Part shown: positions 1 through 42,427 of the stretch, one piece after another
How positions within the stretch are numbered: the first letter of the stretch is position 1
How the letters are laid out: each line of letters begins with the position of its first letter
Source: an uncultured Myxococcales bacterium
GTDB lineage: Bacteria; Myxococcota; Kuafuiibacteriia; Kuafuiibacteriales; Kuafuiibacteriaceae
Reading direction: 5' to 3'
Length of the DNA stretch: 42,427 bases
Assembly (NCBI GenBank): GCA_964519665.1
Contig: CAZFIV010000059.1
Span: 1-42,427, forward strand
Program-made: the position numbers and the translations under genes
The notes under the pieces: model-generated
Seen by the model: only the letters and a program-made list of their open reading frames with translations
The model's database searches: none
Told to the model about the DNA's origin: nothing

Positions 1-60
1 AGCGCCCAAAGTCCGCTTCTTTGTCACGCTTCGCTCGGAGCAAGTCTCCTAGAGGCGCGT

Positions 61-1095
61 TCAGAACGCCGAACGGCCGGCGAGGATGTCGGCCGCGCGC
101 TGGGTGAGCCGGTCGACGCCTTGGGTGAACCGGGCGAGGTTTTCGGGAATCGAGCTGCCCATAGCGGCCGCGGCGTAGCGCGCATGGACCCCTTCGAGTA
201 TGCAAGCGAGGCGCCAGTATGCGAACGCAATGAAGTACTCCAGATCTTCGACTTCGCGACCCGCGGCTTCGCGGTATGCGTCGATGATCCCCCTTCGATC
301 TGCGAAGCCGTCGACCACGGTCGGCGGATCGTCGAGCGGGAAGAACTCGTCGGTCGGCTCGGCCCAGTAGACGATCAGGCCGCCCACGTCGGCCCGAACG
401 TCTCCGAGGGTACAAAGCTCCCAGTCGAGGACGGCGGCGACATGGCCTTGCTCGTCGATGATGCAGTTGTCGAGCCGGTAGTCGCCGTGGACGATCCCGG
501 CCGCGCCTTGCTCGGGGATCCGGTTCACCAGCTCGGCGTGGACCTGCTTCAACAACGGCAATTCTCGTTTCGACAAGCCTTCGACCTGCCGGGCCCACCG
601 GCGCAGCTGGCGAGCGACGTAGTCCGCTTTCTTGCCCAGGTCGCTCAGGCCCACATCGTCGGGGGATAAAGCGTGCAGCTTAGCCAAGACTCTCACCAGA
701 TCGACGCTGGCGGTCTTGCGGACCTCGAGCGGCAGCCTCTCGGCGATGGATGTGTTGCGAGCGACGGTTCCGTCGACGAAGTCCATCACGTAAAATGGAG
801 CCCCGTTCACCGTTTCGTCGGTGCACAGGCCGACGAGGGGCGGGACGGGCACCCCCGACCCGCCGAGGGCCGAAACGACCTTGTACTCGCGGCCCATGTC
901 GTGCGCCGTAGCCAGCACGCTGTTCAGCGGTGGACGCCGGAGCACCCATTTGCGGCCCTCAGTATCGGTGACTCGGAAGGTCAGGTTGCTGTGGCCGCCG
1001 GTGATGAGCTCGAAAGTGAGCGGGGGGGCGATCTCGACCTGCGTTTGCATCCACGCGGTCACCTGGGGTTGATCGATGCCTTCTACGGTCGACAT
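61..1095 (-). CDS. phosphotransferase enzyme family protein (aminoglycoside-phosphotransferase/choline-kinase-like fold)
   Basis: 344-aa ORF with kinase catalytic-loop motif HGDYRLDN followed by a Dxx-type Mg-binding segment (VLDWELCTLGD). Codon third positions are GC-rich as in the rest of the window. Confidence 0.8.
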   Translation of the reverse strand: MSTVEGIDQPQVTAWMQTQVEIAPPLTFELITGGHSNLTFRVTDTEGRKWVLRRPPLNSVLATAHDMGREYKVVSALGGSGVPVPPLVGLCTDETVNGAPFYVMDFVDGTVARNTSIAERLPLEVRKTASVDLVRVLAKLHALSPDDVGLSDLGKKADYVARQLRRWARQVEGLSKRELPLLKQVHAELVNRIPEQGAAGIVHGDYRLDNCIIDEQGHVAAVLDWELCTLGDVRADVGGLIVYWAEPTDEFFPLDDPPTVVDGFADRRGIIDAYREAAGREVEDLEYFIAFAYWRLACILEGVHARYAAAAMGSSIPENLARFTQGVDRLTQRAADILAGRSAF

Positions 1096-1239
1096 AGCGC
1101 TTCCCTTTCAGCGGCCCCGTTCGTCGACCGCGTCCGTCCGACATAGCTCGGCGCCCGATCGATGTCGACGCTGGGGGCGCCCATTGAGGTGACTTCCATC
1201 CGCCGCTTGCCCCACTGACAGCTCCATCGAGCGCATGCG

Positions 1240-2253
1240 ATGGAAGCGAACATGTCAGGCGTAGGAAGATCGGGACAAGGTAGCGGCGACGGGATCGTCA
1301 CCGCCCCCGCGACAAGCACACGACTCACTGACCCCGAGCACACCGAGGCAGTCCCCTCCGGAACGTCGCCGGGCCGGCTGCCGGTGGACGAGGGCGATGG
1401 GTTCGAACGTCGGGCCGGGCCTCCGGCCGAAGGAGCCGAGTCCTCGGTGGCGCGGAAAGACGAAGTCGCAGCGACCGCCTTGGCTCGAGCCGAGCATCGG
1501 CACACGACCATCTTCGTCCACGGCATCGAGATGCAGGTCGAGTACGATCCGGCGTGGGCCTCGAAGTCCGACGTGGCGGCGGTCGAGCGCGGTCTGAACC
1601 GCTATCCACCCCGGTGGATCCGCGGGGCCGTCGCGGAAGGCAAGAAGCGCGGCGAAGACGCACCGCGCATCCGCATGGTGAGCGACGACGGTATGGGGGT
1701 GAACAATCCACCCGAAGGGCGGTACACCCCCGAAGACAACGTCATTTACCTCAACATGGAGAAGTTCAACGACCCACAGCAGCGGTCCTTTCTGAAAGAC
1801 GCTGAAGGTACCCACTTCAGCGGGCAGGCGTGGCTCGAACGCACGGCGATCCACGAGTTCGCCCACTACCTCGATGACGCCGGCACCAAAGACACTCGGC
1901 AAGGCTTCGACGAAATGGCCACGTTCGTAGGGCCGTGGAAGCAGCGCGGACCCGGTTTGCCGCCATACCGCGACATGGCGCCGGGCAAGTTCCGTCGAGG
2001 GGTCATCGACCGTAACGCCACCCAGCAGACGCCGGGCGCCTACGTGACGGAGTACGACCGCCGAACCAACCAGGGGCGGTCGGCCATGAGCACCAGCGAA
2101 CACGAGACATTCGCCGAAATTGTTACCGTATCGGTGCTCGGGGGCCCTGATAAGCGGGAAGAACTGCTTGCGAACCCGGAGCTGAAGGGCCTCGCTGAGG
2201 CCGTTTATCAGTACCTTGATCGCGGCGCCGACCCTGATCAGCTCTCGAACTGA
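1240..2253 (+). CDS. hypothetical protein with HExxH zinc-metallopeptidase-like motif
   Basis: 337-aa ORF containing TAIHEFAHYLDD (HExxH). The overlapping antisense ORF 1255..2103 is Arg/Gly/Pro-rich and treated as an artefact. No other recognisable domain. Confidence 0.5.
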   Translation: MEANMSGVGRSGQGSGDGIVTAPATSTRLTDPEHTEAVPSGTSPGRLPVDEGDGFERRAGPPAEGAESSVARKDEVAATALARAEHRHTTIFVHGIEMQVEYDPAWASKSDVAAVERGLNRYPPRWIRGAVAEGKKRGEDAPRIRMVSDDGMGVNNPPEGRYTPEDNVIYLNMEKFNDPQQRSFLKDAEGTHFSGQAWLERTAIHEFAHYLDDAGTKDTRQGFDEMATFVGPWKQRGPGLPPYRDMAPGKFRRGVIDRNATQQTPGAYVTEYDRRTNQGRSAMSTSEHETFAEIVTVSVLGGPDKREELLANPELKGLAEAVYQYLDRGADPDQLSN

Positions 2254-2256
2254 GCG

Positions 2257-3144
2257 TCATCCGAGCAGCAGCAGGGCGGTGCCGGTCACGAGCAGACCCG
2301 AAGCGAACCATTCGCGCGGCCCTACGGTTTCGCTGAACAGAAACCGGCCCAGAACCAGCGCAGCGGTGGCGCCGACCGCGCGCTTCACGGTTTCGATGAC
2401 GCTGACGAAGGTTTGGGTCACTGCGAAGTTCTGAAGCGCAGAGGCGATGGCCATCACCGCGCCCGCCAGAAGCAACAGCATGATCGACGCCCGCAGGGCG
2501 GGCCACGGGTTCTCGCCCCGATCACCGACCGGTCGCACTACCAGGCCAAACGTGAGCGCAACGCTGAGGCCAATGGTCTGAACGAAGCCGTGCATGGGAA
2601 CCGAGACGAAGCGCAGGGCGGCCTTGTCGACGGCTGAACCCAGCGCCCAGGCGAAAGCGACGCCCAACACCAAGAGCGAACCGGATTCGAATCGAAAAAG
2701 AGCGGGCTGGGCGTCGGCAGACCGGTTGCGAAGCGCGAGCAGAACCGACCCGGCGACCACCACCAGGATTCCGCAGATTTGGGCCGGGCGCGGCCACTCG
2801 CCGAGGAGCGTGGCCGCGGTCAGGACGGAAACGGCGGGCGTCACCGAAAGGATGGGCACGGTCCGGCTGAGCGACCCGATCTCGAGCGCCCGGATGAAGG
2901 CGAGATTGGAGCCGAGGGCAATAATGAGGGTTGCAGCGCCGGGGGCCGCGTATCCGGTCCAGTCCCGTTCACCCGGACGCGCGATGACCGCGGCCGCGAA
3001 CAGCGGGATCTGGCCGACCACCAGAGCCCACAGAAGGGCGGTCGCCGACATTCGATGTGCAAGGCGCTTCCGAAGCACATCGAGCGCCGCCCACCCTAGG
3101 GCCGCCCCGAATCCGGCGACGATCCCGAGCCATGCCTCACCCAC
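2257..3144 (-). CDS. EamA/DMT-family (drug/metabolite) transporter
   Basis: 295-aa polytopic membrane protein with about 10 hydrophobic helices in two homologous halves and Gly/Ala-rich helices typical of EamA repeats. Convergent with the HExxH gene. Confidence 0.7.
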   Translation of the reverse strand: MGEAWLGIVAGFGAALGWAALDVLRKRLAHRMSATALLWALVVGQIPLFAAAVIARPGERDWTGYAAPGAATLIIALGSNLAFIRALEIGSLSRTVPILSVTPAVSVLTAATLLGEWPRPAQICGILVVVAGSVLLALRNRSADAQPALFRFESGSLLVLGVAFAWALGSAVDKAALRFVSVPMHGFVQTIGLSVALTFGLVVRPVGDRGENPWPALRASIMLLLLAGAVMAIASALQNFAVTQTFVSVIETVKRAVGATAALVLGRFLFSETVGPREWFASGLLVTGTALLLLG

Positions 3145-3218
3145 GCCGACCCGTTGATGCCTGCCCCCCGCCAGATCAAGCGGAATCGGTCATAAGATTG
3201 GCCCCGCGCAGCGCGCGG

Positions 3219-3268
3219 AGCGGGCGTAGTCGGGTGGTCGCGATTCATTCGCGCCCGGGCCCCGCTGA
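3219..3268. repeat. single dispersed copy of REP-like hairpin element (core agtcgggtgg-t-cgcgattcattcgcgcccgggccccgctg)
   Basis: Near-identical to the core of the 73-bp tandem unit at 24508..24705 and contains the GC hairpin cgcgattcattcgcg. It lies in the intergenic gap between the porB stop (3273) and the DMT gene start (3144). Confidence 0.7.
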
Positions 3269-3272
3269 ATCC

Positions 3273-4184
3273 CTATGCGGTTACGTCCGCCCAGTAGGCA
3301 TCGACTCGGTCCTGTATCCGCGCCAGCTCTTCGTCGTTGCGAACGGGCTCGAATAGGTGTCGAAACCGCCCCTGGGGGGACAGGTACTGCTCTACCGGAA
3401 TCCGCGGGTTCGGGATTCGCGTATGACGGATACCGCCGTTTTGCCACACCTTGAGGGGGAAGACGCCCGTCCGAACGGCCAACCGACCCAACTCGATCGA
3501 ACGCGACGGCTCGTAGTGCCATCCGGTGGGGCACGGAGCCAGCGCGATGAACATCTTGGGGCCTCGAATGGCCTTGGCCGCTTCGACCTTGCGCGCGACG
3601 TCGACCGGTTCGTTGCCGATGATCGTGGCTAGATACGCGGGCCGATGGGCCGCCCAGATACTGAAGAGGTCTTTCTTTTCGCCCGCGGCGCCCAGGACGT
3701 CGGTCGTCGTGCGAGCAGCGTGCGGGGTGGCCGCCGACGTTTGCTGGCCGGTATTGCCGTACCCTTCATTGTCGTAGCACAGCGTGTAAACGTCGAGCCC
3801 GCGATCCATGGCTGCGCTCGTCGCGGCCAGGCCCATACCGGTGGCGGAACCGTCGCCGGTGAGGACGACGACGTGCAGGTCTTCGTCGCTGGATAGGCGT
3901 CCTTTGGTTATCAGGACATCCAGGGCATCGCGCACGCCTTGCGCCCCGGCCGATGCGCTTGCCATGGCCGTATAGAGCCACGAGCTGTGAAACGGCGTAA
4001 ACGGGTAGACCGCGAGGAGCGTCATGCAGCCGGCGGCGTTGACGAAGACGGTGTTGGGGCCGAGCACGTCATAAAACGACCTGAGAACCTCGAGCCCTCC
4101 GCACCCCGCGCACATCGGTGTGCCCGGTTCGAGCAAGTGTTCTTTCGGTAGGTCTTTGAGGCTTCGGTAGGTCGTGGTGATCAT
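3273..4184 (-). CDS. porB: 2-oxoacid:ferredoxin oxidoreductase (pyruvate-ferredoxin oxidoreductase type) beta subunit, TPP-binding
   Basis: 303 aa with an N-terminal Cys cluster (CAGCGG...AAGC) and the TPP motif VVLTGDGSATGMG...YDNEGYGNTGQQ. The start overlaps the porA stop by 4 nt. Confidence 0.85.
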   Translation of the reverse strand: MITTTYRSLKDLPKEHLLEPGTPMCAGCGGLEVLRSFYDVLGPNTVFVNAAGCMTLLAVYPFTPFHSSWLYTAMASASAGAQGVRDALDVLITKGRLSSDEDLHVVVLTGDGSATGMGLAATSAAMDRGLDVYTLCYDNEGYGNTGQQTSAATPHAARTTTDVLGAAGEKKDLFSIWAAHRPAYLATIIGNEPVDVARKVEAAKAIRGPKMFIALAPCPTGWHYEPSRSIELGRLAVRTGVFPLKVWQNGGIRHTRIPNPRIPVEQYLSPQGRFRHLFEPVRNDEELARIQDRVDAYWADVTA

Positions 4185-5410
4185 GACATGCCCTCCGCGG
4201 CGCCCGCGACCACCATGGCCTTCTTCGTGATCAGCAGGTCGTCCTCCGTGAACATCAAGCGGGGCGGAGGCGTCCGCCCGGTTTCGGCCGCGCGGCGCGC
4301 CTCTCGAAAGACTTCGACGAGTTCAGGCACCGGCAGGTCACGCCCCCCGAGCCCGCCGATGAACGACAACAGCAGCGGTGCCGTCGGACCGTAGAGCGCC
4401 GACGCGATCTCAGGGAACAGGACGCCTCCCTTGCCGAGCGAGATGTTCTGGTCGATGACCGCGACCGCGCGGCACTGACCCAAGCACCGGCGGATCTCAT
4501 CATCGGGGAAGGGGCGTAGCAGCCTCGGCCGGAGCAGGCCGACGCGCCACCCTTCGTTCCGAAGGACGTCGACGGCTTCCTTGGCTTTGGTGGCAAACGA
4601 GCCGAGCATGACGATCGCGAGTTCGGCGTCTTCGAGTCGATACGTTTCCACCGACCGGTGGAGTCGGCCGAAGCGGGCTTCGAACTCGGCCGCGACCTCG
4701 TCGTACACGTCTAGTGCCGCTCGCTGGGCCAGGTGTGCCTGGTAGCGGAAGTAGGAATACATGCTGCCGCCGAGCACGGCGACCGCCTGCGAGCGGTGGG
4801 CCTTGGCCGAGAAGAACGTTTCACCACGGTCGAACGCCCCAACAAAGTCTGCGGCCAACCGATCGTCCACCAGTTTGCATGGCTCGCGGGTGAACGACAG
4901 ATAGAACCCATCGAGGTTGACGATGACCGGGAGCCGGACCTGGCGGTGCTCGGCGAGACGGTACGCCATCAGCACCGAGTCGGTCACCTCTTGCACGGTC
5001 GAGCAGTGAATCTGCAAGCAGCCGCTGTCTCGGGCGGCCAGAACGTCGCAGTGATCGGGTTCCAGGGTGACCGGCGCGGCCAACGCCCGAGAGACGTTCA
5101 CCACCACGAGCGGAACCCGCCACCCGGCGATATTGTACAGCATCTCGAAGCCGTACAGCAGGCCTTGGCTCGAGGTCGCGGTGAAGACGCGGGCACCGGT
5201 GGCCGCCGCTGCTCCGGCCGCGGTGAGCATCGAATGCTCGGACTCCAGCATGGTCAGGCGTGCGTCCATCTGACCCTTGCTGATCCAAGCCGATAGCGTC
5301 TCGATAATTTCGGTCTGGGGGGTAATGGGAAAAGCCGGAATATAGTCGACCTGGGCGAGCCGAGCCCCCCAGGCGGCGGCGCCGTTGCCGGTCTGCAGCG
5401 TACGGGTCAT
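4181..5410 (-). CDS. porA: 2-oxoacid:ferredoxin oxidoreductase alpha subunit
   Basis: The track ORF is 4181..5473, but the likely start is the internal Met (MTRTLQTGNGAAAWGARLAQVDY...) at 5410, overlapping the upstream stop as ATGA. The sequence has the typical POR alpha features (YPITPQT-like FPITPQTEI, GxxA motifs). Confidence 0.8.
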   Translation of the reverse strand: MTRTLQTGNGAAAWGARLAQVDYIPAFPITPQTEIIETLSAWISKGQMDARLTMLESEHSMLTAAGAAAATGARVFTATSSQGLLYGFEMLYNIAGWRVPLVVVNVSRALAAPVTLEPDHCDVLAARDSGCLQIHCSTVQEVTDSVLMAYRLAEHRQVRLPVIVNLDGFYLSFTREPCKLVDDRLAADFVGAFDRGETFFSAKAHRSQAVAVLGGSMYSYFRYQAHLAQRAALDVYDEVAAEFEARFGRLHRSVETYRLEDAELAIVMLGSFATKAKEAVDVLRNEGWRVGLLRPRLLRPFPDDEIRRCLGQCRAVAVIDQNISLGKGGVLFPEIASALYGPTAPLLLSFIGGLGGRDLPVPELVEVFREARRAAETGRTPPPRLMFTEDDLLITKKAMVVAGAAEGMS

Positions 5411-6342
5411 GACCAAGCCTCCTGTGTGTCTGCCACGGCTTCCGCGCGCAGCTGAATGGCGTGATGCGGACACTGGACCGCACAGATTGCGCAGCCCTTA
5501 CAGTGGTCGAGGTCGATCGTCGGTGGGGATCCGTTTTCGACCCGAATGGCTCCGTCGGGGCAGAAACTGCTGCACACCCACCAACACTGACGGCATTGCT
5601 CGGGCTCGATCACCGGTCGCACCGTTCGCCACAGCCCCGTCCGAACCGCGGTCGACGTCGCCTCGGCGAAGATCGATGGCGTAGCGGCTTTGCCGTGTGT
5701 GGCCTCGACGTCGATCCAGGCGGGTGGTCGAAGCTGAAGCGCGGCCCGGTCGTCGCGAGGAGACAGAGGTGTATCGCCTCCGAGCTCGTCGTATCCCAAT
5801 TCGGCCGAACGGTACCCATCCCGAAGCGATGCTTGGCCGAGTGGTGCGATCTCATCGCGGACCGCATCCATCAAGGTGGTGCGCGAGATGACGCCGACCC
5901 ACCGAGCGGCGGCGGCGGCCATCGTCAAGCTGCTTTGCTTGCCGGCGCGGCCACAGGCGACGGTGACGATCGGTCCCGGCAAGCGGAGTCGCTCCCGCCA
6001 CAGGTCGGCGGAAGTCTCGGTGGCGACCAGGAGACCCGTATGGGCGTCGATGCCTTGCAAGACGCCGGCGGCCGAAACCGCCATGAGCGTGTCATCGACG
6101 ACAACGACCAGATCGGGCTCTCGAATAATGCCGCGCTCGAAGACCGACCCGTGGCGAGCACGGACGTAGGCAAAGATGGGCGCACCTCTCCGTTCGGCGC
6201 CGTAGCGGGGGGCGTCTTGCACATCGTAGCCCTCCCGGAAGAACGCGCTTCCGAGGACCCGACTGGCGGTCTTGACGCCTTGGCCTCCCCGACCATGAAA
6301 TCGAACTCTGAACATGTCACCTCCGACGGGTCTCGGATCCAT
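5407..6342 (-). CDS. porGD: 2-oxoacid:ferredoxin oxidoreductase fused gamma-delta subunit (delta = 2x[4Fe-4S] ferredoxin domain)
   Basis: 311 aa. The N-terminal gamma-subunit signature is FHGRGGQGVKTAS, and the C-terminal part carries two CxxCxxCxxxCP clusters (CRQCWWVCSSFCP, CKGCAICAVQCP). Confidence 0.8.
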   Translation of the reverse strand: MDPRPVGGDMFRVRFHGRGGQGVKTASRVLGSAFFREGYDVQDAPRYGAERRGAPIFAYVRARHGSVFERGIIREPDLVVVVDDTLMAVSAAGVLQGIDAHTGLLVATETSADLWRERLRLPGPIVTVACGRAGKQSSLTMAAAAARWVGVISRTTLMDAVRDEIAPLGQASLRDGYRSAELGYDELGGDTPLSPRDDRAALQLRPPAWIDVEATHGKAATPSIFAEATSTAVRTGLWRTVRPVIEPEQCRQCWWVCSSFCPDGAIRVENGSPPTIDLDHCKGCAICAVQCPHHAIQLRAEAVADTQEAWS

Positions 6343-6484
6343 TCAAGAATCGGACCCATGGGGGACATAAACGGCCTCGAGAGACTGGTTTCACCCTGGT
6401 AACGGGACGTTGGAAAAGCGACGTATTCAGGTGCGTTCAAGGTCAAGATCACCCGTAGCCGACGTGATGTTCACAGCGGAATGA

Positions 6485-6817
6485 TCAGGGGGCTCCCCAG
6501 TAGGTCGTAGAAACGACGATCGATGATCGCTCCTTCGGGAGCCGAAGACGGCAAGCCAACCTGACTTGAGGGCTGGCCTCGGCAAAACGATCGAGCAATG
6601 CTCGCTCGTCCGGAGCCGCCGATGGAAGCTCTTCCACCTCGTCTTCGACATATACCCAGCATTGCCCGCAGATAGTGCTACCTCGGCAAGAGGTTCGAAT
6701 GGGCAGCCCGAGGCGCTCGAGCGCTTCGTAGAGGGTCTCTCGGTGACCCACCGGGACCTTCCGAACCACTTGTTGCGTGCGGCGGTTCATTAAAACGAAG
6801 TGAGGGACAGCGACCAT
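6485..6817 (-). CDS. [2Fe-2S] ferredoxin-like protein
   Basis: 110-aa ORF with the Cys pattern CRGSTICGQC...C(34)C characteristic of 2Fe-2S ferredoxins. It sits directly upstream of the POR operon on the same strand; the start may be the internal Met at 6790. Confidence 0.6.
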   Translation of the reverse strand: MVAVPHFVLMNRRTQQVVRKVPVGHRETLYEALERLGLPIRTSCRGSTICGQCWVYVEDEVEELPSAAPDERALLDRFAEASPQVRLACRLRLPKERSSIVVSTTYWGAP

Positions 6818-6955
6818 ACCGAACGATGATCCGGACCATATCCCGTTGCAACTCGCCCGTCACCCACTGGAAAGGGTGTAGCACGAGGCGGTATCGAAAG
6901 GACCAACCTCGTTTCCGAATCGTGACGTGTCAGCAGTCAGGACCGTGAAAGCTGA

Positions 6956-9538
6956 TTGGCGAACGGTTTGCACGGGAACGCTTCAATGAAAGCGGCGCTT
7001 CGTCCCGACGAGCTTCGTCGTCCCTGCCGGGCAGCCGACCACGAGTGCTTTCGAGCTGACCAACAATCGTTCGCCGAGGCCACAGTAGGACAGCCCCGAG
7101 CGGTCCGCAGCCTCGAGCTCGGTATTCGCATCGACTCGCCGGGCTACAACATGTTCGTGACCGGCCTATCGGGTTCCGGTCGAACTCACACGATCCGAGA
7201 GCTCCTCCGCCGTTTGCCGACCCCCCACCGTCGGGGCCACGACCGGGTCTACGTGCACAACTTCGAGGACCCATCCCGCCCGAAGCTGCTCACTTTCGTC
7301 CGGACTCAGGGTGTCCGCTTCAAGCAAGCGCTTCGTGAGATGGTCGAGACGGCGACCGAGCGCATCCCACAGATCCTGGACGAAGATGTGTATCAACAGC
7401 GCCGGCAGGCGATCACCGAACAGGCTCAAAGCGAAGAAAAGGCGCTCTTTCAGGCCCTGGAAGCCCGGATCCGCGAAGATGGGTTTCGTCTGATCGTGTT
7501 GCAAGGAGGTCCGATTCCGATACAAGCGATCGTGCCGGTGATCGATGGCAAGCCGATTCCGATCGAGGCGCTGCGGGCGGATCCCGAAGCGCGAAGCGCC
7601 CTCCGAGTGCAGAAGGTTCGCGAGCTACGGGTGGCGCAGCGACCGTCGCCGGAGGACGACGCGACCCTCGAAGCGCTGGTCAACGAGGCCATCGAAGACT
7701 TCGAGCGCCGACAGACCGAGCACCGCCGAGCCCTGGAAGACGCAGGCAAAGCCGCCCGGAGAATCGCTCGCCGAGCGACTTCGGCGCTTCTCGAGCTGGA
7801 GCGAAGTACGGTCCGGCGCGCCGTGGAAGGTCTGGTTGGCGATGTCAAAGCGGAGTTCGACGGCGAGGTGGTTTCGAAGCATCTCGATGCTTTGCTCGAG
7901 CACATGATGGCTCACCCTTCGCTGTTCGTACCCAGCGCGGGCCCGGAACCCCGACCGTCGCCGTCGGGTTCTTCGACGCTGGAGGCTACGCCCGAGCCGT
8001 TGGCCATCTACGGCGCGAACGTCATCCAGGAGGTCACCGGGGCCGATGCGCCGGTCATCGTCGAGCGGCACCCCACGCTCTCGAACGTGTTCGGTACCGT
8101 AGAGCGGGACGTCCTCGCGTCGGGGGCGGTGACCACGGACTTTACGAAGATTCGACCCGGAGCGTTGTTGAGGGCCGACGGTGGGTTCCTGATCATGTAC
8201 GCCCGCGACGTTCTGGCCGAGCCGGGCGTATGGCGAAACCTCATGCGGACCTTGCGTTCGCGGCAGCTCGAGATCCAGCGACCCGATTCGGTCCTGTATC
8301 TGCTTCCTTCGTCGGTGAAGCCGGACCCGATCGATATCGACGTGAAGGTCATCTTGATCGGTGACGAATACCTCTATCAGTTGCTGGCCTACTACGAGCA
8401 AGACTTCCTGAAAGTATTCAAGGTGAAGGCTGAGTTCGACTCGACCATCGAAGGTGATGCGCGGGGCACCTCGGAGTTTGCCGACGTGATTCGGGGGTTC
8501 GTGAGCCAGGACGATCTTCGGACGTTGGCGTCTGATGGTTGGGAGGCCCTCGCCGAACAAGCAGCTCGCCTCGCCGGCCACCGCGAACGGCTGTCGACTC
8601 GGTTTGGCGATATCCAGGATATCTTGAAGGAAGCCGACTATTGGGCGTGGTCGACCGGCGCGACGCAGATCGGTCGGGAGGCGGTCGACACCGCGATCCG
8701 CGAGATGCGGGGCCGACATCAACTTCTGTCCGATTTAATGACCCGCCAGATTCAGGAAGAGGTCGTCTTGATCGATACTCAGGGGTCGCGCATCGGTCAG
8801 ATCAACGGGCTGGCGGTCTTCGGCTCCGGAATTCACCGATTCGGCAAGCCGACCCGAATCACCGCGGCGATCGGCGCGGGCCGCGGCGGTCTCATCAACA
8901 TCGAGCGAGAGGCGCATCTGTCGGGTCCGACCCACGATAAGGGGATCCTGATCCTGGCTGGATACCTTCGTTCGAAATACGGGCGGGAGACGCCGCTCGC
9001 GCTCACCGCGTCGATCGCCTTCGAACAGTCTTACGGGGGCGTCGACGGGGATTCGGCCTCCTTGGCCGAGCTCTATGCGCTCCTCTCGGCGATCAGCCGG
9101 CGGCCGCTGCGGCAGTCGGTCGCCGTCACTGGATCGATCAATCAACGCGGAGACGTGCAAGCGATCGGTGGCGTCAACGAGAAGATCGAAGGCTTTTTCA
9201 ACCTGGCTCAGGCTCGCGGGCATTCGGGGCAGGGGTGCTTGATCCCGGTGGCGAACCAGCAACATCTTATGCTCGACCAGTCGGTTGTCGAAGCGGCCGA
9301 GCAGGGGCTTTTTTCAGTGTGGACCGTCGATTCCGTCGAAGACGGCATCGAACTCATGTTCGGTATCCCGCCGTCCGAATTGCACGCGTTGGTGCGTAAG
9401 CAGCTCGAGGCGCTCGCCGAAGTCTCGAATGGCGAGCCCTCGGTGCAGCGTATCGATCCGGCTCGGCCGTACCGCGACGAACCACCTTCGGTCCCTGAGG
9501 ATCCGAAGCTCCCCGGTCCCAGTCGAGTCGACGACTAA
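6956..9538 (+). CDS. Lon-like ATP-dependent protease (N-terminal AAA-like domain plus C-terminal S16 Lon proteolytic domain)
   Basis: 860 aa. The C-terminus has the Lon catalytic Ser-Lys dyad context GGVDGDSASLA...VAVTGSINQRGDVQAIGGVNEKIEGF. The N-terminus has a P-loop-like GLSGSGRT; the start could be one of the downstream Mets. Confidence 0.75.
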   Translation: MANGLHGNASMKAALRPDELRRPCRAADHECFRADQQSFAEATVGQPRAVRSLELGIRIDSPGYNMFVTGLSGSGRTHTIRELLRRLPTPHRRGHDRVYVHNFEDPSRPKLLTFVRTQGVRFKQALREMVETATERIPQILDEDVYQQRRQAITEQAQSEEKALFQALEARIREDGFRLIVLQGGPIPIQAIVPVIDGKPIPIEALRADPEARSALRVQKVRELRVAQRPSPEDDATLEALVNEAIEDFERRQTEHRRALEDAGKAARRIARRATSALLELERSTVRRAVEGLVGDVKAEFDGEVVSKHLDALLEHMMAHPSLFVPSAGPEPRPSPSGSSTLEATPEPLAIYGANVIQEVTGADAPVIVERHPTLSNVFGTVERDVLASGAVTTDFTKIRPGALLRADGGFLIMYARDVLAEPGVWRNLMRTLRSRQLEIQRPDSVLYLLPSSVKPDPIDIDVKVILIGDEYLYQLLAYYEQDFLKVFKVKAEFDSTIEGDARGTSEFADVIRGFVSQDDLRTLASDGWEALAEQAARLAGHRERLSTRFGDIQDILKEADYWAWSTGATQIGREAVDTAIREMRGRHQLLSDLMTRQIQEEVVLIDTQGSRIGQINGLAVFGSGIHRFGKPTRITAAIGAGRGGLINIEREAHLSGPTHDKGILILAGYLRSKYGRETPLALTASIAFEQSYGGVDGDSASLAELYALLSAISRRPLRQSVAVTGSINQRGDVQAIGGVNEKIEGFFNLAQARGHSGQGCLIPVANQQHLMLDQSVVEAAEQGLFSVWTVDSVEDGIELMFGIPPSELHALVRKQLEALAEVSNGEPSVQRIDPARPYRDEPPSVPEDPKLPGPSRVDD

Positions 9539-9582
9539 CGGTTATCAGGGCGACTCGCTACTATCTGACGCTCTATCGAGAT

Positions 9583-9600
9583 CCCTCGGCTTCCCGAGGG
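9583..9600 (+). terminator. GC-rich hairpin (ccctcgg-cttc-ccgaggg) downstream of the Lon-like gene; candidate intrinsic terminator without U-tract
   Basis: 7-bp perfect stem with a tetraloop about 45 nt after the stop at 9538. No T-run follows, so its function is uncertain. Confidence 0.3.
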
Positions 9601-9689
9601 GGAATGTCCGACCACGTCAGGCATGTCTTTTCATATCCAGCCCCCCGACGTAGGCTACGCGCGGCCGGCTGCCGCTGGAGCTCTGATCG

Positions 9690-12008
9690 ATGTTCTTTAC
9701 CGACGTTCCCGCTCCGCGCACATCGATGATCGTCTGGTTCCTTGCCGCCGCGTCGCTGGTGCTTGGGCCCGCGGCCGCAGAGGCGGGACCCGCGGATGAA
9801 TCGGAGCCCACGCCCGGCACATTGGCGATCGAAGTCGGGAAGGGTTCGGATGCGGCCCCCTGGGTCGCGGCGGCGCTCGAGGCGCATCTCGCCCGTGAAC
9901 TTTCGACGTACGAACGGTTGAGCGTTCGTCACCCGGACGCGGCGGTCCATCAGGCTTGCGGTCAAGACCGCGGTTGCCGGTTGGCGCGATATCGCGAAAC
10001 CGGTGTCGACGTGCTGTTTGTGATGTCGGTTCGCGCTGACGCCATTCGTTACGAGCTTTACGAGACCTGGACTCCGTCCGAGGTCGACCGGGGCGCCATC
10101 GCACTCGGCGATATCTCGACCTTGATCGGGCTGCGGCAGCGCTTGCTGGCCGTTTTTACTCCGGTGCTCGCGCCTGGTGGCCTCCTTGACCAAAAGCCGT
10201 TTCGAACTTCGGGACGAGCGTTGAGCGGGGTCCCCGCGGTCCGCCCCGACCGCATAGCGGCGCTGCTCGCTGCGGTTGCGTTGTTCCTCGCTGTTCCTTG
10301 GGGTTTCGCATTCATGGTCCTTTCGGACCGGCGCCGGCTGTGGAGTCAGCGATGGCCGTCGCTGTGGGCGGCCACAGGGGCACTGGCGGTAGCGGCGGCG
10401 CTGATGCTGGGGGCTGGAGACCGGTTGACGGTGGGGCCATCCGCGTGGGTGCTGGGTCTGGTCGGTGGCGCGGCGTGGGGCACCTTCTTCGTGACCAACG
10501 TCCGATTCCTGGCGCCTCCACTGCCTGGGCTCGGCCGGGTGGAGCACCGAGACGTGTTTCGCCTGGTCGTCGCGTGGCTGGTCGTGGGTGGCACGCGATT
10601 CATCGGCCTGACGCTTTATTACCTTCCCTTTGCGTGGGTCACCTTCGAGATGGATGAGGGCCTTGGTCTGTCGTCGGAGGCGGCAATGATACTGCTCGCG
10701 CCGTCGGTGGGTCTGATGGCCCGCGGCTGGTTGTCGAGCTGGATGCACGTGGCGGCGCTGGTCCTCGATGAATGGTTGGTCATCGGCGAGGCTGGTCCCG
10801 ACAATCCGTGGCACCGCGAGGTCTCGAGGTATTTCACCGGCTACCTCCGCCGCACCGGGTGGGCGCTCGACCCCGAGATCCTCGACTCCCTCCTCTTTCT
10901 CCCCGGCGAGCGCGAAGGTGTCCGGTGCTACGGCGGCGGCGGGATTCCGGCCCGGGTGGTCATCGACGAGCGCCTGTTGATTTTGGCCATCGGGGCTCGC
11001 GACGACCGGGATGAAGACGGCGAAGCGGTGGCGGTGCCCGACTGGACGGCGGGACTCGTGATCGCGCAGTCCTCGCCGCCGCCGGCAGCTCGGCCGCGGC
11101 CTCGTCGGCAGCCTCGCTTACGCGGTCGGGCTCCGCTTGTTCGCCGGGAGCCGCTGACCTCCGAAACGGGCCATCAGCGCAAGCATCTCGGTCAGGCGGC
11201 AACGCTCTTGGGCTATGTGCGGCCGGAGCCCGAGGAGCATGTGCCGCTCATCGCGGACACCGTCGAAGACCTCGAGGTCGTGCGGGCCCTGCTCGCCGAG
11301 CACTATCAATGGTTCGCTCCGGATCCCGATGAAGACCACGATGACACCGATCCGACCGACAAAGACTTCTTGTTCGGCCCGCTCACCCACGCCGTCGGGC
11401 GGTTGATTCGCCAGGACAGCCGGCTCGGGATCTTCGCGCTCCTGGCCGCGGAGCGAGCCCACCGCAGTATGACAGTGGTACGTTGGCTGCACCGGCAGAT
11501 GACCGCGCTGGTGACCGGCCTCGTTGGACGCTCGGCCGTGGTCATCGCCGACGCCTACCCCGCGCTGCATTTCGCGGGTCATCATCACCTGCAGTATCTC
11601 GTGTACCGAGGGACGGGCCGCGAAGACCACTTGACGGTGCGAGCGAGCCTCGATGAGCTCGAGCGCACCTCGAGGCGCGCTCTAGGGAGGGTCGGCCGAG
11701 AAATGGTCGAAGCCGACCCGCCGACCCGCCCGGTGTTCGTGCGCCGCCTGGTTTGGCTGTCGAGCTTCCTCGCCGAACCACTGGTCGACCGCGGCGAACG
11801 TCGGCTTCGTTGGGCGGCAACGACGCTCATGGTGTTGGTAGCGCTCGGCGGACTGGGCGGCTCTGTCTATCGGGCCGTCCGCTACCACCCGGTATACATC
11901 GAACGAATGGCGGAGCAGGAGCGCCGCCGGCAACGGGTCGATCACCAAGAAGCTCAAGAGAACGAAGGAGCTGCATCGCATGTCGGAAAAAGAAACGCCT
12001 CCGAGTAG
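9690..12008 (+). CDS. large polytopic membrane protein, unknown function (first gene of 7-gene coupled operon)
   Basis: 772 aa with an N-terminal signal-like hydrophobic segment (MIVWFLAAASLVLGPAAAEA), a central cluster of about 6 TM helices, a cytoplasmic region and a C-terminal TM segment. It overlaps the next gene by 29 nt. Confidence 0.55.
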   Translation: MFFTDVPAPRTSMIVWFLAAASLVLGPAAAEAGPADESEPTPGTLAIEVGKGSDAAPWVAAALEAHLARELSTYERLSVRHPDAAVHQACGQDRGCRLARYRETGVDVLFVMSVRADAIRYELYETWTPSEVDRGAIALGDISTLIGLRQRLLAVFTPVLAPGGLLDQKPFRTSGRALSGVPAVRPDRIAALLAAVALFLAVPWGFAFMVLSDRRRLWSQRWPSLWAATGALAVAAALMLGAGDRLTVGPSAWVLGLVGGAAWGTFFVTNVRFLAPPLPGLGRVEHRDVFRLVVAWLVVGGTRFIGLTLYYLPFAWVTFEMDEGLGLSSEAAMILLAPSVGLMARGWLSSWMHVAALVLDEWLVIGEAGPDNPWHREVSRYFTGYLRRTGWALDPEILDSLLFLPGEREGVRCYGGGGIPARVVIDERLLILAIGARDDRDEDGEAVAVPDWTAGLVIAQSSPPPAARPRPRRQPRLRGRAPLVRREPLTSETGHQRKHLGQAATLLGYVRPEPEEHVPLIADTVEDLEVVRALLAEHYQWFAPDPDEDHDDTDPTDKDFLFGPLTHAVGRLIRQDSRLGIFALLAAERAHRSMTVVRWLHRQMTALVTGLVGRSAVVIADAYPALHFAGHHHLQYLVYRGTGREDHLTVRASLDELERTSRRALGRVGREMVEADPPTRPVFVRRLVWLSSFLAEPLVDRGERRLRWAATTLMVLVALGGLGGSVYRAVRYHPVYIERMAEQERRRQRVDHQEAQENEGAASHVGKRNASE

Positions 12009-12834
12009 CCCGGCGGCCGGTTCAGCCGGCGAAGCACCGGAACCACAGTTCTTCGAGACGGTGCATCGCTCTCGCCTCGCCATCAACAAAGCGAGAGCGG
12101 GGGCCGGCGTAGCGGGCTTGCTCGGGTTCGGGGCGCTGTTCGTCGTAGCGGCGGTCTTCTTCGTGACCGAGAGCTACTTCATCTCGATGATGATGATCTC
12201 TTTTGCGCTGCTCATCTACGTGTCCGGCGCCGAGCTGGTAAAGCTGTTCCTTTCGACGGTGACCGTCTTCTTTTCGAGTAAGCACGTCATCGATCGGGCT
12301 TCGTACCTGCAAGAAACGCTGGTGCCCATGCAGAGATTCTTGCAGGTCCGACTCGATACGACCGGGACGGTCAAGCTCAGCGCGATCCAGCCGGGAGCGA
12401 CGGTCAAGCTGCCCGACAATCCGCTTTCGCGCGACATCGCCACTATCTTGGATGGCAAAGAAGAGCCCACAGAGTATCTTCAATACATCGCGCACGCCTA
12501 TTACGCCGAGTGCCACGAGCTCTACGACTACTCGAGCGCTCACCTCGAGTTCGTCGCGCAGACCATGCCGCTGTTCGGCTTGATCGGCACCATCGTCGGC
12601 CTGATCGGCATGTTCGACAGCCTGAGCGCCGACGTCACCGTCGAGTTCGTTTCGCCGCAGCTGGCCCTGGCACTCAAGACCACCCTGTACGGGGCGGTCT
12701 TCTCGTCGATCTATAAGATCATCGCCTCCCGCTTCGACCAGCGGCTCAAGGCGCTGGACTACGACTTCGAGACCTTCTGCCGGGCGCTCGAAGTCCTTAT
12801 CGAGAGCAAGGCAAAAGTGAGGGTCGGCTCATGA
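11980..12834 (+). CDS. MotA/TolQ/ExbB-family proton-channel protein
   Basis: 284 aa with a 2+2 TM topology and a roughly 120-aa cytoplasmic loop. The C-terminal MotA_ExbB signature is MPLFGLIGTIVGLIGMF...LALALKTTLYGAVFSSIYKII. The 4-nt overlap with the next gene indicates translational coupling. Confidence 0.8.
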   Translation: MSEKETPPSSPAAGSAGEAPEPQFFETVHRSRLAINKARAGAGVAGLLGFGALFVVAAVFFVTESYFISMMMISFALLIYVSGAELVKLFLSTVTVFFSSKHVIDRASYLQETLVPMQRFLQVRLDTTGTVKLSAIQPGATVKLPDNPLSRDIATILDGKEEPTEYLQYIAHAYYAECHELYDYSSAHLEFVAQTMPLFGLIGTIVGLIGMFDSLSADVTVEFVSPQLALALKTTLYGAVFSSIYKIIASRFDQRLKALDYDFETFCRALEVLIESKAKVRVGS

Positions 12835-13436
12835 AGCGCGTTTACGTGCTCCCGCGCGCCCCTCGGCGAGGAGGCGAAGTATGGCAGATCATCTATATGG
12901 ATTTGATCACCATCGTCATGGTGTTCTTCGTCATCCTGTGGTCCATCAATCAAGGTCGCGACGACAGCTCCGCCGATTCAACGGGAGACGAGACGACCCG
13001 CAAGGTGAATCTCCCCGGCGATGTTCTGTTTCCATCCGGCAAGTCCGAGCTCACCCCTGAAGGCAAAGAAGTGTTCAGCAAGTTGTTCGAAGAGGGCACT
13101 GACGAGGTCCTCAACTTCGATCTCGGGGGGCTCAATCGTCGTCTATTGATCATCCACGGGCACACCGACAGCGATGGCGACAAGATCAACAACTTTGGTC
13201 TCGGCTACCGGCGGGCGTTCTCGGTGTACCGAGAGATCGAGTTCTATGGCCCGCAGGTCGCCGACCACGTCGTCATCTGCACGCATGCCGACAACTCGCC
13301 GGTCCAAAGAACGCCGGCCTTCCAGGGCCGCCTGAGCCCGGCCCAGCGGGAGGCGTTGCGCGAAGCGAAGTCCCGCAACCGGCGCATCACCATCGAGGAT
13401 AAGATCGTCAGCGTGACGGCGGTCGACGAAGAGTGA
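12831..13436 (+). CDS. MotB/TolR-like stator subunit with OmpA-like peptidoglycan-binding C-terminal domain
   Basis: 201 aa. The N-terminal segment WQIIYMDLITIVMVFFVILW matches the MotB TM/plug region with the conserved protonatable Asp. The C-terminal GHTDSDG...N..LGYRRAFSV matches the OmpA-like motif. Confidence 0.8.
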   Translation: MKRVYVLPRAPRRGGEVWQIIYMDLITIVMVFFVILWSINQGRDDSSADSTGDETTRKVNLPGDVLFPSGKSELTPEGKEVFSKLFEEGTDEVLNFDLGGLNRRLLIIHGHTDSDGDKINNFGLGYRRAFSVYREIEFYGPQVADHVVICTHADNSPVQRTPAFQGRLSPAQREALREAKSRNRRITIEDKIVSVTAVDEE

Positions 13437-13442
13437 CGCCCT

Positions 13443-15059
13443 ATGCGGATCGGCGCCAAGAGTATCACCGGGTTTACACTTTTGGTCGCGAGTACCCTCA
13501 CCGCGGTGTCTTTGGGGCGCCTGAGGGCGGACTATCTCGCGCAGCTCGACCCGTGGACGAGTTTTGCGGTCGGGGCCTTCGCGGTCGTGGCGGCCCGGGC
13601 CGTCTTTCACTTCGGGCGCCTCGGTCAGTCCAGCGAGAATTTTCTCCGTATCGGCGGGGCCGACGGCGCTCGGGTCGAACGGGAAGACCCTTTCGGCCAG
13701 GGCCCCCGACGTCAGCCGATCTGGTGGCGAAGGACCCGCGCCGGGCTGTTGCAGACCGCCTACGTGGCGATATTTCTGCAGGTCGGGCTGGTGACCCTCG
13801 ACAACCGCGGCGTCGCGCTGCTCGCGGCCTTGCCGGCCGCGTTCGGCCCCTCCAGCTACGAGTACTGTCTCGAAGAACAAGCACCGGAACCCGAGGGCCC
13901 CGAGCTCGCGGGCTGCAGTCTGATCAGGAGAGCCTACGAACTCGGCTATGCCAGCGATCTTGGGCCCTGCGCACCGAAGGAAGAGGAGGTCGCCGATGCC
14001 GTTTGCGACCGCCGTCAGCTCGACGAACCGTATCTTCACTACGCATGGCGACTCCTCGGGGCGCGCCGCGCCGACCTCCTGCCGGACGCTCGAGAAGGGG
14101 TGCAGGCGGCGCTGACCAAGATCGATGAGCAGTGGGAGCATCTGGGTGACCTCGTGCTCGCTCAGCGGGATCCGATCGCTCGGACCCCGCGCGCTTCGCA
14201 CCATCTATTCACCAATCTGCCGCCGCCGCGCGAAGACGTGGTCGGCCGGGTGGTGGATGTGCTCGACGCGGCGGCTTGCGATCGACGGGCGATGAACATG
14301 CCTCCGCTGGTGGCCGTCTCGGAACAGACGAACGCTTCGAGCTCGATCGTCGAGCACGTCGTCGGACATCTGCTGTTCAATCCCGCTTATCCCACGGTGG
14401 TCGGTTCCTGCCGCGAATTCACGATCCACTGGGCAGCGTCGACCGATATCTGCGACCGGTTGGTCGAGGGACCGGCCGGCGTTCTAGAAAACGACCGGAC
14501 CCTCGCCGGGGTGCGAACAGTGATGGCCCGGTACCGGCGCGCACTCGTAACCTGGGAACTGGCCGGCGAAAGTGGAGCGGGCCCCATACCTCCTCGGCCG
14601 CCCCCGCTGAAGAAGATCGTGAGTTTCCAGTGCTTCATGGTCGACCGAACGTCTTCTTCGGTGGCGACCCCAGTCACGTCGCGTACGACGACCCTGCACG
14701 GCCATACCTTGAGCGTACGCTTGACTCGGGTGGCGCCCTTCGGTGCCGACGTGCGCGACCAGATCGGTACGTTCAAGCACCTGTCTCGTCTGCTCGCGCC
14801 GGGCTTCGGGTACGGGTCGCTGCAGAGCGAACAATCGTTGGTCGAGGCCGCGGCGGGATTGTCGGTGGCCAAGCAATTCACCAATGACCGAGACCTGCTG
14901 AGCAAGCTCGAGCTCTTGCGAGAGACGGACATCTTTCTCGGTCACGAATGGCTCGACCGACGACCGGACCTGTTGGTCGTATATCCGTACCACGTGCATC
15001 TGAACAATTTCGTCGAGGCGTTTCGTAGGCACTATCAGCACGCGAGGACCCGACTATGA
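13443..15059 (+). CDS. hypothetical membrane-anchored protein (4 N-terminal TM helices, large soluble domain)
   Basis: 538-aa ORF with GC-rich third positions, beginning 7 nt after the MotB-like stop. No recognisable domain. Confidence 0.5.
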   Translation: MRIGAKSITGFTLLVASTLTAVSLGRLRADYLAQLDPWTSFAVGAFAVVAARAVFHFGRLGQSSENFLRIGGADGARVEREDPFGQGPRRQPIWWRRTRAGLLQTAYVAIFLQVGLVTLDNRGVALLAALPAAFGPSSYEYCLEEQAPEPEGPELAGCSLIRRAYELGYASDLGPCAPKEEEVADAVCDRRQLDEPYLHYAWRLLGARRADLLPDAREGVQAALTKIDEQWEHLGDLVLAQRDPIARTPRASHHLFTNLPPPREDVVGRVVDVLDAAACDRRAMNMPPLVAVSEQTNASSSIVEHVVGHLLFNPAYPTVVGSCREFTIHWAASTDICDRLVEGPAGVLENDRTLAGVRTVMARYRRALVTWELAGESGAGPIPPRPPPLKKIVSFQCFMVDRTSSSVATPVTSRTTTLHGHTLSVRLTRVAPFGADVRDQIGTFKHLSRLLAPGFGYGSLQSEQSLVEAAAGLSVAKQFTNDRDLLSKLELLRETDIFLGHEWLDRRPDLLVVYPYHVHLNNFVEAFRRHYQHARTRL

Positions 15060-15688
15060 GCGGCGTGGGTTCGGCGGGGGTCGTCATCTCGATGCTCATG
15101 GCGACCGGGGCGCCCTCTATTATGGAAGCGGGCGACAGCAGTGACGTCCGGCGCCGCACTCTGGAAGATACCTTCGTGGCCTTTCGAGCAATGGACGAGG
15201 CGTCACGAACTCGAATCTTCAACTATATTTATAGAATCGAGCGAGATAAGTGCCAGGCGCCGCTGAGAAGCCTGAAGGTGGGCTGCCTGCTCGAGGCGGC
15301 GCGCCGAAACTGCCGACGGCGCGGGGTCCATCAGCGAAAAGAGTGTCGCCGGGTCTCGGATGTCATCGTCGCCAATCGGCTGAGCGAGCCGAGGTTTCTG
15401 ACCCGTTCCGACCGCTACCAAATTATGAAAGAAAGCGACAACTATCGCGACGGGCTGTCGGCGGAGCTTCGCCGACGCTATGCGCGTTTGGTGACCGGGC
15501 TGTACCTCAAAGTGCCGGTGCCTGCCGACGCGGCGCCCGAAACCTTGGCCGCGGCCGTAGACGGATACTGTCTCGACATTGCGGGGCAACGCAGCCGACT
15601 GTCGTGGACGCACTGCGCCGCCGCGGTGGTCTGGTTTATCGGTACGAGCCCGAGCGAAGCGTCGGTTGACAAGGCGGTGGGGCCATGA
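15056..15688 (+). CDS. hypothetical Cys-rich protein
   Basis: 210 aa with 4-nt overlaps at both ends (ATGA coupling). No recognisable domain. Confidence 0.45.
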   Translation: MSGVGSAGVVISMLMATGAPSIMEAGDSSDVRRRTLEDTFVAFRAMDEASRTRIFNYIYRIERDKCQAPLRSLKVGCLLEAARRNCRRRGVHQRKECRRVSDVIVANRLSEPRFLTRSDRYQIMKESDNYRDGLSAELRRRYARLVTGLYLKVPVPADAAPETLAAAVDGYCLDIAGQRSRLSWTHCAAAVVWFIGTSPSEASVDKAVGP

Positions 15689-16848
15689 CCCGTGCACTGC
15701 TGCGGCACTTGGCGAACGAGACCAGCAAGCTTCAGCAGGCGGGGCTCTACAAGCAGGAAGTTGCCGACGAGCGCGATGCGCCGAGCGGGTCCATCGACTT
15801 CACGAGCGGCGACGTCCTCGGCCTCGAGCATCGACCCGAGGTGGCCGACGCGGCTGTCGCCGCCATTCGCGAACACGGGCCTGGGCGGTCGTCGCCACGT
15901 CTGTTTGGTGGCACGCTGTCGATTCACCAGAGGTTGGAGGCGAGGGTCGCTTCGCTGATCGGTGTACCCGAAGCGATCGTGTACGCCAGCGGCTATCTCG
16001 GCAACGTCGGTCTATTCGATACGATGTTCGATGCGCGGGACTGTATTCTCGTCGACGCTGCGGTCCATCCCAGCTTGGCCGAGGGCATTCGACTCTCCGG
16101 GGCCCGGGCCTTGCCTTACGTCAGTGAGGATCTCGAGAGTCTAGACGACCGGCTGCGACGGTCGCGAACGGCCCGATTCCGAGTCGTGGTGACCGATGGC
16201 GTCTTTCCTTTGAGTGGAAATCTTGCACCACTGGGCGAGCTGTGCGATCTCGCGGACCGCTACGACGCGCTGGTGGTCGTGTACGACGCATTGGGCGTCG
16301 GTGTTCTCGGCGACGGGCAAGGGGGCAGCGTCGAAAAGTGGGGCGTCGCGGGTCGGGTGGACCTGGTCACCGGGACGTTCGTCGATGTGCTCGGTGGAGC
16401 AGGGGGGGGCTATGTGGCTGGTCGGCCGGAGATGATCTCGTGGCTGCGCCAGAAGTCCACGCCTTATCTATTCTCGGGTGCGCTCCCACCCGGAAACGCC
16501 GCCGCTGCCCAGGCCGCGATCGAGCTGGTGAGCAGCGGCCAAGCGCCCGCCCGCGAGGTCCTGGCTTTGACCACGGCCTTCAAAGAGCAGCTCGAGGGCC
16601 GAGGGTTCGACGTTCAAGGTGACGGGCACGCCATCCTCACGGTCGTCGTCGGCAACGCGGTGACGCTGCAGCGGATGGTCAACCAGCTGGGGGAGCTCGA
16701 TGTGCGGGTGCAGGGTATGTGCTATCCTGTTGTGCCCGAGAACATGGCACGCATTCAGTTCAGGATCACCGCGGCTCACACCGAGGCGGTGCTGAGCACT
16801 GCGGTTGAACGTCTGGCGCAAGCGGCCCAAACACTGCACCTCCTATGA
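15685..16848 (+). CDS. alpha-oxoamine synthase family (AONS/KBL/serine palmitoyltransferase-like) PLP-fold protein lacking the catalytic Lys; predicted pseudoenzyme
   Basis: 387 aa with the class-II aminotransferase fold (HPSLAEG ~ HAS motif; GTFVDVLGGAGGGYVAG ~ GTFSKALGxxGGY). The Schiff-base Lys position is Asp (T-F-V-D), and the D-x-A-H motif is VYDALGVG, with His replaced by Leu. Confidence 0.7.
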   Translation: MTRALLRHLANETSKLQQAGLYKQEVADERDAPSGSIDFTSGDVLGLEHRPEVADAAVAAIREHGPGRSSPRLFGGTLSIHQRLEARVASLIGVPEAIVYASGYLGNVGLFDTMFDARDCILVDAAVHPSLAEGIRLSGARALPYVSEDLESLDDRLRRSRTARFRVVVTDGVFPLSGNLAPLGELCDLADRYDALVVVYDALGVGVLGDGQGGSVEKWGVAGRVDLVTGTFVDVLGGAGGGYVAGRPEMISWLRQKSTPYLFSGALPPGNAAAAQAAIELVSSGQAPAREVLALTTAFKEQLEGRGFDVQGDGHAILTVVVGNAVTLQRMVNQLGELDVRVQGMCYPVVPENMARIQFRITAAHTEAVLSTAVERLAQAAQTLHLL

Positions 16849-18422
16849 CGGTGAACGAGTCTTCGACGGACCTGCGGCGAAGGATGGCCCTTCGATTCTC
16901 TGGGACGACCGCGGACCTACCGCGGTCGATCTTCGGCCGCCTCCGCTACGCCTCCGGTATCGCCAGCCTAGGCGGATTTCGAAGGCTCGTCCGAATCCTG
17001 CCCGACAGCGAGACCCGGGCCGTGGCTGACCAGAAGGCGGTCGAGAACATCGTGCTGTCGCTCGGCCGGCTCAAGGGCGTGCCGATGAAGTTAGGGCAGC
17101 TGGCGGGGTATGCCGACTCCGGTGTTCCGCCGGCGCTGCGGCCGGCCTTCGCGGCCCTCGAAACCCACGCCCAGGCGGTACCCGTGGCCCACATGCGCGC
17201 GGTGCTGGATAAAGAGCTCGGGCCGCGCGCAGACGAGCTGTGGACGACCATGAGCTGGACCCCAGTCGCGGTCGGCACGCTCGGTCAGGTATACCGGGCG
17301 GAGCTCGACGGGACGCCCGTCGCGGTCAAGATTCGATACCCGGACATCGAGAGGACGATCCGCCTCGATTTTCGCCCGGCCGCCCTCGGCTCTCAGGCGA
17401 TGGACGCCTTTCGCCGCCGGGGGCGACGAGGCGATGCGACCATCAAAGAAATCATGGGTCGTATCCTCGACGAGTGCGACTACCGCCAAGAAGCAGAGCG
17501 GCAGCAAGCCTTCGCTCACGCCTTCGACGAGCATCCGGTCATCACCGTGCCGCAGATCTTTTCAGAATATTCGACGCCGGCCGTCCTGACCACCGAGCTC
17601 GCGGAAGGGCAGCACCTCGACGAATACCTGGCGACGAAGCCGAATGTCGAAGCACGGGAGCGCGCAGGGCTGGCGTTGTTCGACTTCTACGTCGGGTCGT
17701 TGTTCGTGTTGGGGGCGTACAACTCGGACCCGCACGCCGGAAACTACATCTTTACCGACGATGGCCGAGTCGTCGTGTTCGATCACGGCGCGGGCCGAAC
17801 CTTTTCGAGCGTCCCGATCAGTGCGATCCGATACCTGGGGCAAGCGATGCTCAGCGACGACTGGGCCGGGGTTCGCGAGGCCCTCGGGGCCCTCGGAATC
17901 GTGCCCAGCCGAGAGCGGCTCGATGAAGCGCCGCTGCGGCGGGTGCTGACCTGGCTGTTCGAGCCGATGCTCGCGCCCGACGAGTCGCAGTGGACCTTGC
18001 CGAACGCGGAGGAGGTCGGTGCGATCACCAAGTGCGTGCGGGAGTACAAGGCGATCGAGCTTCCGTCGGAGCTGGTCTTCTTGATTCGGCTTCGGGTCGC
18101 GCTATCGGCCGTGTTGGCTCGGCTCGGAGTGCAGGCCAACTGGCGAGAGGTTCTCGGTGCCCATCTCCAGGGTGACTTCTTTCTTCGGCCCCCCCCGCTC
18201 GATGTGGTGCTCGTCGAGCCCGGTCCCCGTCCGATCGAGCTGCTACGGGTCTTGCGGGACGAGCTCGGCGGTGCGGTCACCGAGGCCAAGGCGCTGATCG
18301 ACGCCGTCCCCTGCGTAGTGCGGTCCGAGCTCGACCGAGACGTAGCGAGGGCCGTCGGGGCACGACTCACCGCAGCCGGAGCAAAAGTCGACCTGCGAAC
18401 GCCCCCGGAAGCGCGTTCCTAA
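16845..18422 (+). CDS. ABC1/UbiB-family atypical protein kinase fused to a C-terminal ribosomal L7/L12 C-terminal-like domain
   Basis: 525 aa. The ABC1 signature is WTPVAVGTLGQVYRAELDGTPVAVKIRYPDIERTI plus a downstream catalytic HAGN motif. The last ~70 aa (LDVVLVEPGPRPIELLRVLRDELGGAVTEAKALIDAVPCVVRSELDRDVARAVGARLTAAGAKVDLR) align colinearly with the bL12 CTD (FDViL..GanKvaViKavR..tGLGLKEAKdLVEsaP..lKegvsKddAEalKkaLEeAGAeVevK). Confidence 0.75.
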   Translation: MTVNESSTDLRRRMALRFSGTTADLPRSIFGRLRYASGIASLGGFRRLVRILPDSETRAVADQKAVENIVLSLGRLKGVPMKLGQLAGYADSGVPPALRPAFAALETHAQAVPVAHMRAVLDKELGPRADELWTTMSWTPVAVGTLGQVYRAELDGTPVAVKIRYPDIERTIRLDFRPAALGSQAMDAFRRRGRRGDATIKEIMGRILDECDYRQEAERQQAFAHAFDEHPVITVPQIFSEYSTPAVLTTELAEGQHLDEYLATKPNVEARERAGLALFDFYVGSLFVLGAYNSDPHAGNYIFTDDGRVVVFDHGAGRTFSSVPISAIRYLGQAMLSDDWAGVREALGALGIVPSRERLDEAPLRRVLTWLFEPMLAPDESQWTLPNAEEVGAITKCVREYKAIELPSELVFLIRLRVALSAVLARLGVQANWREVLGAHLQGDFFLRPPPLDVVLVEPGPRPIELLRVLRDELGGAVTEAKALIDAVPCVVRSELDRDVARAVGARLTAAGAKVDLRTPPEARS

Positions 18423-18437
18423 CCTCGCAAGCCGAGG
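18423..18437. terminator. short GC hairpin (cctcg-caagc-cgagg) in the 32-bp spacer between convergent genes
   Basis: 5-bp stem immediately after the TAA stop of the kinase gene. It sits between the convergent gene ends at 18422 and 18455 and is weak (no U-tract). Confidence 0.25.
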
Positions 18438-18454
18438 CCGAGCGGGCCTTTCGA

Positions 18455-18988
18455 TCACTTCGCGAGGAGCGAGTGGACCGAGATGCTGGCGAGTGCCAGG
18501 TCGGCCGTCATGGCCTTGCCGATGGCCACGAGGCCGAGTCGGCGAACGCGTGAGCGGTCGAGGGGCGCATCGATTCGATGGGGAACGAAGCCATCGACGG
18601 GAAGGTCGACCACGGTCCAGACCGGCGGAGCTCGAAAGGACTGCCGATACGACTGCCAGGGGTGTCGAACATCGGGCGTCTTGAGGTGACAGCCGTAGGT
18701 CTCGCCGTTGCCCAGCACGAGCAAGCGCAGTTGAGCGCTCGAGGACAGGTCGAGCTCGAGGTTGGCCGCCATCTGTACGAAGCCTCCGCCATTGTCGAGG
18801 CGAACGTGCCCCACGAGCCGCAGTGCCGGACGGCCGTCGATGACCTCCGCTCGTAGCTCCCCCGATGAACGACCGCCCATGACTTGGTCGAGAACGAGAG
18901 TAAAGCGCGGTCCCTGCTTGGACGGATCGAAGATAAGCATAAACCAGTGTCCGGCCGGAGAGTACAGGCTGACAAATCGCTGGTCCAT
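18455..18988 (-). CDS. CIA30-family protein (complex I intermediate-associated protein 30-like)
   Basis: 177 aa with the conserved QVMGGRSSGEL (VMGGvS) CIA30 motif. Its start ATG directly abuts the TGA of the upstream redoxin gene (TGAATG). Confidence 0.6.
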   Translation of the reverse strand: MDQRFVSLYSPAGHWFMLIFDPSKQGPRFTLVLDQVMGGRSSGELRAEVIDGRPALRLVGHVRLDNGGGFVQMAANLELDLSSSAQLRLLVLGNGETYGCHLKTPDVRHPWQSYRQSFRAPPVWTVVDLPVDGFVPHRIDAPLDRSRVRRLGLVAIGKAMTADLALASISVHSLLAK

Positions 18989-19777
18989 TCAGTCGAGGTG
19001 CGCTCGCAACGCCGCGAGCACGACTTCTGGACCAGAGCGCCGCAGATAGTCCTCCGCCTGGTCGATCCACAAGACCTTGCCCTGTTGGTCCACCAGCAGT
19101 GAGGTTGGTACCGGCAGCGCGTCTGCGTGATCGCTCGGTGGGCCTGAGTGGAATCCTTGATTGCGCAAGCCAAACGCATCGGTCACCACCAGCTTCGGAT
19201 CCGACAGCATGATGGCCTGCAGTCCGTGCTGGTCACGCTTTGCGCGTATCGCTTGAGGCTGATCCGTGCTCACCGTGAGCACCTGAACCCCGCGTCGATC
19301 GAACTCCGGCCGCAGTTCTTCCCATCGCCGCAACTCGGCGACGCAGTAGGGTCACCAATGCGCGCGGAAGAACTTAATGAGTACGATGTGACCCCTGAGG
19401 CTCTGGGAGTCAAAGGCATGGCCGTGTTCGTCGACCGCGGCAAAGCGCGGTATCGTGTCGCCCACCTGGATGGCATCGACTGCGGCTTCCTGCGAGCTGA
19501 CCGCGATTGTCAACGGAACGAGCGCCCCGAAGAAGATCGCGGGCAGTGCCGCAATGGCGCCGTACCAGCGAGTGCCGGCCACGAACGCGCCGATTCCGAG
19601 CGCTCCCGCGGTCAAGAAGAGGAACACGAAGACAGACCGGTTCTCTGGAATCTCGACTCGATTGATCAGATGCGCCCACACCGCGAGGGTCACACCCACC
19701 AGTGCGGCCGCCAGTAATCCGAACGTCGTCCCCAACCTTTTCGGATTCTTTCTACGCGCCCTCGGTGCCTCGTTCAT
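18989..19777 (-). CDS. membrane-anchored TlpA/ResA-like thiol:disulfide oxidoreductase, selenocysteine-containing candidate (in-frame UGA at 19352..19354; U-P-Y-C redox motif)
   Basis: Track ORFs 19352..19990 and 18989..19333 share one frame and are separated only by a TGA: ...GHIVLIKFFRAHW-[TGA]-PYCVAELRRWEELRPEFDRRGVQVLTVSTDQ... This is a redoxin domain with TGA at the first Cys of WCxxC. A 7-bp hairpin with an AGUUG loop (GUCGCCG-AGUUG-CGGCGAU) starts 9 nt after the UGA, which is bSECIS-like. The N-terminal part has 2-3 TM helices. The start is uncertain (19777 MNEAPR..., or up to 19990). Confidence 0.65.
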
Positions 19778-20053
19778 GCTTCGACCCGCTTCCACGACTT
19801 GAATCGAGTCGGACAGTAGCGAGCGAAACGGCTCAATGCAACCAACCCGACTGCATCGGCTCGTACGCATCATCGATGACCCGCCGTCGGAAGGGCGCTC
19901 AGTCCCGCCGTCAGCTCGAGAGGCGGTGGCGTCCGTCCGACCGGCGAAGCCTGCTCGTGCTCGCCGCGGAGCTTCCATAACTGCCTTCATGGCTTATCGT
20001 CAGATTCCGCACTTCACTCGGACACTTCGCTATCGTCTTCGGCTCGCCGTCCA

Positions 20054-20458
20054 TTGCCCCAATCACTGGCAATCGGCGGTTTCCGCTTCAGACATCGGGA
20101 CGGCTACGCAGTTCGCGACGTCATGAATCTCACCGATGTGGGGCACCTGGCCGACGATGCGGACAGCGGCGAAGACAAGATGGAGCCGGCCGCGAGGAAG
20201 AGCGGGCGGGACATCCGGGATCTATCGCGGCTGTACACGGCTGCGTTCTTCGAGCACTTGGGCGACTTGGCCGTCGTTCCGCCCGTCTCGGGCGACGTCT
20301 TCAAAGCGGTCAGGAATCCGGACCTTCCGCCGACCGACGTCGTGAGGCTCGTCGCCGACGCCGGTCGAGGGCTTGGGCTCCGTTCGTTGGCGGGCCCGGC
20401 TGTTGGCGGGCCCGGTGGGCGGCGATGGCGGCGCCACGCCATTTCAGCTCAGGACTGA
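20054..20458 (+). CDS. hypothetical protein (weak call)
   Basis: 134-aa ORF in the gap between two minus-strand genes. Its composition is more protein-like than the antisense alternative 20104..20442, but there is no domain and no clear RBS. Confidence 0.25.
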   Translation: MPQSLAIGGFRFRHRDGYAVRDVMNLTDVGHLADDADSGEDKMEPAARKSGRDIRDLSRLYTAAFFEHLGDLAVVPPVSGDVFKAVRNPDLPPTDVVRLVADAGRGLGLRSLAGPAVGGPGGRRWRRHAISAQD

Positions 20459-21941
20459 GCGAGGGAATCGCGGATGGTCTGCAGCACGTGGATCCGCGCA
20501 TATCGCTTGCTATTCGCCGGAACGATGACCCAAGGGGCGGTCGCCGTGCTCGTGCGCGCGATCATTTCGTTCACGGCCTCCTCGTAGAGGACCCACTTGT
20601 CGCGGTTGCGCCAATCTTCTTCGGTGATTTTGTGGCGCTTGTAGTCGATCTGTTGCCGTTCTTCGAACCGGCGCAACTGCTCGTCCGCGTCGATGTGAAG
20701 CCAGAATTTCAGCACCTTGACGTTGGCGATCGAGAGCTGCTCTTCGAACTCGTTGATTTCGCGGTACGCACGCTTCCACTCCGCGGTCGTCGCAAAGCCC
20801 TCCACCCGTTCGACGAGCACGCGGCCGTACCACGAGCGGTCATAAATGGTGAATCGCCCGCCCCGCGGAACGCGTCGCCAAAAGCGCCACAGGTAGTGTT
20901 GGGCGCGCTCCTCATCGGTCGGGGCTCCGACTGAGATCACCTGAAACAGACGCGCATCGAGGGCCGCGACGAGGCGCCGGATCGTGCCGCCCTTGCCGGC
21001 GGCGTCCCAGCCTTCGAGGACGACGACCGTCGAACGTTTCGCCTCGTACGCCTCGGCGGCGAGGCGACCGATCTCCTCTTGCAGCCGCTCCAACCGCTTC
21101 TCGTACGTTTCGTCGTCAACGCTCTGCGAGAGGTCGACCCGGTCGAGGATGGTGATCTGATCCCCTGGGGGCGGGTTGAGCACCGCGTCCGTCGAACCGT
21201 TACCGTGGTCGCTCTCGGCGCGCTCCGTCGCTTGCTCGGCCGCCATCTTCATCGCCTGAAAGACGGCCTGCGTGACGGCGAGGTCGCGGTAGCGACGGTC
21301 CCACGCTTCGATGAGCTGCCATCGGGCGAGCCCGAGGTCGGTGATGCGAATCGCGCGCTCGGCGGCCGCGACGAGCTCGTCGTACCGAGAGTGGAGTTTT
21401 CGATCGCCCTTCGAGACTCGCCATTTGGTGGCCTTCTTGGCGTCCCACTTCTTGTAGCGTCGCGCCTGCTGTTCCTTCGTGATGTGCAGCCAGAACTTCA
21501 GGATGAGCGCGTGGTCTACGGCGAGCATTCGCTCGAGCCGTACGACGCTCAAAAGCTCGCGTTCGAACCGTGCCTGGTCGATTTTGCCCAGCACATGGCG
21601 ACGAATCAATCGCTCGTACCAGCCCCCAAGGTAGATGCCGATGCGCCCGCGTCTCGGCATCGTCACCCAGTGTCGCCATTGCGGCGGTCGTTCGCGCGCT
21701 TCGTCCGTGGGATCGCGGTCCGTGTGGACTTCGACGCCTCGCACGTCGAGGAGCTTGGTCAGGAAATTGAGGACACCACCTTTTCCCGCCCCGTCGACCC
21801 CCTCGATGATGATGATGACCGGGACGTCGCTCTTCTGCAACGCAAACTGCGCCTTCAGCAAGGGTGCCCGCAGTGCGTCGAGGCTCGCGTCAAATTCGTC
21901 CCTCGAGAGGCGTCGGCCCAGTGCGGCAGTCTCGAACATGT
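20449..21941 (-). CDS. two-domain polyphosphate kinase 2 family protein (PPK2; polyphosphate:AMP/ADP phosphotransferase-like)
   Basis: Two tandem PPK2 domains, each with a Walker A (IIIEGVDGAGKGG and VVLEGWDAAGKGG) and lid motifs (YLWRFWRRVPRGGRFTIYDRSWY). The likely start is MFETAALG at 21941, preceded by GGAGAAAAC; the track ORF extends to 22083. Confidence 0.85.
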
Positions 21942-22126
21942 TTTCTCCTACCACAACCAGGCGAGCGCACCAGCGTCCGTCACCGCCACGGATCGGCTGC
22001 GAAACAGCGAGGCCCCGGCGTCGGAAGCACGACGGGCATGTCAGACGTATTCCGAAGACTAGACGAGATGGGCGGTCAGCCATCCCGATCCGCTGCGCGG
22101 ATCGGTCGTTTGCATCCGTGCTCTCA

Positions 22127-23281
22127 TCAATAGAGGAACGCGGCGGCCGCCATACTCATCCCTCGGAAGTCGTGGCCTACGCCCGGGACGGTTTGTTGCT
22201 GCCAGTTGAATGGCGTTTCGAGACGCCGGGCGGCCGCTCGACCGGTTTCGAAGAAGCTGAGCCCTCGGGTTCGGCGACCCAGGCCTTGCTCATCGATCGT
22301 GGGGGTGTGCAGGAGGATTCCGCCGTCGTCGTCGCCGTCGTCATTTTCGCCCAGGAGAATGGTCAGGTGGACCGCGAGGGCTTGCCGAAGTGTCTCGGCG
22401 CTAGCGCCGGTCCCGGCGAGTCCCGTCGGCAGCGGACGATCGAAGTCGGGCAGCGTATAGAAGCCGGCGTTGGCGGCCACGATTCGCTGCGCCTTGGATT
22501 GGGGACGAAACAGGGCCAATCGATGCAGGATCTGGCCGCCGGCGGAGTGTCCGAACATGTCGTAGCCCTCGCGTTGGCTGCCGGTCGCTCCCTTCAGAAG
22601 GCGAAAGACCCGATCGAAGTCGTGAAATAGCAACTCATCTTGCTGGAGGTTGATTTCGAACCGAATGTCCTCGTCGCGCAGGCGAATCACGCTCTGCCCA
22701 GATACATCGGGTAGGACGAGGTCGCGGATGAGGCCGCCCATGTGGTAGGCGGCGAAGTCATAGGCGTCGGCCGAGTAGTGCAATGCGGCCACTAGGATGC
22801 CCCGACGCCTCGCGACGCCGAGCCATACGTTACGGTAGGCCGCCGCGTTGCGCCCGCTTCCTGGTATGACGAGTAGAATGGGTGACTCGGGCGTAAACGT
22901 CTGCGGGCGATAGTAGTGAACCACCAGATCAGCGCCGCGTCCGGACATTCGAAATATGCCCCCGCCGGGGGGGAGGGTTGTCGGCAAGGACCCGAGGTCT
23001 AGCTCGGGCTTGGGGGCCAGGAACATGCCGCAGGCCGAACAGACCCCCGGTTGGTCGTACTCGATCCCATCGTTCGAGCAGCCGCAGGGTGGGCACTCGA
23101 AACGCTCGGGGACCTCACTCGCCGTTGGACGCGAACTCATGCACCGAGGCAGGGCCAGAGCTGATAGGAGCGCTCCCGTGAAGCGCCGCCGGGTCGATGT
23201 TCCGAGGAGGCCATGCATCCTTGCGAACCTAAGCGGAGCCGATTCAGTGAACAACGACAGAGGTCGGACGAATCCGGCCAT
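22127..23281 (-). CDS. alpha/beta-hydrolase fold protein with Tat-like signal peptide and N-terminal Cys cluster
   Basis: 384-aa ORF with the GHSAGG nucleophile elbow (GxSxG). The TRRRFTGALLSALALP twin-arginine-like signal suggests a start at Met22 (23218). A Cys-rich segment ECPPCGCS...CSACG follows. Confidence 0.6.
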   Translation of the reverse strand: MAGFVRPLSLFTESAPLRFARMHGLLGTSTRRRFTGALLSALALPRCMSSRPTASEVPERFECPPCGCSNDGIEYDQPGVCSACGMFLAPKPELDLGSLPTTLPPGGGIFRMSGRGADLVVHYYRPQTFTPESPILLVIPGSGRNAAAYRNVWLGVARRRGILVAALHYSADAYDFAAYHMGGLIRDLVLPDVSGQSVIRLRDEDIRFEINLQQDELLFHDFDRVFRLLKGATGSQREGYDMFGHSAGGQILHRLALFRPQSKAQRIVAANAGFYTLPDFDRPLPTGLAGTGASAETLRQALAVHLTILLGENDDGDDDGGILLHTPTIDEQGLGRRTRGLSFFETGRAAARRLETPFNWQQQTVPGVGHDFRGMSMAAAAFLY

Positions 23282-23349
23282 GAACTCCGCGACCGAAGCC
23301 GGGAGGGGTAGGGGGCTCGATTGGCCCCGACGGAGCCCGCGGTCCGTGG

Positions 23350-23886
23350 CTACTGACCAGGCTCCAGCGGTCGGCGGAGCAGGCGGCGAAGCGCCATGGC
23401 CTTACGCGCGACCGGGTCGGACAGATCGCGACTGACCCGGACGGCCGCATCGAGGTCAGCGGTGGCTTGGGCGATGTCTCGGCGCGCGATGTGAACTTCG
23501 GCGCGGTTGACATAACCGGCAGCGGACCGCGGAGCGACCGTGATGGCGTGGGTGAACTGGCGGATCGCCCGCTCTGCATCGCCCTGGCGATGATAGACCA
23601 CCCCGAGCGCTCGGTAGTAGTAGTCGTTGCGGGGGTCGATCGCGACCAGCCCCTCGAAGATGATCTGAGCGTCTCGGACCTTGCCGTTCAAAAACAGCGT
23701 GTATCCATGCTGAGAGATCGCGTAGAGCTCTTCCGGCTCGTAGCCCTTGATCTCTTGCAGGGTGGCCTCTCCGTGGGCCCATCGACGAACCGCGGCTCCC
23801 GGAGCTCGCTCGAGCTCCTTATCGAGGTTGCGTTCTCGACGGATCAGCTGATTCTCGCTGACCTTGGCGAGGGGGCTATCCGACAC
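23350..23886 (-). CDS. TPR-repeat class II type III secretion chaperone (LcrH/SycD/CesD family-like)
   Basis: 178 aa. Residues 40-150 align colinearly with LcrH/SycD (LEQLYSLAFNQYQSGKYEDAHKVFQALCVLDHYDSRFFLGLGACRQAMGQYDLAIHSYSYG vs EELYAISQHGYTLFLNGKVRDAQIIFEGLVAIDPRNDYYYRALGVVYHRQGDAERAIRQFTHA). The size and three TPRs are typical of translocator chaperones. Confidence 0.7.
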   Translation of the reverse strand: MSDSPLAKVSENQLIRRERNLDKELERAPGAAVRRWAHGEATLQEIKGYEPEELYAISQHGYTLFLNGKVRDAQIIFEGLVAIDPRNDYYYRALGVVYHRQGDAERAIRQFTHAITVAPRSAAGYVNRAEVHIARRDIAQATADLDAAVRVSRDLSDPVARKAMALRRLLRRPLEPGQ

Positions 23887-23897
23887 GGCTCAACCCT

Positions 23898-24362
23898 TCA
23901 CCCCTTCGATTCGGCCAGGAGACGGGCGTAGACCTGCTCGGCCATGCCGTTGTAGCGGTCGAGGAGGCGGAGCATCGCGTCTTCTCGCCGCAACATGGCC
24001 TTCATCTGGTCGCGCCGAGTGCCCGGCAGCTCGTTGAGGTCTTCGGATTCGACCGCGTCGTCGAAGAGGGACCAGCTCCGACGCTTTCGCTTCATCAGAA
24101 CCCGACGGAAGATCACGTGGATGAGATCGAGGTCCATCAGCTCGACCGGGTCTGGGTCGAACGGAGCGGGCTCCCCCATACGCAGGTTGTCGCTGGAGCG
24201 CTTGGGGTCGAGCAGCCGGGCGGGGGCGGCGGCCGGCATCGGTGAGGCGTCGGGGTTCTTCTCGAGCTTGGTCCGGACCTTGACCTCCTCCGGATACGTG
24301 CCGACGAGGCCGACGTTCGTGGGCCACGGCCACTTTTGCTTGATATCCGCCACGGGCTCCAA
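23898..24362 (-). CDS. hypothetical protein immediately upstream of the T3SS chaperone (candidate T3SS substrate or regulator)
   Basis: 154-aa ORF whose stop lies 11 nt before the chaperone start. It is charged and Pro-rich at the N-terminus with no recognisable domain. Confidence 0.45.
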   Translation of the reverse strand: MEPVADIKQKWPWPTNVGLVGTYPEEVKVRTKLEKNPDASPMPAAAPARLLDPKRSSDNLRMGEPAPFDPDPVELMDLDLIHVIFRRVLMKRKRRSWSLFDDAVESEDLNELPGTRRDQMKAMLRREDAMLRLLDRYNGMAEQVYARLLAESKG

Positions 24363-24507
24363 CTCTGCGGCCGCAGGCCTCGCTGGTCAACACGGTCCGG
24401 ACCGGACCACGCCCACCCTGACCACAGGTAAAGGCGCGGGAACACCCCAGCCCGCGCCGCCGAACAAGCACAATGGGCAGCGAGCGGCTTTCCGTCGCGC
24501 CCGAGCG

Positions 24508-24705
24508 CAACGAGCGAAGTCGGGTGGGCGCGATTCACTCGCGCCCGGGCCCCGCTGGCAAGCGTCGCGCGCAGCGAGCAGAGCGAGCGAAGTCGGGTGG
24601 GCGCGATTCATTCGCGCCCGGGCCCCGCTGGCACGCGTCGCGCGCAGCGAGCGGAGCGAGCGAAGTCGGGTGGGCGCGATTCATTCGCGCCCGGGCCCCG
24701 CTGGC
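24508..24705. repeat. 73-bp tandem repeat, about 2.7 copies, each containing a perfect GC hairpin (gggcgcga-ttca(t/c)t-cgcgccc); REP-like intergenic element
   Basis: Direct repeats start at 24512, 24585 and 24658 with a period of 73. The copies differ at 2-3 positions and the third copy is truncated. The same 45-bp core occurs at 3219..3268. Track ORFs beginning MNRAHPTSL... are translations of this repeat and are not genes. Confidence 0.85.
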
Positions 24706-25901
24706 TTCCGACGGAGGAGGTTCGACCGGGGCTCCGGCGAAGCGCTCGAGGGTGCCGGGGGCACCGGCGCGTGGGGCCCCATTCGGGCTCGGCGCATGTC
24801 TTCGCGCTGCTCGGCCCGCTGGTCGGCCTCCTGTCTCCGACGGTTCTCTTGCTCTTCTCGAATCTTGTAGACGAACGAAAGCACCTCGGCGACCGCCTCG
24901 TAGAGCTCCTCCGGGATTTCTTCGTCGATGTCGAGCTTGTTGAGTGCCTGTGCCAGGGGCACGTTTCGCAAGATGGGCACGCCGTAGTGTTTGGCGAGCT
25001 CTTTGATCTTCTCGGCGTGCACCCGCATACCCTTGGCCACGACTTTGGGCGCCTGGTCGCGGTCGCCGTCGTACTTGATGGCGACCGCGATGTGAGCGGG
25101 GTTCACGACGACGGCGTCCGCGTTCTTCACGTTTTCTTGGCCTCCACCGAAGAGTAGCTCGTGGGCGAGTTGCTTTCGCTGCCCCTTCATCTGAGGGTCA
25201 CCTTCGGATTGCTTGTACTCCTGTTTGACGTCGTACTTCGACATCATCTGCTCTTTGAAGAACTGTCGACGGCTCCAGATGAGGTCGATGACGCCGATGA
25301 AGATGAACAGCGCGGTCGTTTTGAGCAGGTACTCCCACACCAACCCGCCGCCATAGTCGACGGATTGGTCGATGGGTAGAGTGACCGACAACGTCATGTC
25401 GTAGACCGCGTTCTTCATGATGTCGTACGCAAGCCATCCTGCGGCCGCCATCTTCACCATGTTTTTGATGAGCTCGACGAACTTCTTGATCTTGAAGAGA
25501 CCCTTCAGGCCGTTGACCGGATTGACCTTGTCGAGTTTGGGCACCAGGACCTTGAACGCCATGAAGAAGCCGGTCTGCATGACGTTGCTGAAGATGCCGA
25601 TCACGAACACGGCCGCGCCGACCGGCAGCGAGACTTTGAGCACCAGCGGGATCGCCTCCTGCATGAGCTTGGCGATCGTGGCTTCGCTGGGCTCGCGGCT
25701 GGCGGCGTCGATCGCCGCGCGGGCGAAGTCTTCGACTTCGCCGAAAACAAAGGTGATGAGGGCGACCAGGCACACAAAGCCAAACGCGAAGCCGAGCGCG
25801 CCGACGAAATCCTGGCTCTTGGGCACCTGCCCCTCTTCCTTGGCTTTGCGGAGTTTTTCGGGGGTTGCCTCTTCGGTCTTCTCCCCGGTTTCGCCGGACA
25901 C
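24681..25901 (-). CDS. sctU: type III secretion export apparatus switch protein SctU (FlhB/YscU family)
   Basis: 406 aa with 4 N-terminal TM helices and the conserved autocleavage site VVNPAHIAVAIKY (NPTH-type). The C-terminal domain is colinear with YscU/FlhB (EEIPEELYEAVAEVLSFVY). The last 8 codons and the stop fall inside the third repeat copy. Confidence 0.9.
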   Translation of the reverse strand: MSGETGEKTEEATPEKLRKAKEEGQVPKSQDFVGALGFAFGFVCLVALITFVFGEVEDFARAAIDAASREPSEATIAKLMQEAIPLVLKVSLPVGAAVFVIGIFSNVMQTGFFMAFKVLVPKLDKVNPVNGLKGLFKIKKFVELIKNMVKMAAAGWLAYDIMKNAVYDMTLSVTLPIDQSVDYGGGLVWEYLLKTTALFIFIGVIDLIWSRRQFFKEQMMSKYDVKQEYKQSEGDPQMKGQRKQLAHELLFGGGQENVKNADAVVVNPAHIAVAIKYDGDRDQAPKVVAKGMRVHAEKIKELAKHYGVPILRNVPLAQALNKLDIDEEIPEELYEAVAEVLSFVYKIREEQENRRRQEADQRAEQREDMRRARMGPHAPVPPAPSSASPEPRSNLLRRKPAGPGRE

Positions 25902-25978
25902 GCCGAAGATCTTACACGAACCCGGCCCGTCCGTCTTCGCCCGTGGGCCCCGCGCGGGTGGCCGGCGACCCGGTCCGG

Positions 25979-27853
25979 TCAGCTCGCGGCGGGTAAGATA
26001 TCGCTCGGTGCGTGAACGTCGTCGGCGTCGACGAAGCCCAGGGCCTGCACGTCGTGAAGTCGCCGGTAGTGGCCGTTCGGGTCGGCGATCAGCTGATCGT
26101 GAGTGCCTTGTTCGACGATCCGCCCGTGATCGAACACCAAAATGCGGTCGACCTTGCGGACCGTCGATAGCCGGTGGGCGATCAGAAAAGCGGTTCGGTC
26201 TCGTAGAGCTTCCTCGACCGCTCGCTGGATGAGGTGTTCGGTCTCCGAGTCGAGGCTCGACGTGGCCTCGTCCAAGATGAGAAACGGGGCGTCGGCCAGG
26301 ATGGCGCGGGCGATCGCCACTCGTTGCCGTTCTCCGCCCGAAAGCTTGATGCCGCGCTCGCCGACCAGCGTATCGTACCCCTGGGGGAGTCGGCTGATGA
26401 AGTCGTGCGCGCGAGCCCGCCGGGCCGCCGCCTCGATCGCTTCCTGGGAAGCGTCAGGCGAACCGTAGGCGATGTTCTCGGCCAACGACCGGTGAAACAA
26501 GATCGGTTCCTGCGGAACGATGGCGAAGGCTCGGCGGACCGACGACTGCTGAACCTCGCTAATATCTTGCCCATCCACGACGATGCGCCCACCGTCGACG
26601 TCGTACAGGCGTTGCACGAGCTTCACGAAGGTGGTCTTCCCGGCCCCCGACGGACCGACCAGAGCCACCTTTTCGCCGGGCCGGATGTCGACGGTCAGGC
26701 CGTCGAATACCGGATCCGACTGCTTGGGGTACTTGAAGCGCACGTTCTCGAACCGGACCGCGCCTTCGCCGGGCCTGAGGGCCGGCGCGTTGGGGCGGTC
26801 GGCCACCTGGGGCGGCGTTTCGGAGATCTTGACGAGGTCGGACAGCTCGTCGACCGACCGCTGAAGCTCCCGGATCTGCCAGCCGACATTGCGGAGAGAC
26901 CCGTTCACCACGAAATACGCGGTCAACACGTAGACGAGCTCATCCACCTGAGTGCCGGGCCCGGACGCCTGGCGAAACACGATACCGATCAGTCCTCCGA
27001 GCAAGGCCACCAGCATGACGGACTGGACCGCTCCGGCGTCGGTACTCCGACGCCACGCGTAGCGAGAGCGGTTGCGCCAGCGCTGGGTGACACCTTGCAT
27101 CCGTCGGTCTTCGCGGTCTTCGGCGCCGAACCCTTTGACCACCGGGTTGCAGGTGATCGCGTCGGCGAGGGCGGCCCCCATCTCGGTATCGGCCTCGTTC
27201 GACCGCTCGTTCGCGGGGGCGACATACGACATCGACAACAGGGCGCTGACCAGCAGAAAGACGGTGACCCCAGCGCCGAAATAGAGGCCGAGCCACGGAT
27301 CTCGCCGGGTCATCTCGACCGTGAATCCGAAGAGCAGCGCCAACGCCGGGCCCAGATTGATGATGATCATGTCGGCGAAGTTGTCGTAGGCCCACATGCC
27401 GCGAGTGATCTTTCGGACCGTGGCGCCGGCGAAGTGGTTCGCGTGCCAGTCGGCACCGAATCTCTGTACGTGGGCGAACCCGTCGTTCACCACCCGTCGC
27501 ATGACGTCGGCGGTAAAATGAAGGTAGAGGCGGACGTAGAGCTGCTGCATCACCGATACGAGGGCGATGGTCACGAGCAAGAGCAAGGCTGCCGTCAGCG
27601 CGGCATCAAACTCGGCGGCGTAGCTTTGTGCGCCGACCGAAGCCTCGTCGGGACTGACGTTCGGGCGGCCGTCGGCCCAGCTCCGGAGCGCGGTGACCAG
27701 TTCCGATGCTCGGGTCGGGACTTGAACCTCGGCCGCCACGGCCAGGCACAGTCCGGCCAAGACCCCAGCGAACTGGAGCCAGCTGACGAGCCAATATCGA
27801 CCTACGAAACGGAGAACGCCCACGAACGTGCGCGTGGTTATCGTTTCGGTCAC
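25979..27853 (-). CDS. ABC transporter, fused permease/ATP-binding protein (MsbA-like type I exporter)
   Basis: 624 aa with an N-terminal 6-TM domain, Walker A GPSGAGKTT, signature LSGGERQRVAIARAIL and Walker B FLILDEATS. About 80-bp gaps separate it from sctT and sctU on the same strand. Confidence 0.9.
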   Translation of the reverse strand: MTETITTRTFVGVLRFVGRYWLVSWLQFAGVLAGLCLAVAAEVQVPTRASELVTALRSWADGRPNVSPDEASVGAQSYAAEFDAALTAALLLLVTIALVSVMQQLYVRLYLHFTADVMRRVVNDGFAHVQRFGADWHANHFAGATVRKITRGMWAYDNFADMIIINLGPALALLFGFTVEMTRRDPWLGLYFGAGVTVFLLVSALLSMSYVAPANERSNEADTEMGAALADAITCNPVVKGFGAEDREDRRMQGVTQRWRNRSRYAWRRSTDAGAVQSVMLVALLGGLIGIVFRQASGPGTQVDELVYVLTAYFVVNGSLRNVGWQIRELQRSVDELSDLVKISETPPQVADRPNAPALRPGEGAVRFENVRFKYPKQSDPVFDGLTVDIRPGEKVALVGPSGAGKTTFVKLVQRLYDVDGGRIVVDGQDISEVQQSSVRRAFAIVPQEPILFHRSLAENIAYGSPDASQEAIEAAARRARAHDFISRLPQGYDTLVGERGIKLSGGERQRVAIARAILADAPFLILDEATSSLDSETEHLIQRAVEEALRDRTAFLIAHRLSTVRKVDRILVFDHGRIVEQGTHDQLIADPNGHYRRLHDVQALGFVDADDVHAPSDILPAAS

Positions 27854-27933
27854 GAATACCCCCTTTTTGAAGTCCGGCTGCTATATACCCGAACTTTGAG
27901 GGTGGCGATGACCTAGCCCACGGTCACCGAAAA

Positions 27934-28758
27934 TCAGCCCAACAAACGGACGAGCCGTTTCAGGAACATCAGATTCTCCTCGAGGCGGCCGGCCAGCTGC
28001 TGGGTCATCAGGATCAGCGCGAACATGAACATCACCAGGCCGGCCATCGCCTTCACCCCCATCGCCATGAAGTACGCGTTCAGCTGAGGCGCGATGCGGT
28101 TGAACATGCCGAACACGACATCGACCAAGAAAGAAGCGAAGAGCCCCGGGAAAACGAGCGCGAACGCAAGACCGAACAAACTGTTGGTATAGCTGAGCAC
28201 CTGGTCGATGAAAGTGTCGAAGCCGGCCGCGAAGGCCGGAAAGCGGTCGATGCTGACCACTTGGTAGCTGTCGATGACGCTCTCGATGAAGATGCCATGG
28301 CCGTTGAGGGCGCAGAACACGACCAAGAGGAGCTGAAAGTTGAACTGACCGACGGGCGAGGCACGCAGCTGGATCTCCGGCACCTGGACCTCGGCCATGT
28401 TCGAGCCGCGCATGACGTCGAGGGCGCGACCGCCGATCTCCATGGCGTAGAAAATCTCGGACGCGATAAAGCCGATCACGAAACCGATGAACACCTCTTT
28501 CATCATTAAAATGATGTAGGCGACCCAATTTGCATCGAGTGGGTCCTTCATCGCGTCCTGCGCGTACGGAAAGACCAGGATGGCGAGGCCCACGCTCAGG
28601 CCGATCCGGGTTTCGGTGGGCACCAGCCGCCCCCCCATAAAAGGGGTTTGAAAGATGATCGGAACGATGCGCATCAGCACGAGCGAGAACATGAGCAGGA
28701 AGTCCGACAGGTTGCCCCGCAGACCCACCGCTTCGTAAATCGATTGCCAGCCGCCCAT
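27934..28758 (-). CDS. sctT: type III secretion export apparatus protein SctT (FliR/YscT family)
   Basis: 274-aa polytopic membrane protein whose layout and length match the FliR family, located in the sctRST block. Confidence 0.8.
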   Translation of the reverse strand: MGGWQSIYEAVGLRGNLSDFLLMFSLVLMRIVPIIFQTPFMGGRLVPTETRIGLSVGLAILVFPYAQDAMKDPLDANWVAYIILMMKEVFIGFVIGFIASEIFYAMEIGGRALDVMRGSNMAEVQVPEIQLRASPVGQFNFQLLLVVFCALNGHGIFIESVIDSYQVVSIDRFPAFAAGFDTFIDQVLSYTNSLFGLAFALVFPGLFASFLVDVVFGMFNRIAPQLNAYFMAMGVKAMAGLVMFMFALILMTQQLAGRLEENLMFLKRLVRLLG

Positions 28759-28819
28759 ACTTGTTCGGTTCCGATGCCGTCGTCGAGCGCTCCCGTGGTT
28801 TGGCTCGCAGGGCCGCCCG

Positions 28820-29092
28820 TTAGTTGCCGATGACGGTGGCGAAACCTTCGAAGCAGATCTTTCCGAAGGTCGCCATAGTGTGGCCCAGACTCGGGCCTAA
28901 GATCGCCAGCGTTCCGAACACCACGATGACCTTGGGAACGAAGGTGAGCGACTGTTCCTGCACCTGAGTCACGGCCTGGAACAAGGCGATCAGGAGACCG
29001 ACGAGCAGACTGAACACCACGGGCGGCCCGGAGATGACGAGCGTGAGCAAGATACCCTCGTTGGCAACCTGGAGAATAAAGTCTTCGACCAT
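28820..29092 (-). CDS. sctS: type III secretion export apparatus protein SctS (FliQ/YscS family)
   Basis: 90 aa with two TM helices and the conserved LIALFQAVTQVQEQSLTFVPKV motif. The start overlaps the sctR stop (TGATG). Confidence 0.9.
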   Translation of the reverse strand: MVEDFILQVANEGILLTLVISGPPVVFSLLVGLLIALFQAVTQVQEQSLTFVPKVIVVFGTLAILGPSLGHTMATFGKICFEGFATVIGN

Positions 29093-30132
29093 CAGATGTA
29101 CCCCGTGATCAGGCCCTTGGTGATCAGATACCAGCCGTCGATCATCACGAACAGCAGCAGCTTGAACGGTAGAGAAATCGTCGTTGGGGAGAGCATCTGC
29201 ATACCGAGGGCCATCAGGATGTTCGACACGATCATGTCGATGACCAGGAACGGCACGAAGATGATGAACCCGATCTGAAACGCTTCTTTCAGCTCCGAGA
29301 TAACGAACGACGGGATGAGCACCATGAAGTCCTCCGGACCCACCCCCGCTCGGTCTTCGGGCTTGCGCAGTCGCTTGGCCATGCTGAAGAACATCGCCTG
29401 ATCTTTGTCGTGACTGTTCTTCCTCAGGAACGCTTTGAGCGGGGGGCCGCCCTCCCCGATCGCTTCGAACAACAGGTCGACGGTCTGTGTCGATACCAGT
29501 GAGCCCTCGGGTTGCCGTTTGTTGATGATCTGTTCGGTGGCGTTGTAGATCTCGATGCCCACCGGGGCCATGATGTAGACGGTCAATACGATCGACAGGC
29601 CGGTGATGACCTGGGTCGGCGGAATCTGCTGAGTGCCGATCGCCGAGCGCACGATCGACAAGACCACCGATATCTTCACGAAGCTCGTGACCATGATGAT
29701 CACGAACGGGAGCAGGGTGAGCAGCGCGAGCGCTCCGAGGAGGACCAGCGGTCGGGCGGCGACCGACCCTTTGAGCTGAAGGTCGGAGGGCTTCAGCTTC
29801 GCTTTGCGCCGGCTCGAGCTTTGGGCCGCGGCGTCATCGGGGGCGGAGAGCGTCGCCCCGCCGACGCCGACCGCGGCCGCCAGCATCAGCGCCGAGACCC
29901 ATCGCGGCCGGCGCTCGAGTGCCGGCCGCGATGCCGGAAGGTCGTCGCGAGGCGCGAGGGCAACGCTATCGGGGCCCTGAGGCGGCGAGGACGGCGACGG
30001 ATGGCGATATGCCGTCGCCGCGGACCGCTTCGGCGCTGTTCGGCGCTCGAGGCTGGCCTTACGGCGTCGTTCTCGTCGCGGGGGCGGACGGGACGGCGCG
30101 AGCCAAGCTGGCCATCTAGCGATAGCGACCAT
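29092..30132 (-). CDS. sctR: type III secretion export apparatus protein SctR (FliP/YscR family), with Pro/Arg-rich N-terminal extension or later true start
   Basis: The C-terminal ~250 aa are FliP-like (LLPFVIIMVTSFVKISVVLSIVRSAIG, GLSIVLTVYIMAPV, MQMLSPTTISLPFKLLLFV). The first ~82 aa are Pro/Arg-rich; the alternative start Met83 (29886) precedes a signal-like segment. The ATG at 30132 is 3 nt from the fliO-like stop. Confidence 0.85.
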   Translation of the reverse strand: MVAIARWPAWLAPSRPPPRRERRRKASLERRTAPKRSAATAYRHPSPSSPPQGPDSVALAPRDDLPASRPALERRPRWVSALMLAAAVGVGGATLSAPDDAAAQSSSRRKAKLKPSDLQLKGSVAARPLVLLGALALLTLLPFVIIMVTSFVKISVVLSIVRSAIGTQQIPPTQVITGLSIVLTVYIMAPVGIEIYNATEQIINKRQPEGSLVSTQTVDLLFEAIGEGGPPLKAFLRKNSHDKDQAMFFSMAKRLRKPEDRAGVGPEDFMVLIPSFVISELKEAFQIGFIIFVPFLVIDMIVSNILMALGMQMLSPTTISLPFKLLLFVMIDGWYLITKGLITGYI

Positions 30133-30135
30133 CTC

Positions 30136-30828
30136 TCAGTTCCCTTTCGCTTTACGGCGGAACAGGTCGTTCAGCCGGCTGAATCCGGGGCTGGGGATCT
30201 CCGTTTCGGCAAGCAGACGCTCGACCCGATCACTATCGAGCTTGGACATCATCGATATGTTCTGCTCGGCCGCGCCCACGAGATAGTACTCGTCGCCGAG
30301 CTTGAGGACCATGATCGAGCGCTTTTGATCGATGGCCAACCGGTCCACCACTTTCAGCAGACGGCGGGGTGCGGTGGGCGGTTCGATCCTCATGAGGCGG
30401 GGCAGCAGCTTGCCCAGCAGAAGATAGGCCAGCAAGCTGACCGCGGTCAGCATGATCACCGTACGGACGAACGTTGGCCAGAGGCTGGTTTCGCCCGAAT
30501 CGTCGCTGAGGGCGTCTTGCTCGGCCTGGAGCCGCTCGAGCCGAGCGGCTTCCTCAGCCAGGCGCTTGGCTTCGGCCGGATCTTGGCGGGACGGGGTATC
30601 GGCGCCGGCGGTCGAGGTCGAGCTCGACGCTTGGGCGGTGGTCGCCGTCGCGGTGCCCGAGCCGCCGGCCGACTCGGGCGCTGGCTGCCCGAACCCATCG
30701 CGCGGGCCGCTGACGGCGGCCACCACCATCACCAGGGCGATCCACTGGCGGCCGGACCGTCGCCCACTCGTTCCTCGCAGGGGGGCCGCTGGCGGCCGCA
30801 AGGGGGTTTGCGTCGGGCCGAGCCTCAT
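30136..30828 (-). CDS. FliO-like small membrane protein with Ala/Pro/Ser-rich N-terminal region
   Basis: The C-terminal ~110 aa comprise a single TM helix plus LKVVDRLAIDQKRSIMVLKLGDEYYLVGAAEQNISMMSKL. This matches the FliO core (LKISASASLGARERVVVVDVEDARLVLGVTAGQINLLHKL). The gene overlaps the sctQ stop by 4 nt. Confidence 0.65.
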   Translation of the reverse strand: MRLGPTQTPLRPPAAPLRGTSGRRSGRQWIALVMVVAAVSGPRDGFGQPAPESAGGSGTATATTAQASSSTSTAGADTPSRQDPAEAKRLAEEAARLERLQAEQDALSDDSGETSLWPTFVRTVIMLTAVSLLAYLLLGKLLPRLMRIEPPTAPRRLLKVVDRLAIDQKRSIMVLKLGDEYYLVGAAEQNISMMSKLDSDRVERLLAETEIPSPGFSRLNDLFRRKAKGN

Positions 30829-32429
30829 GGAGAAGGCGCCTTTACGAGGCTGAGGATCTTGACGCCGAGCGAGCCTTCGATCTCGACCAGCTCTCCCTTC
30901 GCTAGCAGCCGGCCATTGACCACGAGGTCGACCGGCTCGGCCGGCGAACGCCCAAGCTCGACAATGTGGCCGGTGCCCAGGCGGATAACCTCGTCGGCGG
31001 TCAACTGAACGCGGCCGAGTTCGACCACCACGTGCACCGGGACATCGCCGAGCAGGGCTTCGGCTTCGACCGGGCCTTCTTCGAAGTGGACCTCTTCCGA
31101 GGGACCGGCCGTTCCTTCTTCGGGATTGTATTCGAGCTCCGGGGCACCCGGCGCGTTAGGGTCGTAGGGCTGTTCGGGGTACTCTTCGGCGTACTCGTCG
31201 TAGTACTCCTCGTCGTCGCCTTCGTTCTCGTCGTCGATGCCGTACTCTTCGTCGAGGATGTCATCGTCGGTCAGATCGCCGTCGTCGTTTTCGTCGTACC
31301 TTGGTTCCTCGTACTCAGCCATGACTTCCTCGGGGTGCCCGTGCATGCCGTGCACGATGTGTGGGTCGTGAACCGGGGGGACCTTGCGCGCCCGCACCTG
31401 CTGGATCTGAAACGCCCGTTGCCGCGCGTCACCAGAACCTTGGCTCCCGACGATGCCGTGAAGGACGACACTCCGACCGAGACCGACCGTCATGCGGGCC
31501 GGCCCGACGGGTTCGCCGTGCTCCAGGCGGAGCTCACAGTGGTCGAGCAGGACGATGTCGCCAGGGTCGAGCGCACGGATGTCTTCGGGGGTCAGCTCGA
31601 TGTGGCCGCCTTCGACCGGGCAGTCGACCATGACGCCCTCGAGACGATCCATCCGGCGGCGCAGGTGTTCGCGGACCCGACCAGCGAGCGGGGACGTCGG
31701 CGGGAGCTGGTCGGGCACCAAGCGGCGGACCAGCGAGGTCGGCACCACGGCGCGCACGTAGCCGACGTCGAGGTCGAAGTTCATCTTCCACGCGGCGACC
31801 AGCCAGAAGTCATCATTGCGGACGATGTCGGCGATCGTCTTGAGGTCGTTTCGAATGTCTTCGAGGCGAACCGCGACCTGCTCCGGAAAGGCCATCTCGT
31901 GCTGAAAAAGGTGGAGGACTTTGAGAAGGAGAAAGGAGAAGACCCCTTGCTCGATCTCGGTCAGCGGTCGGTGGACGTCGACCGCTACCCCGTGGCTCCC
32001 GAGGAGCCGGTCGACGGCGCGGTAGACGAAGCGCAGGTCGACCTCGATAATGACTTTTTCGGCGAGCGGGGGCAGTCCGACGATCACCAAGCAACTGACC
32101 CCGGGGATCATCGCGCGCAGCTGCGTACGGCGCATGACGCGGACCGTGTGCAGCCACAGGTCGACGTCCATGTCGGTGTACTTCTGAAGCTCCTGCCGGA
32201 TCTGGGTCAGGAAGCCGGGTTCGAAGACGGCTTCTGGAAGAACGCGGCTCAGCGCGCGGTGGACGTCGCGATGTTCCCGAGGGATTCGCTCCAGCTCATC
32301 CAATCGGAACGGGCGTACCCGCTTATCGCGCAGGTCGGGGTCGTCCGGCTCGTACGTGCGCGATTGCCGCGTGTAGGCGGCGGCATCGACCACCGAAATC
32401 GGCGGTACAGGGGGCGGTCGGGCGGCCAC
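30825..32429 (-). CDS. sctQ: type III secretion cytoplasmic-ring / sorting-platform protein SctQ (FliM/FliN-like, C-terminal SpoA domain) with acidic low-complexity insert
   Basis: 534 aa. The C-terminal SpoA/FliN motif is VPVHVVVELGRVQLTADEVIRLGTGHIVELGRSPAEPVDLVVNGRLLAKGELVEIEGSLGVKI. An Asp/Glu/Tyr-rich insert of about 85 aa spans residues ~370-455. Confidence 0.85.
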   Translation of the reverse strand: MAARPPPVPPISVVDAAAYTRQSRTYEPDDPDLRDKRVRPFRLDELERIPREHRDVHRALSRVLPEAVFEPGFLTQIRQELQKYTDMDVDLWLHTVRVMRRTQLRAMIPGVSCLVIVGLPPLAEKVIIEVDLRFVYRAVDRLLGSHGVAVDVHRPLTEIEQGVFSFLLLKVLHLFQHEMAFPEQVAVRLEDIRNDLKTIADIVRNDDFWLVAAWKMNFDLDVGYVRAVVPTSLVRRLVPDQLPPTSPLAGRVREHLRRRMDRLEGVMVDCPVEGGHIELTPEDIRALDPGDIVLLDHCELRLEHGEPVGPARMTVGLGRSVVLHGIVGSQGSGDARQRAFQIQQVRARKVPPVHDPHIVHGMHGHPEEVMAEYEEPRYDENDDGDLTDDDILDEEYGIDDENEGDDEEYYDEYAEEYPEQPYDPNAPGAPELEYNPEEGTAGPSEEVHFEEGPVEAEALLGDVPVHVVVELGRVQLTADEVIRLGTGHIVELGRSPAEPVDLVVNGRLLAKGELVEIEGSLGVKILSLVKAPSP

Positions 32430-32513
32430 GCTCTCGAGGTGGTACCCCTCAGGCTCTCGTGGTGCAAGTGAGTCGGGTGGACTGATGCCCGCGGACCCAC
32501 TAACCCTCTATCC

Positions 32514-33269
32514 ATGTTCATTTTTCGTTTGCTTCGAGCGGCCGGATTTCAGCGATTGCTCGGCTTCGTGTCGCCGGCGTTCTTCGATGTGGTCCCGGCC
32601 GGAGCGATGTTGGCGCGCGGGCGGACCCTATTGGCCGCGTACAGGGATGCCCGAGCCTTTGAGAAGGCCCGGGACGAGAGGTCGAAGCGATTGTCGGCGG
32701 CCGGCCTCGAGGTCGAGTTGGCCGCCGCGCCGACCCCGAGCGGCCCGGCGGATGAGTTCCCGCTCGAACAACGGCGATCGGTCGGTGAAGCGGTGCTCCG
32801 CCTGTACTTTCACCAGCTGCTGACGGACGGGCCGACGCTGCTCGATCTGAGCGCGGCGAAGTTTCGAGGGAGCCACCCCGTTCAGTGGTCACCGGGGCCC
32901 GGGCATGTCGAATGGGACCCAGCCTTTCAGTCCGCGCTGCGGCAGATCTACGTGGGCTTCTACACCGATGACGGCGCCGTGATGGTGGCCGGCTTGTCCG
33001 AACTCGGCCTCGAGTCGGCCGAGCCTCTGTTTCGCAAGCACTTTGGAGAGGGCGACCAGTCGGCGGTCACGTTTTCGGTCGACCATTTCGTTTCGTCGTT
33101 TCACGCGGTGTTCACCCACTGCAAAGAGCAGGGGATTCGGCTGCACCCCGATTTTCTTCCTCTCGGTGTATATCTGGCGTCTTTGTATGAGCACCTGCAG
33201 GGGATAGGGGCGCCGTTGGATGTGCGGTCGGCGTTCGTCGCCGCCGACCGCACGTCGGGCCGGCATTGA
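32514..33269 (+). CDS. hypothetical protein (opposite strand, between sctQ and the SPFH gene)
   Basis: 251-aa ORF with strongly GC-biased third positions over its distal two-thirds. The first ~30 codons are AT-rich, so the true start is probably internal (for example Met at 32607). No recognisable domain. Confidence 0.45.
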   Translation: MFIFRLLRAAGFQRLLGFVSPAFFDVVPAGAMLARGRTLLAAYRDARAFEKARDERSKRLSAAGLEVELAAAPTPSGPADEFPLEQRRSVGEAVLRLYFHQLLTDGPTLLDLSAAKFRGSHPVQWSPGPGHVEWDPAFQSALRQIYVGFYTDDGAVMVAGLSELGLESAEPLFRKHFGEGDQSAVTFSVDHFVSSFHAVFTHCKEQGIRLHPDFLPLGVYLASLYEHLQGIGAPLDVRSAFVAADRTSGRH

Positions 33270-33294
33270 CACGGCACTTCCCACGGGGAGCCGG

Positions 33295-34395
33295 TCATTC
33301 ATCCGTCGACTTCAGGGTCGCCCGGGCGAACATCCGCTCCATGAGGTCGCCGGCCCCGGCAATCAGGGTGACCTGATCCAGCGACTGCGCGATCTCTTTG
33401 ATGGCCTCCATCTCCTTGAGGCGCAGCAAGACCGGGTTGGCTTCCAGCATCTTGGCCGTGTTGGCCTGAGAGCGGGTGGCCGCCGTCTCCTCGCGACGCA
33501 TGATGACCTGAGCCGCGGCCTGTTTCTCGGCCTCGATGACCCGGTTCATCAGCGCCTTCATGTCGCCGGGGAGGACGACGTCCTTGATGTCGACGGCGAT
33601 GACTTCGACGCCCCACTTTTGTGCCCGGGCGCCGACTTCAGCGGTCATGCCCGCTCCGATCGCCTTTCGACCCTCGAGCAGCGCATCCAGGGCGTGGCCG
33701 GCGACCGCCCGCCGGACACACATCTGGGTTTCCGAGTACAGGCCGTCGGCGAGCTGGTCGACGCTGTGAAGGGCCCGCACGGGGTCGACGATCCGGTACT
33801 TCAGGATGATGTTCATGCGCAGCGACACCTTGTCGCTGGTCATGACTTCCTGGGCATTGATGGTCCGCTCGGTCTCCCGCGTATCGACGTTGACCAGGTC
33901 CAGGTCTCGGTCGAGCTTCGAGAGCAGGGCGCGACCTCCGTTGATCGTGCCGGCGAGCTTGCCGTCTTCGTACACCAGCAGCTGCTGGTAGGGCTTCACA
34001 GTAACCACCTCTACGAGGTCGCGCGGGATCCACGGCCAGATCGCTTCGGGGATCGCGGGTCGCAGCGGCCCCAGGTCGTACAGGTCGGCCGCGACCTCCC
34101 CCCGCAGCTGCCACAGCATGTAGCGGCCGGGGCGCAGGATGGCCTTCACCAGACCATCGACGTAGGTCACCGCGACCTCCGATGCGCCGACCATCAGCTC
34201 GGTCCAGGCGATACCAGGGGCGACCTTCGCCAGCTCCGGGCGAAACGGTACGCTGGCCTGGCCGACGTCGATCAGCTCTGCGCGCAACTCGTCCAGCCAT
34301 GACCAGCGAGTGTGCTTGCCGGGTTCCAGCCACTCCACGAGCCGTCCGTTTCGGTACAGAAGACCGCGGTGGGTCTCCGGGACGATCAGTTTCAT
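33295..34395 (-). CDS. SPFH/band-7 (stomatin/slipin-like) domain protein
   Basis: The SPFH domain is VSLRMNIILKYRIVDPVRALHSV...GVEVIAVDIKDVVLPGDMKALMNRVIEAEKQAAAQVIMRREETAA. The track ORF runs to 34596, but the Met at 34395 is preceded by AAGGAGG with a 5-nt spacer, and the upstream 67 codons are Arg/Pro-rich. Confidence 0.8.
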   Translation of the reverse strand: MKLIVPETHRGLLYRNGRLVEWLEPGKHTRWSWLDELRAELIDVGQASVPFRPELAKVAPGIAWTELMVGASEVAVTYVDGLVKAILRPGRYMLWQLRGEVAADLYDLGPLRPAIPEAIWPWIPRDLVEVVTVKPYQQLLVYEDGKLAGTINGGRALLSKLDRDLDLVNVDTRETERTINAQEVMTSDKVSLRMNIILKYRIVDPVRALHSVDQLADGLYSETQMCVRRAVAGHALDALLEGRKAIGAGMTAEVGARAQKWGVEVIAVDIKDVVLPGDMKALMNRVIEAEKQAAAQVIMRREETAATRSQANTAKMLEANPVLLRLKEMEAIKEIAQSLDQVTLIAGAGDLMERMFARATLKSTDE

Positions 34396-34649
34396 GCGGG
34401 CCTCCTTCGTGCGTTGAGGGGTTGCTGAACGGGGGGCGCCCGGGGGCGCACTCCAGGGCGAACGCGGCGGCCCGCCGACGGTCGACGTCGGCGGGCGGCG
34501 TTGCGTTCGGCGACTCGAGGCGCGCATGGCGGCGGTCGCTCCGAAGAGTCGACTCCGGCCGGACGCCGCCCCGCAGCAGGTTAGAGGTTGTTTCAAGGAT
34601 ACGTCGTCAGATTAAAAGTCTGATGCCTTTACCGTTTTGGCCAATCACC

Positions 34650-34690
34650 CAACCGAGGATGATCCAGGACTCGAACCTGGAATGACATGA
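34650..34690 (-). other. tRNA-like fragment: canonical T-arm (CCAGG-TTCGAGT-CCTGG) with partial acceptor-like flank; no complete cloverleaf found
   Basis: The minus-strand sequence tCCAGGTTCGAGTCCTGGatcatcc lies in an AT-rich ~560-bp non-coding gap. Manual folding gives an imperfect 6/7 acceptor pairing (GCGATGA/TCATCCT) with one extra nucleotide and no convincing D or anticodon arms. Confidence 0.35.
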
Positions 34691-34954
34691 ACGTTGGCCG
34701 ATTCGCGGGACGCACACTCCCGATTCATCGCCGAGACGACGGTCTCGGTGATGAGCCGAGCCTATCGTCCGACGGGGTCTGTGGGCGCCGCTGAGCACAG
34801 CCGTTCGGTCGAGCTAATAGCAGGTCGCGTGCCAGCCTCGCGGCGGTCTCTCTGACCGTCTCTGGGTTCTCCCCGGCGAGCCCGGCGGCGCATCCACGCG
34901 CTCACCAGATAGATTGTGAACGCGATCGGAGGGGTGTCGAAGTCGTCTGCGAGT

Positions 34955-35851
34955 CTACGCGACCGTCAGGTTCTTCAGCTTGAGTCCTCGACCGGCGAGG
35001 CCTTTCGCCAGGAGCTCGCGGCCGGCCTCGACGAGGGCGGTCATTTCTCGGTCGCACCCGTGAAAGGTGCACTCGACCTGTCCGCCCTCGGACCTGACCT
35101 CGAGCTTGACCCCGTCGAGAGGTCCACCCCGGAGGTGGATCTGCATTTGGGTTCGTCCGTCGGTCCCGACCGTCTTCAGGACGGCGTTCACCAGCTGCTG
35201 GATGAGGGCGGGGGGGATGTCGACACGGTGAGCCTTCGGGGACTCATCCACTGCGGACGCCTTCTCAGGACCAGCGCCATCGTCGCCGCTCGACGATGAG
35301 TGCTGCTGACGTTGACGTCGCTCTCCGTCAGGATTGATCGGGCCGTCACTCTGGGCCTCGGCGGCGACCTCGGTCTGCTTCTCTTCGACCGACCGCAAGT
35401 CTTTTGTATCTTGGTCGCGGCCGTGCTCCCGAGCGTGTTCGAGCTCTTCGGCCCCTCGACCATCGAGCTGCTCGGCGCGGGCTTCGGCTTCGACGGCGCC
35501 GGCTCGGTGACCTTTGGCGCGCCCTCGAAGGGCGCTTCCGGCCACCGATCTCGACAGCTCGGCCTTCTTCGCCAAGTCGGCGTGAGCCCGTTGACCCTGG
35601 GTGCGAACCTGGGCGAGCAGGCGCTGGCTTGCGGCATCTCCGGGCGTCGTTCGCGTGGTGGCCGCGGTTTGGCGTTGCGCTTGCTGGGCCACCCGCTCAC
35701 GCCCATGCTCGGCCATGACCTCTTTGAACGAGCGTTCGACCCGGCTCTGATGGTTTCGTTGGGCCTGGTCCGCCCGGCGGCGGAGCTCGGCTTGATTGAC
35801 CTCACGAATACGCTGAAGGTCGCTGTTGTCGCCGTCACCGATGCCTGACAT
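34955..35851 (-). CDS. FliK/SctP-like protein (coiled-coil Gln/Arg/Glu-rich N-terminus, C-terminal hook/needle-length-control-like domain)
   Basis: The C-terminus (KTVGTDGRTQMQIHLRGGPLDGVKLEVRSEGGQVECTFHGCDREMTALVEAGRELLAKGLAGRGLKLKNLTV) matches the FliK C-terminal/T3S4 pattern (L.P..LG.v.v.l....g.l.v.f.a.....r..l......L...L...G..l..v.v). The likely start at 35851 is preceded by GGAGAG; the track ORF runs to 35899. Confidence 0.55.
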   Translation of the reverse strand: MSGIGDGDNSDLQRIREVNQAELRRRADQAQRNHQSRVERSFKEVMAEHGRERVAQQAQRQTAATTRTTPGDAASQRLLAQVRTQGQRAHADLAKKAELSRSVAGSALRGRAKGHRAGAVEAEARAEQLDGRGAEELEHAREHGRDQDTKDLRSVEEKQTEVAAEAQSDGPINPDGERRQRQQHSSSSGDDGAGPEKASAVDESPKAHRVDIPPALIQQLVNAVLKTVGTDGRTQMQIHLRGGPLDGVKLEVRSEGGQVECTFHGCDREMTALVEAGRELLAKGLAGRGLKLKNLTVA

Positions 35852-35947
35852 CTGCTCTCCAAGATAACGTGGTCGGACACATCCCGACCGATCGCACACA
35901 GTTATCGGAGCACAGCCGAACGTGTTGCGTCGAGACTCGATGGTTCT

Positions 35948-38900
35948 CTAGAGGTCTCGAGCGCAGCGAAATCCGACTCGGAGGTCGTCGGTACCCACCA
36001 CGCGGGTGTTTTCATAGGCGATGTACCAGTGCTGCCGATCCGGCGGCGACAGCCAGTCTCCGCCCCGTACGATACGAACCTGAGGACTGCCGGCAGTCGA
36101 CGTCGAGGTCCACTCGGAAACGTTGCCGGCCAGTTGCAGAATGCCGTAAGGACTCGCGCCGGCCTCGAAGGCGGTCACCGGGGCGGTCGTTTCATACCCG
36201 TCGATCTCGAGTGAGATGTTCAGCGGCGGCGGAATCAAGATCGACCCCCATGGAAGGTTGCGCGTGGGCATGGGGTTCGCCAGCTTTCGCTGCTCATCCA
36301 AGTAGATACCTCCCCGCGCCGCCTTCTCCCACTCTAGCGACGTCGGTAGGCGCTTGCCATGAAATCGGCAGAACGCCTCGGCCGTGTGGTAGCCCACGAG
36401 AACAGCCGGATGCTCGGGCAGACCGAGGATTTCGGAATCCGGAATGCTCTTCGGGTAGATCGTCGCATTCATTCCGGTCAGTCTGCTCATTCGCGTGAAG
36501 TGCCCGAGCGCCTGATTGCTGACTTCGTACCGGTCCATGGCGAAGGCCGGCAGGTCGACGATTTTTTCGGGCTCCACGTAGCTCGGAAATCGGGTCTTCG
36601 GTATCCCGGCGCCGCCGCTGATGAACTCTCCGGCGGGAACCTGCGCCATGTTGGCCAAGCTTGCGGCGCAGGTGGGTATCCACACTTCGATGACGGTGTC
36701 GCGGTATCGTTCCGCATAACCGGGCGCGCGCTGGAGACGCAGCTCGGAAGGCCCGCATTCGGCCTTCCGCCCGCGACCGATGACGAGCAAGAACAGCGAG
36801 CCGCCCCGGACCTCGACCGAATATCGAACGGAGTCCGACGAGCCCGACGGTAGGCGCTGTGACCTCACGTAGTTTTCCTCGATTGGAGCGCCGCGTTCGA
36901 GTATGTCCCCGAGGGCGATATCATGGAGTCGCCACGACAGGTCGGGCAGCTCACTCACGTTGGCGGGTCGTGGTTCGCCGGTCGCGGGGTCGATGTCGAA
37001 CGGATGCAAGACCAAGTCGAAGCGCCCGAGGTTCGCGGCGGCCTGGTTGATCTGCTCGGCCTGACTTCGAAACACCACCGCGGCGGCACCAGCGACAATC
37101 GCGAACAGTGCGGTGGCGGCGAACGTCACCGTCCAGAACAGACGCTCGCGTGCCTTCTGTTTGTGCGCTCGGTAGCGTCCGAGCTTCAAGAAGCGGTCGA
37201 TGTGTGGTGGCGGGCGAATGCCCAAGCTCTCGAAGCGATCGAGGGTGCGCTCGACCGTGGGACCATCCCACGTCTCCTGGATGAGGGCGCCGCGTCGAAG
37301 CCACGGCTGGACGGTCTCTTCGAGTTCCTGAAGGAGTTGCCGCTCTTCCCGGGTTTCGTCGGTCCACCTCGCGAGCTGGGTCCACGATCGGATCAGTGCC
37401 TCGTGAACCAGCTCGTAGGTGGCACCGCCTTCGTCACGGCCGGGGCGAAGCTGAGCGGTCACCAGTCGGCCTTCCACCAGTTTTTCGAGGGCGTCGGAGC
37501 CGCCCGGGAGGTCGGTGACCAGCGCGTCCGAGGTTCGAATGAGCCTCGTGCCCTCCGGACCCACCAACCGAAGCAGGATGGTCTTGGCGGCTTCGAACTG
37601 CGATGGATTCATCGACGCCATCAACTGGTCGGCGCGCCGAGCGAGCGCGCCTTGTACGCCGCCGAGCGCTGCGTAGGCTTCCTCGGAGATCGTTCGGGTC
37701 GCTTCGTTTCGCTCTTTCCAAAGCTCGGCGCAGGTGAACTGAAGCAAGGGAAGCGGCGACGCCGCGTCTTTGACTTCATCGACCATTCTCTGCGCCAGGT
37801 CACGCGGGGAGAGCTGATATCCGATCGCGGCGAGCGGGGCGGTCACACATCGAACGAGCATGTCCGTGCTCGGGCTGACGAGAACCACGAGCTCTTGAAC
37901 CAGAGTTGCTGCGCCGGGAAGAGCGGCCAGACGGCCCAGGAAGTCGTCGCGGAGGGTCATGACCACCCGTATGCTGTCATCGGGACCGTCGAAGGCCCCG
38001 CCGAGCGCCTTCAGGAATGCGGCCGCCTGGTCGAGGTCTTCGACGTTGGTGATCAGTTCCTCGGCCTGGTCGACGAAGACCAGAATGTTGGTGTCTCCCT
38101 CCTCGGCGCGGTCGTGCAACTTCAGGTTCAACAGCGCCGGTCGCTCGGTCAACCGCGCCGCAAACGAGTCGACGGACTCGGTGTCGCGGGACGACCTCGA
38201 AGCCTCGCCCATGAGTTGCGCGGCGAGCGCGCGCATCGGGCGAGCGCCCGGTCGAATACGGAGGAACTGCCACCGACCGGTATGGGCGAGCCGAGGAAGA
38301 ACCGCCGCTTGCACGAACGAGCTCTTCCCCGTGCCCGAGGCTCCAACGACCGTGATCGCCGCCTGCGTTCGAAGAAGCCGCAAGAAACGGTCCGATTCTT
38401 CCTCGCGTCCCACGAAAAAGCGGGCATGACGCTGATCGAAGGCCTCGAGACCCCGGAACGGAGGGATCTCGAGATCTTCAGCGGGGACCGAAACGGCGTA
38501 CAGCCTCTCCAGGGTGTGGGCGATTTCGTCGGCGGTCGGGCGCTCCTGCGGTGTTCCTCGCAAACATGACGCGACCAGGAAGCCGAGAGGCCCGACGGAT
38601 GTGCTGGGCGGCGGGAGCTCCCCTTCTTCCAGCCCTGGCGGTAAGGGTGGCCCTTCCCGCTTCCGCCGGGGCAGGTCGCCTTCGAGCATCTCGTACAGGA
38701 TGAGCCCCAAGGCCCAGACATCTACAGCTCCGGATAGCTCCAAGCCTCGCCATTGTTCGGGCGCCATGTAGGCCGGTGTGCCGCTCCAGCTGCGCCCGGG
38801 AGCGACGTTGACGGTACTGAAGGCCCGGGCAAGCCCGAAATCGACCACCCGAGGCCGTCCGTCCTCGGGAACCAAGACGTTGGCGGGCTTGAGGTCACAG

Positions 38901-39985
38901 TGCAGGATGCCCTGTCGATGAGCTTCCGACAGCGCTCGTGCGATAGCGAGCCCGATCCGGATCGCTTCGTGCGTTGTCAGGCCGGCTTTCAGTGCTTCGC
39001 TGAGCGTTTCTCCAGGGAGGTACTCCAGCGCCAGGTACACCTGGCGACGATGTCGCCCGACCCCGTACAGTACGACGATGTTCGGATGCGAAAATACGGC
39101 CGTGGATCGGGCTTCCTCTAGCAGGTCGGAGGTTTCGGGCTCGCTTACGGCGTCGTGCCGCAGCAGTTTGAGCGCGACCAGCCGTCCGAGCACCGTATCG
39201 CGAGCCAGATAGACGTCGGCCAAGCCTCCTCGCCCCAAATGACGTTGGATCTGAAAGTGGTCGATCCAGGTGCCGGCCTCGAGCTCGGTGACCTCTGCCG
39301 CCCTACGGCCCCGACGCCGGGTGGGCTCGTCTACCTTGGCGAGCGCGACTTCTACGGCGCGCATCGAGGGCCGTTCTTGCTGCAAGCGGTGAGCGTCGGA
39401 GCTGTCGAGCCATCTCCGAAGCGGCGTTTCGGGGGCGTCCCTCGGACTCAAGGCGTCGATCAGTGCAAAAAAGTCGACGATATCTTGATCCGCCTGCGCG
39501 ACCCTTCCGAGCAGTCGTCCAATGCCGAGGTCGTAGAGCCGAACGGCGGTCCCGACCGAGATCGACCACGGCGACAGAGCGCCGTGAGTCCATCCGTGCT
39601 CGTGCGCGTACGCCAGCGCTTCGGCAATGCCGCACGCTGCGTCGAGTCGATCGGACGGGTCAGGCAAGTTGTTGGCAATGGCCGGCCACATTGCGTCTTC
39701 GGCGGCGTACGCTTGCTCCACGACGAGCAACGAGACCGATCGGAAGTATCGGGCCCCGACCGTCGTGGCGAGCATCGGATGTCGAGCCCGTCCCGCGCCG
39801 TCCAGGAACGTTGGAATCCGACCCGAGGGGTCATCTTCGGTCCTCCATACGCGGAGGGCGAGTCGCTGCTGATGTTGCTCACCCGTGAACGCCCAGTGGT
39901 CGTCGGCGCGGCACACCTCAACGACCTTATCGTACGACTCAAGAAGGGCAGCCCGAATGGTCGACACCGCGATGACCTCGGTCAC
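35948..39985 (-). CDS. multidomain Ser/Thr protein kinase: N-terminal degenerate pseudokinase, canonical Hanks kinase, STAND-type P-loop NTPase and C-terminal FGE-sulfatase (formylglycine-generating-enzyme-like) domain
   Basis: 1345 aa. The kinase motifs are GRGGLADVY, VALK, HCDLKPANVL, DFGLAR and GTPAYMAPE. The upstream domain is degenerate (HGALSPWSI and DLG replace HRD and DFG). The NTPase region has PFRGLEAFDQRHARFFVGREEE plus VVGASGTGKSS. The C-terminal FGE motifs are DRYEVSN, RLPTSLEWEKAARGG, GNVSEWT, RIVRGGDW and RVGFRCARD. Confidence 0.9.
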   Translation of the reverse strand: MTEVIAVSTIRAALLESYDKVVEVCRADDHWAFTGEQHQQRLALRVWRTEDDPSGRIPTFLDGAGRARHPMLATTVGARYFRSVSLLVVEQAYAAEDAMWPAIANNLPDPSDRLDAACGIAEALAYAHEHGWTHGALSPWSISVGTAVRLYDLGIGRLLGRVAQADQDIVDFFALIDALSPRDAPETPLRRWLDSSDAHRLQQERPSMRAVEVALAKVDEPTRRRGRRAAEVTELEAGTWIDHFQIQRHLGRGGLADVYLARDTVLGRLVALKLLRHDAVSEPETSDLLEEARSTAVFSHPNIVVLYGVGRHRRQVYLALEYLPGETLSEALKAGLTTHEAIRIGLAIARALSEAHRQGILHCDLKPANVLVPEDGRPRVVDFGLARAFSTVNVAPGRSWSGTPAYMAPEQWRGLELSGAVDVWALGLILYEMLEGDLPRRKREGPPLPPGLEEGELPPPSTSVGPLGFLVASCLRGTPQERPTADEIAHTLERLYAVSVPAEDLEIPPFRGLEAFDQRHARFFVGREEESDRFLRLLRTQAAITVVGASGTGKSSFVQAAVLPRLAHTGRWQFLRIRPGARPMRALAAQLMGEASRSSRDTESVDSFAARLTERPALLNLKLHDRAEEGDTNILVFVDQAEELITNVEDLDQAAAFLKALGGAFDGPDDSIRVVMTLRDDFLGRLAALPGAATLVQELVVLVSPSTDMLVRCVTAPLAAIGYQLSPRDLAQRMVDEVKDAASPLPLLQFTCAELWKERNEATRTISEEAYAALGGVQGALARRADQLMASMNPSQFEAAKTILLRLVGPEGTRLIRTSDALVTDLPGGSDALEKLVEGRLVTAQLRPGRDEGGATYELVHEALIRSWTQLARWTDETREERQLLQELEETVQPWLRRGALIQETWDGPTVERTLDRFESLGIRPPPHIDRFLKLGRYRAHKQKARERLFWTVTFAATALFAIVAGAAAVVFRSQAEQINQAAANLGRFDLVLHPFDIDPATGEPRPANVSELPDLSWRLHDIALGDILERGAPIEENYVRSQRLPSGSSDSVRYSVEVRGGSLFLLVIGRGRKAECGPSELRLQRAPGYAERYRDTVIEVWIPTCAASLANMAQVPAGEFISGGAGIPKTRFPSYVEPEKIVDLPAFAMDRYEVSNQALGHFTRMSRLTGMNATIYPKSIPDSEILGLPEHPAVLVGYHTAEAFCRFHGKRLPTSLEWEKAARGGIYLDEQRKLANPMPTRNLPWGSILIPPPLNISLEIDGYETTAPVTAFEAGASPYGILQLAGNVSEWTSTSTAGSPQVRIVRGGDWLSPPDRQHWYIAYENTRVVGTDDLRVGFRCARDL

Positions 39986-40160
39986 CGAGCAAAACTAGCC
40001 CTACCTGCCCTTCTGGGCAACAGCGCCTTCTGGGCCGCCATCGGTTCGACCCGTTGGCGGTCGATGCCATCGGGGATGCGGCGGTCGATTCACCGCCATC
40101 GCTCTCGAATCCCAGAAGAACAGGATGGCAATCGGTCGATTGCAGAGGTCATGATCAGTT

Positions 40161-41690
40161 ATGCCGGCTCGACCGACTCCAGTCGAAATATTCGTCAATC
40201 CCCAAAGAAAAATCAAAGTATCTGTGGATGGCCATTTGTGGCCTCAGGCCGAAGGACAACTGAGCTTCAATATAAATCGGGCTCGACTGGTCGATAGTGC
40301 AGTTGCGCCTTTGGAGGAACCAGACTTTAGTTCACCGCGAGAGTATCGGGACGCCGAGGCGCGCGCGGGGCGAGCGCTGTGCGGCCTGTTGTCTGAATCG
40401 GACGCCGAGATGAAACCACATCAAGTCGTTCATCGTCTCCTGGAAGAAGGCCATACTATTCGTCTCTGCCTAGACTTTCGGGACAGTGAGCTCGACGAGA
40501 AGCCTTGGGAGTTGTTGTGTAGCCCGACCGACCCGCAGGAGGGGTGCAATATTCCGAGCCGAGCCGGAGGCGACCTCGAGGTCTCCGCCGCGAACTCGAC
40601 CGAGCCTTGGGGCGTCCACGACCGAATTCTCTTGGGTCGAAAGACCTTTCAGAATGAGCAGAACGGGGGAAACAGGGGCTTGGGCGGAGTCGGATCGCGG
40701 CCGCCAGTGCGAACATGCGTCGTCTCCAGGTTGCCGGGCGACCGGTTCTCGTCCGCGGCTCGCGACGTTCTCGAGGTGCTTCAGGGCCTCGACGCGGTAT
40801 CGCGTCGGTTTGCCGTCGAGCGGATTCCCAGAGACGATTCAGCCCCCGACGATGATGTGCTGACGGGTCCGGTCGGTATCTATCATTTTCTGGGGCACGG
40901 TAGGGTGCCGGGCGCCAGGAGACAGCAGTTGTACGACTGGTCTCCCGGTCCGATCGCGGCCCGCGAATTGAAAGCGGCGCTCGACCAAGAGGGAGGCTCC
41001 CCCGCCAGCCTGTACATTATCTTCGCGTGCCATGGTACCTCGTGCTTCAATTCCAACACCACGAAGCACGGGGCGGGATTCGAGGCCGTGGTGCAGTCGG
41101 GAGCTCCGGTCGTAGTGGCGACCCAGGCGCTCTTCAACTTGGCCACCACCCGGGCGACCACCTCGTTGCTGTACGCCTTCTTGGCCAAAGGGCAACCGAT
41201 CGACGAAGCCGCAACGAACGCTCGGCGGTTTGCACGAAAAGTCATGTTGGGTCTTTTGGCCCAACGGGCCATGTATAAGGTCGATTGCAACTGTATTTAT
41301 ACCTGGCGCCAGCTCGCGGTGGCCTACGGAGATATTGAGGCGCTGTACTTTCTGCCTCAGTTCTCTATCGATATGGCACCCAAGCTACGGCAAGCTCGAG
41401 AGCTGCTCGCGCTATCATCACTCTTCAAACAATTGAAGATGCCAGCCGAACTATGCGCCGCAACAGGCCCGCGGCAGGTCGATTTATCGGCTCCCATGAT
41501 CATGACTGAGGAGCAGATCAACGATGTATTTCCTTCGACCGGCCCGATCTTGCGTCCTTATCTTGCGACCGTTGGCGGGCTGGCGACCTACTGCGGACCG
41601 TGGCACGGCTTCGAATCCCTGAAGCTGGCGATCATTGCGGCCGCGGCGCTGCTTTGCAACGAGCGGACTCTTGAGGAGATCTTAGAATGA
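40161..41690 (+). CDS. CHAT-domain (caspase-like His/Cys dyad) protein in lower-GC segment
   Basis: 509 aa. The putative dyad context is IYHFLGHGRV...SLYIIFACHGTS (His in xHG, Cys in ACHG, about 48 aa apart), as in CHAT/caspase folds. GC is about 55% versus about 68% elsewhere, with AT-rich codons. Confidence 0.5.
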   Translation: MPARPTPVEIFVNPQRKIKVSVDGHLWPQAEGQLSFNINRARLVDSAVAPLEEPDFSSPREYRDAEARAGRALCGLLSESDAEMKPHQVVHRLLEEGHTIRLCLDFRDSELDEKPWELLCSPTDPQEGCNIPSRAGGDLEVSAANSTEPWGVHDRILLGRKTFQNEQNGGNRGLGGVGSRPPVRTCVVSRLPGDRFSSAARDVLEVLQGLDAVSRRFAVERIPRDDSAPDDDVLTGPVGIYHFLGHGRVPGARRQQLYDWSPGPIAARELKAALDQEGGSPASLYIIFACHGTSCFNSNTTKHGAGFEAVVQSGAPVVVATQALFNLATTRATTSLLYAFLAKGQPIDEAATNARRFARKVMLGLLAQRAMYKVDCNCIYTWRQLAVAYGDIEALYFLPQFSIDMAPKLRQARELLALSSLFKQLKMPAELCAATGPRQVDLSAPMIMTEEQINDVFPSTGPILRPYLATVGGLATYCGPWHGFESLKLAIIAAAALLCNERTLEEILE

Positions 41691-42364
41691 GTGATGAAGT
41701 CACGTATGAGTGGTTCTATGGCAAACTGATCGACGGCACGACCTACGAGATGTACGAGTTGGTCGCGTTGAGAGACGGCACGAATCGGTTCGTGCCGTTG
41801 GAGCAAGGGCAGCTGTACACCTTCGGATTCACTGCCGTGCCCTTTCCGGGCCAGACTCCCGATCCGAACATTCTGAAGCTGTCGTTCGACTATGAACCGG
41901 ATACTTGGCCGAGCGATGACTGGACGAACTTTCCCCGCCCGTCGCCTTTCGATCCCAAATATCCCAGGGGCAGTCTCAGTGGCGAGCCGTACGGCGACGC
42001 GGCAACCTATCGACTCGTTCTCGATTCTCTTCCCGAATCGCTTGCGCTCAAGGAGGGGTTCGTGCTCGTACAAGATCTCATCCTCACCAGTCTGGCGGAT
42101 ATCTATGCCTCTTTCTCGGCCGCGATCGACGACGGGGGCGACTTCGAACAGCTCGAGGAGCTGATTCCCGAAATCCGCGATTGGGTGGTGGCCAACATCA
42201 ACTCGGATGCCGTTCAAGCCATCCAGAACGCACTTCCCCTGGGGCTGTCACGGGCCGGTGGCCACAACTTTGATGAGGCCAGGTGGTACCCACTCGGTTG
42301 GGAAGTCAAGACGATCTACGGCTATCTGGCCGCCCACAAATTTGCTCCGAACGGGGCCGCCTAG
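41687..42364 (+). CDS. hypothetical protein translationally coupled to the CHAT gene
   Basis: 225-aa ORF starting with an ATGA overlap on the CHAT stop. It is acidic and aromatic-rich with no recognisable domain. Confidence 0.45.
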   Translation: MSDEVTYEWFYGKLIDGTTYEMYELVALRDGTNRFVPLEQGQLYTFGFTAVPFPGQTPDPNILKLSFDYEPDTWPSDDWTNFPRPSPFDPKYPRGSLSGEPYGDAATYRLVLDSLPESLALKEGFVLVQDLILTSLADIYASFSAAIDDGGDFEQLEELIPEIRDWVVANINSDAVQAIQNALPLGLSRAGGHNFDEARWYPLGWEVKTIYGYLAAHKFAPNGAA

Positions 42365-42427
42365 ACTTAGCTAGGCTGCGCCTCAAACGCTCGAGTTCAT
42401 TCGCGATTCCGTGCTGGCGCAGCCTCG

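Follow-up and report, generated by a model that had tools for sequence, protein, structure and literature searches.

The DNA that we analysed (the window, a stretch of 42,427 nucleotides from an uncultured Myxococcales bacterium) carries a gene cluster that is real and rare, and whose order is kept in many uncultured bacteria. Comparison of independent loci shows that six of its genes have been inherited together as a single block in highly divergent genomes. Our tentative reading, to which we assign a probability of roughly 40%, is that the cluster encodes a dedicated envelope machine combining a peptidoglycan-anchored 5:2 ion-driven rotary unit, a new envelope complex and exchangeable L12-tagged cytoplasmic clients. 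Seven plus-strand open reading frames span positions 9690-18422; these and the features discussed below are as follows.

9690-12008, plus strand: g1, 772 aa, polytopic inner-membrane protein
9816-10184, plus strand: g1 periplasmic N-domain (residues ~43-165)
11980-12834, plus strand: g2, 284 aa, MotA/PomA-type A subunit by sequence
12831-13436, plus strand: g3, 201 aa, MotB-type B subunit by sequence
12900-12902, plus strand: codon of g3 Asp24 (in YMDL), a putative ion-binding residue from alignment with C. jejuni MotB
13443-15059, plus strand: g4, 538 aa, N-terminal part with three TM helices, plus a ~400-aa periplasmic domain
15056-15688, plus strand: g5, 210 aa, secreted, six invariant Cys
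15685-16848, plus strand: g6, 387 aa, alpha-oxoamine synthase family pseudo-enzyme, closest to KBL
16384-16386, plus strand: codon of g6 Asp234, in place of the PLP Schiff-base Lys (KBL K244), from the KBL alignment and census
16845-18422, plus strand: g7, 525 aa, soluble ABC1/UbiB-family atypical kinase/ATPase with a C-terminal bL12-CTD-like domain
18189-18407, plus strand: bL12 C-terminal-domain-like module of g7 (residues ~449-521), from its own HMM and Pfam

The g1 and g2 genes overlap by 29 nt and the g2/g3, g4/g5, g5/g6 and g6/g7 junctions are 4-nt overlaps; g3 and g4 are separated by 6 nt (g4 starts 7 nt past the last stop base), and housekeeping genes flank the cluster. A gene-neighbourhood census recovered the order g1-MotA-MotB-g4-g5-pseudoKBL in all of the independent loci long enough to show it (~25 of ~25), which share 35-60% identity, range from 34 to 74% GC and have completely different flanks; those with a named source come from Myxococcota MAGs and from a single Gammaproteobacteria MAG. 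L001, L003 and L005 carry all seven genes in the order seen here, again with overlapping junctions, L002 has g1-g5 so arranged, and ~20 further metagenomic loci repeat the order and overlaps amid unrelated flanks. Because the same order and overlapping junctions recur in loci with unrelated flanks, the arrangement far exceeds what chance would produce. Searches of viral contigs and plasmids returned no copy.

The preliminary description had presented a seven-gene cluster. Seven overlapping or near-adjacent plus-strand reading frames are indeed present, but the conserved unit comprises g1-g6 (five genes in one locus, which lacks g6), and g7 is a swappable accessory outside it. The ABC1-L12 gene lies downstream, or upstream on either strand, and relatives have VWA-L12, hydrolase-L12 or DUF2934-L12 in its stead, or none: in six loci with good flanks we found no L12 protein, nor an L12/ABC1 output gene nearby. 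Since these six loci do without the L12 protein and one does without g6, the cytoplasmic module is not essential.

Profile and PDB-sequence matches show g2 to be a MotA/PomA-type A subunit with four TM helices and a conserved ~95-aa cytoplasmic loop between TM2 and TM3. It scores 58 bits against Pfam MotA_ExbB (cutoff 22.9), its best NCBIfam match is PomA over nearly the full length, and among PDB sequences it matches Aquifex MotA (1e-7), Vibrio PomA (5e-7, residues 44-252 on 6-204), TolQ (3e-5) and ExbB (0.55). Its TM3, TM4 and loop motifs are invariant or near-invariant in 55 loci. The same kinds of match identify g3 as a MotB-type B subunit, made up of a single TM helix that contains Asp24, a ~20-aa linker and an OmpA-like peptidoglycan-binding domain. 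Pfam MotB_plug is matched at 29.6 bits (cutoff 24) over its TM part only, model positions 13-41 of 58, and Pfam OmpA at 25.4 bits, just below the cutoff of 27.2. The closest PDB sequence is C. jejuni MotB (2.5e-5), whose channel Asp ('pyaDfls') aligns with Asp24. Across 46 loci the peptidoglycan-binding residues are invariant, as are W18, Y22, D24 (46 of 46), L25, GHTD and RA. The earlier proposal of a MotA-type channel with a MotB-type subunit retaining the channel Asp and a peptidoglycan anchor thus holds, both calls passing Pfam cutoffs; its other domain calls likewise stand up to profile searches.

The likeness to the flagellar stators MotAB, PomAB and MotPS extends to full-length alignment of the four-TM A subunit with PomA, to the TM3 Pro-x-x-G-x-x-GT and TM4 TTLYGA motifs of g2, to the N-terminal TM helix with invariant Asp and C-terminal OmpA-like domain of g3, and to adjacent, overlapping A and B genes. 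However, g2 and g3 score only 18-50 bits against NCBIfam flagellar-stator models with cutoffs >300, far under every equivalog cutoff, the equivalent of PomA Pro199 in TM4 of g2 is not conserved, and the partners are g1, g4, g5 and g6 rather than the FliG rotor. No flagellar gene lies in any 10-kb flank examined. With a linker of only ~20 aa and no match to the plug-helix portion of the Pfam model, g3 may differ from flagellar stators in its gating and in its reach to the wall.

The envelope partners g1, g4 and g5 have no match in Pfam, NCBIfam or PADLOC and occur only in this gene context. Their earlier description holds: g1 spans the membrane several times and has a periplasmic N-domain, g4 is anchored in the membrane, and g5 is small and Cys-rich. 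The g1 protein, always encoded by the first gene of the cluster, consists of a signal anchor, a periplasmic alpha/beta domain, ~5 TM helices, a putative cytoplasmic region of ~350 aa carrying the invariant motif DDTDPTDKDFLFG (invariant residues being taken from a 53-sequence alignment) and a C-terminal hydrophobic helix; its family has 294 representatives at E<=1e-3 among 1.84e9. Its AF2 model is poor overall (pLDDT 56); the N-domain has a TolB-N/LpoB/PelC/FlgT-like alpha/beta fold with two near-invariant Cys, C90 and C96. In the periplasmic domain of g4 eight Cys are conserved, as is a His/acidic cluster (D194, E195, H199, H253, H254, H329 and H519), and a search with its confident structure model returned no significant or informative structural neighbour. 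The g5 gene always directly follows g4; its six Cys are invariant across 26 loci, and a Sec-type signal peptide, most evident in L002 and L008, is present in its orthologues. The conserved Cys pairs and the TolB-N/LpoB/PelC-like fold support a periplasmic location for the g1 N-domain, the g4 C-domain and g5.

For g6, alignment with E. coli KBL (1fc4, E 1.5e-84) confirms the predicted catalytically dead alpha-oxoamine-synthase-fold protein, because Lys244, His213 and Asp210 are replaced by Asp, Leu and Tyr; of the earlier 'AONS-like' designation the loss of catalytic residues stands, but the closest enzyme is glycine C-acetyltransferase (KBL), not AONS. Similarity covers the full-length fold (Pfam Aminotran_1_2, 126 bits; NCBIfam KBL, 347 bits), yet the latter score falls under the equivalog cutoff of 460, and the Schiff-base Lys, PLP-binding Asp and His are lost. 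Across 23 loci the His213 position is Leu in 20, Gln in 2 and His in 1, a family-wide loss (22 of 23), whereas the Schiff-base Lys is lost in a clade-specific manner, being absent from 15 of 23 loci and kept in only 8.

The ABC1-bL12 fusion noted previously is borne out in g7 by Pfam ABC1 (153 bits) and the Ribosomal_L12 C-terminal domain (37 bits, cutoff 25.9, residues 453-517); the module scores 109 bits with its own HMM. Alignment with the M. tuberculosis ABC1 protein 5yjz (E 6e-34) shows that KxGQ, VAVK, DPHxGN and DxG are kept; g7 is apparently an active ATPase/kinase. It shares KxGQ, the beta3 Lys, DxHxGN and DxG with soluble ABC1/UbiB-family ATPases (5yjz; MABP-1, 7cy2; COQ8) but scores under the UbiB and MABP-1 equivalog cutoffs, and differs from these ATPases in its fusion to a bL12-CTD-like domain and its genetic tie to a MotAB-type cluster. 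Relative to bL12 itself, the module passes the Pfam gathering score and, aligned with the E. coli CTD, retains the helix-4/5 pattern, conservatively preserving the surface that binds translational GTPases (PMC3505967); in contrast, g7 has neither the N-terminal dimerisation/L10-binding domain nor the hinge. Orthologous ABC1-L12 fusions occur in L001 and L003-L005, and rearranged ones in L008, L016-L018, L022, L042 and L062. Beside other copies VWA, alpha/beta-hydrolase or DUF2934 heads carry the same L12 domain, L12-CTD proteins with differing heads adjoin the cluster in ~20 loci, and ABC1 proteins lacking L12 are also associated with it. Several L12-CTD-tagged accessory proteins are interchangeable, and g7 is one of them.

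Searches of Pfam, NCBIfam, PADLOC and the literature found no described system that matches the cluster, in agreement with the preliminary description. We tried it as a flagellar, Ton/Tol, gliding or Zorya system and it belonged to none: profile searches found no Ton/Tol/Glt/Gld family in the cluster, and PADLOC no ZorA, ZorC, ZorD, ZorE, ZorF or ZorG. Ton (ExbBD-TonB) and Tol-Pal (TolQRA-TolB-Pal) resemble the proposed machine in that an ion-driven 5:2 unit powers work in the envelope through dedicated partners; TolQ is a weak sequence relative of g2, and the g1 N-domain has the fold of the TolB N-terminal domain. However, g2 is of the four-TM MotA type rather than the three-TM ExbB/TolQ type, g3 has an OmpA-like domain in place of the ExbD/TolR fold, and the cluster encodes no TonB/TolA-like protein, TolB beta-propeller or Pal.

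A spare or relic flagellar stator, a motAB/pomAB paralogue beside unrelated membrane and metabolic genes with no functional unit, would account for annotation pipelines labelling g3 orthologues 'flagellar motor protein MotB' or 'OmpA family protein' and for the nearest solved relatives of g2 and g3 being flagellar. We consider this highly improbable; it is contradicted by the neighbourhood census, by flanks free of flagellar genes, by the remoteness of the similarity (E ~1e-7) and by the confinement of g1, g4 and g5 to this context. Rather unlikely, but deserving more weight, is a Zorya-like envelope sentinel or stress-signalling system, in which the MotAB-like unit and the periplasmic domains of g1, g4 and g5 would sense phage, predator or wall damage, and motor activation would be relayed via the g2 and g1 cytoplasmic domains to exchangeable effectors (ABC1 kinase, VWA protein or hydrolase) docking through the L12-like domain. 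Zorya ZorAB, an anti-phage 5:2 motor with effectors (PMC11946911), is a precedent for such a motor as sensor and for a peptidoglycan-binding MotB-like subunit employed outside motility, and it too joins a membrane core to soluble cytoplasmic proteins that differ between variants. Indeed, the periplasmic domain of g3 fits PADLOC ZorB models (8e-14) better than Pfam OmpA (1.8e-5), and its short linker resembles a directly mounted peptidoglycan-binding domain; the earlier exclusion of Zorya therefore holds for membership and less so for sensing logic. A constant adaptor with variable heads and an accessory gene that shifts or is absent recalls conflict-system effector modularity, L012 carries additional MoxR-AAA and DUF2201 genes, and the patchy distribution, across two phyla and GC contents of 34-74%, points to horizontal transfer. 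Yet g2, at 284 aa, has no long coiled-coil ZorA tail, no protein has a PADLOC match beyond the generic ZorB/OmpA similarity, the cluster has three additional envelope proteins and encodes neither a nuclease nor another evident toxic effector, the flanks are housekeeping genes rather than defence islands, the viral contigs and plasmids searched lack the cluster, and six loci are without an L12 or ABC1 output gene nearby.

It is improbable that the cluster is a translation-factor control module, in which the L12-CTD-like domains would lure translational GTPases (EF-Tu, EF-G, IF2) as decoys or serve as handles for targeting them, and the envelope motor would regulate or relocate these factors, for example by ABC1 phosphorylation or VWA sequestration. 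Besides the Pfam match and the constant adaptor with varying heads, E. coli L12-CTD residues 66-70 and 80-85 shift on GTPase binding (PMC3505967) and both regions are conservatively kept in g7 (I-E-L-L-R and V-T-E-A-K-A). GTPase binding by the g7 CTD is nevertheless putative, no GTPase is encoded in any locus, affinities of the L12-CTD for factors are weak (0.1-0.4 mM; PMC3505967), some cluster-associated ABC1 proteins have no L12, and the L12-like fold could instead bind a core subunit.

The envelope machine that we favour has evidence against it as well: co-inheritance is the only link among the seven proteins, the possible differences of g3 from flagellar stators bear on it, a constant adaptor whose cytoplasmic heads can be exchanged would be more usual in a signalling or conflict system than in a structural machine, and the cytoplasmic module is not essential. 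The earlier suggestion of an envelope machine that runs on proton-motive force and is coupled to a signalling or lipid module likewise remains a conjecture. In such a machine g2 and g3 would assemble as A5B2, and ion flow past Asp24 would turn the g2 pentamer around the wall-anchored g3 dimer. By analogy with flagellar stators, work would be delivered via the conserved cytoplasmic loop and membrane periphery of g2. Its recipient would be a fixed partner complex of polytopic g1, with its TolB-N-like periplasmic domain and large cytoplasmic domain, g4, with three TM helices and a disulfide-rich periplasmic domain bearing the His cluster, and the secreted six-Cys g5, such that proton- or sodium-motive force might be converted into a conformational task at the cell-wall or outer-membrane face. 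The KBL-derived g6 would be a non-catalytic cytoplasmic subunit, and the L12-CTD-like domain a docking handle bringing exchangeable clients, perhaps the ABC1 ATPase/kinase here and a VWA, hydrolase or DUF2934 protein elsewhere, to the machine or its target. Only a hint of lipid or small-molecule handling comes from the ABC1 family and from the descent of g6 from the KBL/SPT family.

The seven genes of the cluster were recovered in the ORF list at exactly the coordinates of the preliminary description. They are numbered here g1 to g7 in transcription order and are preceded by a protease gene on the same strand:

6956-9538, plus strand: LonB/LonC-like AAA+ protease, 860 aa, directly upstream of the cluster (AAA_32, LonB_AAA-LID, Lon_C and LonC_helical matches)
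9690-12008, plus strand: g1, 772-aa polytopic membrane protein
11980-12834, plus strand: g2, MotA/PomA-type A subunit
12831-13436, plus strand: g3, MotB-type B subunit
13443-15059, plus strand: g4, 538-aa protein with three transmembrane (TM) segments and a periplasmic domain
15056-15688, plus strand: g5, 210-aa secreted protein with six Cys
15685-16848, plus strand: g6, KBL-derived pseudoenzyme
16845-18422, plus strand: g7, ABC1 protein fused to a domain resembling the bL12 C-terminal domain (CTD)

Along the cluster, g1 overlaps g2 by 29 nt and g2 overlaps g3 by 4 nt; g3 and g4 are 6 nt apart, and each of the three remaining junctions is again a 4-nt overlap. The GC content is even across the window at ~64%, and the genes flanking the cluster are housekeeping genes (an APH kinase, an EamA transporter, a 2-oxoacid:ferredoxin oxidoreductase and PPK2). 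The protease gene, which has a TTG start in the ORF list and lies 151 nt 5' of the cluster, shows weak PADLOC matches to BrxL and mad8; we rejected it as part of the unit because it adjoins the cluster in no other locus.

Profile searches upheld the MotA-like and MotB-like assignments of g2 and g3. PF01618 (MotA_ExbB) matches g2 residues 165-264 at 58.1 bits (cutoff 22.9), and the match covers the TM3-TM4 channel helices, which places g2 in the MotA/TolQ/ExbB superfamily. The best NCBIfam model is PomA, which spans nearly the whole protein and scores 50 bits against an equivalog cutoff of 341. Among solved relatives the closest are Aquifex MotA (1e-7) and Vibrio PomA (5e-7; g2 residues 44-252 against 6-204), with TolQ (3e-5) and ExbB (0.55) behind both. 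Conserved across 55 loci are the motifs MPLFG.I.T..GL in TM3, SPQLALALKTTLYGA in TM4, and LPDNPL.RD and AH.YY.EC.E.Y in the cytoplasmic loop. In g3, the Pfam matches are to MotB_plug, over its TM part, and to an OmpA-like domain, the latter at 25.4, just below the cutoff of 27.2; MotB-family NCBIfam models score 17-28 bits against cutoffs of 250-342. The TM Asp that g3 was said to retain is Asp24, which aligns with the channel Asp of C. jejuni MotB and is invariant in 46 loci, as are W18, Y22 and L25. The pattern tested for peptidoglycan-contact residues (TD...G / N..L..RA followed by a C-terminal NRR(V/I)) is present, in line with the proposed OmpA-type anchor, and the motifs GHTD, N121, LG, RA and NRRIT vary little or not at all across the 46 loci. 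Judged by these alignments, g2 and g3 are a MotA/PomA-type and MotB-type pair in which the ion-binding Asp and the peptidoglycan-binding residues are under strict conservation.

The preliminary description had also stated that the partners of the motor pair are not flagellar, Tol-Pal, TonB, Agl/Glt or Zorya components, and comparison with each system agreed with this. The g2/g3 pair is nearest to the flagellar stators MotAB/PomAB, with which g3 shares the channel Asp that is conserved in the TM helix of B subunits, yet the equivalog scores are not reached. Whereas flagellar stators have a plug helix and a long linker, the MotB_plug match on g3 is partial (model positions 13-41 of 58 only) and the stretch between its TM helix and its OmpA-like domain is ~20 residues long. 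No flagellar gene was found within the 10-kb flanks of the cluster in any locus. ZorA of Zorya I-III carries a long coiled-coil tail at its C terminus (PMC11946911), whereas g2 is 284 aa long and has no PADLOC ZorA match; nor do g1, g4, g5, g6 or g7 match the effectors ZorC/ZorD, ZorE or ZorF/ZorG in PADLOC. Only g3 was matched, through the ZorB peptidoglycan-binding-domain models (8e-14). Assignment to Zorya or another defence system was rejected, given that these were the only matches, that the flanks are housekeeping genes and that searches of IMG/VR viral contigs and PLSDB plasmids returned no copy of the cluster. As for the Ton and Tol systems, g3 matches MotB/OmpA models rather than ExbD/TolR, and no cluster protein matches the TonB or TolA families in Pfam or NCBIfam. 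At the level of Pfam and NCBIfam sequence profiles, none of the seven proteins matches AglQ/S, GldL/GldM or other Glt/Gld components at E<=0.01. As had been suspected for the gene combination, literature searches turned up no published account of it, nor any of ABC1-L12 fusions, and a recent survey that splits stators into flagellar and 'generic' ion transporters, many of the latter of unknown function, does not describe this gene set (PMC12505986). From the superfamily membership of g2 and g3, the failed tests against named systems and the lack of a published description, we class the cluster as a putative 5:2 ion-motor system (five A and two B subunits) with a wholly new partner set, outside the flagellar, Ton/Tol, gliding and Zorya systems.

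The gene-neighbourhood search called for in the preliminary description bore out the unit: the order g1-g2-g3-g4-g5-g6 is invariant in ~25 loci, wherever sequence reaches that far. Loci were tabulated with custom HMMs, whose E-values hold only within the set of fetched loci; another 50 loci came from scanning metagenomes with the g2 alignment, and a scan of GTDB genomes gave at least one locus among the matches listed. All seven genes occur in the same order in L001, L003, L004 and L005, and L002 is the only locus without g6 (g1-g5 only). Of two long contigs reached with the g4 profile, one has a gene for a VWA protein with an L12-CTD in seventh place (L012, 6.6 Mb) and the other an operon that ends at g6 (L013, 815 kb). 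Flanks are unrelated from locus to locus, and no extra conserved gene recurs downstream of g6 or of the VWA-L12 gene. Three envelope proteins and a pseudoenzyme are co-inherited with the motor pair. The loci span 0.34 to 0.74 in GC content; where a source is named it is a Myxococcota or Kofleriaceae MAG or, for a low-GC clade, a Gammaproteobacteria MAG, these taxon labels resting on few MAG annotations. In the low-GC clade (0.34-0.46 GC; L019, L031, L033, L035, L037, L038, L041, L044, L046, L048-L051 and L058) the g6 Schiff-base position is occupied by Tyr, and a VWA-L12 gene is usually present. The MotB-like protein of this clade falls in a 90% cluster of 50 members, of which one (MEJ2179593.1) bears the label 'MAG: flagellar motor protein MotB [Gammaproteobacteria bacterium]', a pipeline label for the motor subunit that is misleading in genomes without flagella.

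The three envelope proteins g1, g4 and g5 gave zero matches in Pfam, NCBIfam and PADLOC. Homologues of g1 are rare: a word search found 11 clusters, and an exhaustive profile search of 1.84 billion found 294 representatives at E<=1e-3. Its N-domain has two near-invariant Cys; the full-length model (pLDDT 56) is too poor to interpret outside that domain. The motifs 'FLPG..YGGG..IDERLL' and 'LEVVRALLAEHYQW' suggested a degenerate M48/M56 peptidase, a candidate that we rejected: Pfam at E<=10 gave nothing consistent for ten members, a 53-sequence profile found no PDB sequence, and the His and Glu of these motifs are not conserved across the wider g1 family. Metzincin and M48 metalloproteases were also considered for g4 and g1; neither protein has the HExxH zinc-binding motif that these enzymes carry in the active-site helix. 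Long g1-family variants (P0258, P0276, P0278, P0281, P0282 and P0293; 1040-1490 aa) match mainly over profile positions ~185-480, the TM and juxtamembrane region, and were set aside as a clue to function as their extensions lack Pfam domains. In g4 eight Cys are conserved, as is a set of His and acidic residues; the model of the protein is confident and without a significant structural neighbour, and a profile search returned 59 clusters, every one 'hypothetical'. In g5 six Cys are invariant, and orthologues carry Sec-type signal peptides.

The suspicion that g6 is a catalytically dead alpha-oxoamine-synthase-fold protein proved sound. Along its full length it is related to E. coli KBL (E 1.5e-84), but where KBL/AONS/SPT/ALAS enzymes have the PLP Schiff-base Lys, Asp210 and His213, the window protein has Asp, Tyr and Leu (K244->D, D210->Y and H213->L in KBL numbering). 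Across 23 loci the His213 position is Leu in 20 and His in one, and the Schiff-base Lys is kept in eight, the L008 type among them, being otherwise D/E, Y, H, A, R or C. Taken together, the g6 proteins are a non-canonical family in which catalysis was dispensed with repeatedly.

Both halves of the ABC1-bL12 fusion reported for g7 score above their Pfam cutoffs (PF03109 at 153.5 bits; Ribosomal_L12 C-terminal domain). Alignment to 5yjz shows the ABC1 motifs KxGQ, VAVK (with the catalytic Lys), DPHAGN and DHG to be intact, which assigns g7, on motif content, to the ABC1/UbiB atypical kinase family. It differs from UbiB sensu stricto, marked by a C-terminal membrane anchor, in scoring 119.9 bits with TIGR01982 against a cutoff of 487 and in lacking a convincing TM segment. 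Ribosomal bL12 comprises an N-terminal L10-binding/dimerisation domain, a hinge and the CTD, whereas g7 matches the CTD only (residues 453-517; TIGR00855 34 bits, cutoff 84).

An L12-CTD-like domain adjoins the cluster in ~20 loci, on differing proteins and in differing positions. ABC1-L12 lies downstream of g6 in the window's clade, divergently upstream in L008, L016-L018, L022, L062 and the locus of protein P0034, and co-directionally upstream in L042. Distant ABC1-L12 fusions (40-45% identity) sit divergently upstream of a g1-MotA-MotB-g4-g5-aminotransferase operon, indicating that linkage to the cluster survives rearrangement. VWA-L12 genes are downstream, convergent or upstream in L012, L048, L051, L058, L015, L059 and L062. 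A 445-aa ABC1 gene without L12-CTD is divergent from g1 in L028 (3001-4335, minus strand) and L032 (6464-7798, minus strand), so the ABC1 association is independent of the L12 handle; since six loci with good flanks have neither an L12 nor an ABC1 gene, both are recurrent but dispensable companions. The L12-like domain acts like a portable handle. In L063 (6281-7789) two non-ribosomal L12-CTD fusions adjoin g1, an alpha/beta-hydrolase-L12 protein (Abhydrolase_1 6e-29, Ribosomal_L12 1e-21) and a 109-aa DUF2934-L12 protein. After the VWA-L12-CTD gene of L012 (13914-19762) come two small genes of unknown kind, then one for a MoxR-like AAA+ ATPase and one for a DUF2201_N protein, possibly a VWA-MoxR chaperone module attached to the system.

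Our main reading, to which we give a probability of about 0.4, is that the cluster encodes a new envelope machine. In such a machine g2 and g3 would assemble as A5B2 and be anchored to the wall, ion flow would drive rotation, and work would pass to g1, g4 and g5 through the conserved g2 cytoplasmic loop and the membrane surface; g6 would serve as a structural cytoplasmic subunit and the L12-like domain as a docking handle for exchangeable clients. The main rival, which we consider unlikely, casts the motor as the sensor of a Zorya-like sentinel, with the L12-tagged proteins as its outputs. The ZorB-like peptidoglycan-binding domain and short linker of g3, the modular heads on the L12-tagged proteins and the patchy occurrence of the cluster across phyla are consistent with a sentinel, but the ZorA tail (PMC11946911), nucleases and a defence-island context are all absent.

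A broader proposal is doubtful to a slightly greater degree: an undescribed functional class in which a wall-anchored MotAB/PomAB-type unit and three proteins of unknown fold would relay envelope state across the membrane, controlling interchangeable cytoplasmic enzymes addressed by the bL12-CTD-like handle, possibly tying translation factors, or lipid or quinone handling, to the energetics of the envelope or to damage to it; the system would have spread between Myxococcota and Gammaproteobacteria. Taken by itself, a link to translation factors via the L12-like domain strikes us as improbable. That domain in g7 keeps the helix-4/5 pattern in alignment to the E. coli bL12 CTD, the region of residues 66-70 and 80-85 that shift when translational GTPases bind (PMC3505967). 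A relic flagellar stator lying beside unrelated genes is effectively ruled out by the census of loci.

To our knowledge, each characterised 5:2 ion motor (flagellar stator, Ton, Tol, Agl, GldLM, Zorya) represents a distinct conversion of membrane potential to mechanical work or signal. The cluster would add a further one, with a defined and conserved parts list that includes three partner proteins without known homologues and a pseudoenzyme subunit, and it offers motor biologists a compact six- or seven-gene system in which to ask what else rotary units power. As far as we know, it is unprecedented for the ribosomal bL12 C-terminal domain to serve as a portable tag, here on kinases, VWA proteins and hydrolases, and for translation biologists these proteins are a natural set of L12-CTD fusions outside the ribosome.

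Several minor observations accompany these results. The seven-gene clusters of L004 and L005 (ENA ERZ26696514, contigs of 1.8-2.1x coverage) are fragmented by apparent frameshifts, which most likely reflect errors of long-read assembly at low coverage and not pseudogenes. Paralogous soluble ABC1 proteins (~40% identity to g7, without L12) occur in L010 (7778-11374) and L011 (722-4318) downstream of DUF6310 and DUF5953 genes, a context unrelated to the cluster. Promoter and terminator scans were uninformative in the high-GC DNA of the window: between 9000 and 19500 there are 19 terminator-like hairpin plus T-run matches against ~6 expected from shuffles, mostly within coding sequence, with several inside genes g2 to g4; DNA composition, not true terminators, probably accounts for them. 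At 34582-34650 (minus strand) Rfam reports a tRNA at its gathering threshold (30 against 29 bits) where ARAGORN finds no tRNA in the window; the element may be a degenerate or unusual tRNA.

Follow-up and report, generated by a model that had tools for sequence, protein, structure and literature searches.

A Kbl-like protein without the Schiff-base lysine, encoded in a MotAB-type gene cluster of uncultured Myxococcota: a probable pseudoenzyme

Non-catalytic proteins of the alpha-oxoamine synthase (AONS) family are, to our knowledge, known from one case only, that of the eukaryotic SPT1/LCB1, in which a dead subunit is paired with a live paralogue. In the 42,427-nt stretch of DNA from an uncultured Myxococcales bacterium analysed here (GenBank:CAZFIV010000059.1, positions 1 to 42,427; hereafter the window), a gene for a Kbl-like protein, KblL, is located in a seven-gene cluster together with genes for MotA- and MotB-like proteins (Table 1), and a preliminary description made from the sequence alone had predicted its product to be a pseudoenzyme. 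Two questions are raised by this locus: has the protein lost the PLP chemistry of its relatives and, if so, what would it do among the genes of a membrane motor? If the prediction is right, KblL would be an AONS protein lacking the Schiff-base lysine that comes from a bacterium, derives from Kbl, is present in single copy and is encoded inside a proton-motor operon.

Table 1. Genes of the cluster and KblL residues at positions that are catalytic in Kbl (window coordinates)
Feature	Coordinates	Strand	Length	Remarks
X	9690..12008	+	772 aa	first cluster gene; signal peptide, periplasmic N-domain, polytopic membrane region
MotA/ExbB-family proton-channel subunit	11980..12834	+	284 aa	PF01618 at 9.6e-16; large cytoplasmic loop
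MotB-like	12831..13436	+	201 aa	PF13677 and PF00691; plug, TM Asp, OmpA-like peptidoglycan-binding domain
Y	13443..15059	+	538 aa	N-terminal TM helices; periplasmic domain of about 420 aa with 8 invariant Cys
Z	15056..15688	+	210 aa	secreted/periplasmic, 6 invariant Cys; stop codon overlaps KblL start codon
KblL (Kbl-like), predicted pseudoenzyme	15685..16848	+	387 aa	ATG start; full-length AONS/Kbl fold, catalytic residues gone
ABC1/UbiB-type atypical kinase with L7/L12 C-terminal domain	16845..18422	+	525 aa	PF03109 at 7e-45, PF00542 at 3e-9
KblL His128	16066..16068	+		ring-stacking His (Kbl H136) kept; motif HPS, canonical HAS
KblL Pro175	16207..16209	+		at Kbl Ser185; TDGVFSM to TDGVFPL
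KblL Y200-D201-A202-L203	16282..16293	+		Tyr for pyridine-N1 Asp (Kbl D210); Leu for O3'-binding His (Kbl H213)
KblL Asp234 (codon GAT)	16384..16386	+		column of the Schiff-base Lys (Kbl K244), HMMER alignment with 1fc4
KblL Gln358	16756..16758	+		at substrate-carboxylate Arg (Kbl R368); ARIRTQ to ARIQFR

KblL matched PF00155 in Pfam (E value of 2e-36), and its top phmmer match in the PDB was E. coli Kbl, the glycine C-acetyltransferase also named 2-amino-3-ketobutyrate CoA ligase (PDB:1fc4; E value of 1.5e-84, residues 8–383), to which it is about 40% identical over the full length, in agreement with the colinearity with alpha-oxoamine synthases noted before. With the NCBIfam Kbl models it scored below the cutoffs (346.9 bits against 460 for NF005394, 315 against 493 for TIGR01822), and it fell below those of the BioF, SPT and ALAS models too. 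Structure prediction, proposed in the preliminary description as a check, gave an intact fold: the AF2 model had a pLDDT of 91.8 and a pTM of 0.89, and Foldseek superposed it on 1fc4 with a TM of 0.94. KblL resembles Kbl in length, domain order, the stacking His and the structural motifs GT...H..LE and YPVVP, whereas it lacks equivalents of Lys244, Asp210, His213, Ser185 and Arg368, and its gene lies inside the MotAB-type cluster with no tdh neighbour. Residues D43, P129, D155, R159, S160, W253 and C346 form the signature of the KblL family. Neither a TM segment nor a signal peptide was found in KblL by hydrophobic-segment estimate.

In the HMMER alignment, in which the 1fc4 chain numbering equals the native numbering plus 3 (confirmed by counting), GTLGK(244)ALGG of Kbl corresponds to GTFVD(234)VLGG of KblL, and VMVD(210)DSH(213)AVG to VVVY(200)DAL(203)GVG. 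The motifs read previously, GTFVDVLG at residues 230–237 and VYDALG at residues 199–204, were exact. The claim that the Schiff-base Lys is replaced by Asp also stood, as this profile alignment, named beforehand as a possible refutation, put Asp234 there; HMMER, MAFFT and hmmalign all set Asp234 in the Lys column, and a misalignment made by eye was rejected as the source of the loss. The accompanying claim, that the PLP-stacking His had become Leu, held only in part: a His is indeed replaced by Leu203, but it is the one binding O3', and the stacking His is kept. In SpSPT, the corresponding residues are His159 (= Kbl H136), which stacks on the ring, and His234 (= Kbl H213), which hydrogen-bonds the O3' of PLP (PMC6148460). 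In the literature, nothing usable was found on mutants of ALAS altered at the His that binds O3'. It was also noticed that the N1-binding Asp of the D-D-x-H motif is the first Asp, at which KblL has Tyr200. Three losses, at D210, Ser185 and R368, come in addition to those described before. Among about 100 canonical representatives of the AONS family, H136, S185, D210, H213 and K244 were each found in 99/99 and R368 in 96/96; since these residues are near-invariant, the losses in KblL are not due to chance. On this sequence evidence, the absence of PLP chemistry of the AONS type is strongly supported: KblL would form no PLP internal aldimine, would neither protonate nor stabilise the cofactor ring, and would not bind the carboxylate of an amino acid.

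Such losses could come from a decaying pseudogene or from an assembly or sequencing artefact, and at one locus (L016) the KblL copy is in fact broken by two frameshifts, while another (L012) has the cluster with no adjacent KblL. Against this stand an intact ORF, which overlaps each neighbouring gene by 4 nt through its start and stop codons, a complete and confident AF2 model, and the recurrence of the same substitutions in independent ENA and NCBI assemblies, in which the orthologues P0002–P0004, L001 and L006 have Asp or Glu in the Lys column, Tyr or His at D210 and Gln at R368. With dS near saturation, dN/dS among the window, L001 and L006 was 0.13–0.22 for KblL, indicating purifying selection; it was similar for Y (0.17–0.25), higher for the ABC1 kinase (0.27–0.32) and about 0.1 for the MotA-like protein. 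The intact ORF and the independent orthologues rule out the frameshift or sequencing error that had been considered a possible refutation, and the reading as pseudogene or artefact, to which we give a negligible likelihood, is effectively refuted.

The membrane-motor context claimed for the gene is real and conserved. The cluster X, MotA-like, MotB-like, Y, Z and KblL, the last as the sixth gene, was found at 25 loci, all of them in uncultured MAGs and nearly all labelled Myxococcota; the order is kept in 20 of the 21 fetched loci and on the P0089 contig, and three short contigs have the Y/Z-KblL adjacency. Overlaps of stop and start codons recur between cluster genes across the loci. The cluster genes other than KblL can be described as follows: 1) the top NCBIfam match of the MotA-like protein is PomA, with a score of 50 bits where the cutoff is 341; 2) the TM Asp of the MotB-like protein is Asp23, in YMDLIT; 3) X, Y and Z belong to no known family in searches of Pfam (E values up to 1), NCBIfam and PDB profiles; and 4) the ABC1 kinase, the start codon of which overlaps the KblL stop codon, has its motifs VAVK, DPHxGN and DHG intact. 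A homology search with X retrieved only 11 proteins, unnamed or annotated as hypothetical. X has a Cys-poor conserved domain of 364 aa that is probably cytoplasmic by topology estimate, and its AF2 model was poor (pLDDT 56) apart from the N-domain, for which Foldseek gave weak matches to the periplasmic folds of LpoB, TolB-N, GNA1162, PelC and CsgG (E values of 3e-3 to 1e-2); these matches suggest a periplasmic location for the modelled N-domain and nothing more.

It is conceivable that KblL is linked to the motor genes by position only, and that it serves, alone or together with the ABC1 kinase, a separate metabolic or regulatory task in the cytoplasm. The kinase gene would fit this, as it adjoins the cluster at about 10 loci only, in downstream, upstream or divergent position, and is absent near many others. 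However, Z and KblL are adjacent, mostly with the 4-nt overlap, across the 25 loci despite proteins that are only 30–50% identical, and every family member with an examinable context is in the cluster. We consider a merely positional linkage very unlikely; from the conservation of the operon, KblL would be a structural or regulatory subunit of the system.

The fate of the lysine was then followed across the operon-linked family. When KblL genes were collected by way of the Y protein, and so independently of similarity to Kbl, the Lys column had K in 9 of them and another residue (D/E, Y, H, P, N, A or M) in 12, and across the family at least 12 different, chemically unrelated residues occupy this position. 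In bootstrapped trees, built by NJ only and with the catalytic columns left out, at least 5 changes between K and non-K were required, or 7–11 losses if regain was disallowed. Lys-retaining members keep H136, D210 and R368 at 96% or more, whereas Lys-less members keep them at 57%, 68% and 74%, respectively. The replacement of H213 by Leu is not peculiar to the window protein but extends to the operon-linked family at large, Lys-keeping members included, and most family members have Pro at the S185 column. Within the tree set, Gln at R368 was seen only in the Asp/Glu subclade and in P0017. Lys-retaining clades have a strict S-K-A-L-G together with D210, H136 and R368, and this strict conservation means that selection acts on PLP binding, and perhaps on an enzymatic activity, in some of the family, so that the function shared by all members may not be purely structural.

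These data also bear on whether KblL might still be an enzyme of a non-canonical kind, one that holds PLP, or an adduct of PLP with an amino acid, non-covalently, fills the former PLP pocket with a different cofactor, or takes its lysine from elsewhere. Most Lys-less members keep D210, and in KblL itself His128, Thr231 (phosphate contact), Asn107 (in a GxxAN-type motif) and the Ser of PYLFS are retained; moreover, AONS enzymes mutated from Lys to Ala are able to carry PLP adducts, one instance being the PLP-myriocin bound by SPT K265A (PDB:4bmk). However, D210, H213, S185, K244 and R368 are all replaced in KblL, and none of the 5 Lys residues of the whole protein is specific to Lys-less members. 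A migrated lysine was rejected, as no column gains Lys specifically in these members, and conservation of K257 is lower there than among the Lys-retaining ones. The variety of unrelated residues at the Lys position suggests that the site has been released from constraint rather than given a new catalytic solution, and continued enzymatic activity in KblL appears unlikely.

By analogy with SPT1/LCB1, KblL could instead be the inactive half of a heterodimer, pairing with an active AONS paralogue whose gene lies at another site in the genome and giving residues in trans to a single active site shared by the two, so that the complex would still be an enzyme. In AONS enzymes the active sites are located where the two subunits of the dimer meet, and SPT1 is essential and functional although it has no catalytic Lys and no equivalents of His159, His234, Asp231 and Arg390 (PMC6148460); KblL is likewise conserved within the AONS family despite the loss of the Schiff-base Lys and of the Asp, His and Arg equivalents. 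A natural tandem protein in the databases, P0226, joins an AONS domain that has the Lys to another without it. P0226 was considered as a fusion of KblL to an operon partner, but it is a double-AONS protein and was excluded from the family. The retained Ser of PYLFS is also consistent with pairing, as in Kbl this segment presumably contacts the cofactor phosphate of the partner. On the other hand, a tblastn search of the 42 kb of the window detected no AONS gene besides that of KblL, and the six loci with gene lists had no AONS paralogue among their called genes. SPT1 is membrane-anchored and forms an obligate heterodimer with the catalytic SPT2, whereas KblL has no such anchor, is bacterial, and derives from Kbl and not from SPT. 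In addition, Lys-retaining and Lys-less orthologues share one single-copy operon slot, which argues for an ancestral homodimer. An SPT1-like partnership is, on balance, rather unlikely.

Proton-driven motors of the MotAB type with 5:2 stoichiometry include flagellar MotAB/PomAB, ExbBD-TonB, TolQRA, AglRQS, GldLM and ZorAB of Zorya. The cluster resembles them in having an overlapping pair of MotA/ExbB and MotB genes, the latter with plug, TM Asp and OmpA-like domain, along with system-specific partner genes, but its proteins reach none of the NCBIfam cutoffs for stator, Tol and Exb models, and the partners are of no known family. A flagellar stator was rejected as an identification, the MotA- and MotB-like proteins being far below the stator cutoffs and no flagellar genes being found at loci L001–L021. 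Zorya or another defence system was likewise rejected, as the only PADLOC matches were weak ZorB-model ones of the MotB-like protein, the other seven proteins having none; ZorA, ZorC, ZorD and ZorE had no match among the cluster proteins. We know of no PLP-fold protein in a described 5:2 system. A 2025 survey of MotAB homologues mentions neither aminotransferases, ABC1 nor Myxococcota (PMC12505986). The arrangement had been called undescribed, and in the literature searched we found neither the cluster nor an AONS protein without the Lys from a bacterium described.

Taken together, five replaced contacts, no compensating Lys, an intact fold and purifying selection uphold the prediction of a pseudoenzyme, and we regard KblL as probably a catalytically dead descendant of Kbl that serves as a soluble scaffold or ligand-sensing subunit of the cluster system. 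The cluster would most likely encode an envelope-spanning machine powered by the proton-motive force, with the X N-domain, the MotB OmpA domain, Y and Z on the periplasmic side and the MotA loop, the large X domain, KblL and the kinase on the cytoplasmic side. In such a machine KblL would most likely be a soluble, probably dimeric subunit for which PLP catalysis is not needed; physical association with the motor, retention of the dimer, any binding of a ligand and the role of the whole system are inferred. A more far-reaching proposal, which we offer only tentatively, is that the cluster represents an unrecognised class of proton-driven 5:2 motor in the myxococcotal envelope, with the Kbl-derived dimer as its cytoplasmic output or input module, and that the family is caught in a transition from enzyme to pseudoenzyme. 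Lys-retaining members would then still bind PLP, as atypical enzymes or as sensors of metabolite state, whereas at least 5 lineages would have dropped the chemistry, retaining KblL only as a scaffold or sensor through which metabolism, or the kinase, is coupled to the motor. Same-slot orthologues in which the lysine is kept or independently lost would provide a natural series for the repurposing of a PLP enzyme, and the seven-gene system, with X, Y and Z lacking known relatives, is a candidate addition to the few machines driven by 5:2 motors.

Two further features of the locus were noticed. The cluster kinase shares an intact ABC1 domain with UbiB, COQ8 and MABP-1, but it is far below the respective cutoffs (120 against 487 for UbiB, 132 against 800 for MABP-1) and differs from UbiB/ABC1 kinases in its C-terminal domain of ribosomal L7/L12 type. 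The window also contains FlhB, FliP, FliR, FliO, FliM/N and FliK-like genes, which form a flagellar/T3SS export cluster 6 kb away.

The preliminary description had placed at 15685-16848 a protein colinear with the alpha-oxoamine synthases (AONS), and both the exact coordinates and the colinearity were borne out. The gene, here called KblL for its likeness to glycine C-acetyltransferase (Kbl), starts with an ATG overlapping the stop codon of the preceding gene, Z, and its own stop codon overlaps the start of an ABC1 kinase gene. Pfam family PF00155 (aminotransferase class I/II fold) matched over the full length (2e-36), and the best solved-structure match was E. coli Kbl (1fc4, E 1.5e-84, query residues 8-383). 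The best curated matches in NCBIfam were Kbl models, every one under its cutoff (NF005394, 346.9 bits against 460; TIGR01822, 315 against 493), and the scores for BioF, SPT and ALAS models were likewise under each cutoff. Structure prediction with AlphaFold2 from a 42-sequence family alignment gave a confident fold (mean pLDDT 91.8, pTM 0.89), which superposed on E. coli Kbl with a TM of 0.94.

Catalytic positions were mapped by HMMER alignment to the 1fc4 chain, the numbering of which (native + 3) was checked by counting. Their roles were assigned via the equivalents in S. paucimobilis SPT (PMC6148460): His159 (stacking on the PLP ring), Asp231 (binding of the protonated ring nitrogen), His234 (hydrogen bond to the PLP hydroxyl), Lys265 (aldimine formation) and Arg390 (binding of the substrate carboxylate). 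KblL reads GTFVD234VLGG for GTLGK244ALGG of Kbl, VVVY200DAL203GVG for VMVD210DSH213AVG, TDGVFP175L for TDGVFS185M and ARIQ358FR for ARIR368TQ, and retains the stacking His (AVH128PS for LNH136AS); the same columns were obtained when more than 230 homologues were aligned with MAFFT and with hmmalign. The proposed replacement of the Schiff-base Lys by Asp was thus upheld by all three alignments. The proposed change of His to Leu also stood (Leu203), but not its labeling as PLP-stacking, since the lost His is the O3'-binding one and His128 is kept; three losses had been missed, namely N1-binding Asp to Tyr, Ser185 to Pro and carboxylate-binding Arg to Gln. Among about 100 canonical representatives of the AONS family, H136, S185, D210, H213 and K244 were each found in 99/99 and R368 in 96/96, and the residue combination of KblL lies far outside AONS-family variation. 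Compared with Kbl, its nearest enzyme, KblL lacks four of the five catalytic features that define the enzyme and also scores under the curated cutoffs. With five contacts replaced, and no compensating Lys found in Lys-less members, the predicted pseudoenzyme gained support, and KblL appears to be a Kbl-derived protein unable to carry out AONS chemistry. That it is instead an enzyme with non-canonical catalysis is unlikely in view of the five losses and of the at least 12 unrelated residues occupying the Lys site across the family.

Orthologues 65-72% identical, from independent ENA and NCBI assemblies, all had Asp or Glu in place of the Lys (homologues P0002-P0004, loci L001 and L006, and partial P0005, P0009 and P0058), as well as Tyr/His for D210, Leu for H213 and Gln for R368. 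Nei-Gojobori dN/dS among the window, L001 and L006 was 0.13-0.22 for KblL, compared with 0.08-0.12 for MotA, 0.06-0.13 for MotB, 0.17-0.25 for Y and 0.27-0.32 for ABC1, these ratios being approximate because dS (1.1-1.7) is close to saturation. Decay or artefact was therefore rejected, as independent assemblies share the substitutions, dN/dS is low and the model is confident; on the same grounds, KblL is under purifying selection and is predicted to be folded, without the equipment for PLP chemistry.

KblL belongs to a series of seven closely spaced genes spanning 9690 to 18422, the stop and start codons of which mostly overlap. The order X-MotA-MotB-Y-Z-KblL, where X, Y and Z are genes without known family, was seen in 6/6 contigs encoding KblL homologues chosen across the family. 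A second sampling, independent of Kbl similarity, used the operon-specific Y protein as query with one genome per species, and yielded 16 loci, every one from an uncultured MAG, labeled mostly Myxococcota, Kofleriaceae, Polyangiales or 'delta proteobacterium' and in two cases Gammaproteobacteria; carriers so far are uncultured MAGs only. KblL lay directly after Z in 20 of the 21 fetched loci. At L012, X-MotA-MotB-Y-Z was present with neither KblL nor ABC1 within 10 kb (11752-21752), showing that the cluster can exist without adjacent KblL; at L016, KblL (12192-13366) was split across three frames by two frameshifts, which could be indel error in a long-read MAG or a true pseudogene. Among the most divergent Lys-less representatives, P0129, P0124 and P0126 were also located directly after Z, and after Y where the contig allows, with neighbours matching at HMM E-values of 1e-42 to 1e-59. 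The ABC1 gene adjoins the cluster at about 10 loci, downstream, upstream or divergent, and its L12 fusion also occurs beside the operon at L001, L002 and the P0089 contig. KblL is thus a fixed member of this conserved MotAB-type cluster, in agreement with the membrane-motor operon first described; conservation at 25 loci, at 30-50% protein identity, makes it unlikely that the linkage to the motor genes is merely positional. The operon contigs L017 and L021, both with Tyr at the Lys position, come from MAGs labeled Ectothiorhodospiraceae and Gammaproteobacteria, not Myxococcota; the cluster may have spread horizontally, or the contigs may have been binned in error.

Features of the window, with position, strand and remarks
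Feature	Position	Strand	Remarks
LonB/LonC-like AAA+ protease	6956-9538	+	860 aa; AAA_32, LonB lid, Lon_C
X	9690-12008	+	first cluster gene; 772 aa
MotA/ExbB-family protein		+	second; PF01618, 9.6e-16
MotB-like protein		+	third; MotB plug and OmpA domain
Y	13443-15059	+	fourth; 538 aa
Z	15056-15688	+	fifth; 210 aa
KblL	15685-16848	+	sixth; Kbl-like; 387 aa
ABC1/UbiB-type kinase-ribosomal L7/L12 C-terminal domain fusion	16845-18422	+	seventh
Putative selenoprotein	18989-19990	-	AhpC/TSA or redoxin fold
FlhB	24681-25901	-	
FliR	27934-28758	-	
FliP	29092-30132	-	
FliO	30136-30828	-	
FliM/FliN fusion	30825-32429	-	
FliK-like hook-length protein	34955-35899	-	
Kinase-nSTAND1-FGE-sulfatase protein	35948-39985	-	1345 aa

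Loss of the Lys extended beyond the window's subclade. In the KblL genes sampled via Y, the Lys column was occupied by K (9 genes), D/E (3), Y (3), H (2) and P, N, A or M (1 each). A profile search run exhaustively over 1.84 billion representatives brought about 20 further Lys-less family representatives (T, N, H, Y, E, A, G, R, M or W at the column), and all canonical AONS hits in that list kept K. Rooting a 129-sequence neighbor-joining (NJ) tree on true Kbl (all phylogenies were NJ) gave 8 separate clades of Lys-less lineages. After the catalytic columns had been removed, unconstrained parsimony over 60 bootstrap replicates required at least 5 K/non-K changes, or 7-11 losses if regain was disallowed. 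Of the Lys-less members, 57% kept H136, 68% D210 and 74% R368, compared with at least 96% for each of the three among Lys-retaining members; this tight conservation suggests that Lys-retaining members probably still bind PLP, as enzymes or sensors. Most members of the operon-linked family have Leu for His213 and Pro for Ser185, among them large clades strictly keeping S-K-A-L-G, and the window's subclade is the most degenerate, D210 and R368 being also lost. Judged from these patterns, the Lys is dispensable across the operon-linked family, the cluster tolerates its repeated loss, and we infer a family-wide role of KblL independent of catalysis. Residues D43, P129, D155, R159, S160, W253 and C346, conserved in Lys-kept and Lys-lost members and differing from Kbl, are candidates for this shared, non-catalytic function. 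The 867-aa P0226, which came from the representative search and was left out of the operon family, has two tandem AONS domains in one polypeptide, the second with K to V and Leu at H213, and looks like a covalently fused SPT2/SPT1-type heterodimer.

X, Y and Z had no match in Pfam, NCBIfam, PADLOC or PDB sequences, and the X homologues found were unnamed or 'hypothetical'. Their layout, estimated from hydropathy, Cys content and alignments, suggests for X a signal peptide, an N-domain in the periplasm, several TM helices and a conserved, Cys-poor domain of 364 aa with a probable cytoplasmic location; for Y, TM helices followed by a domain of about 420 aa with 8 invariant Cys; and for Z, a signal peptide and 6 invariant Cys. 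The AlphaFold2 model of X was poor overall (pLDDT 56), its N-domain weakly resembling periplasmic LpoB, TolB-N, GNA1162 and PelC-type domains. The channel Asp of the MotB-like protein (YMDLIT) is retained, as are the VAVK, DPHxGN and DHG motifs of the kinase; the kinase and KblL are suggested to be soluble. Residues 453-517 of the kinase form the L7/L12 C-terminal domain (PF00542, 3e-9; TIGR00855, 2.9e-8), a binding module for translational GTPases.

Most likely, KblL would act as a cytoplasmic scaffold or ligand sensor alongside the MotA loop, the X cytoplasmic domain and/or the ABC1 kinase. The nearest concept is SPT1/LCB1, which has likewise lost catalytic residues but differs from KblL in its membrane anchor, paired paralogue and eukaryotic setting (PMC6148460). 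KblL is less probably such an inactive half of a heterodimer; the window and those loci for which gene lists were available contained no AONS paralogue. Searches of literature mostly outside subscription journals found no published description of the cluster, nor of an AONS protein in bacteria that lacks the Lys, and the cluster is unmentioned in a 2025 survey of MotAB homologues (PMC12505986). KblL would represent an AONS pseudoenzyme in an apparently new bacterial, motor-linked context, and the Lys-kept and Lys-lost orthologues offer a natural series.

The motor pair shares only its parts list with other 5:2 systems. MotA and MotB score far under every stator, Tol and Exb equivalog cutoff. 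About 6 kb from the operon, a flagellar or T3SS-type export/switch cluster occupies 24681-35899, which is unexpected since the window's closest relatives are MAGs of Myxococcota, a group generally described as non-flagellated. No flagellar/T3SS genes were found near the operon at loci L001-L021. A flagellar stator was ruled out by this absence and the equivalog scores, and the pair is treated as a putative distinct MotAB-like family.

The LonB/LonC-like protease just upstream of the operon, with a weak BrxL-like PADLOC match (E 0.002), was not conserved beside it at other loci. Two minus-strand ORFs (19352-19990 and 18989-19333) constitute one reading frame with a single TGA between them (19352-19354; ...FFRAHW-TGA-PYCVAELRRWEEL..., W-U-P-Y-C at the CxxC position). 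The Pfam match is restricted to profile positions 49-123, in the downstream part, and the upstream part has hydrophobic stretches; the product is probably a selenocysteine-containing thiol:disulfide oxidoreductase. A hairpin beginning some 8 nt past the UGA (-27.8 kcal/mol) was not significant relative to shuffles (z = -1.29). The 1345-aa protein combines a Ser/Thr protein kinase, an nSTAND1 NTPase and a C-terminal FGE-sulfatase (SUMF1-like) domain.

What the first reader, a model, noticed from the sequence alone, without database searches (positions are those of the whole stretch)
16845..18422. ABC1/UbiB atypical kinase fused to a ribosomal protein bL12 (L7/L12) C-terminal domain
The last ~70 residues align position-by-position with the bL12 CTD, the domain that recruits translational GTPases (EF-Tu, EF-G, IF2) to the ribosome stalk. 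Here it hangs off a UbiB-family kinase-like ATPase, and the segment VTEAKALIDAVP mirrors bL12's KEAKDLVESAP. Such a fusion could tether the kinase to translational GTPases or reuse the fold as an interaction module. I am not aware of this architecture being described.
Basis: seen in the sequence. Interest (0 to 1): 0.6.

Follow-up and report, generated by a model that had tools for sequence, protein, structure and literature searches.

The report
UbiB-like ATPase carrying bL12 stalk domain
A myxobacterial gene really does join a UbiB-type kinase-like ATPase to a copy of the ribosomal stalk protein's factor-binding domain, but that domain is a widely reused plug-in module, and here it marks proteins linked to an uncharacterised membrane-motor gene cluster.

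Summary

It is neither UbiB proper, MABP-1, nor a ribosomal protein, because all three curated cut-offs are missed.

Two results change the reading:
- PF00542 is a promiscuous non-ribosomal module. Of the 149 best representative hits, 138 carry 2-8 tandem copies, fused to TIR, caspase, KAP NTPase, Ser/Thr kinase, LRR or adhesin domains.
- The gene always sits beside a conserved six-gene cluster: a 772-aa membrane protein, MotA-like, MotB-like, two unknowns and an alpha-oxoamine synthase. In sister lineages an ArnB-like vWA protein with the same C-terminal domain takes that position, alone or together with the ABC1 fusion.

The domain is most likely a docking module for this system. Binding of translational GTPases remains possible but untested.

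The parts
16845..18422 (+). ABC1/UbiB-family kinase-like ATPase fused to a bL12 C-terminal domain (525 aa). It is soluble and has no convincing TM segment.
   Evidence: ORF; Pfam; orthologues; AF2 model; hydropathy.
17088..17099 (+). KxGQ motif (K82-L-G84-Q85), the signature of the UbiB family's N-terminal extension.
   Evidence: K82, G84 and Q85 are invariant in 59 homologues. The role of the motif is established knowledge of COQ8/UbiB (bioRxiv 10.1101/149823, section heading 'KxGQ domain').
17157..17879 (+). ABC1 kinase-like core (residues 105-345). It contains the A-rich-loop Gln (G147-Q148), the beta3 Lys K162, E210/E216, the catalytic loop D295-P-H297-x-G299-N300 and the DFG-equivalent D313-x-G315.
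18168..18197 (+). Short linker (residues 442-451, GDFFLRPPPL) between the kinase C-lobe and the CTD. In distant orthologues it is replaced by 40-90 residues of Ala/Pro/Ser-rich low-complexity sequence.
   Evidence: Alignment A1 columns 459-530. pLDDT is 95-97 across this stretch in the window protein.
18198..18398 (+). bL12 (L7/L12) C-terminal-domain homologue (residues 452-518), beta-alpha-alpha-beta-alpha-beta.
9690..12008 (+). X772, the first gene of the conserved six-gene core. It has a signal-peptide-like N-terminus, a periplasmic domain, a multi-TM block, a large conserved domain and a C-terminal TM. No Pfam, NCBIfam, PADLOC or PDB match.
   Evidence: Conserved in all related loci.
11980..12834 (+). 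MotA/PomA/TolQ-family ion-channel (stator) subunit, 284 aa. It is the most conserved protein of the cluster, at 81-85% identity where ABC1-L12 is 58-60%.
   Evidence: PF01618 E 1e-15. PomA, MotP and TolQ models match below their cut-offs. Identities.
12831..13436 (+). MotB-like subunit: MotB plug/TM plus an OmpA-like peptidoglycan-binding domain, 201 aa.
   Evidence: PF13677 at 29.6 bits (GA 24) and PF00691 at 25.4 bits (just below GA). Generic ZorB/MotB hits in PADLOC.
13443..15059 (+). X538, a conserved membrane-anchored protein with 8 Cys and invariant motifs (SHHLFTNL, FNPAY, VYPYHxHL). No known family.
15056..15688 (+). X210, a small Cys-rich protein with a hydrophobic N-terminus. No known family.
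15685..16848 (+). PLP-dependent alpha-oxoamine synthase (Kbl/BioF/serine-palmitoyltransferase family), below every equivalog cut-off. Its stop overlaps the ABC1-L12 start (ATGA).
   Evidence: PF00155 E 2e-36. Kbl model scores 347 bits against a cut-off of 460; BioF 272 against 426. Junction.

Best explanation
The gene encodes a soluble, probably catalytically competent UbiB-family ATPase, closest in fold to COQ8A and to mycobacterial MABP-1. Its C-terminus is a domain descended from the bL12 CTD that has left the ribosome.

It belongs functionally to a conserved envelope system found in Myxococcota-type metagenomic genomes. That system comprises a MotA/MotB-like ion-driven stator pair, three uncharacterised membrane or periplasmic proteins, and an alpha-oxoamine synthase.

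The CTD works as a portable protein-protein docking module. The same domain is attached to two unrelated cytoplasmic components of the system: the ABC1 ATPase and an ArnB/Sec23-24-like vWA scaffold. This would allow both to be brought to one shared partner, or to each other. The ABC1 domain supplies ATP hydrolysis, perhaps stimulated by lipid or small molecule, or perhaps phosphotransfer.

Shown:
- domain identities;
- conservation of the fusion;
- gene linkage;
- domain swapping.

Inferred:
- that the CTD docks to a partner;
- which partner that is;
- ATPase activity and its stimulation.
For: Identity:
- establish both domains.
- All UbiB-family catalytic residues are invariant in 59 homologues.
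- There are no TM helices.

Constraint: the CTD is the best-conserved segment of the protein.

Linkage: every ABC1-L12 gene with enough flanking DNA lies next to the same six genes, in four different arrangements.
- Co-directional at the 3' end: window, L002, L004, L116.
- Divergent at the 5' end: L005/L091, L090, L092 and the contigs of P0023.
- In tandem with vWA-L12, divergent: L110.
- Co-directional at the 5' end, with vWA-L12 divergent: L115.

Specificity: the 80 nearest ABC1 relatives in GTDB representative genomes have neither the CTD nor the cluster.

Module swapping:
- In L101, L088 and L114 a vWA protein with a PF00542 C-terminus occupies the divergent position without any ABC1 gene.
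- Both fused families share Arg70 (13/13 and 78/78), whereas bL12 has Lys70 (111/111).

Portability: 138 of the 149 best representatives hit by the window CTD are multi-copy non-ribosomal proteins. Their partners include TIR, caspase, KAP NTPase, Pkinase, LRR, adhesin and EF-Tu D2/D3 domains.

Tethering: in the vWA partner the CTD hangs on a linker with pLDDT 34. Distant ABC1-L12 orthologues have long low-complexity linkers. Both resemble a flexibly tethered binding head.

Partner fold: the vWA partner resembles ArnB (8s05, E 1e-27), a kinase-regulated scaffold (PMC12852372, PMC6509490).
Against: - No partner has been identified. Nothing in the six-gene core has a recognisable GTPase or any other known bL12-binding fold. 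X772, X538 and X210 have no detectable homologues of known structure.
- vWA-L12 proteins also occur away from the cluster (L111, L112). The CTD's target is therefore not necessarily a cluster protein.
- One locus (L100) has the six genes with no CTD protein within 10 kb, although an IS481-type transposase sits directly after the synthase gene.
- In the window protein the linker is short and confidently modelled. The CTD may therefore be packed on the kinase rather than free.
- UbiB-family ATPase activity is inferred from motifs only.
Confidence: 0.5

Rival explanations
1. Stalk mimic. The fused CTD keeps the bL12 activity of binding translational GTPases (EF-Tu, EF-G, IF2, RF3). It would bring the ATPase/kinase (and the vWA scaffold) to them off the ribosome, or compete with the stalk, and so couple the envelope system to translation.
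For: - The CTD is closer to real bL12 (profile hits at about 75-83 bits) than to the vWA-type CTD (about 54 bits).
- Helix-4 residues I66 and R73 and a basic residue at 70 are invariant. E82-A83-K84 of helix 5 is kept in most ABC1-type copies. Helices 4 and 5 are the factor-binding face (Kothe 2004 and Helgstrand 2007, cited in PMC3299993; K65/K70 in PMC10602876).
- One non-ribosomal PF00542 protein is fused to EF-Tu domains 2 and 3 (P0442).
- The nearest named relative of the ABC1 part, MABP-1, binds a ribosome-targeting macrolide (PMC6208485).
Against: - K70 is always Arg, and K70R lowers EF-Tu binding in E. coli (PMC10602876).
- K65 is Pro, Thr or Val. G79, K92 and K95, invariant or nearly so (K92 110 of 111) in 111 bL12 sequences, are not kept.
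- The vWA-type CTD has lost A83 and K84.
- The same signature is retained in copies found in apparently secreted proteins (dockerin, Ig, SprB, adhesin), so it may be structural.
- UbiB-family proteins are not established protein kinases.
Confidence: 0.2
2. Self-association or autoregulation. The CTD either multimerises (CTD-CTD contacts linking ABC1-L12 to itself or to vWA-L12) or folds back on the kinase domain as a regulatory lid, with no external partner.
For: - Kaur et al. 2020 treat the L12/ClpS domain in vWA proteins as 'multimerizing'.
- Tandem arrays of 2-8 copies are the commonest non-ribosomal form.
- ABC1-L12 and vWA-L12 are adjacent genes in L110 and L115.
- The short linker has pLDDT 95-97 and the whole model has pTM 0.89, which suggests a docked CTD.
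- MABP-1 is a homodimer.
Against: - In bL12, dimerisation is a property of the N-terminal domain, which is absent here (established knowledge; PMC3299993).
- Distant orthologues and the vWA partner have long or disordered linkers, which fits a free head rather than a lid.
- No coordinates or PAE were available to check contacts.
Confidence: 0.2
3. Ordinary UbiB. The protein works in quinone biosynthesis like UbiB/COQ8, and the CTD is a neutral appendage.
For: PF03109 and TIGR01982 are hit, and the fold matches COQ8A.
Against: - TIGR01982 scores 119.9 bits against a cut-off of 487.55, and PRK04750 scores 74 against 667.
- There are no C-terminal TM helices and no ubi genes nearby.
- The CTD is the most conserved part of the protein.
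- Linkage to the Mot-like cluster is strict.
Confidence: 0.04
4. ClpS-like adaptor. The domain acts like ClpS and delivers N-degron substrates, or the ATPase itself, to a Clp or Lon protease.
For: - A LonB/LonC-like protease gene lies just upstream in the window.
Against: - There is no ClpS Pfam hit even at E 10.
- The Lon-like gene is absent from the related loci.
Confidence: 0.03
5. Artefact: a chimeric assembly or a frameshift joining two genes.
For: None, apart from one relative (P0006) whose extreme C-terminus looks frameshifted.
Against: - At least 20 independent sequences from different samples and assemblers share the architecture.
- The reading frame is continuous and composition is uniform.
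Confidence: 0.01

Closest known systems
COQ8A/ADCK3, Coq8p and UbiB (UbiB family of atypical kinase-like ATPases, PF03109)
   Different: It fails the UbiB equivalog models by a wide margin. It has no membrane anchor. It is not in a quinone context. It carries an extra C-terminal bL12 domain.
MABP-1 (Rv3197 / MSMEG_1954), the soluble mycobacterial UbiB-like macrolide-binding ATPase
   Different: The score is 131.7 bits against a cut-off of 800, with about 25% identity. MABP-1 has no bL12 domain and its genomic context is different. Macrolide binding cannot be assessed here.
Ribosomal protein bL12 (L7/L12, RplL), C-terminal domain
   Same: True homologue: PF00542 above the gathering score, 31% identity and rmsd 1.3 A to the M. 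tuberculosis bL12 CTD, and the same beta-alpha-alpha-beta-alpha-beta topology. G62, I66, R73, L86, P91, A103 and G114 are retained.
   Different: There is no N-terminal dimerisation/bL10-binding domain (no PF16320). TIGR00855 scores 34 bits against a cut-off of 84. K70 is Arg. G79, K92 and K95 are lost. The gene is not in an rplJL context. It cannot be a stalk subunit.
vWA proteins carrying an 'L12/ClpS' domain in NTP-dependent conflict systems (Kaur, Burroughs, Iyer and Aravind 2020, eLife, PMC7159879)
   Same: This is a non-ribosomal L12-type domain placed C-terminal to a vWA domain. Here an ArnB-like vWA-L12 family (78 of 84 homologues carry the CTD) is the sister component at the same locus.
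   Different: The published case is in Bacteroidetes vWA-MoxR beta-propeller systems. That paper mentions no ABC1/UbiB partner and no MotA/MotB-like cluster. Here there is no MoxR ATPase.
Ion-driven stator (5:2 motor) systems that energise accessory proteins: MotAB/PomAB, ExbBD-TonB, TolQR-TolA, AglRQS, Zorya ZorAB
   Same: The cluster encodes a MotA/PomA/TolQ-family channel and a MotB-like plug plus OmpA-like subunit next to large membrane proteins of unknown function.
   Different: All specific models are missed, and there are no ZorA, ZorC or ZorD hits in PADLOC. No flagellar, TonB or TolA genes are present. The partners (alpha-oxoamine synthase, ABC1-L12, vWA-L12) are not known from any of these systems.

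Membership tests
UbiB/ABC1 atypical kinase-like family (PF03109) | Pfam PF03109 hit above the gathering score | tested here: met
   153.5 bits against 22.9, residues 105-345.
UbiB/ABC1 atypical kinase-like family (PF03109) | KxGQ motif; A-rich loop with invariant Gln; beta3 Lys; catalytic-loop Asp and Asn; metal-binding Asp | tested here: met
   K82/G84/Q85, G147/Q148, K162, D295/H297/G299/N300 and D313/G315 are invariant in 59 homologues.
UbiB/ABC1 atypical kinase-like family (PF03109) | COQ8-like fold | tested here: met
UbiB/ABC1 atypical kinase-like family (PF03109) | ATPase activity | not testable with these tools
   Needs a biochemical assay.
UbiB proper (ubiquinone biosynthesis; TIGR01982 / PRK04750) | Score at or above the equivalog cut-off | tested here: not met
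   119.9 bits against 487.55, and 74.2 against 667.
UbiB proper (ubiquinone biosynthesis; TIGR01982 / PRK04750) | C-terminal transmembrane anchor | tested here: not met
   No TM-like segment after the kinase domain. The only marginal hydrophobic stretch (406-424) is a helix of the C-lobe.
MABP-1 (NF050082) | Score at or above the curated cut-off | tested here: not met
   131.7 bits against 800.
MABP-1 (NF050082) | Macrolide binding and macrolide resistance | not testable with these tools
   Defined experimentally in PMC6208485.
PF00542 (bL12 C-terminal domain) as a domain family | Pfam hit above the gathering score over the full profile | tested here: met
   37.4/42.0 bits against 25.9, profile positions 2-66 of 67.
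PF00542 (bL12 C-terminal domain) as a domain family | Three-stranded sheet plus three helices, superposable on the bL12 CTD | tested here: met
Ribosomal protein bL12 (TIGR00855; stalk subunit) | Score at or above the equivalog cut-off | tested here: not met
   34.2 bits against 84.4.
Ribosomal protein bL12 (TIGR00855; stalk subunit) | N-terminal dimerisation/bL10-binding domain (PF16320) and hinge | tested here: not met
   No PF16320 hit, and the N-terminus is the ABC1 domain. Genuine bL12 hits carry PF16320+PF00542.
Ribosomal protein bL12 (TIGR00855; stalk subunit) | Invariant factor-binding residues K70, G79, L80, E82, A83, K84 and near-invariant K92 (110 of 111) | tested here: inconclusive
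   R73, I66, E82, A83 and K84 are largely kept. K70 is Arg in 13/13 copies. G79 and K92 are lost. The signature is also kept in non-ribosomal repeats.
   Only this 42-kb contig is available, and it holds no second PF00542-like ORF.
ClpS (PF02617) | Sequence family membership | tested here: not met
Zorya anti-phage system | ZorA plus ZorB plus ZorC/D or ZorE | tested here: not met
   Only generic ZorB/MotB models hit the MotB-like protein. There are no ZorA, ZorC, ZorD or ZorE hits for any of the 8 proteins tested.

The most novel reading that the evidence does not exclude
The bL12-derived heads on the ABC1 ATPase and on the ArnB-like vWA scaffold are functional stalk mimics. They would capture translational GTPases, or be recognised by factors that target the stalk. 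An ion-driven MotA/MotB-like envelope machine would thereby signal directly to the translation apparatus. This would be a previously unknown membrane-to-ribosome control or abortive-defence pathway. It would belong to a much larger, undescribed class of immune-type proteins (TIR, caspase, KAP NTPase, Ser/Thr kinase) that use arrays of bL12 CTDs as sensors or decoys.
Probability: 0.12. Interest if true: 0.85.

Novelty: new variant of a known kind. Interest (0 to 1): 0.5.

Why it matters
- **For UbiB-family biology.** Mechanism is still debated in this family. This is a soluble member with a built-in targeting domain and a fixed set of genomic partners. That offers a tractable handle on what such an ATPase acts on.
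- **For ribosome biology.** The factor-binding head of the stalk protein has been copied out of the ribosome many times, and in Myxococcota it has become a standard adaptor. Whether these copies still bind EF-Tu, EF-G or IF2 can be tested directly.
- **For envelope systems.** The seven- or eight-gene module is a conserved stator-containing system with no assigned function. It comprises a MotA/MotB-like pair, three orphan membrane proteins, an alpha-oxoamine synthase, ABC1-L12 and sometimes vWA-L12.
- **For annotation.** Pipelines currently label several of these proteins 'ribosomal protein L7/L12', which is misleading.

Tried and rejected
- **Misassembly.** Rejected because the architecture recurs and composition is uniform.
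- **Canonical UbiB, MABP-1 or bL12 membership.** Rejected on the curated cut-offs.
- **ClpS.** Only fold-level resemblance.
- **Zorya or another known defence system.** PADLOC gave only generic MotB hits.
- **Remote homology for X772, X538 and X210.** Pfam, NCBIfam, PADLOC and PDB profile searches found nothing usable.
- **AFDB fold search for the full architecture.** The library was unavailable.
- **GTDB representative genomes.** The scan returned 80 ABC1 relatives. None had the CTD or the cluster, and the window's own genome was not among them. The rplL check could therefore not be made.
- **CTD-profile search for other architectures.** It was swamped by genuine bL12. The single-sequence exhaustive search was what revealed the non-ribosomal repeats.
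- **Literature searches.** Searches for PF00542, for ABC1+L7/L12 and for MotA/MotB plus oxoamine synthase found no description of this fusion or this cluster.
- **Promoter and terminator scan.** Uninformative in this high-GC DNA.
- **Helix-4/5 residue conservation as a test for GTPase binding.** Rejected as non-diagnostic once the same signature appeared in 387 non-ribosomal copies.


Full report
**1.

The window contains a 525-codon ORF at 16845..18422 on the + strand.
- Pfam finds an ABC1 domain (PF03109, residues 105-345, E 7e-45).
- Pfam also finds a Ribosomal_L12 C-terminal domain (PF00542, residues 453-517). It scores 37.4 bits against a gathering score of 25.9 and covers positions 2-66 of the 67-position profile.
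- The isolated tail aligns without gaps to the E. coli bL12 CTD (1ctf, E 2.4e-5).
- A profile of 11 fused CTDs retrieves genuine two-domain bL12 proteins at E about 1e-18 from 5.8 billion sequences.
- An AlphaFold2 model built on 59 homologues (pLDDT 90, pTM 0.89) shows a beta-alpha-alpha-beta-alpha-beta unit at 452-518 with pLDDT about 96.

**2. It is not an artefact**

- Thirteen 90%-identity clusters from NCBI, ENA, JGI and Logan assemblies carry both domains at 38-61% identity to the window protein. More turned up later: L090, L092, L110, L115, P0219, P0436 and P0451.
- Composition is uniform across the junction.
- The CTD is the most conserved segment among close orthologues, at 70-75% identity against 54-58% for the kinase core. 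In distant orthologues it is about as conserved as the core. The domain is therefore under selection.
- In one clade the linker is about 10 residues. In others it is 40-90 residues of Ala/Pro/Ser-rich sequence, reminiscent of a flexible hinge.

**3. What the protein is and is not**

- All hallmark residues of the UbiB family are invariant across 59 homologues. These are KxGQ, the A-rich-loop Gln, the beta3 Lys, the catalytic-loop DPHxGN and the DFG-like Asp. An active nucleotide-hydrolysing site is therefore likely; this is an inference.
- It misses the curated cut-offs for UbiB (120 against 488 bits), MABP-1 (132 against 800) and bL12 (34 against 84).
- It has no N-terminal bL12 domain and no membrane anchor.
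- It is thus a soluble UbiB-family paralogue. Its closest characterised relatives are COQ8A and the mycobacterial macrolide-binding ATPase MABP-1.
- Names attached to relatives point to Myxococcota (Polyangia, Kofleriaceae, Myxococcales MAGs).

**4. The neighbourhood is the key evidence**

The gene is the last of seven tightly packed, overlapping genes. In order they are:
- X772, a large multi-TM protein with no known family;
- a MotA/PomA/TolQ-family channel subunit;
- a MotB-like subunit with plug and OmpA-like domain;
- X538, membrane-anchored and Cys-rich, unknown;
- X210, Cys-rich, unknown;
- a Kbl/BioF-like alpha-oxoamine synthase that falls below all equivalog cut-offs;
- ABC1-L12.

The same six-gene core accompanies every ABC1-L12 gene for which enough flanking DNA exists, but in different arrangements:
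- ABC1-L12 at the 3' end (window, L002, L004, L116);
- divergently transcribed at the 5' end (L005/L091, L090, L092, and the contigs of P0023);
- at the 5' end in the same direction (L115);
- divergent and in tandem with a second CTD-bearing gene (L110).

These arrangements are documented. Linkage that survives rearrangement is strong evidence of a functional connection. In contrast, the 80 closest ABC1 relatives in GTDB representative genomes have neither the CTD nor the cluster.

**5. The constant is the bL12 domain, not the kinase**

- In L101, L088 and L114 the divergent position is occupied by a vWA protein of about 495 aa whose C-terminus is also PF00542 (28 bits, above the cut-off). No ABC1 gene is present there.
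- In L110 and L115 both proteins are present.
- This vWA-L12 family is common. Of 84 homologues, 78 carry the CTD. Some are named 'ribosomal protein L7/L12' by NCBI or JGI.
- The family also occurs away from the cluster (L111, L112).
- Its model shows vWA, beta-sandwich and helical domains, then a disordered linker (pLDDT 34), then the CTD. The body resembles archaeal ArnB and the Sec23/24 core (8s05, E 1e-27; 4fx5). ArnB is a scaffold regulated by Ser/Thr kinases (PMC12852372, PMC6509490).
- A CTD-less relative sits in a PP2C-vWA-FHA-kinase cluster (L113).
- Both fused CTD families share Arg at E. coli position 70 (13/13 and 78/78), where 111/111 sampled bL12 have Lys. This is compatible with one recruitment followed by domain shuffling between neighbouring genes.

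**6. PF00542 is a promiscuous module**

- An exhaustive phmmer search with the window CTD against 1.84 billion representatives gave 576 hits at E up to 1e-3.
- Of the 149 best non-self hits, 138 have 2-8 tandem copies and only 7 are short enough to be bL12-like.
- Partner domains include TIR, TIR plus LRR, LRV repeats, caspase, KAP P-loop NTPase, Hanks-type kinase, dockerin/Ig/SprB and cleaved-adhesin/fn3. One protein combines PASTA with EF-Tu domains 2 and 3.
- A seven-copy protein exists in cultured Nannocystis pusilla (WP_346660302.1).
- The only published mention I found is a sentence in Kaur et al. 2020 about an 'L12/ClpS' domain inserted in Bacteroidetes vWA proteins. That paper mentions neither ABC1/UbiB nor stator proteins.

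**7. Does it still bind translational GTPases?**

- bL12 binds EF-Tu, EF-G, IF2 and RF3 through helices 4 and 5 of the CTD (literature cited in PMC3299993 and PMC10602876).
- In the ABC1-type CTD, I66, R73, L86 and P91 are invariant, and E82-A83-K84 is mostly kept.
- However, K70 is always Arg, and K70R lowers EF-Tu binding in E. coli.
- K65 is Pro, Thr or Val. G79, K92 and K95 are not conserved.
- The vWA-type CTD has also lost A83 and K84.
- Crucially, 387 non-ribosomal copies, including those in apparently secreted proteins, retain the K65/I66/I69/K70/R73/G79/L80/E82/A83/K84 pattern well. The pattern therefore cannot by itself be read as evidence for factor binding.
- The stalk-mimic idea stays open, at about 0.2 probability, but is not supported beyond homology.

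**8. Most likely mechanism**

I commit to the following at about 0.5 confidence. The CTD is a tethered docking head. It brings two different cytoplasmic components to a common partner, or to each other. These components are a UbiB-type ATPase and an ArnB-like vWA scaffold. This happens within a system built around a MotA/MotB-like ion-driven stator and three orphan envelope proteins.

The ATPase may respond to a lipid-like amino-ketone made by the adjacent synthase. This is by analogy with lipid and phenol activation of COQ8 and is pure inference.

Shown:
- domain identities;
- selection on the CTD;
- gene linkage;
- module swapping.

Inferred:
- docking;
- the partner;
- the enzymatic role.

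Rivals, in order of weight:
- stalk mimicry (0.2);
- self-association or an autoregulatory lid (0.2), favoured by the short, confidently modelled linker in this particular orthologue;
- an ordinary UbiB role (0.04);
- a ClpS-like adaptor (0.03);
- artefact (0.01).

**9. Novelty and score**

- The two domains are known, and non-ribosomal L12-type domains have been noted once in print.
- The ABC1+bL12 architecture and its obligatory association with a stator-containing seven- or eight-gene module were not found described in the literature available to me.
- I class it as a new variant of a known kind, with moderate interest (0.5). It is a real, selected and unusual fusion with a clear experimental path, but no demonstrated mechanism.
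- The wider phenomenon of bL12-CTD arrays on immune-type effectors, and the orphan stator cluster, may be the more valuable leads.

Noticed in passing
window 9690-16848 (+); also L002, L004, L005, L087-L110, L114-L116: A conserved six-gene cluster with no assigned function. It comprises a 772-aa multi-TM protein, a MotA/PomA-like subunit, a MotB/OmpA-like subunit, a 538-aa Cys-rich membrane protein, a 210-aa Cys-rich protein and a Kbl/BioF-like alpha-oxoamine synthase. Three of the six have no Pfam, NCBIfam, PADLOC or PDB match.
   Followed up: partly
L101 682-2352 (-); L110 10001-11485; L114 10001-11491; L115 10001-11485: An ArnB/Sec23-24-like vWA protein with a C-terminal bL12 CTD sits next to the same cluster, alone or together with ABC1-L12. 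The family is common in Kofleriaceae and Myxococcales MAGs. It is sometimes annotated 'ribosomal protein L7/L12'.
   Followed up: yes
proteins P0306-P0454, e.g. P0306 (WP_346660302.1, Nannocystis pusilla), P0318, P0353, P0361, P0380, P0423, P0442: Many non-ribosomal proteins carry 2-8 tandem PF00542 copies. They are fused to TIR, TIR+LRR, caspase, KAP NTPase, Ser/Thr kinase, LRV or adhesin-type domains. One is fused to PASTA plus EF-Tu domains 2 and 3. This looks like a largely undescribed adaptor or sensor domain class.
   Followed up: partly
window 35948-39985 (-): A 1344-aa protein combines a Ser/Thr kinase domain, an nSTAND1 NTPase and an FGE-sulfatase domain. This is an architecture typical of NTP-dependent conflict systems.
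   Followed up: no
window 6986-9538 (+): A LonB/LonC-like AAA+ protease (850 aa) lies directly upstream of the cluster. It is not present at this position in related loci.
   Followed up: partly
window 20449-22083 (-) and 18455-19333 (-): A two-domain polyphosphate kinase 2, a CIA30-family protein and a truncated-looking AhpC/TSA-type ORF lie downstream. Downstream neighbours differ in related loci.
   Followed up: no
window 34582-34650 (-): Rfam reports a tRNA match at 30 bits, barely above the gathering score of 29 (E 0.022). ARAGORN finds no tRNA anywhere in the window.
   Followed up: no
L100 13427-14425 (+): An IS481-family transposase sits immediately after the alpha-oxoamine synthase. 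This is the one locus whose six-gene core lacks any CTD-bearing neighbour. The X772 homologue there is 1046 aa.
   Followed up: partly
protein P0006 (580 aa): This orthologue diverges from the family in the last third of the CTD and runs on for about 60 residues. A frameshift in that assembly is the likely cause.
   Followed up: no

Follow-up and report, generated by a model that had tools for sequence, protein, structure and literature searches.

ResA and TlpA, extracytoplasmic thiol-disulfide oxidoreductases that are tethered to the membrane and carry a CxxC-type motif, are reduced through CcdA/DsbD. Selenoproteins that combine an AhpC/TSA domain (PF00578) with a UxxC motif, in which selenocysteine (Sec) replaces the first Cys, have been catalogued since 2005-2008 (PMC2398784, PMC1794560, PMC13188914) and are listed as "Prx-like thiol:disulfide oxidoreductase" (PMC13188914, Table 1; PMC2398784, Table 2). 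It was Zhang and Gladyshev who predicted this family (PMC2398784, PMC1794560), which the GOS survey names "Prx-like 1", and a 2026 review describes it as "predicted with high confidence" (PMC13188914).

In the 42,427-nt stretch of DNA analyzed here (the window), positions 18989-19777 of the minus strand are read, with high confidence, as a single gene predicted to encode a membrane-anchored, Prx-like/ResA-like UxxC selenoprotein of ~262 residues. The gene appears to be a genuine member of the Prx-like thiol:disulfide oxidoreductase class (PF00578, UxxC), as judged by the family definition rather than by alignment to the type sequence, WP_010940744.1 of Geobacter sulfurreducens. The window protein has in common with that family its PF00578 domain, Sec in the first position of UxxC, abundant Cys homologues and a bSECIS immediately downstream of the UGA; marine and delta-proteobacterial-type carriers are a further likeness. 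The initial annotation had placed the gene among UxxC redoxins as a known selenoprotein class, and it is this family that matches. However, the published descriptions of the family (PMC13188914, PMC2398784, PMC1794560) include no three-helix transmembrane anchor, no linkage to DsbD and no near-invariant block of UGA and hairpin, all of which are described below. A full-text literature search for the WUPYC motif returned nothing relevant.

Among solved structures, those nearest to the window protein are ResA and Bcp/PrxQ. ResA is the best match by sequence (4nmu, E 2.4e-11) and a comparable match by structure. Shared features of ResA/TlpA and the window protein are the CxxC-type motif, the membrane tether, and the PT...D strand of the cis-Pro loop region; in addition, DsbD genes adjoin relatives of the window gene. 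In contrast to ResA/TlpA, the window protein has an anchor of three helices instead of one and Sec in place of Cys, genes for cytochrome-c or copper-protein maturation are not found nearby, and the extracytoplasmic location of its domain is putative. Bcp/PrxQ proteins share the AhpC/TSA fold and PF00578, and Foldseek TM-scores, obtained with the modelled structure of a Cys homologue, were 0.8-0.88 to Bcp1 and Bcp4. Unlike Bcp/PrxQ, PrxU and the TxxU-type Prx, however, the window protein lacks the catalytic motif PxxxT/SxxC, since the residue three before Sec is Ala (A-H-W-U), and its Sec lies in a thioredoxin-like UxxC motif and not in TxxU. NCBIfam scores were below cut-off for all models of these groups, i.e., ResA (51.4 vs. 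170), TlpA (27.5 vs. 230), DsbE (17.5 vs. 123), Bcp (47.8 vs. 140), PrxU (22.4 vs. 270) and AhpC (23.5 vs. 272), as well as for two selenoprotein models, SelL-related redox protein (33.3 vs. 120) and WAxxUGC (29.5 vs. 300).

A candidate selenoprotein gene with an in-frame UGA

Two ORFs had been proposed to form one reading frame broken only by the TGA at 19352-19354. Translation of 18989-19990 on the minus strand bore this out, giving one frame whose sole internal stop is the TGA at 19354-19352 (...LIKFFRAHW*PYCVAELRRWEEL...). While the shared frame of the originally proposed span stands, its start at 19990 probably does not; since homologues begin at about MKxGTK, the ATG at 19777-19775 is most likely the start codon. 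In-frame ATGs farther upstream (19873 and 19990) are possible starts that have no counterpart in the homologues. From 19777, the gene comprises 262 codons plus a stop and would encode a three-helix anchor and, C-terminal to it, a Prx-like/ResA-like thioredoxin-fold domain. The sequence around the UGA reads FFRAHW-U-PYC, with the predicted Sec codon in the first position of a W-U-P-Y-C redox motif and the putative resolving Cys, which is invariant in the family, encoded by TGC at 19343-19345. Another 120 codons follow in frame 3' of the UGA before the gene ends at an ordinary TGA stop (18989-18991), and the neighboring gene opens directly after it with an ATG (TGAATG, 18991-18986).

Existing gene calls from NCBI and Logan break the gene into a 173-aa N-terminal piece (P0002, ending ...FFRAHW) and a C-terminal ORF. 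Calls from other samples behave in the same way, with P0053 and P0054 stopping exactly at ...FFRAHW and P0052 restarting just past the TGA. Scans for promoters and terminators between 18200 and 20600 found none. Elsewhere in the window, in-frame TGAs flanked on either side by coding signal proved to be ordinary gene junctions, and no further selenoprotein candidate was found there.

Conservation of the UGA among homologues

In ~50 full-length homologues, 250-265 aa long, the residue aligned with the TGA is the first Cys of HWCPYC, in agreement with the earlier proposal that UGA replaces the first Cys of a W-C-x-x-C motif. Related loci were collected from 80 species-representative genomes of Myxococcota, Halieaceae, Acidobacteriota and Binatia, in which the best match to the window was 68% identical. 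In these loci, the variable position of KFFR[GA]HW-x-PYC was TGA in 87 of 87 copies, far more often than chance would allow. Homologues that end at the UGA, which the initial annotation had named as grounds for rejecting its reading, were looked for; the Cys forms read through the position and, in every TGA copy, an unbroken ORF of 118-138 codons continues in frame beyond it. The residues encoded 3' of the UGA are conserved, whereas synonymous sites there show free variation, and the downstream part is therefore under purifying selection as coding sequence. A 1-nt deletion immediately follows the motif in one relative (L003), reflecting either a pseudogene or a long-read error.

A predicted SECIS hairpin downstream of the UGA

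A 19-nt hairpin (19324-19342, minus strand) begins 9 nt 3' of the TGA and consists of a 5' arm at 19342-19336 (GUCGCCG), a loop at 19335-19331 (AGUUG) and a 3' arm at 19330-19324 (CGGCGAU). The 7-bp stem and AGUUG loop described in the initial annotation were recovered exactly, and its suggestion that the hairpin is bSECIS-like was strengthened by comparison with the published bSECIS consensus (PMC13188914). This consensus calls for a loop of 3-9 nt with G at loop position 1 or 2, a stem of 4-16 bp, a distance of 16-37 nt from UGA to loop and a minimum free energy (MFE) of -7.5 kcal/mol or lower. The hairpin agrees with all four published criteria (5-nt loop, 7-bp stem, spacing of 16 nt, MFE of -10.4 kcal/mol alone), and its loop has G then U at positions 2-3. 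In a 39-nt context the MFE was -14.5 kcal/mol, and none of 200 shuffled sequences folded as well as the 19-nt hairpin. The SECIS elements of E. coli fdhF and fdnG, the bacterial prototypes, are similar in that they too are hairpins inside the coding sequence just 3' of the UGA, with a small apical loop that contains G-U and lies at a similar distance from the UGA. However, there is no similarity in primary sequence, and the window hairpin has a short stem of 7 bp, paired throughout and lacking a bulged U, at the minimum allowed spacing of 16 nt.

Conservation of the hairpin was evident at several levels. Stem positions were paired in 98.8% of cells among 81 distinct sequences, and in 22-71% when the 3' partner was slid. 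Stem pair 26:36 covaries (CG 58, GU 18, GC 5, unpaired 0), and the observed score was reached by none of 500 shuffles. RNAalifold, run on 84 sequences, independently predicted the same short stem; it also gave a 4-bp element that takes in the UGA and shows no informative variation. Synonymous variation was suppressed over the hairpin, with a normalized codon entropy of 0.35 in codons +1 to +10 vs. 0.83 elsewhere (p = 4.7e-6), and codon choice was fixed, with only GTC used for Val, GAG for Glu and TTR for Leu. The block UGA-CCN-UAY-UGY-RUCGSCGAGUURCGNCGR is near-invariant. Five Cys-type genes were also compared; the hairpin is lost in three, and two keep the stem but have AGCUG as the loop, in which the G-U is lost. 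An Rfam search with the hairpin gave no relevant family match. The minimum-free-energy fold of a 71-nt segment was a different, longer hairpin with a weak z-score (-1.34), which was rejected because it is not conserved and RNAalifold backs only the short stem and the 4-bp UGA element.

Fold and membrane anchor

Pfam places an AhpC/TSA (PF00578)/Redoxin (PF08534) domain at 19067-19465 (minus strand), spanning the UGA. Both domain models cover both halves of the gene across the TGA, and the AhpC-TSA match (E 4.6e-25; 88.4 bits vs. a gathering cut-off of 26) extends over profile positions 1-123 of 124. Upstream of this domain, hydropathy analysis of the window protein showed three hydrophobic peaks, corresponding to three predicted transmembrane helices (19493-19735, minus strand; approximately residues 15-95 if the protein has 262 aa). 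In the AlphaFold model (pLDDT 92.7) of P0001, a Cys homologue with 58% identity, three helices (5-29, 37-56 and 61-82) likewise precede a thioredoxin fold. An N-terminal bundle of three transmembrane helices tethers the thioredoxin-fold domain to the membrane, as had been anticipated when the protein was called a membrane-anchored redoxin.

Neighboring genes and selenocysteine machinery

Immediately downstream, with zero-nucleotide spacing, lies a gene of 177 aa (18455-18988, minus strand) whose CIA30 domain was confirmed by Pfam (PF08547; E 4.1e-21, 76.1 bits vs. a gathering cut-off of 24); its protein matched no NCBIfam model. The tight TGAATG coupling to a CIA30-family gene noted previously is real here, and the two genes are probably co-transcribed. 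However, a tblastn search with the window's CIA30 protein found no match in the 80 related genome loci, and the redoxin-CIA30 coupling is therefore particular to this contig; the CIA30 gene is outside the conserved system. The other window neighbors (PPK2, ABC1 kinase and aminotransferase) likewise showed no synteny in the related loci. For the window's Lon-like protein, the nearest named match was from Myxococcota, at 44% identity.

Neighbors of the relatives were identified by targeted tblastn, since unsupervised clustering was swamped by spurious overlapping ORFs in the high-GC DNA. In ~15 loci, a DsbD gene (DsbD_N + DsbD_TM + Thioredoxin_7) lies immediately upstream on the same strand, and ~13 Halieaceae-type loci have an AhpC-DsbD_N gene downstream in convergent orientation; ~28 Sec-type loci in all pair the gene with DsbD-family modules. 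The 42-kb window holds no DsbD or CcdA gene. The coupling to CIA30 had been taken to hint at a role in membrane redox or complex assembly, but this part of the initial annotation was not supported, since the linkage is absent from related loci and DsbD-type neighbors recur, which speaks for a relay of thiols and disulfides and not for assembly of the complex-I type.

Pfam scans of 26 large ORFs detected no selA, selB or selD in the 42-kb window, and ARAGORN found no tRNA there, tRNA-Sec included. In five relatives (L028, L056, L070, L074 and L077), tRNA-Sec lies within 10 kb of the homologue. Three of these, the cultured strain HTCC2080 (L070), L074 and L077, have tRNA-Sec, selB and selA all within that distance, while the flanks of L056 hold tRNA-Sec and selB, and those of L028 tRNA-Sec and a partial selB. 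No selD was seen in the flanks of any relative's locus.

Proposed mechanism and alternative readings

From the sequence, its conservation and the established mode of bacterial Sec decoding, the UGA at 19354-19352 would be read as selenocysteine. The 19-nt hairpin would act as a bacterial SECIS that binds SelB carrying GTP and Sec-tRNA(Sec), and SelB would deliver the charged tRNA to the ribosome ahead of release factor 2. By analogy with CxxC thioredoxin-fold enzymes, Sec in the N-terminal, nucleophilic position may attack a disulfide, sulfenate or peroxide of the substrate, after which the Cys at +3 would resolve the attacked Sec into a selenenylsulfide. By a weaker analogy, to the reduction of ResA/TlpA via CcdA/DsbD, the redoxin domain probably faces the periplasm, where it could be re-reduced by a DsbD-type transmembrane electron relay.

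Several readings that dispense with selenocysteine must be considered. Gene callers treat the gene as a truncated form (P0002, 173 aa), as would be correct for a pseudogene or sequencing error in which a Cys codon (TGC/TGT) has been mutated to, or misread as, TGA and a truncated membrane stub is made; the frameshift beside the motif in L003 points the same way. Considering, however, that TGA occupies the position in all 87 copies, each with an intact downstream ORF and drawn from several phyla and independent assemblies, that the downstream coding sequence is under purifying selection and that a conserved, covarying hairpin lies 3' of the TGA, this explanation has a negligible probability and is effectively refuted by the conservation. 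A very slight chance attaches to two separate genes, the first for a small three-helix membrane protein ending at the TGA, the second for a C-terminal redoxin fragment translated on its own. A TTG-initiated ORF (18989-19333) does exist downstream, and pipelines call two genes in relative L001 as well. However, the C-terminal piece would contain no part of the CxxC motif and would miss the fold's first beta-alpha unit, a single Pfam domain runs through profile positions 1-123 across the TGA, and the Cys-type homologues are single proteins of 250-265 aa. Moreover, synonymous variation is suppressed exactly on the SECIS-shaped hairpin and not on a ribosome-binding site. Read-through of the UGA as Trp, Gly or Cys, by a reassigned code, a suppressor tRNA or leaky termination, is also quite improbable, if a shade less so. 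In its favor, the 42-kb window is without Sec machinery genes and Sec in the protein is read from sequence alone. Nevertheless, TGA is the normal stop in the window, ending 17 of its 23 genes, the redoxin gene included, and the standard genetic code therefore applies; carriers elsewhere belong to phyla with the standard code. A catalytic Cys at the same position in homologues is the signature of Sec/Cys pairs, the hairpin fits the bSECIS model, and selA, selB and tRNA-Sec lie beside the gene in several relatives, all of which argue for Sec over another amino acid.

The orientation of the domain is a separate question, on which an alternative deserves more weight, although we still consider it unlikely. 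The protein could be a selenoprotein whose redoxin domain faces the cytoplasm, acting as a membrane-tethered peroxidase (on lipid hydroperoxides, for example) that is reduced by cytoplasmic thioredoxin instead of being fed by DsbD. The fold resembles that of Bcp/PrxQ peroxidases no less than that of ResA, the window lacks a DsbD gene and the co-transcribed CIA30 protein is without an evident signal peptide, all of which would suit such an arrangement; on the other hand, the Prx catalytic motif is missing, the sequence being AHW-U, and DsbD-family modules lie beside the gene in the ~28 Sec-type loci. Anchor charges bear on both sides. In the Sec-type proteins, the N-tail and loop 2 are positive (together 2.45 K+R vs. 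1.58 on loop 1, a modest bias), loop 1 is net-neutral or acidic and the flank past TM3 is acidic, which weakly favors a periplasmic domain. In the Cys-type subfamily the bias is reversed, loop 1 being strongly positive (2.43 K+R) and the N-tail without charge, a pattern that predicts a domain in the cytoplasm.

Implications for annotation and selenoprotein biology

These results do not overturn current understanding, since the gene is a well-supported, unsurprising member of a known bacterial selenoprotein class. With them, the known Sec-dependent redox proteins of largely aerobic lineages would come to include a membrane-tethered UxxC selenoprotein that probably has a DsbD link. It is conceivable, but doubtful, that the Sec-type proteins form a distinct, undescribed subfamily, a "selenoredoxin" with a three-helix anchor and an almost invariant minimal SECIS, wired to DsbD and present in at least four phyla. 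Such a subfamily may also be tied, in Halieaceae, to a second UxxC selenoprotein and to selA-selB-selC genes, and its membrane orientation may be opposite to that of the Cys-containing sister subfamily; were this the case, the use of Sec would track exposure of the active site to the periplasm.

The consequences for annotation are more immediate. The window gene, and every relative for which existing gene calls were inspected, is split into two meaningless ORFs, and because no NCBIfam model reaches its cut-off, standard annotation can neither name the gene nor join its halves. If a family model were derived from the 80-plus sequences together with the conserved UGA-hairpin block, it would mend the annotation of many MAGs from marine and soil samples, and of the cultured strain HTCC2080. 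Since the compact 19-nt hairpin is fully embedded in conserved coding sequence, it is a clean natural example of a minimal bacterial SECIS and, as such, a candidate portable element for Sec-insertion engineering.

Results and Discussion

Conservation of the in-frame UGA

Translation of 18989-19990 on the minus strand gave a single open frame whose only internal stop was the TGA at 19354-19352 (...GHIVLIKFFRAHW-TGA-PYCVAELRRWEELRPEF...). When the joined sequence, with Cys put at the internal stop, was scanned against Pfam, the TGA fell inside a single AhpC-TSA domain (E = 4.6e-25; profile positions 1-123 of 124) and inside a single Redoxin domain. The initial annotation was right in everything it read from the sequence, the frame and its interruption included, except probably the start, which it had placed at 19990. 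Since homologues begin at about M-K-x-G-T-K, aligned to ...PKRLGTT of the window, the likely start is the ATG at 19777 (MNEAPRARRKNPKR...), predicting a protein of 262 residues.

A protein search recovered ~50 full-length homologues (250-265 aa) with an N-terminal hydrophobic region as in the window protein. These carry HWCPYC at the position of the window's HW-TGA-PYC, i.e., the UGA replaces the first Cys of CxxC, as had been proposed. The search also returned the truncated call of the window gene itself (P0002, 173 aa), fragments from other samples ending exactly at ...FFRAHW (P0053 and P0054), and one that begins immediately past the motif (P0052). The DNA of P0054 (related loci L001/L002) reads TGG TGA CCC TAC TGT in frame. 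Gene callers split the gene wherever calls were seen (the window, L001/L002 and, apparently, L003).

Genomes were then scanned at one per species (GTDB representatives), and the best 80 of 293 relatives were fetched; these came from Myxococcota, Halieaceae/Luminiphilus/Halioglobus (including the cultured strain HTCC2080), Acidobacteriota, Binatia and other MAGs. Across all fetched loci, x in KFFR[GA]HW-x-PYC was TGA in 87/87 occurrences and TGC/TGT in none, and in every TGA copy the reading frame continued intact for 118-138 codons past the TGA. A pseudogene, a sequencing error and two separate genes are therefore excluded. Nor do homologues end at the UGA, which the initial annotation had named as evidence against recoding: Cys forms are full-length and TGA copies keep the ORF. 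TGA is also the stop of 17 of the 23 confident window genes, including the redoxin gene, and the genetic code is therefore standard. The redoxin gene terminates at TGA 18991-18989 (minus strand), directly followed by the ATG (18986-18988) of a gene for a 177-aa CIA30-domain protein (PF08547, E = 4e-21), the TGAATG coupling noted earlier. Taken together with the hairpin described below, the gene very probably encodes a selenoprotein with a SECIS, as predicted from sequence.

Several individual copies deserve mention. The redoxin stop and CIA30 start are in frame (…AHLD-TGA-MDQRF…), and of the two UGAs in the redoxin gene, one recoded and one terminating, only the former is followed by a hairpin. 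L003 (10001-10040; ENA ERZ25039600 contig_17677) has a 1-nt deletion just past the TGT of U-P-Y-C that shifts the frame to a TAG; this copy is either decaying or carries an indel error from long-read sequencing. Two paralogous TGA copies occur on opposite strands in L012 (plus, ~9942-10700; minus, around 5128-5202) and in tandem in L026 (672-1412 and ~1790-2560). L022, from a MAG labelled as the archaeon Nitrosopumilus sp., has the redoxin gene and a bacterial-type SECIS; this contig is probably mis-binned.

The probable SECIS hairpin

The hairpin GUCGCCG-AGUUG-CGGCGAU (19342-19324, minus strand) begins 9 nt past the TGA, with the stem and loop originally reported. In the model given by the legend to Fig. 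2 of a 2026 review on the selenoproteomes of prokaryotes (PMC13188914), a bSECIS has an apical loop of 3-9 nt, an upper stem of 4-16 bp, a G within loop positions 1-2, usually followed by G or U, a UGA-to-loop distance of 16-37 nt and an MFE of -7.5 kcal/mol or lower. The window hairpin agrees with this model throughout: its loop is 5 nt (A-G-U-U-G), its stem 7 bp, its UGA-to-loop distance 16 nt and its MFE -10.4 kcal/mol alone (0/200 shuffles as good) and -14.5 kcal/mol in 39 nt. A longer alternative hairpin from the first 71-nt fold was dropped, as it was not conserved.

Comparative evidence bore out the suggestion of a bSECIS-like element. In an alignment of 84 sequences (A3), standard pairs occupied 98.8% of cells, vs. 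22-71% when the 3' partner was slid by 1-3 columns, and RNAalifold independently predicted the same stem. Stem pair 5 covaried (C-G, n = 58; G-U, n = 18; G-C, n = 5; unpaired, n = 0), coupling an Ala/Gly replacement to a silent third-position change in Arg. Normalised synonymous codon entropy, computed over conserved amino-acid columns, was 0.35 in codons +1 to +10 vs. 0.83 in the remaining codons (Mann-Whitney p = 4.7e-6). Val +4 was invariably encoded by GTC and Glu +6 by GAG, and Leu +7 used only TTA/TTG, although Leu elsewhere was mostly CTN. Among Cys-type genes (Cys at the motif) encoding the same peptide, CPYCVAELRR (n = 5), the hairpin was gone in three (-0.9 to -2.2 kcal/mol), and two kept a stem with a loop of AGCUG, thereby losing the loop G-U.

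Sec machinery

No tRNA genes and no selA, selB or selD were found in the window. In five related loci, ARAGORN detected tRNA-Sec no more than 10 kb from the redoxin homologue. It is accompanied by selB (GTP_EFTU plus SelB-specific domains) and selA (PF03841, E = 1e-154) in L070 (HTCC2080; 14023-17475), L077 (2299-5738) and L074 (18193-20759), by selB in L056 (11142-13258) and by a partial selB in L028 (20196-20719). Since the Sec genes of L070, L077 and L074 lie 1-10 kb from the redoxin homologue, selenoprotein genes and Sec machinery are physically clustered in that lineage, HTCC2080 included.

Family, location and possible function

UxxC redoxins are, as initially stated, a known selenoprotein class. 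The UxxC/PF00578 class was named "Prx-like thiol:disulfide oxidoreductase" in a 2006 bacterial survey (PMC1794560), the GOS survey counted 225 Sec sequences and 2,740 Cys homologues of "Prx-like 1" (PMC2398784), and the 2026 review lists the class as "predicted with high confidence" (PMC13188914). The window gene, with UxxC in a PF00578 domain, fits this definition and belongs to the class, possibly as a distinct subfamily. Neither the surveys and review cited here nor a motif search yielded a description of the three-helix anchor, the DsbD linkage or the nearly invariant cross-phylum UGA-plus-hairpin block. Specialists are unlikely to be surprised by the selenoprotein itself; it is a clean, well-evidenced case that can help annotation and illustrate a minimal SECIS.

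Among solved structures, ResA, a thiol-disulfide oxidoreductase, was the closest in sequence (4nmu, E = 2.4e-11). The closest Cys homologue, P0001 (58% identical to the window protein), was modelled with AlphaFold (pLDDT 92.7, pTM 0.86), and the model matched Bcp/PrxQ/Tpx peroxiredoxins and ResA about equally (target TM-scores 0.8-0.88). The window protein lacks the peroxiredoxin PxxxT/SxxC motif, reading A-H-W-U instead, and no NCBIfam model came near its cut-off (ResA, 51 vs. 170 bits; Bcp, 48 vs. 140; SelL-related, 33 vs. 120; PrxU, 22 vs. 270). The best description of the protein is therefore a Prx-like redoxin of the CxxC type, here UxxC. Sec would occupy the N-terminal nucleophilic position and, by analogy with CxxC enzymes, the Cys at +3 would act as the resolving residue, forming a selenenylsulfide with Sec.

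Hydropathy supports the proposed membrane anchor, with three hydrophobic stretches (approximately residues 17-39, 49-67 and 73-95), as does the P0001 model, in which three long helices precede the thioredoxin fold. A functional hint drawn from the CIA30 coupling was not supported: tblastn with the CIA30 protein gave no matches in related loci, where the remaining window neighbours likewise showed no synteny. Instead, ~15 Myxococcota-type loci have a full DsbD gene (DsbD_N + DsbD_TM + Thioredoxin_7) as the direct upstream neighbour in the same orientation, and a convergent downstream gene for an AhpC-TSA + DsbD_N fusion protein occurs in ~13 Halieaceae-type loci (L001:3241-4470 and L070:10849-12060, both minus strand; L009, L028, L056, L058, L071, L074, L075, L079, L081, L083, L084). 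These links suggest that the redoxin would act in an extracytoplasmic, DsbD-fed thiol-disulfide relay, as with ResA and TlpA. The downstream gene, N-terminally truncated by gene callers, has its own in-frame TGA (...ALVFYRSAVW-U-PPCWTQLGEL...) and is therefore a candidate second UxxC selenoprotein.

A cytoplasm-facing peroxidase is a live alternative, which concerns location and function alone. Charge counts in 83 Sec-type sequences (UGA at the motif) weakly favour N-in/C-out: K+R and D+E averaged 1.70 and 0.37 in the N-tail, 1.58 and 1.78 in loop 1, 0.75 and 0.02 in loop 2, and 1.16 and 2.40 in the 20 residues past TM3. Cys-type sequences (n = 30), however, show the reverse bias, with an uncharged N-tail (K+R 0.17) and a strongly positive loop 1 (2.43), unlike the positive N-tail and loop 2 of the Sec-type anchor. 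All three Cys-type loci with flanks (L087:4282-4908, L088:4267-4905, L089:4309-4935) lack DsbD and have, as their direct upstream neighbour, a divergent gene for a TetR-family regulator, unlike Sec-type loci. Because the charge bias is inverted, the redoxin domain may lie on opposite membrane sides in the two types.

Other genes in the window

Immediately adjoining the CIA30 gene, an ABC1 atypical kinase (16809-18422, plus strand) has a C-terminal segment matching PF00542, the C-terminal domain of ribosomal protein L7/L12 (E = 3.4e-9), an unusual combination. A giant ORF of 1,348 residues (35948-39994, minus strand) joins Ser/Thr protein kinase, nSTAND1 NTPase and FGE-sulfatase domains. The source organism is probably motile, since a flagellar export/switch cluster (27934-32507, minus strand) encodes FliR-like (Bac_export_1) and FliP proteins and an ORF of FliM-FliN fusion length.

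Follow-up and report, generated by a model that had tools for sequence, protein, structure and literature searches.

[quoted passage not shown] Neither strain-specific nor a family-wide trait, it occurs in a single shallow clade.

Seven genes, all on the minus strand, were identified with Pfam scores well over gathering in the order sctQ, fliO-like, sctR, sctS, sctT, ABC and sctU, and the order and positions proposed in an earlier note on this DNA were borne out. The sctQ gene (30825-32429) for the cytoplasmic-ring/sorting-platform protein matched Pfam FliM with 57 bits (residues 73-237) and FliMN_C with 82 bits (residues 460-529). In SctQ, an acidic linker joins a FliM-like domain at the N-terminus to an SPOA (FliN-like) domain at the C-terminus; the protein scored 98.8 bits against TIGR02551 SpaO_YscQ (cutoff 100.8) and was 76-77% identical to the copies in the related contigs L082, L083 and L087. 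This architecture had been read as pointing to a non-flagellar system; in flagellar FliM, too, a FliN-like C-terminus normally comes after the FliM domain, and the argument falls away. The fliO-like assembly factor gene (30136-30828) scored 45 bits with Pfam FliO (cutoff 22). The sctR gene (FliP family, 29092-30132) matched Pfam FliP with 233 bits, and SctR exceeded the SctR cutoffs of NCBIfam (NF009438, 250 over 179; TIGR01102, 228 over 208.6) and stayed under the FliP cutoff (201 under 217); its first ~125 residues are rich in Arg and Pro, and the real start codon may lie more downstream. The sctS gene (28820-29092) scored 88 bits with Bac_export_3, its product being 87-93% identical in close relatives, and sctT (27934-28758) scored 167 bits with Bac_export_1. 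The sctU gene (FlhB/YscU family, 24681-25901) scored 360 bits with Bac_export_2, and SctU, which is 86-90% identical in the closest relatives, has an autocleavage-type motif, NPAH, at residue 267. Together these genes encode the cytoplasmic-ring and export-gate module (SctQ, FliO-like, SctR, SctS, SctT and SctU) of a Myxococcota-type T3SS. The gaps of about 80 bp reported on both sides of the ABC gene were measured as 80 nt from the sctT stop to the ABC GTG start, with an AAGGGGG Shine-Dalgarno sequence within, and 77 nt from the ABC stop to the sctU GTG start. An assembly artefact was ruled out, since five more independent contigs have the ABC gene directly upstream of sctU.

The ABC gene (25979-27853, minus strand; Pfam ABC_membrane and ABC_tran) encodes a 624-aa ABCB-type half-transporter of the type IV exporter fold. 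It shares the architecture of a 6-TM ABC_membrane domain plus NBD, with all catalytic motifs, with the Atm1/MsbA-type ABCB half-transporters; the Walker A (GPSGAGKT), LSGGE, Walker B (FLILDE), SSLD and H-loop motifs are intact. The best PDB half-transporter matches were NaAtm1 (4mrn, 294 bits) and MsbA (283 bits). Unlike those families, the protein scored under the trusted cutoff of every named NCBIfam equivalog, with 353 bits against MsbA (cutoff 602) and 363 bits against an MsbA-related model (cutoff 780). Of the earlier description as an MsbA-like exporter, the exporter therefore stands and the MsbA label is loose, NaAtm1 being structurally equally near. The protein falls in an unnamed family with 55-65% identity, common to Myxococcota and Pseudomonadales MAGs, and no operon partner was common to the two unlinked contexts that were examined. 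It was rejected as a type I secretion ABC because the C39 peptidase domain and an adjoining MFP/TolC are lacking. The product would presumably be a homodimeric ATP-driven exporter, most likely retaining an ancestral job independent of the T3SS.

The ABC gene adjoins sctU in six divergent contigs (the window, L081, L082, L083, L087 and L103), across which SctU is 84-96% and ABC 70-76% identical, and the full T-ABC-U arrangement was present in four of the five further contigs. In L081 it still adjoins sctU though sctQ to sctT are gone from upstream. The ABC gene was absent within ±10 kb of sctU in all of 80 other species-representative related loci, among them the nearest outgroups (SctU identity 77-82%). 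The suspicion of a single-strain insertion is contradicted by the six contigs; of a recent, lineage-restricted insertion, the restriction to a lineage holds and the strain specificity does not, as the gene is kept at this position in the window's clade and absent from the other 80 loci.

Contiguity of the R-S-T-U genes, taken as a rule in the earlier note, fails in this family, where the sctT|sctU junction is variable. The two genes are contiguous in L005, L010, L012 and L022, in L088 the junction holds pdxJ, encoded on the opposite strand, L032, L003 and L051 have an NHL-repeat protein or other ORFs there, and in ~30 loci of both subclades a conserved, divergently transcribed gene (m1) lies directly upstream of sctU. 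Other genes also interrupt the cluster. The FliK/SctP-like protein (34955-35899, minus strand; weak Flg_hook C-terminal domain, Pfam 27.9 bits, cutoff 29.8) has orthologues directly upstream of sctQ in L004, L008, L010 and L012, and in the window's clade inserted genes lie between the two. In the window this clade-specific insertion (32514-34596) comprises an SPFH/Band-7 gene (33295-34596, minus strand; Pfam Band_7 110 bits) and a 251-aa gene (32514-33269, plus strand); the pair was found in L083 and Band_7 in L087, and both were absent in L101 and L089. Two synteny markers assigned by Pfam, an APH kinase (61-1095, minus strand) and an EamA transporter (2257-3144, minus strand), are respectively 67-72% and 46-50% identical to those of L082, L083, L087 and L103, where the LcrH-like gene flanks them on one side and sctV, 2-3 genes on, on the other. 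The cluster is spread in the window's clade by SPFH, EamA, APH and a ~19-kb block, and in relatives by an S8 peptidase and LysR.

In the ABC phylogeny the embedded genes were monophyletic, with sister sequences P0128 and P0132 in non-T3SS contexts; P0128 shares a 6.05-Mb contig with its genome's sctU, 3.2 Mb apart. Its nearest relatives, which lie in unrelated contexts, are ABC genes native to Myxococcota, and the embedded gene would derive from a native ABC gene present elsewhere in sister genomes. Its GC3 (0.816) matches that of adjacent genes, its codon bias is native, and no rate acceleration was detected, the distances to the outgroup being equal to or smaller than those of P0128. Since the rates are equal, GC3 is like that of the neighbours and the catalytic motifs are intact, there is no signal of neofunctionalisation. 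As a point against the passenger reading, the T-ABC-U or ABC-U linkage has been kept through a radiation with 24-30% divergence of the ABC proteins.

A promoter/operator-like box lies 5' of the ABC gene (27882-27921, minus strand), with the conserved motif GTGGGCTAGGTCATCGCC-N16-GTATATA followed by the Shine-Dalgarno sequence. The box was found upstream of the embedded gene in the window, L081, L082, L083 and L087 and as a variant in L103 (5-6 of the 6 contigs), and it is kept in L081 too, where sctT is not upstream. It occurred nowhere else in 1.65 Mb of searched sequence, no T3SS gene has it, and it was absent upstream of non-embedded orthologues. These features suggest that the ABC gene is transcribed independently. 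No convincing terminator was found on either side of it; because the genes are co-oriented and separated by short gaps, read-through co-expression with the T3SS genes is also likely. The embedded transporter had been taken as the mark of an atypical T3SS, which it does not define, because it is confined to one clade, derived from a native gene, provided with a box of its own and not accelerated in rate.

From these data, the sctT|sctU junction would be an old variable boundary, occupied by m1 in ~30 related genomes, with sctU heading a unit of its own that also takes in the 151-aa gene and the LcrH-like chaperone described below. A native Myxococcota ABCB gene would have taken this slot in the ancestor of the genus-level clade to which the window belongs, by relocation or duplication, bringing its own promoter-like element, with m1 no longer there. 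It would be one among several unrelated genes spreading the cluster apart in this clade.

Recruitment of the transporter as a working accessory of a needle-less, secretin-less T3SS, kept beside sctU for co-expression and exporting, for example, a small molecule, peptide or lipid on which the apparatus depends to cross the envelope or attack prey, is an unlikely alternative. Selection for linkage would fit L081, where the ABC-sctU adjacency is retained after that with sctT was lost, and recruitment agrees with the linkage in six divergent contigs, the shared strand, short gaps and lack of clear terminators, and an intact, constrained ABC protein. However, the gene is missing near sctU in 80 of 80 other family loci, the outgroups included, sister genomes carry its orthologues without linkage to the T3SS, its rate is not accelerated and its box is common to no T3SS gene, while unrelated genes occupy the same junction in other genomes and the clade's cluster has gathered many plainly unrelated insertions.

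Downstream of sctU, a conserved 151-aa protein (23898-24353, minus strand) always follows in this T3SS family, and its 68 homologues (52-84% identity) belong without exception to the same Myxococcota lineages; it had no Pfam or PDB match, its AF2 model was of low confidence, and the 206-aa frame assigned earlier to this ORF was wrong. It is followed by an LcrH/SycD-like TPR class-II chaperone (23350-23886, minus strand), which scored 84 bits with TIGR02552 (cutoff 104.8), had several Pfam TPR matches as well and shares 90-92% identity with its counterparts in close relatives. A 73-bp tandem repeat (24511-24705; 2.7 copies, 97%, TRF score 369) overlaps the last sctU codons, each unit containing an 8-bp GC hairpin (RNA fold z = -2.5); it was found nowhere else in the window and in no relative, and had no Rfam match. 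A distant MotA/MotB-like pair lies at 11980-13436 and scores far under all cutoffs.

We consider it improbable, more so than recruitment, that the cluster is what remains of a T3SS, non-functional, decaying and broken up by insertions, in which the ABC gene only marks the erosion of a dead operon. The cluster is fragmented, with sctL/N/O not upstream of the fliK-like gene, sctV absent from the window, and SPFH, ABC, EamA, APH and the ~19-kb block interspersed, but each of the six gate proteins is complete in length and in Pfam coverage and the NPxH motif is conserved. Identity is 86-93% for SctS, SctU and the LcrH-like protein across lineages where it is only ~71% for the ABC proteins, which indicates strong purifying selection, and the T3SS family is found widely, with synteny kept in dozens of genomes.

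The affinity of the system was examined with a concatenated SctR+S+T+U tree (NJ, simple distance correction, 846 columns, 200 bootstraps). With four injectisome families, a limited flagellar sample (E. coli, Bacillota and UBP8) and no M. xanthus sequences, this tree placed the window in a Myxococcota clade with 95% support and split that clade plus the injectisome families from the flagellar sets at 100%; a tree of SctU only did not separate flagellar from injectisome affinity. In the suggested phylogenetic check, the concatenated genes upheld the earlier assignment. The position corresponds to that of the published needle-less Myxo T3SS, which branches basal to injectisomes and outside flagella (Abby & Rocha 2012, PMC3459982). 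FliO, regarded in the earlier note as a flagellar sign making the features mixed, is reported to belong regularly to the non-flagellar T3SSs of Myxococcota, both M. xanthus systems included (PMC12403147). Judged by phylogeny and gene content, the window holds a non-flagellar T3SS of myxobacterial type. Among its ORFs of at least 150 aa, none had a flagellin, hook, rod, needle, secretin, SctV, SctN or SctJ domain, confirming the absence of flagellin, hook and needle genes at that size. Searching the flanks of relatives recovered sctV and sctN, and no SctJ, ring, needle or secretin genes within ±10 kb in those examined; the compact relative L101 has the order SctL-SctN-SctO-FliK-like-SctQ-FliO-R-S-T-U-153aa-LcrH-TPR-SctV, and YscO-like/T3SS_SCTL annotations occur within related clusters. 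That the genes are a true flagellar export apparatus (FliM, FliO, FliP, FliQ, FliR, FlhB) with the remaining regulon elsewhere in the genome is hardly credible: the FliO and FliK-like genes, the FliM domain of SctQ, FliQ and FliR NCBIfam models scoring slightly over those of SctS and SctT, the MotA/MotB-like pair and the SctU-only tree would allow it, but the concatenated tree shuts out the flagellar sets, SctR cutoffs and no flagellar equivalog cutoff are reached by the export-gate proteins, LcrH-like class-II chaperones and the YscO-like/T3SS_SCTL annotations belong to the cluster, rod, hook, MS-ring, FliG and flagellin genes are absent from the window and the annotated ±10 kb neighbourhoods, the MotAB-like scores are too low and FliO is already known from myxobacterial non-flagellar systems.

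Compared with known systems, the cluster resembles flagellar fliLMNOPQR/flhBA in having FliM-like, FliO, FliP/Q/R and FlhB homologues in flagellar order, and true flagellar arrays can be interrupted by unrelated genes too, as by wecB between fliP and fliQ in Rossellomorea; it differs in the tree separation, the lack of structural genes, the class-II chaperones and the unreached flagellar cutoffs. Unlike injectisome operons, the window has FliO between Q and R, a FliM domain in SctQ and a FliK-like P protein, with no SctC, F, I, J or D nearby, sctU is apart from sctT in most family members, and SctU is 24-32% identical to injectisome SctU. The L-N-O-P-Q-R-S-T-U order of L101 is that of Yersinia Ysc and Shigella Spa, and the LcrH/SycD-like TPR chaperone and the SctR scores over the SctR model cutoffs are further likenesses. 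The M. xanthus systems are the needle-less T3SS* (MXAN_2434-2464) and T3SS(2) (MXAN_5643-5654); the Myxo type is reported to be restricted to Cystobacterineae, and its published loci include SctJ and SctI, the long locus also SctD (PMC3459982). None of these three turned up in the window or in the ±10 kb neighbourhoods of relatives, the hosts here are all uncultured MAGs, and the publications examined describe neither the ABC gene nor m1 nor the split sctT|sctU arrangement. Like that system, the present one has no detectable secretin, needle or translocon genes, contains a FliO homologue, belongs to a Myxococcota host and stands as sister to the classical injectisomes.

The seven-gene order sctQ-fliO-sctR-sctS-sctT-ABC-sctU, read from the sequence in an earlier note, was confirmed on the minus strand at 24681-32429 of the window, a MAG contig taken in its full length of 42,427 bp, with a GC content of about 65%. 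All seven products matched Pfam families far above gathering scores: SctQ carried FliM and FliMN_C, FliO its own domain (45 bits, inside a non-flagellar cluster) and the ABC protein ABC_membrane and ABC_tran, while the four core gate proteins were above cutoffs with FliP for SctR (233 bits), Bac_export_3 for SctS (88 bits), Bac_export_1 for SctT (167 bits) and Bac_export_2 for SctU (360 bits). The ABC gene (25979-27853, minus strand) was separated from sctT (27934-28758) by 80 nt and from sctU (24681-25901) by 77 nt. An LcrH/SycD-like TPR protein (23350-23886) is encoded downstream of sctU and a 151-aa gene. SctU contains a putative autocleavage-type motif, NPAH at residues 267-270, of which N, P and H were invariant in 16 family members; its AF2 model was mediocre (pLDDT 64). 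No domain of flagellin, hook, rod, ring, needle, secretin, SctV or SctN was detected in any sizeable window ORF, in agreement with the earlier reading of flagellin, hook and needle genes as missing, and neither SctV/FlhA nor the SctN ATPase is encoded within the 42.4 kb. An Rfam search of 23-33 kb of the window gave no match. A 73-bp tandem repeat (24511-24705, 2.7 copies, 97% identical) begins within the last sctU codons, each unit forming an 8-bp GC hairpin (GGGCGCGA-ATGAA-TCGCGCCC); it was unique to the window contig, absent from all relatives and without an Rfam match.

The equivalog model scores of the window T3SS proteins were intermediate overall. SctR reached the SctR cutoffs and missed the FliP cutoff, SctU scored about equally with the SctU and FlhB models, SctS and SctT scored slightly higher with the FliQ and FliR models, yet below all cutoffs, and SctQ narrowly missed the SpaO/YscQ cutoff; the fliP, fliQ, fliR and flhB equivalog cutoffs were all missed. 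The fused FliM/FliN-like SctQ, taken earlier as pointing to a non-flagellar system, carries no weight, because a FliM domain with a FliN-like C-terminus is the ordinary flagellar FliM architecture. No domains of flagellum parts (FlgB/C, FliE/F/G, hook, flagellin) were detected in the window or in the flanks of its relatives.

The best 80 loci were taken from a SctU alignment scan using one genome per species. By host label, the 51 closest were all uncultured Myxococcota or 'Deltaproteobacteria' MAGs, followed by Bacillota flagellar FlhB and chlamydial SctU at 35-40% identity, and cultured Myxococcus was not among the 80. The neighbour-joining (NJ) tree of SctU gave 100% support each to the window clade and to the at-least-60% family; its deep nodes were unresolved (53% or less), and it was rejected as evidence on flagellar affinity, for or against. 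The first concatenated tree had a flagellar group of Bacillota only and was uninformative on sisterhood; E. coli FliPQR/FlhB and injectisome genes with annotations entered the tree that replaced it. This final tree, built by NJ only, used concatenated SctR, SctS, SctT and SctU (846 columns) with annotated Ysc, Spa, Rhc and Hrp1 and the E. coli and Rossellomorea flagellar genes added. A Myxococcota clade of 23 loci including the window was recovered with 95% support, classical injectisomes were monophyletic (100%), and the split of the injectisomes (Ysc, Spa, Rhc, Hrp1) plus the Myxococcota clade versus all flagellar sets had 100% bootstrap. In the comparison with flagellar and injectisome families proposed in the earlier note, the concatenated proteins fell on the injectisome side, and SctU alone did not separate the two.

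Flanking genes were sought in the relatives, where sctV was found downstream of the LcrH-like gene and sctL, sctN and sctO upstream in L101, the fullest compact relative (SctU 63% identical; SctL-SctN-YscO-like-FliK-like-SctQ-FliO-SctR-S-T-U-153aa-LcrH-like-TPR-SctV-alaS). Of the four genes that the earlier note proposed to look for beyond the window, sctV was thus located in relatives and sctN in L101, and sctJ and sctC were found in none of the relatives examined within ±10 kb. Pfam domains of SctC, SctF, SctJ and SctD were absent from the window ORFs and from the annotated ±10 kb of L081-L083, L087-L089, L101 and L103; SctJ and SctI were not seen in the relatives' flanks examined, and the L101 neighbourhood contained no SctJ, D, I, F or C.

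The cluster is dispersed in the window clade, which carries an SPFH gene and a 251-aa gene between the fliK-like gene and sctQ. In relatives, the LcrH-like gene is kept apart from sctV by EamA, APH, S8 peptidase and LysR genes, among others. The EamA and APH orthologues of the window (61-3144, minus strand) lie about 19 kb past the LcrH-like gene when compared with L082, L083, L087 and L103, with about 19 kb of unrelated genes (3273-23281) inserted, including oxidoreductase, Lon-like, MotAB-like, aminotransferase, ABC1-kinase and PPK2 genes. Since APH and EamA precede sctV in relatives, sctV should lie just beyond coordinate 1, past the left end of the contig. SctS, SctU and the chaperone were 86-93% identical across the clade despite this dispersal, and the T3SS itself therefore appears to be maintained. 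Within the inserted region, a five-gene block on the plus strand (9690-15688) encodes a 772-aa unknown protein, a MotA/ExbB-family protein (11980-12834), a MotB-plug and OmpA-like protein (12831-13436) and unknown proteins of 538 and 210 aa. The MotA/MotB-like pair (11980-13436) scored at most 50 bits against cutoffs of at least 250, far below every flagellar, Tol and Exb cutoff, and it may be an uncharacterised proton-channel motor unit. On the other side of the cluster, a 1345-aa protein (35948-39985, minus strand) joins a Ser/Thr kinase to nSTAND1 NTPase and FGE-sulfatase-like domains; its gene is directly upstream of the fliK-like gene, where L101 and similar relatives carry sctL-sctN-sctO.

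The ABC protein is an ABCB-type half-transporter with an ABC_membrane TMD and an NBD, in which the ABC motifs (GPSGAGKT, LSGGE, FLILDE, SSLD, HR560) are intact. It gave full-length matches to ABCB1, Atm1 and MsbA structures, the best solved half-transporters being NaAtm1 and MsbA, and it fell below the cutoff of every named family. The MsbA lipid A flippase was rejected (TIGR02203, 353 bits vs 602; NF008381, 281 vs 867; TIGR02204 MsbA_rel, 363 vs 780), as was a type I secretion ABC protein of the HlyB/PrtD kind (TIGR01846, 310 bits vs 726; TIGR01842, 197 vs 510); no HlyD or OEP genes adjoin the ABC gene in the window or L081-L083, and the protein has no C39/peptidase domain. An exact-sequence look-up returned nothing, and contexts were reached via homologues. 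These make up a large ABCB family without a name, 55-65% identical, whose members come from Myxococcota and Pseudomonadales MAGs. In an NJ tree, seven T3SS-embedded ABC proteins were monophyletic, with P0128 and P0132 as successive sisters. The P0128 gene is flanked by a hydrolase gene and an ECF sigma factor gene; the order hydrolase-ABC-ECF sigma, taken as that of the ancestral locus, is the one in L084. P0128 shares a 6.05-Mb contig (ctg303842 of ERZ26696514) with its own genome's sctU (75% identical), at a distance of 3.2 Mb; the sctT|sctU slot of that genome holds pdxJ on the opposite strand. P0132 has a housekeeping context. As both sisters lie in non-T3SS contexts, the embedded ABC gene is taken as native to Myxococcota and brought to its present place by relocation or duplication. 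It showed no rate acceleration relative to P0128 and the same GC3 as neighbouring genes. Horizontal acquisition was rejected on this native GC3 and because the nearest relatives are Myxococcota genes that track host relationships.

In a tblastn search with window proteins, none of the best 80 loci, nearest outgroups included, had an ABC orthologue within 10 kb of sctU. Five further contigs with the ABC gene directly upstream of sctU, all from one ENA metagenome and outside the species-representative set, were the closest relatives (SctU 86-90% identical). The Q-O-R-S-T-ABC-U order was present in L082, L083, L087 and L103, and in L081 the ABC-U pair was preceded by unrelated genes. The embedded ABC proteins were 70-76% identical to each other and the SctU proteins 84-96%; these are therefore not strain variants, and the insertion is older than a strain event. 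The question raised earlier, whether the ABC gene is conserved at this position, is thereby answered in two parts: it recurs in five further divergent contigs and is not strain-specific, and it is missing from the best 80 loci of the family. The insertion is restricted to one genus-level clade. A literature search for ABC genes inside T3SS clusters gave nothing relevant.

The sctT|sctU junction was variable across the family, being contiguous in L005, L010, L012 and L022, holding 1-4.3 kb of other DNA in many other loci, and lacking in many loci where sctU is not linked to sctRST at all. An all-against-all comparison of junction ORFs revealed m1, a conserved gene of about 320-346 aa that adjoins sctU on its upstream side, on the opposite strand. 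It was seen in about 30 Myxococcota loci, with both major subclades represented (L004:8925-9962, L009:8186-9223, L100:8084-9085 and L031:7635-8597, all minus strand, and about 25 more), often accompanied by another conserved gene, m2 (about 260-300 aa). Neither Pfam nor PDB gave a match for m1, and it is absent from the window; in the window clade m1 is gone and the slot is occupied by the ABC gene. The 151-aa gene (23898-24353, minus strand), between sctU and the LcrH-like chaperone gene, always follows sctU in the family, and its 68 homologues (52-84% identity) all belong to the Myxococcota T3SS family. A 206-aa ORF after sctU was discarded as a wrong-frame artefact of high GC content, the real gene being that of 151 aa. 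Profile searches of the m1 and 151-aa families against PDB and Pfam gave nothing credible, and the 151-aa AF2 model was of low confidence (pLDDT 59), showing disorder in the N-terminal half and a long helix at the C-terminus. We regard m1 and m2 as candidate new T3SS components or regulators, and the 151-aa protein may be either a substrate of the T3SS or a small structural component. Some relatives have large same-strand genes in the slot (L032:5709-7982, L040 at the same position and L003:7053-8981, plus strand), one for a 758-aa NHL-repeat protein and another for a 643-aa protein with a weak matrixin-like zinc-protease match, which could be secreted cargo. From the variable junction, the position of m1 and the frequent separation of sctU from sctRST it follows that sctU, the 151-aa gene and the LcrH-like chaperone gene behave as a separate unit in the family, and that sctT|sctU is an old operon boundary.

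A consensus promoter and terminator scan of the two ABC gaps gave nothing significant, with site counts equal to shuffles; the two boxes described here came to light solely when the upstream regions of orthologues were aligned. The first is composite, GTGGCGTAGGTCATCGCC-N16-20-GTATATA, at 35-45 nt before the ABC start codon, with a strong Shine-Dalgarno sequence after it; this box is shared by the window (27882-27921, minus strand), L081 (8040-8080), L082 (7333-7372), L083 (6361-6400) and L087 (9928-9969), with a variant in L103. It occurred nowhere else in the 1.65 Mb of sequence examined, was absent upstream of unlinked orthologues and persisted in L081, with a gene other than sctT upstream. 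This conservation and specificity suggest a promoter or operator that belongs to the ABC gene itself. Most family members have a second box, TGCTAAAC or T(A/G)GCTT-like, 7-12 nt ahead of the sctU GTG, irrespective of the gene upstream (within 20 nt of the sctU start in L001, L003, L004, L007-L009, L013, L081, L082, L087, L088 and L103); the window has TAAGAT at this position (25902-25925, minus strand). Its independence of the upstream gene fits a sctU-specific promoter and suggests a transcript with no leader or a very short one. Neither side of the ABC gene has a convincing terminator, so that read-through may occur.

On balance, the ABC exporter is most likely a passenger: a half-transporter native to these hosts, equipped with a promoter-like element of its own, which came to rest at a boundary that was already variable and has probably retained its ancestral function. 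The native gene would have been relocated or duplicated into the sctT|sctU slot, with m1 lost from it in the window clade. Functional recruitment of the exporter to the T3SS is unlikely; it keeps some probability because the ABC-sctU linkage has persisted through 24-30% protein divergence and survives in L081. Two further readings are quite improbable. In the first, a native ABCB exporter captured at sctU of a ring-less, needle-less T3SS in one uncultured Myxococcota clade now works with it; an exported lipid or peptide might, for instance, help T3SS substrates to cross or attack an envelope. In the second, broader one, the whole family would be a minimal T3SS variant that has not been described and differs from the M. 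xanthus systems, marked by a 14-gene L-N-O-P-Q-FliO-R-S-T-U-x-chaperone-chaperone-V core with m1, m2 and the 151-aa protein. Cooperation would make a new kind of secretion-system hybrid, the first functional one of ABC exporter and T3SS, but the evidence at hand speaks against it. There is little support for a flagellar system, a decaying cluster or an artefact as the explanation.

With the ABC exporter read as a passenger, an apparent oddity becomes a documented instance of turnover at an operon boundary: the myxobacterial non-flagellar T3SS does not form a single rigid operon, and the gene that fills the slot before sctU differs among lineages. Of more interest, as by-products, are the breadth of the T3SS family, a basal, FliO-containing, needle-less lineage widespread in uncultured Myxococcota, and the conserved sctU-tied genes m1, m2 and that of the 151-aa protein. 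These are flagged as candidate new components or substrates and are better leads than the ABC gene on how a needle-less, secretin-less T3SS works.

Interruption of such arrays by unrelated genes is found outside Myxococcota too, since a true flagellar operon on a Rossellomorea plasmid (L095, 1025-2912) has wecB and a hypothetical gene between fliP and fliQ of the P-Q-R-FlhB array. FliO, regarded earlier as a flagellar or mixed sign, is no anomaly in the window cluster, because it is frequent in Myxococcota non-flagellar T3SSs and present in both M. xanthus systems (2025 survey, PMC12403147). Abby & Rocha described the 'Myxo' needle-less T3SS as basal sister to all other NF-T3SSs (PMC3459982). 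The window clade shares with its published description the tree position, the Myxococcota hosts and FliO. SctJ and SctI, which belong to the M. xanthus loci MXAN_2434-2464 (T3SS*) and MXAN_5643-5654, were not seen in the neighbourhoods examined here. The suggestion of a needle-less myxobacterial type is accordingly borne out by the position as basal sister to other NF-T3SSs, by the hosts and by the secretin, needle and translocon not being seen in the window or within the annotated ±10 kb of relatives. Relative to known systems, the window holds a myxobacterial-type non-flagellar T3SS gate with a clade-specific change of gene order.
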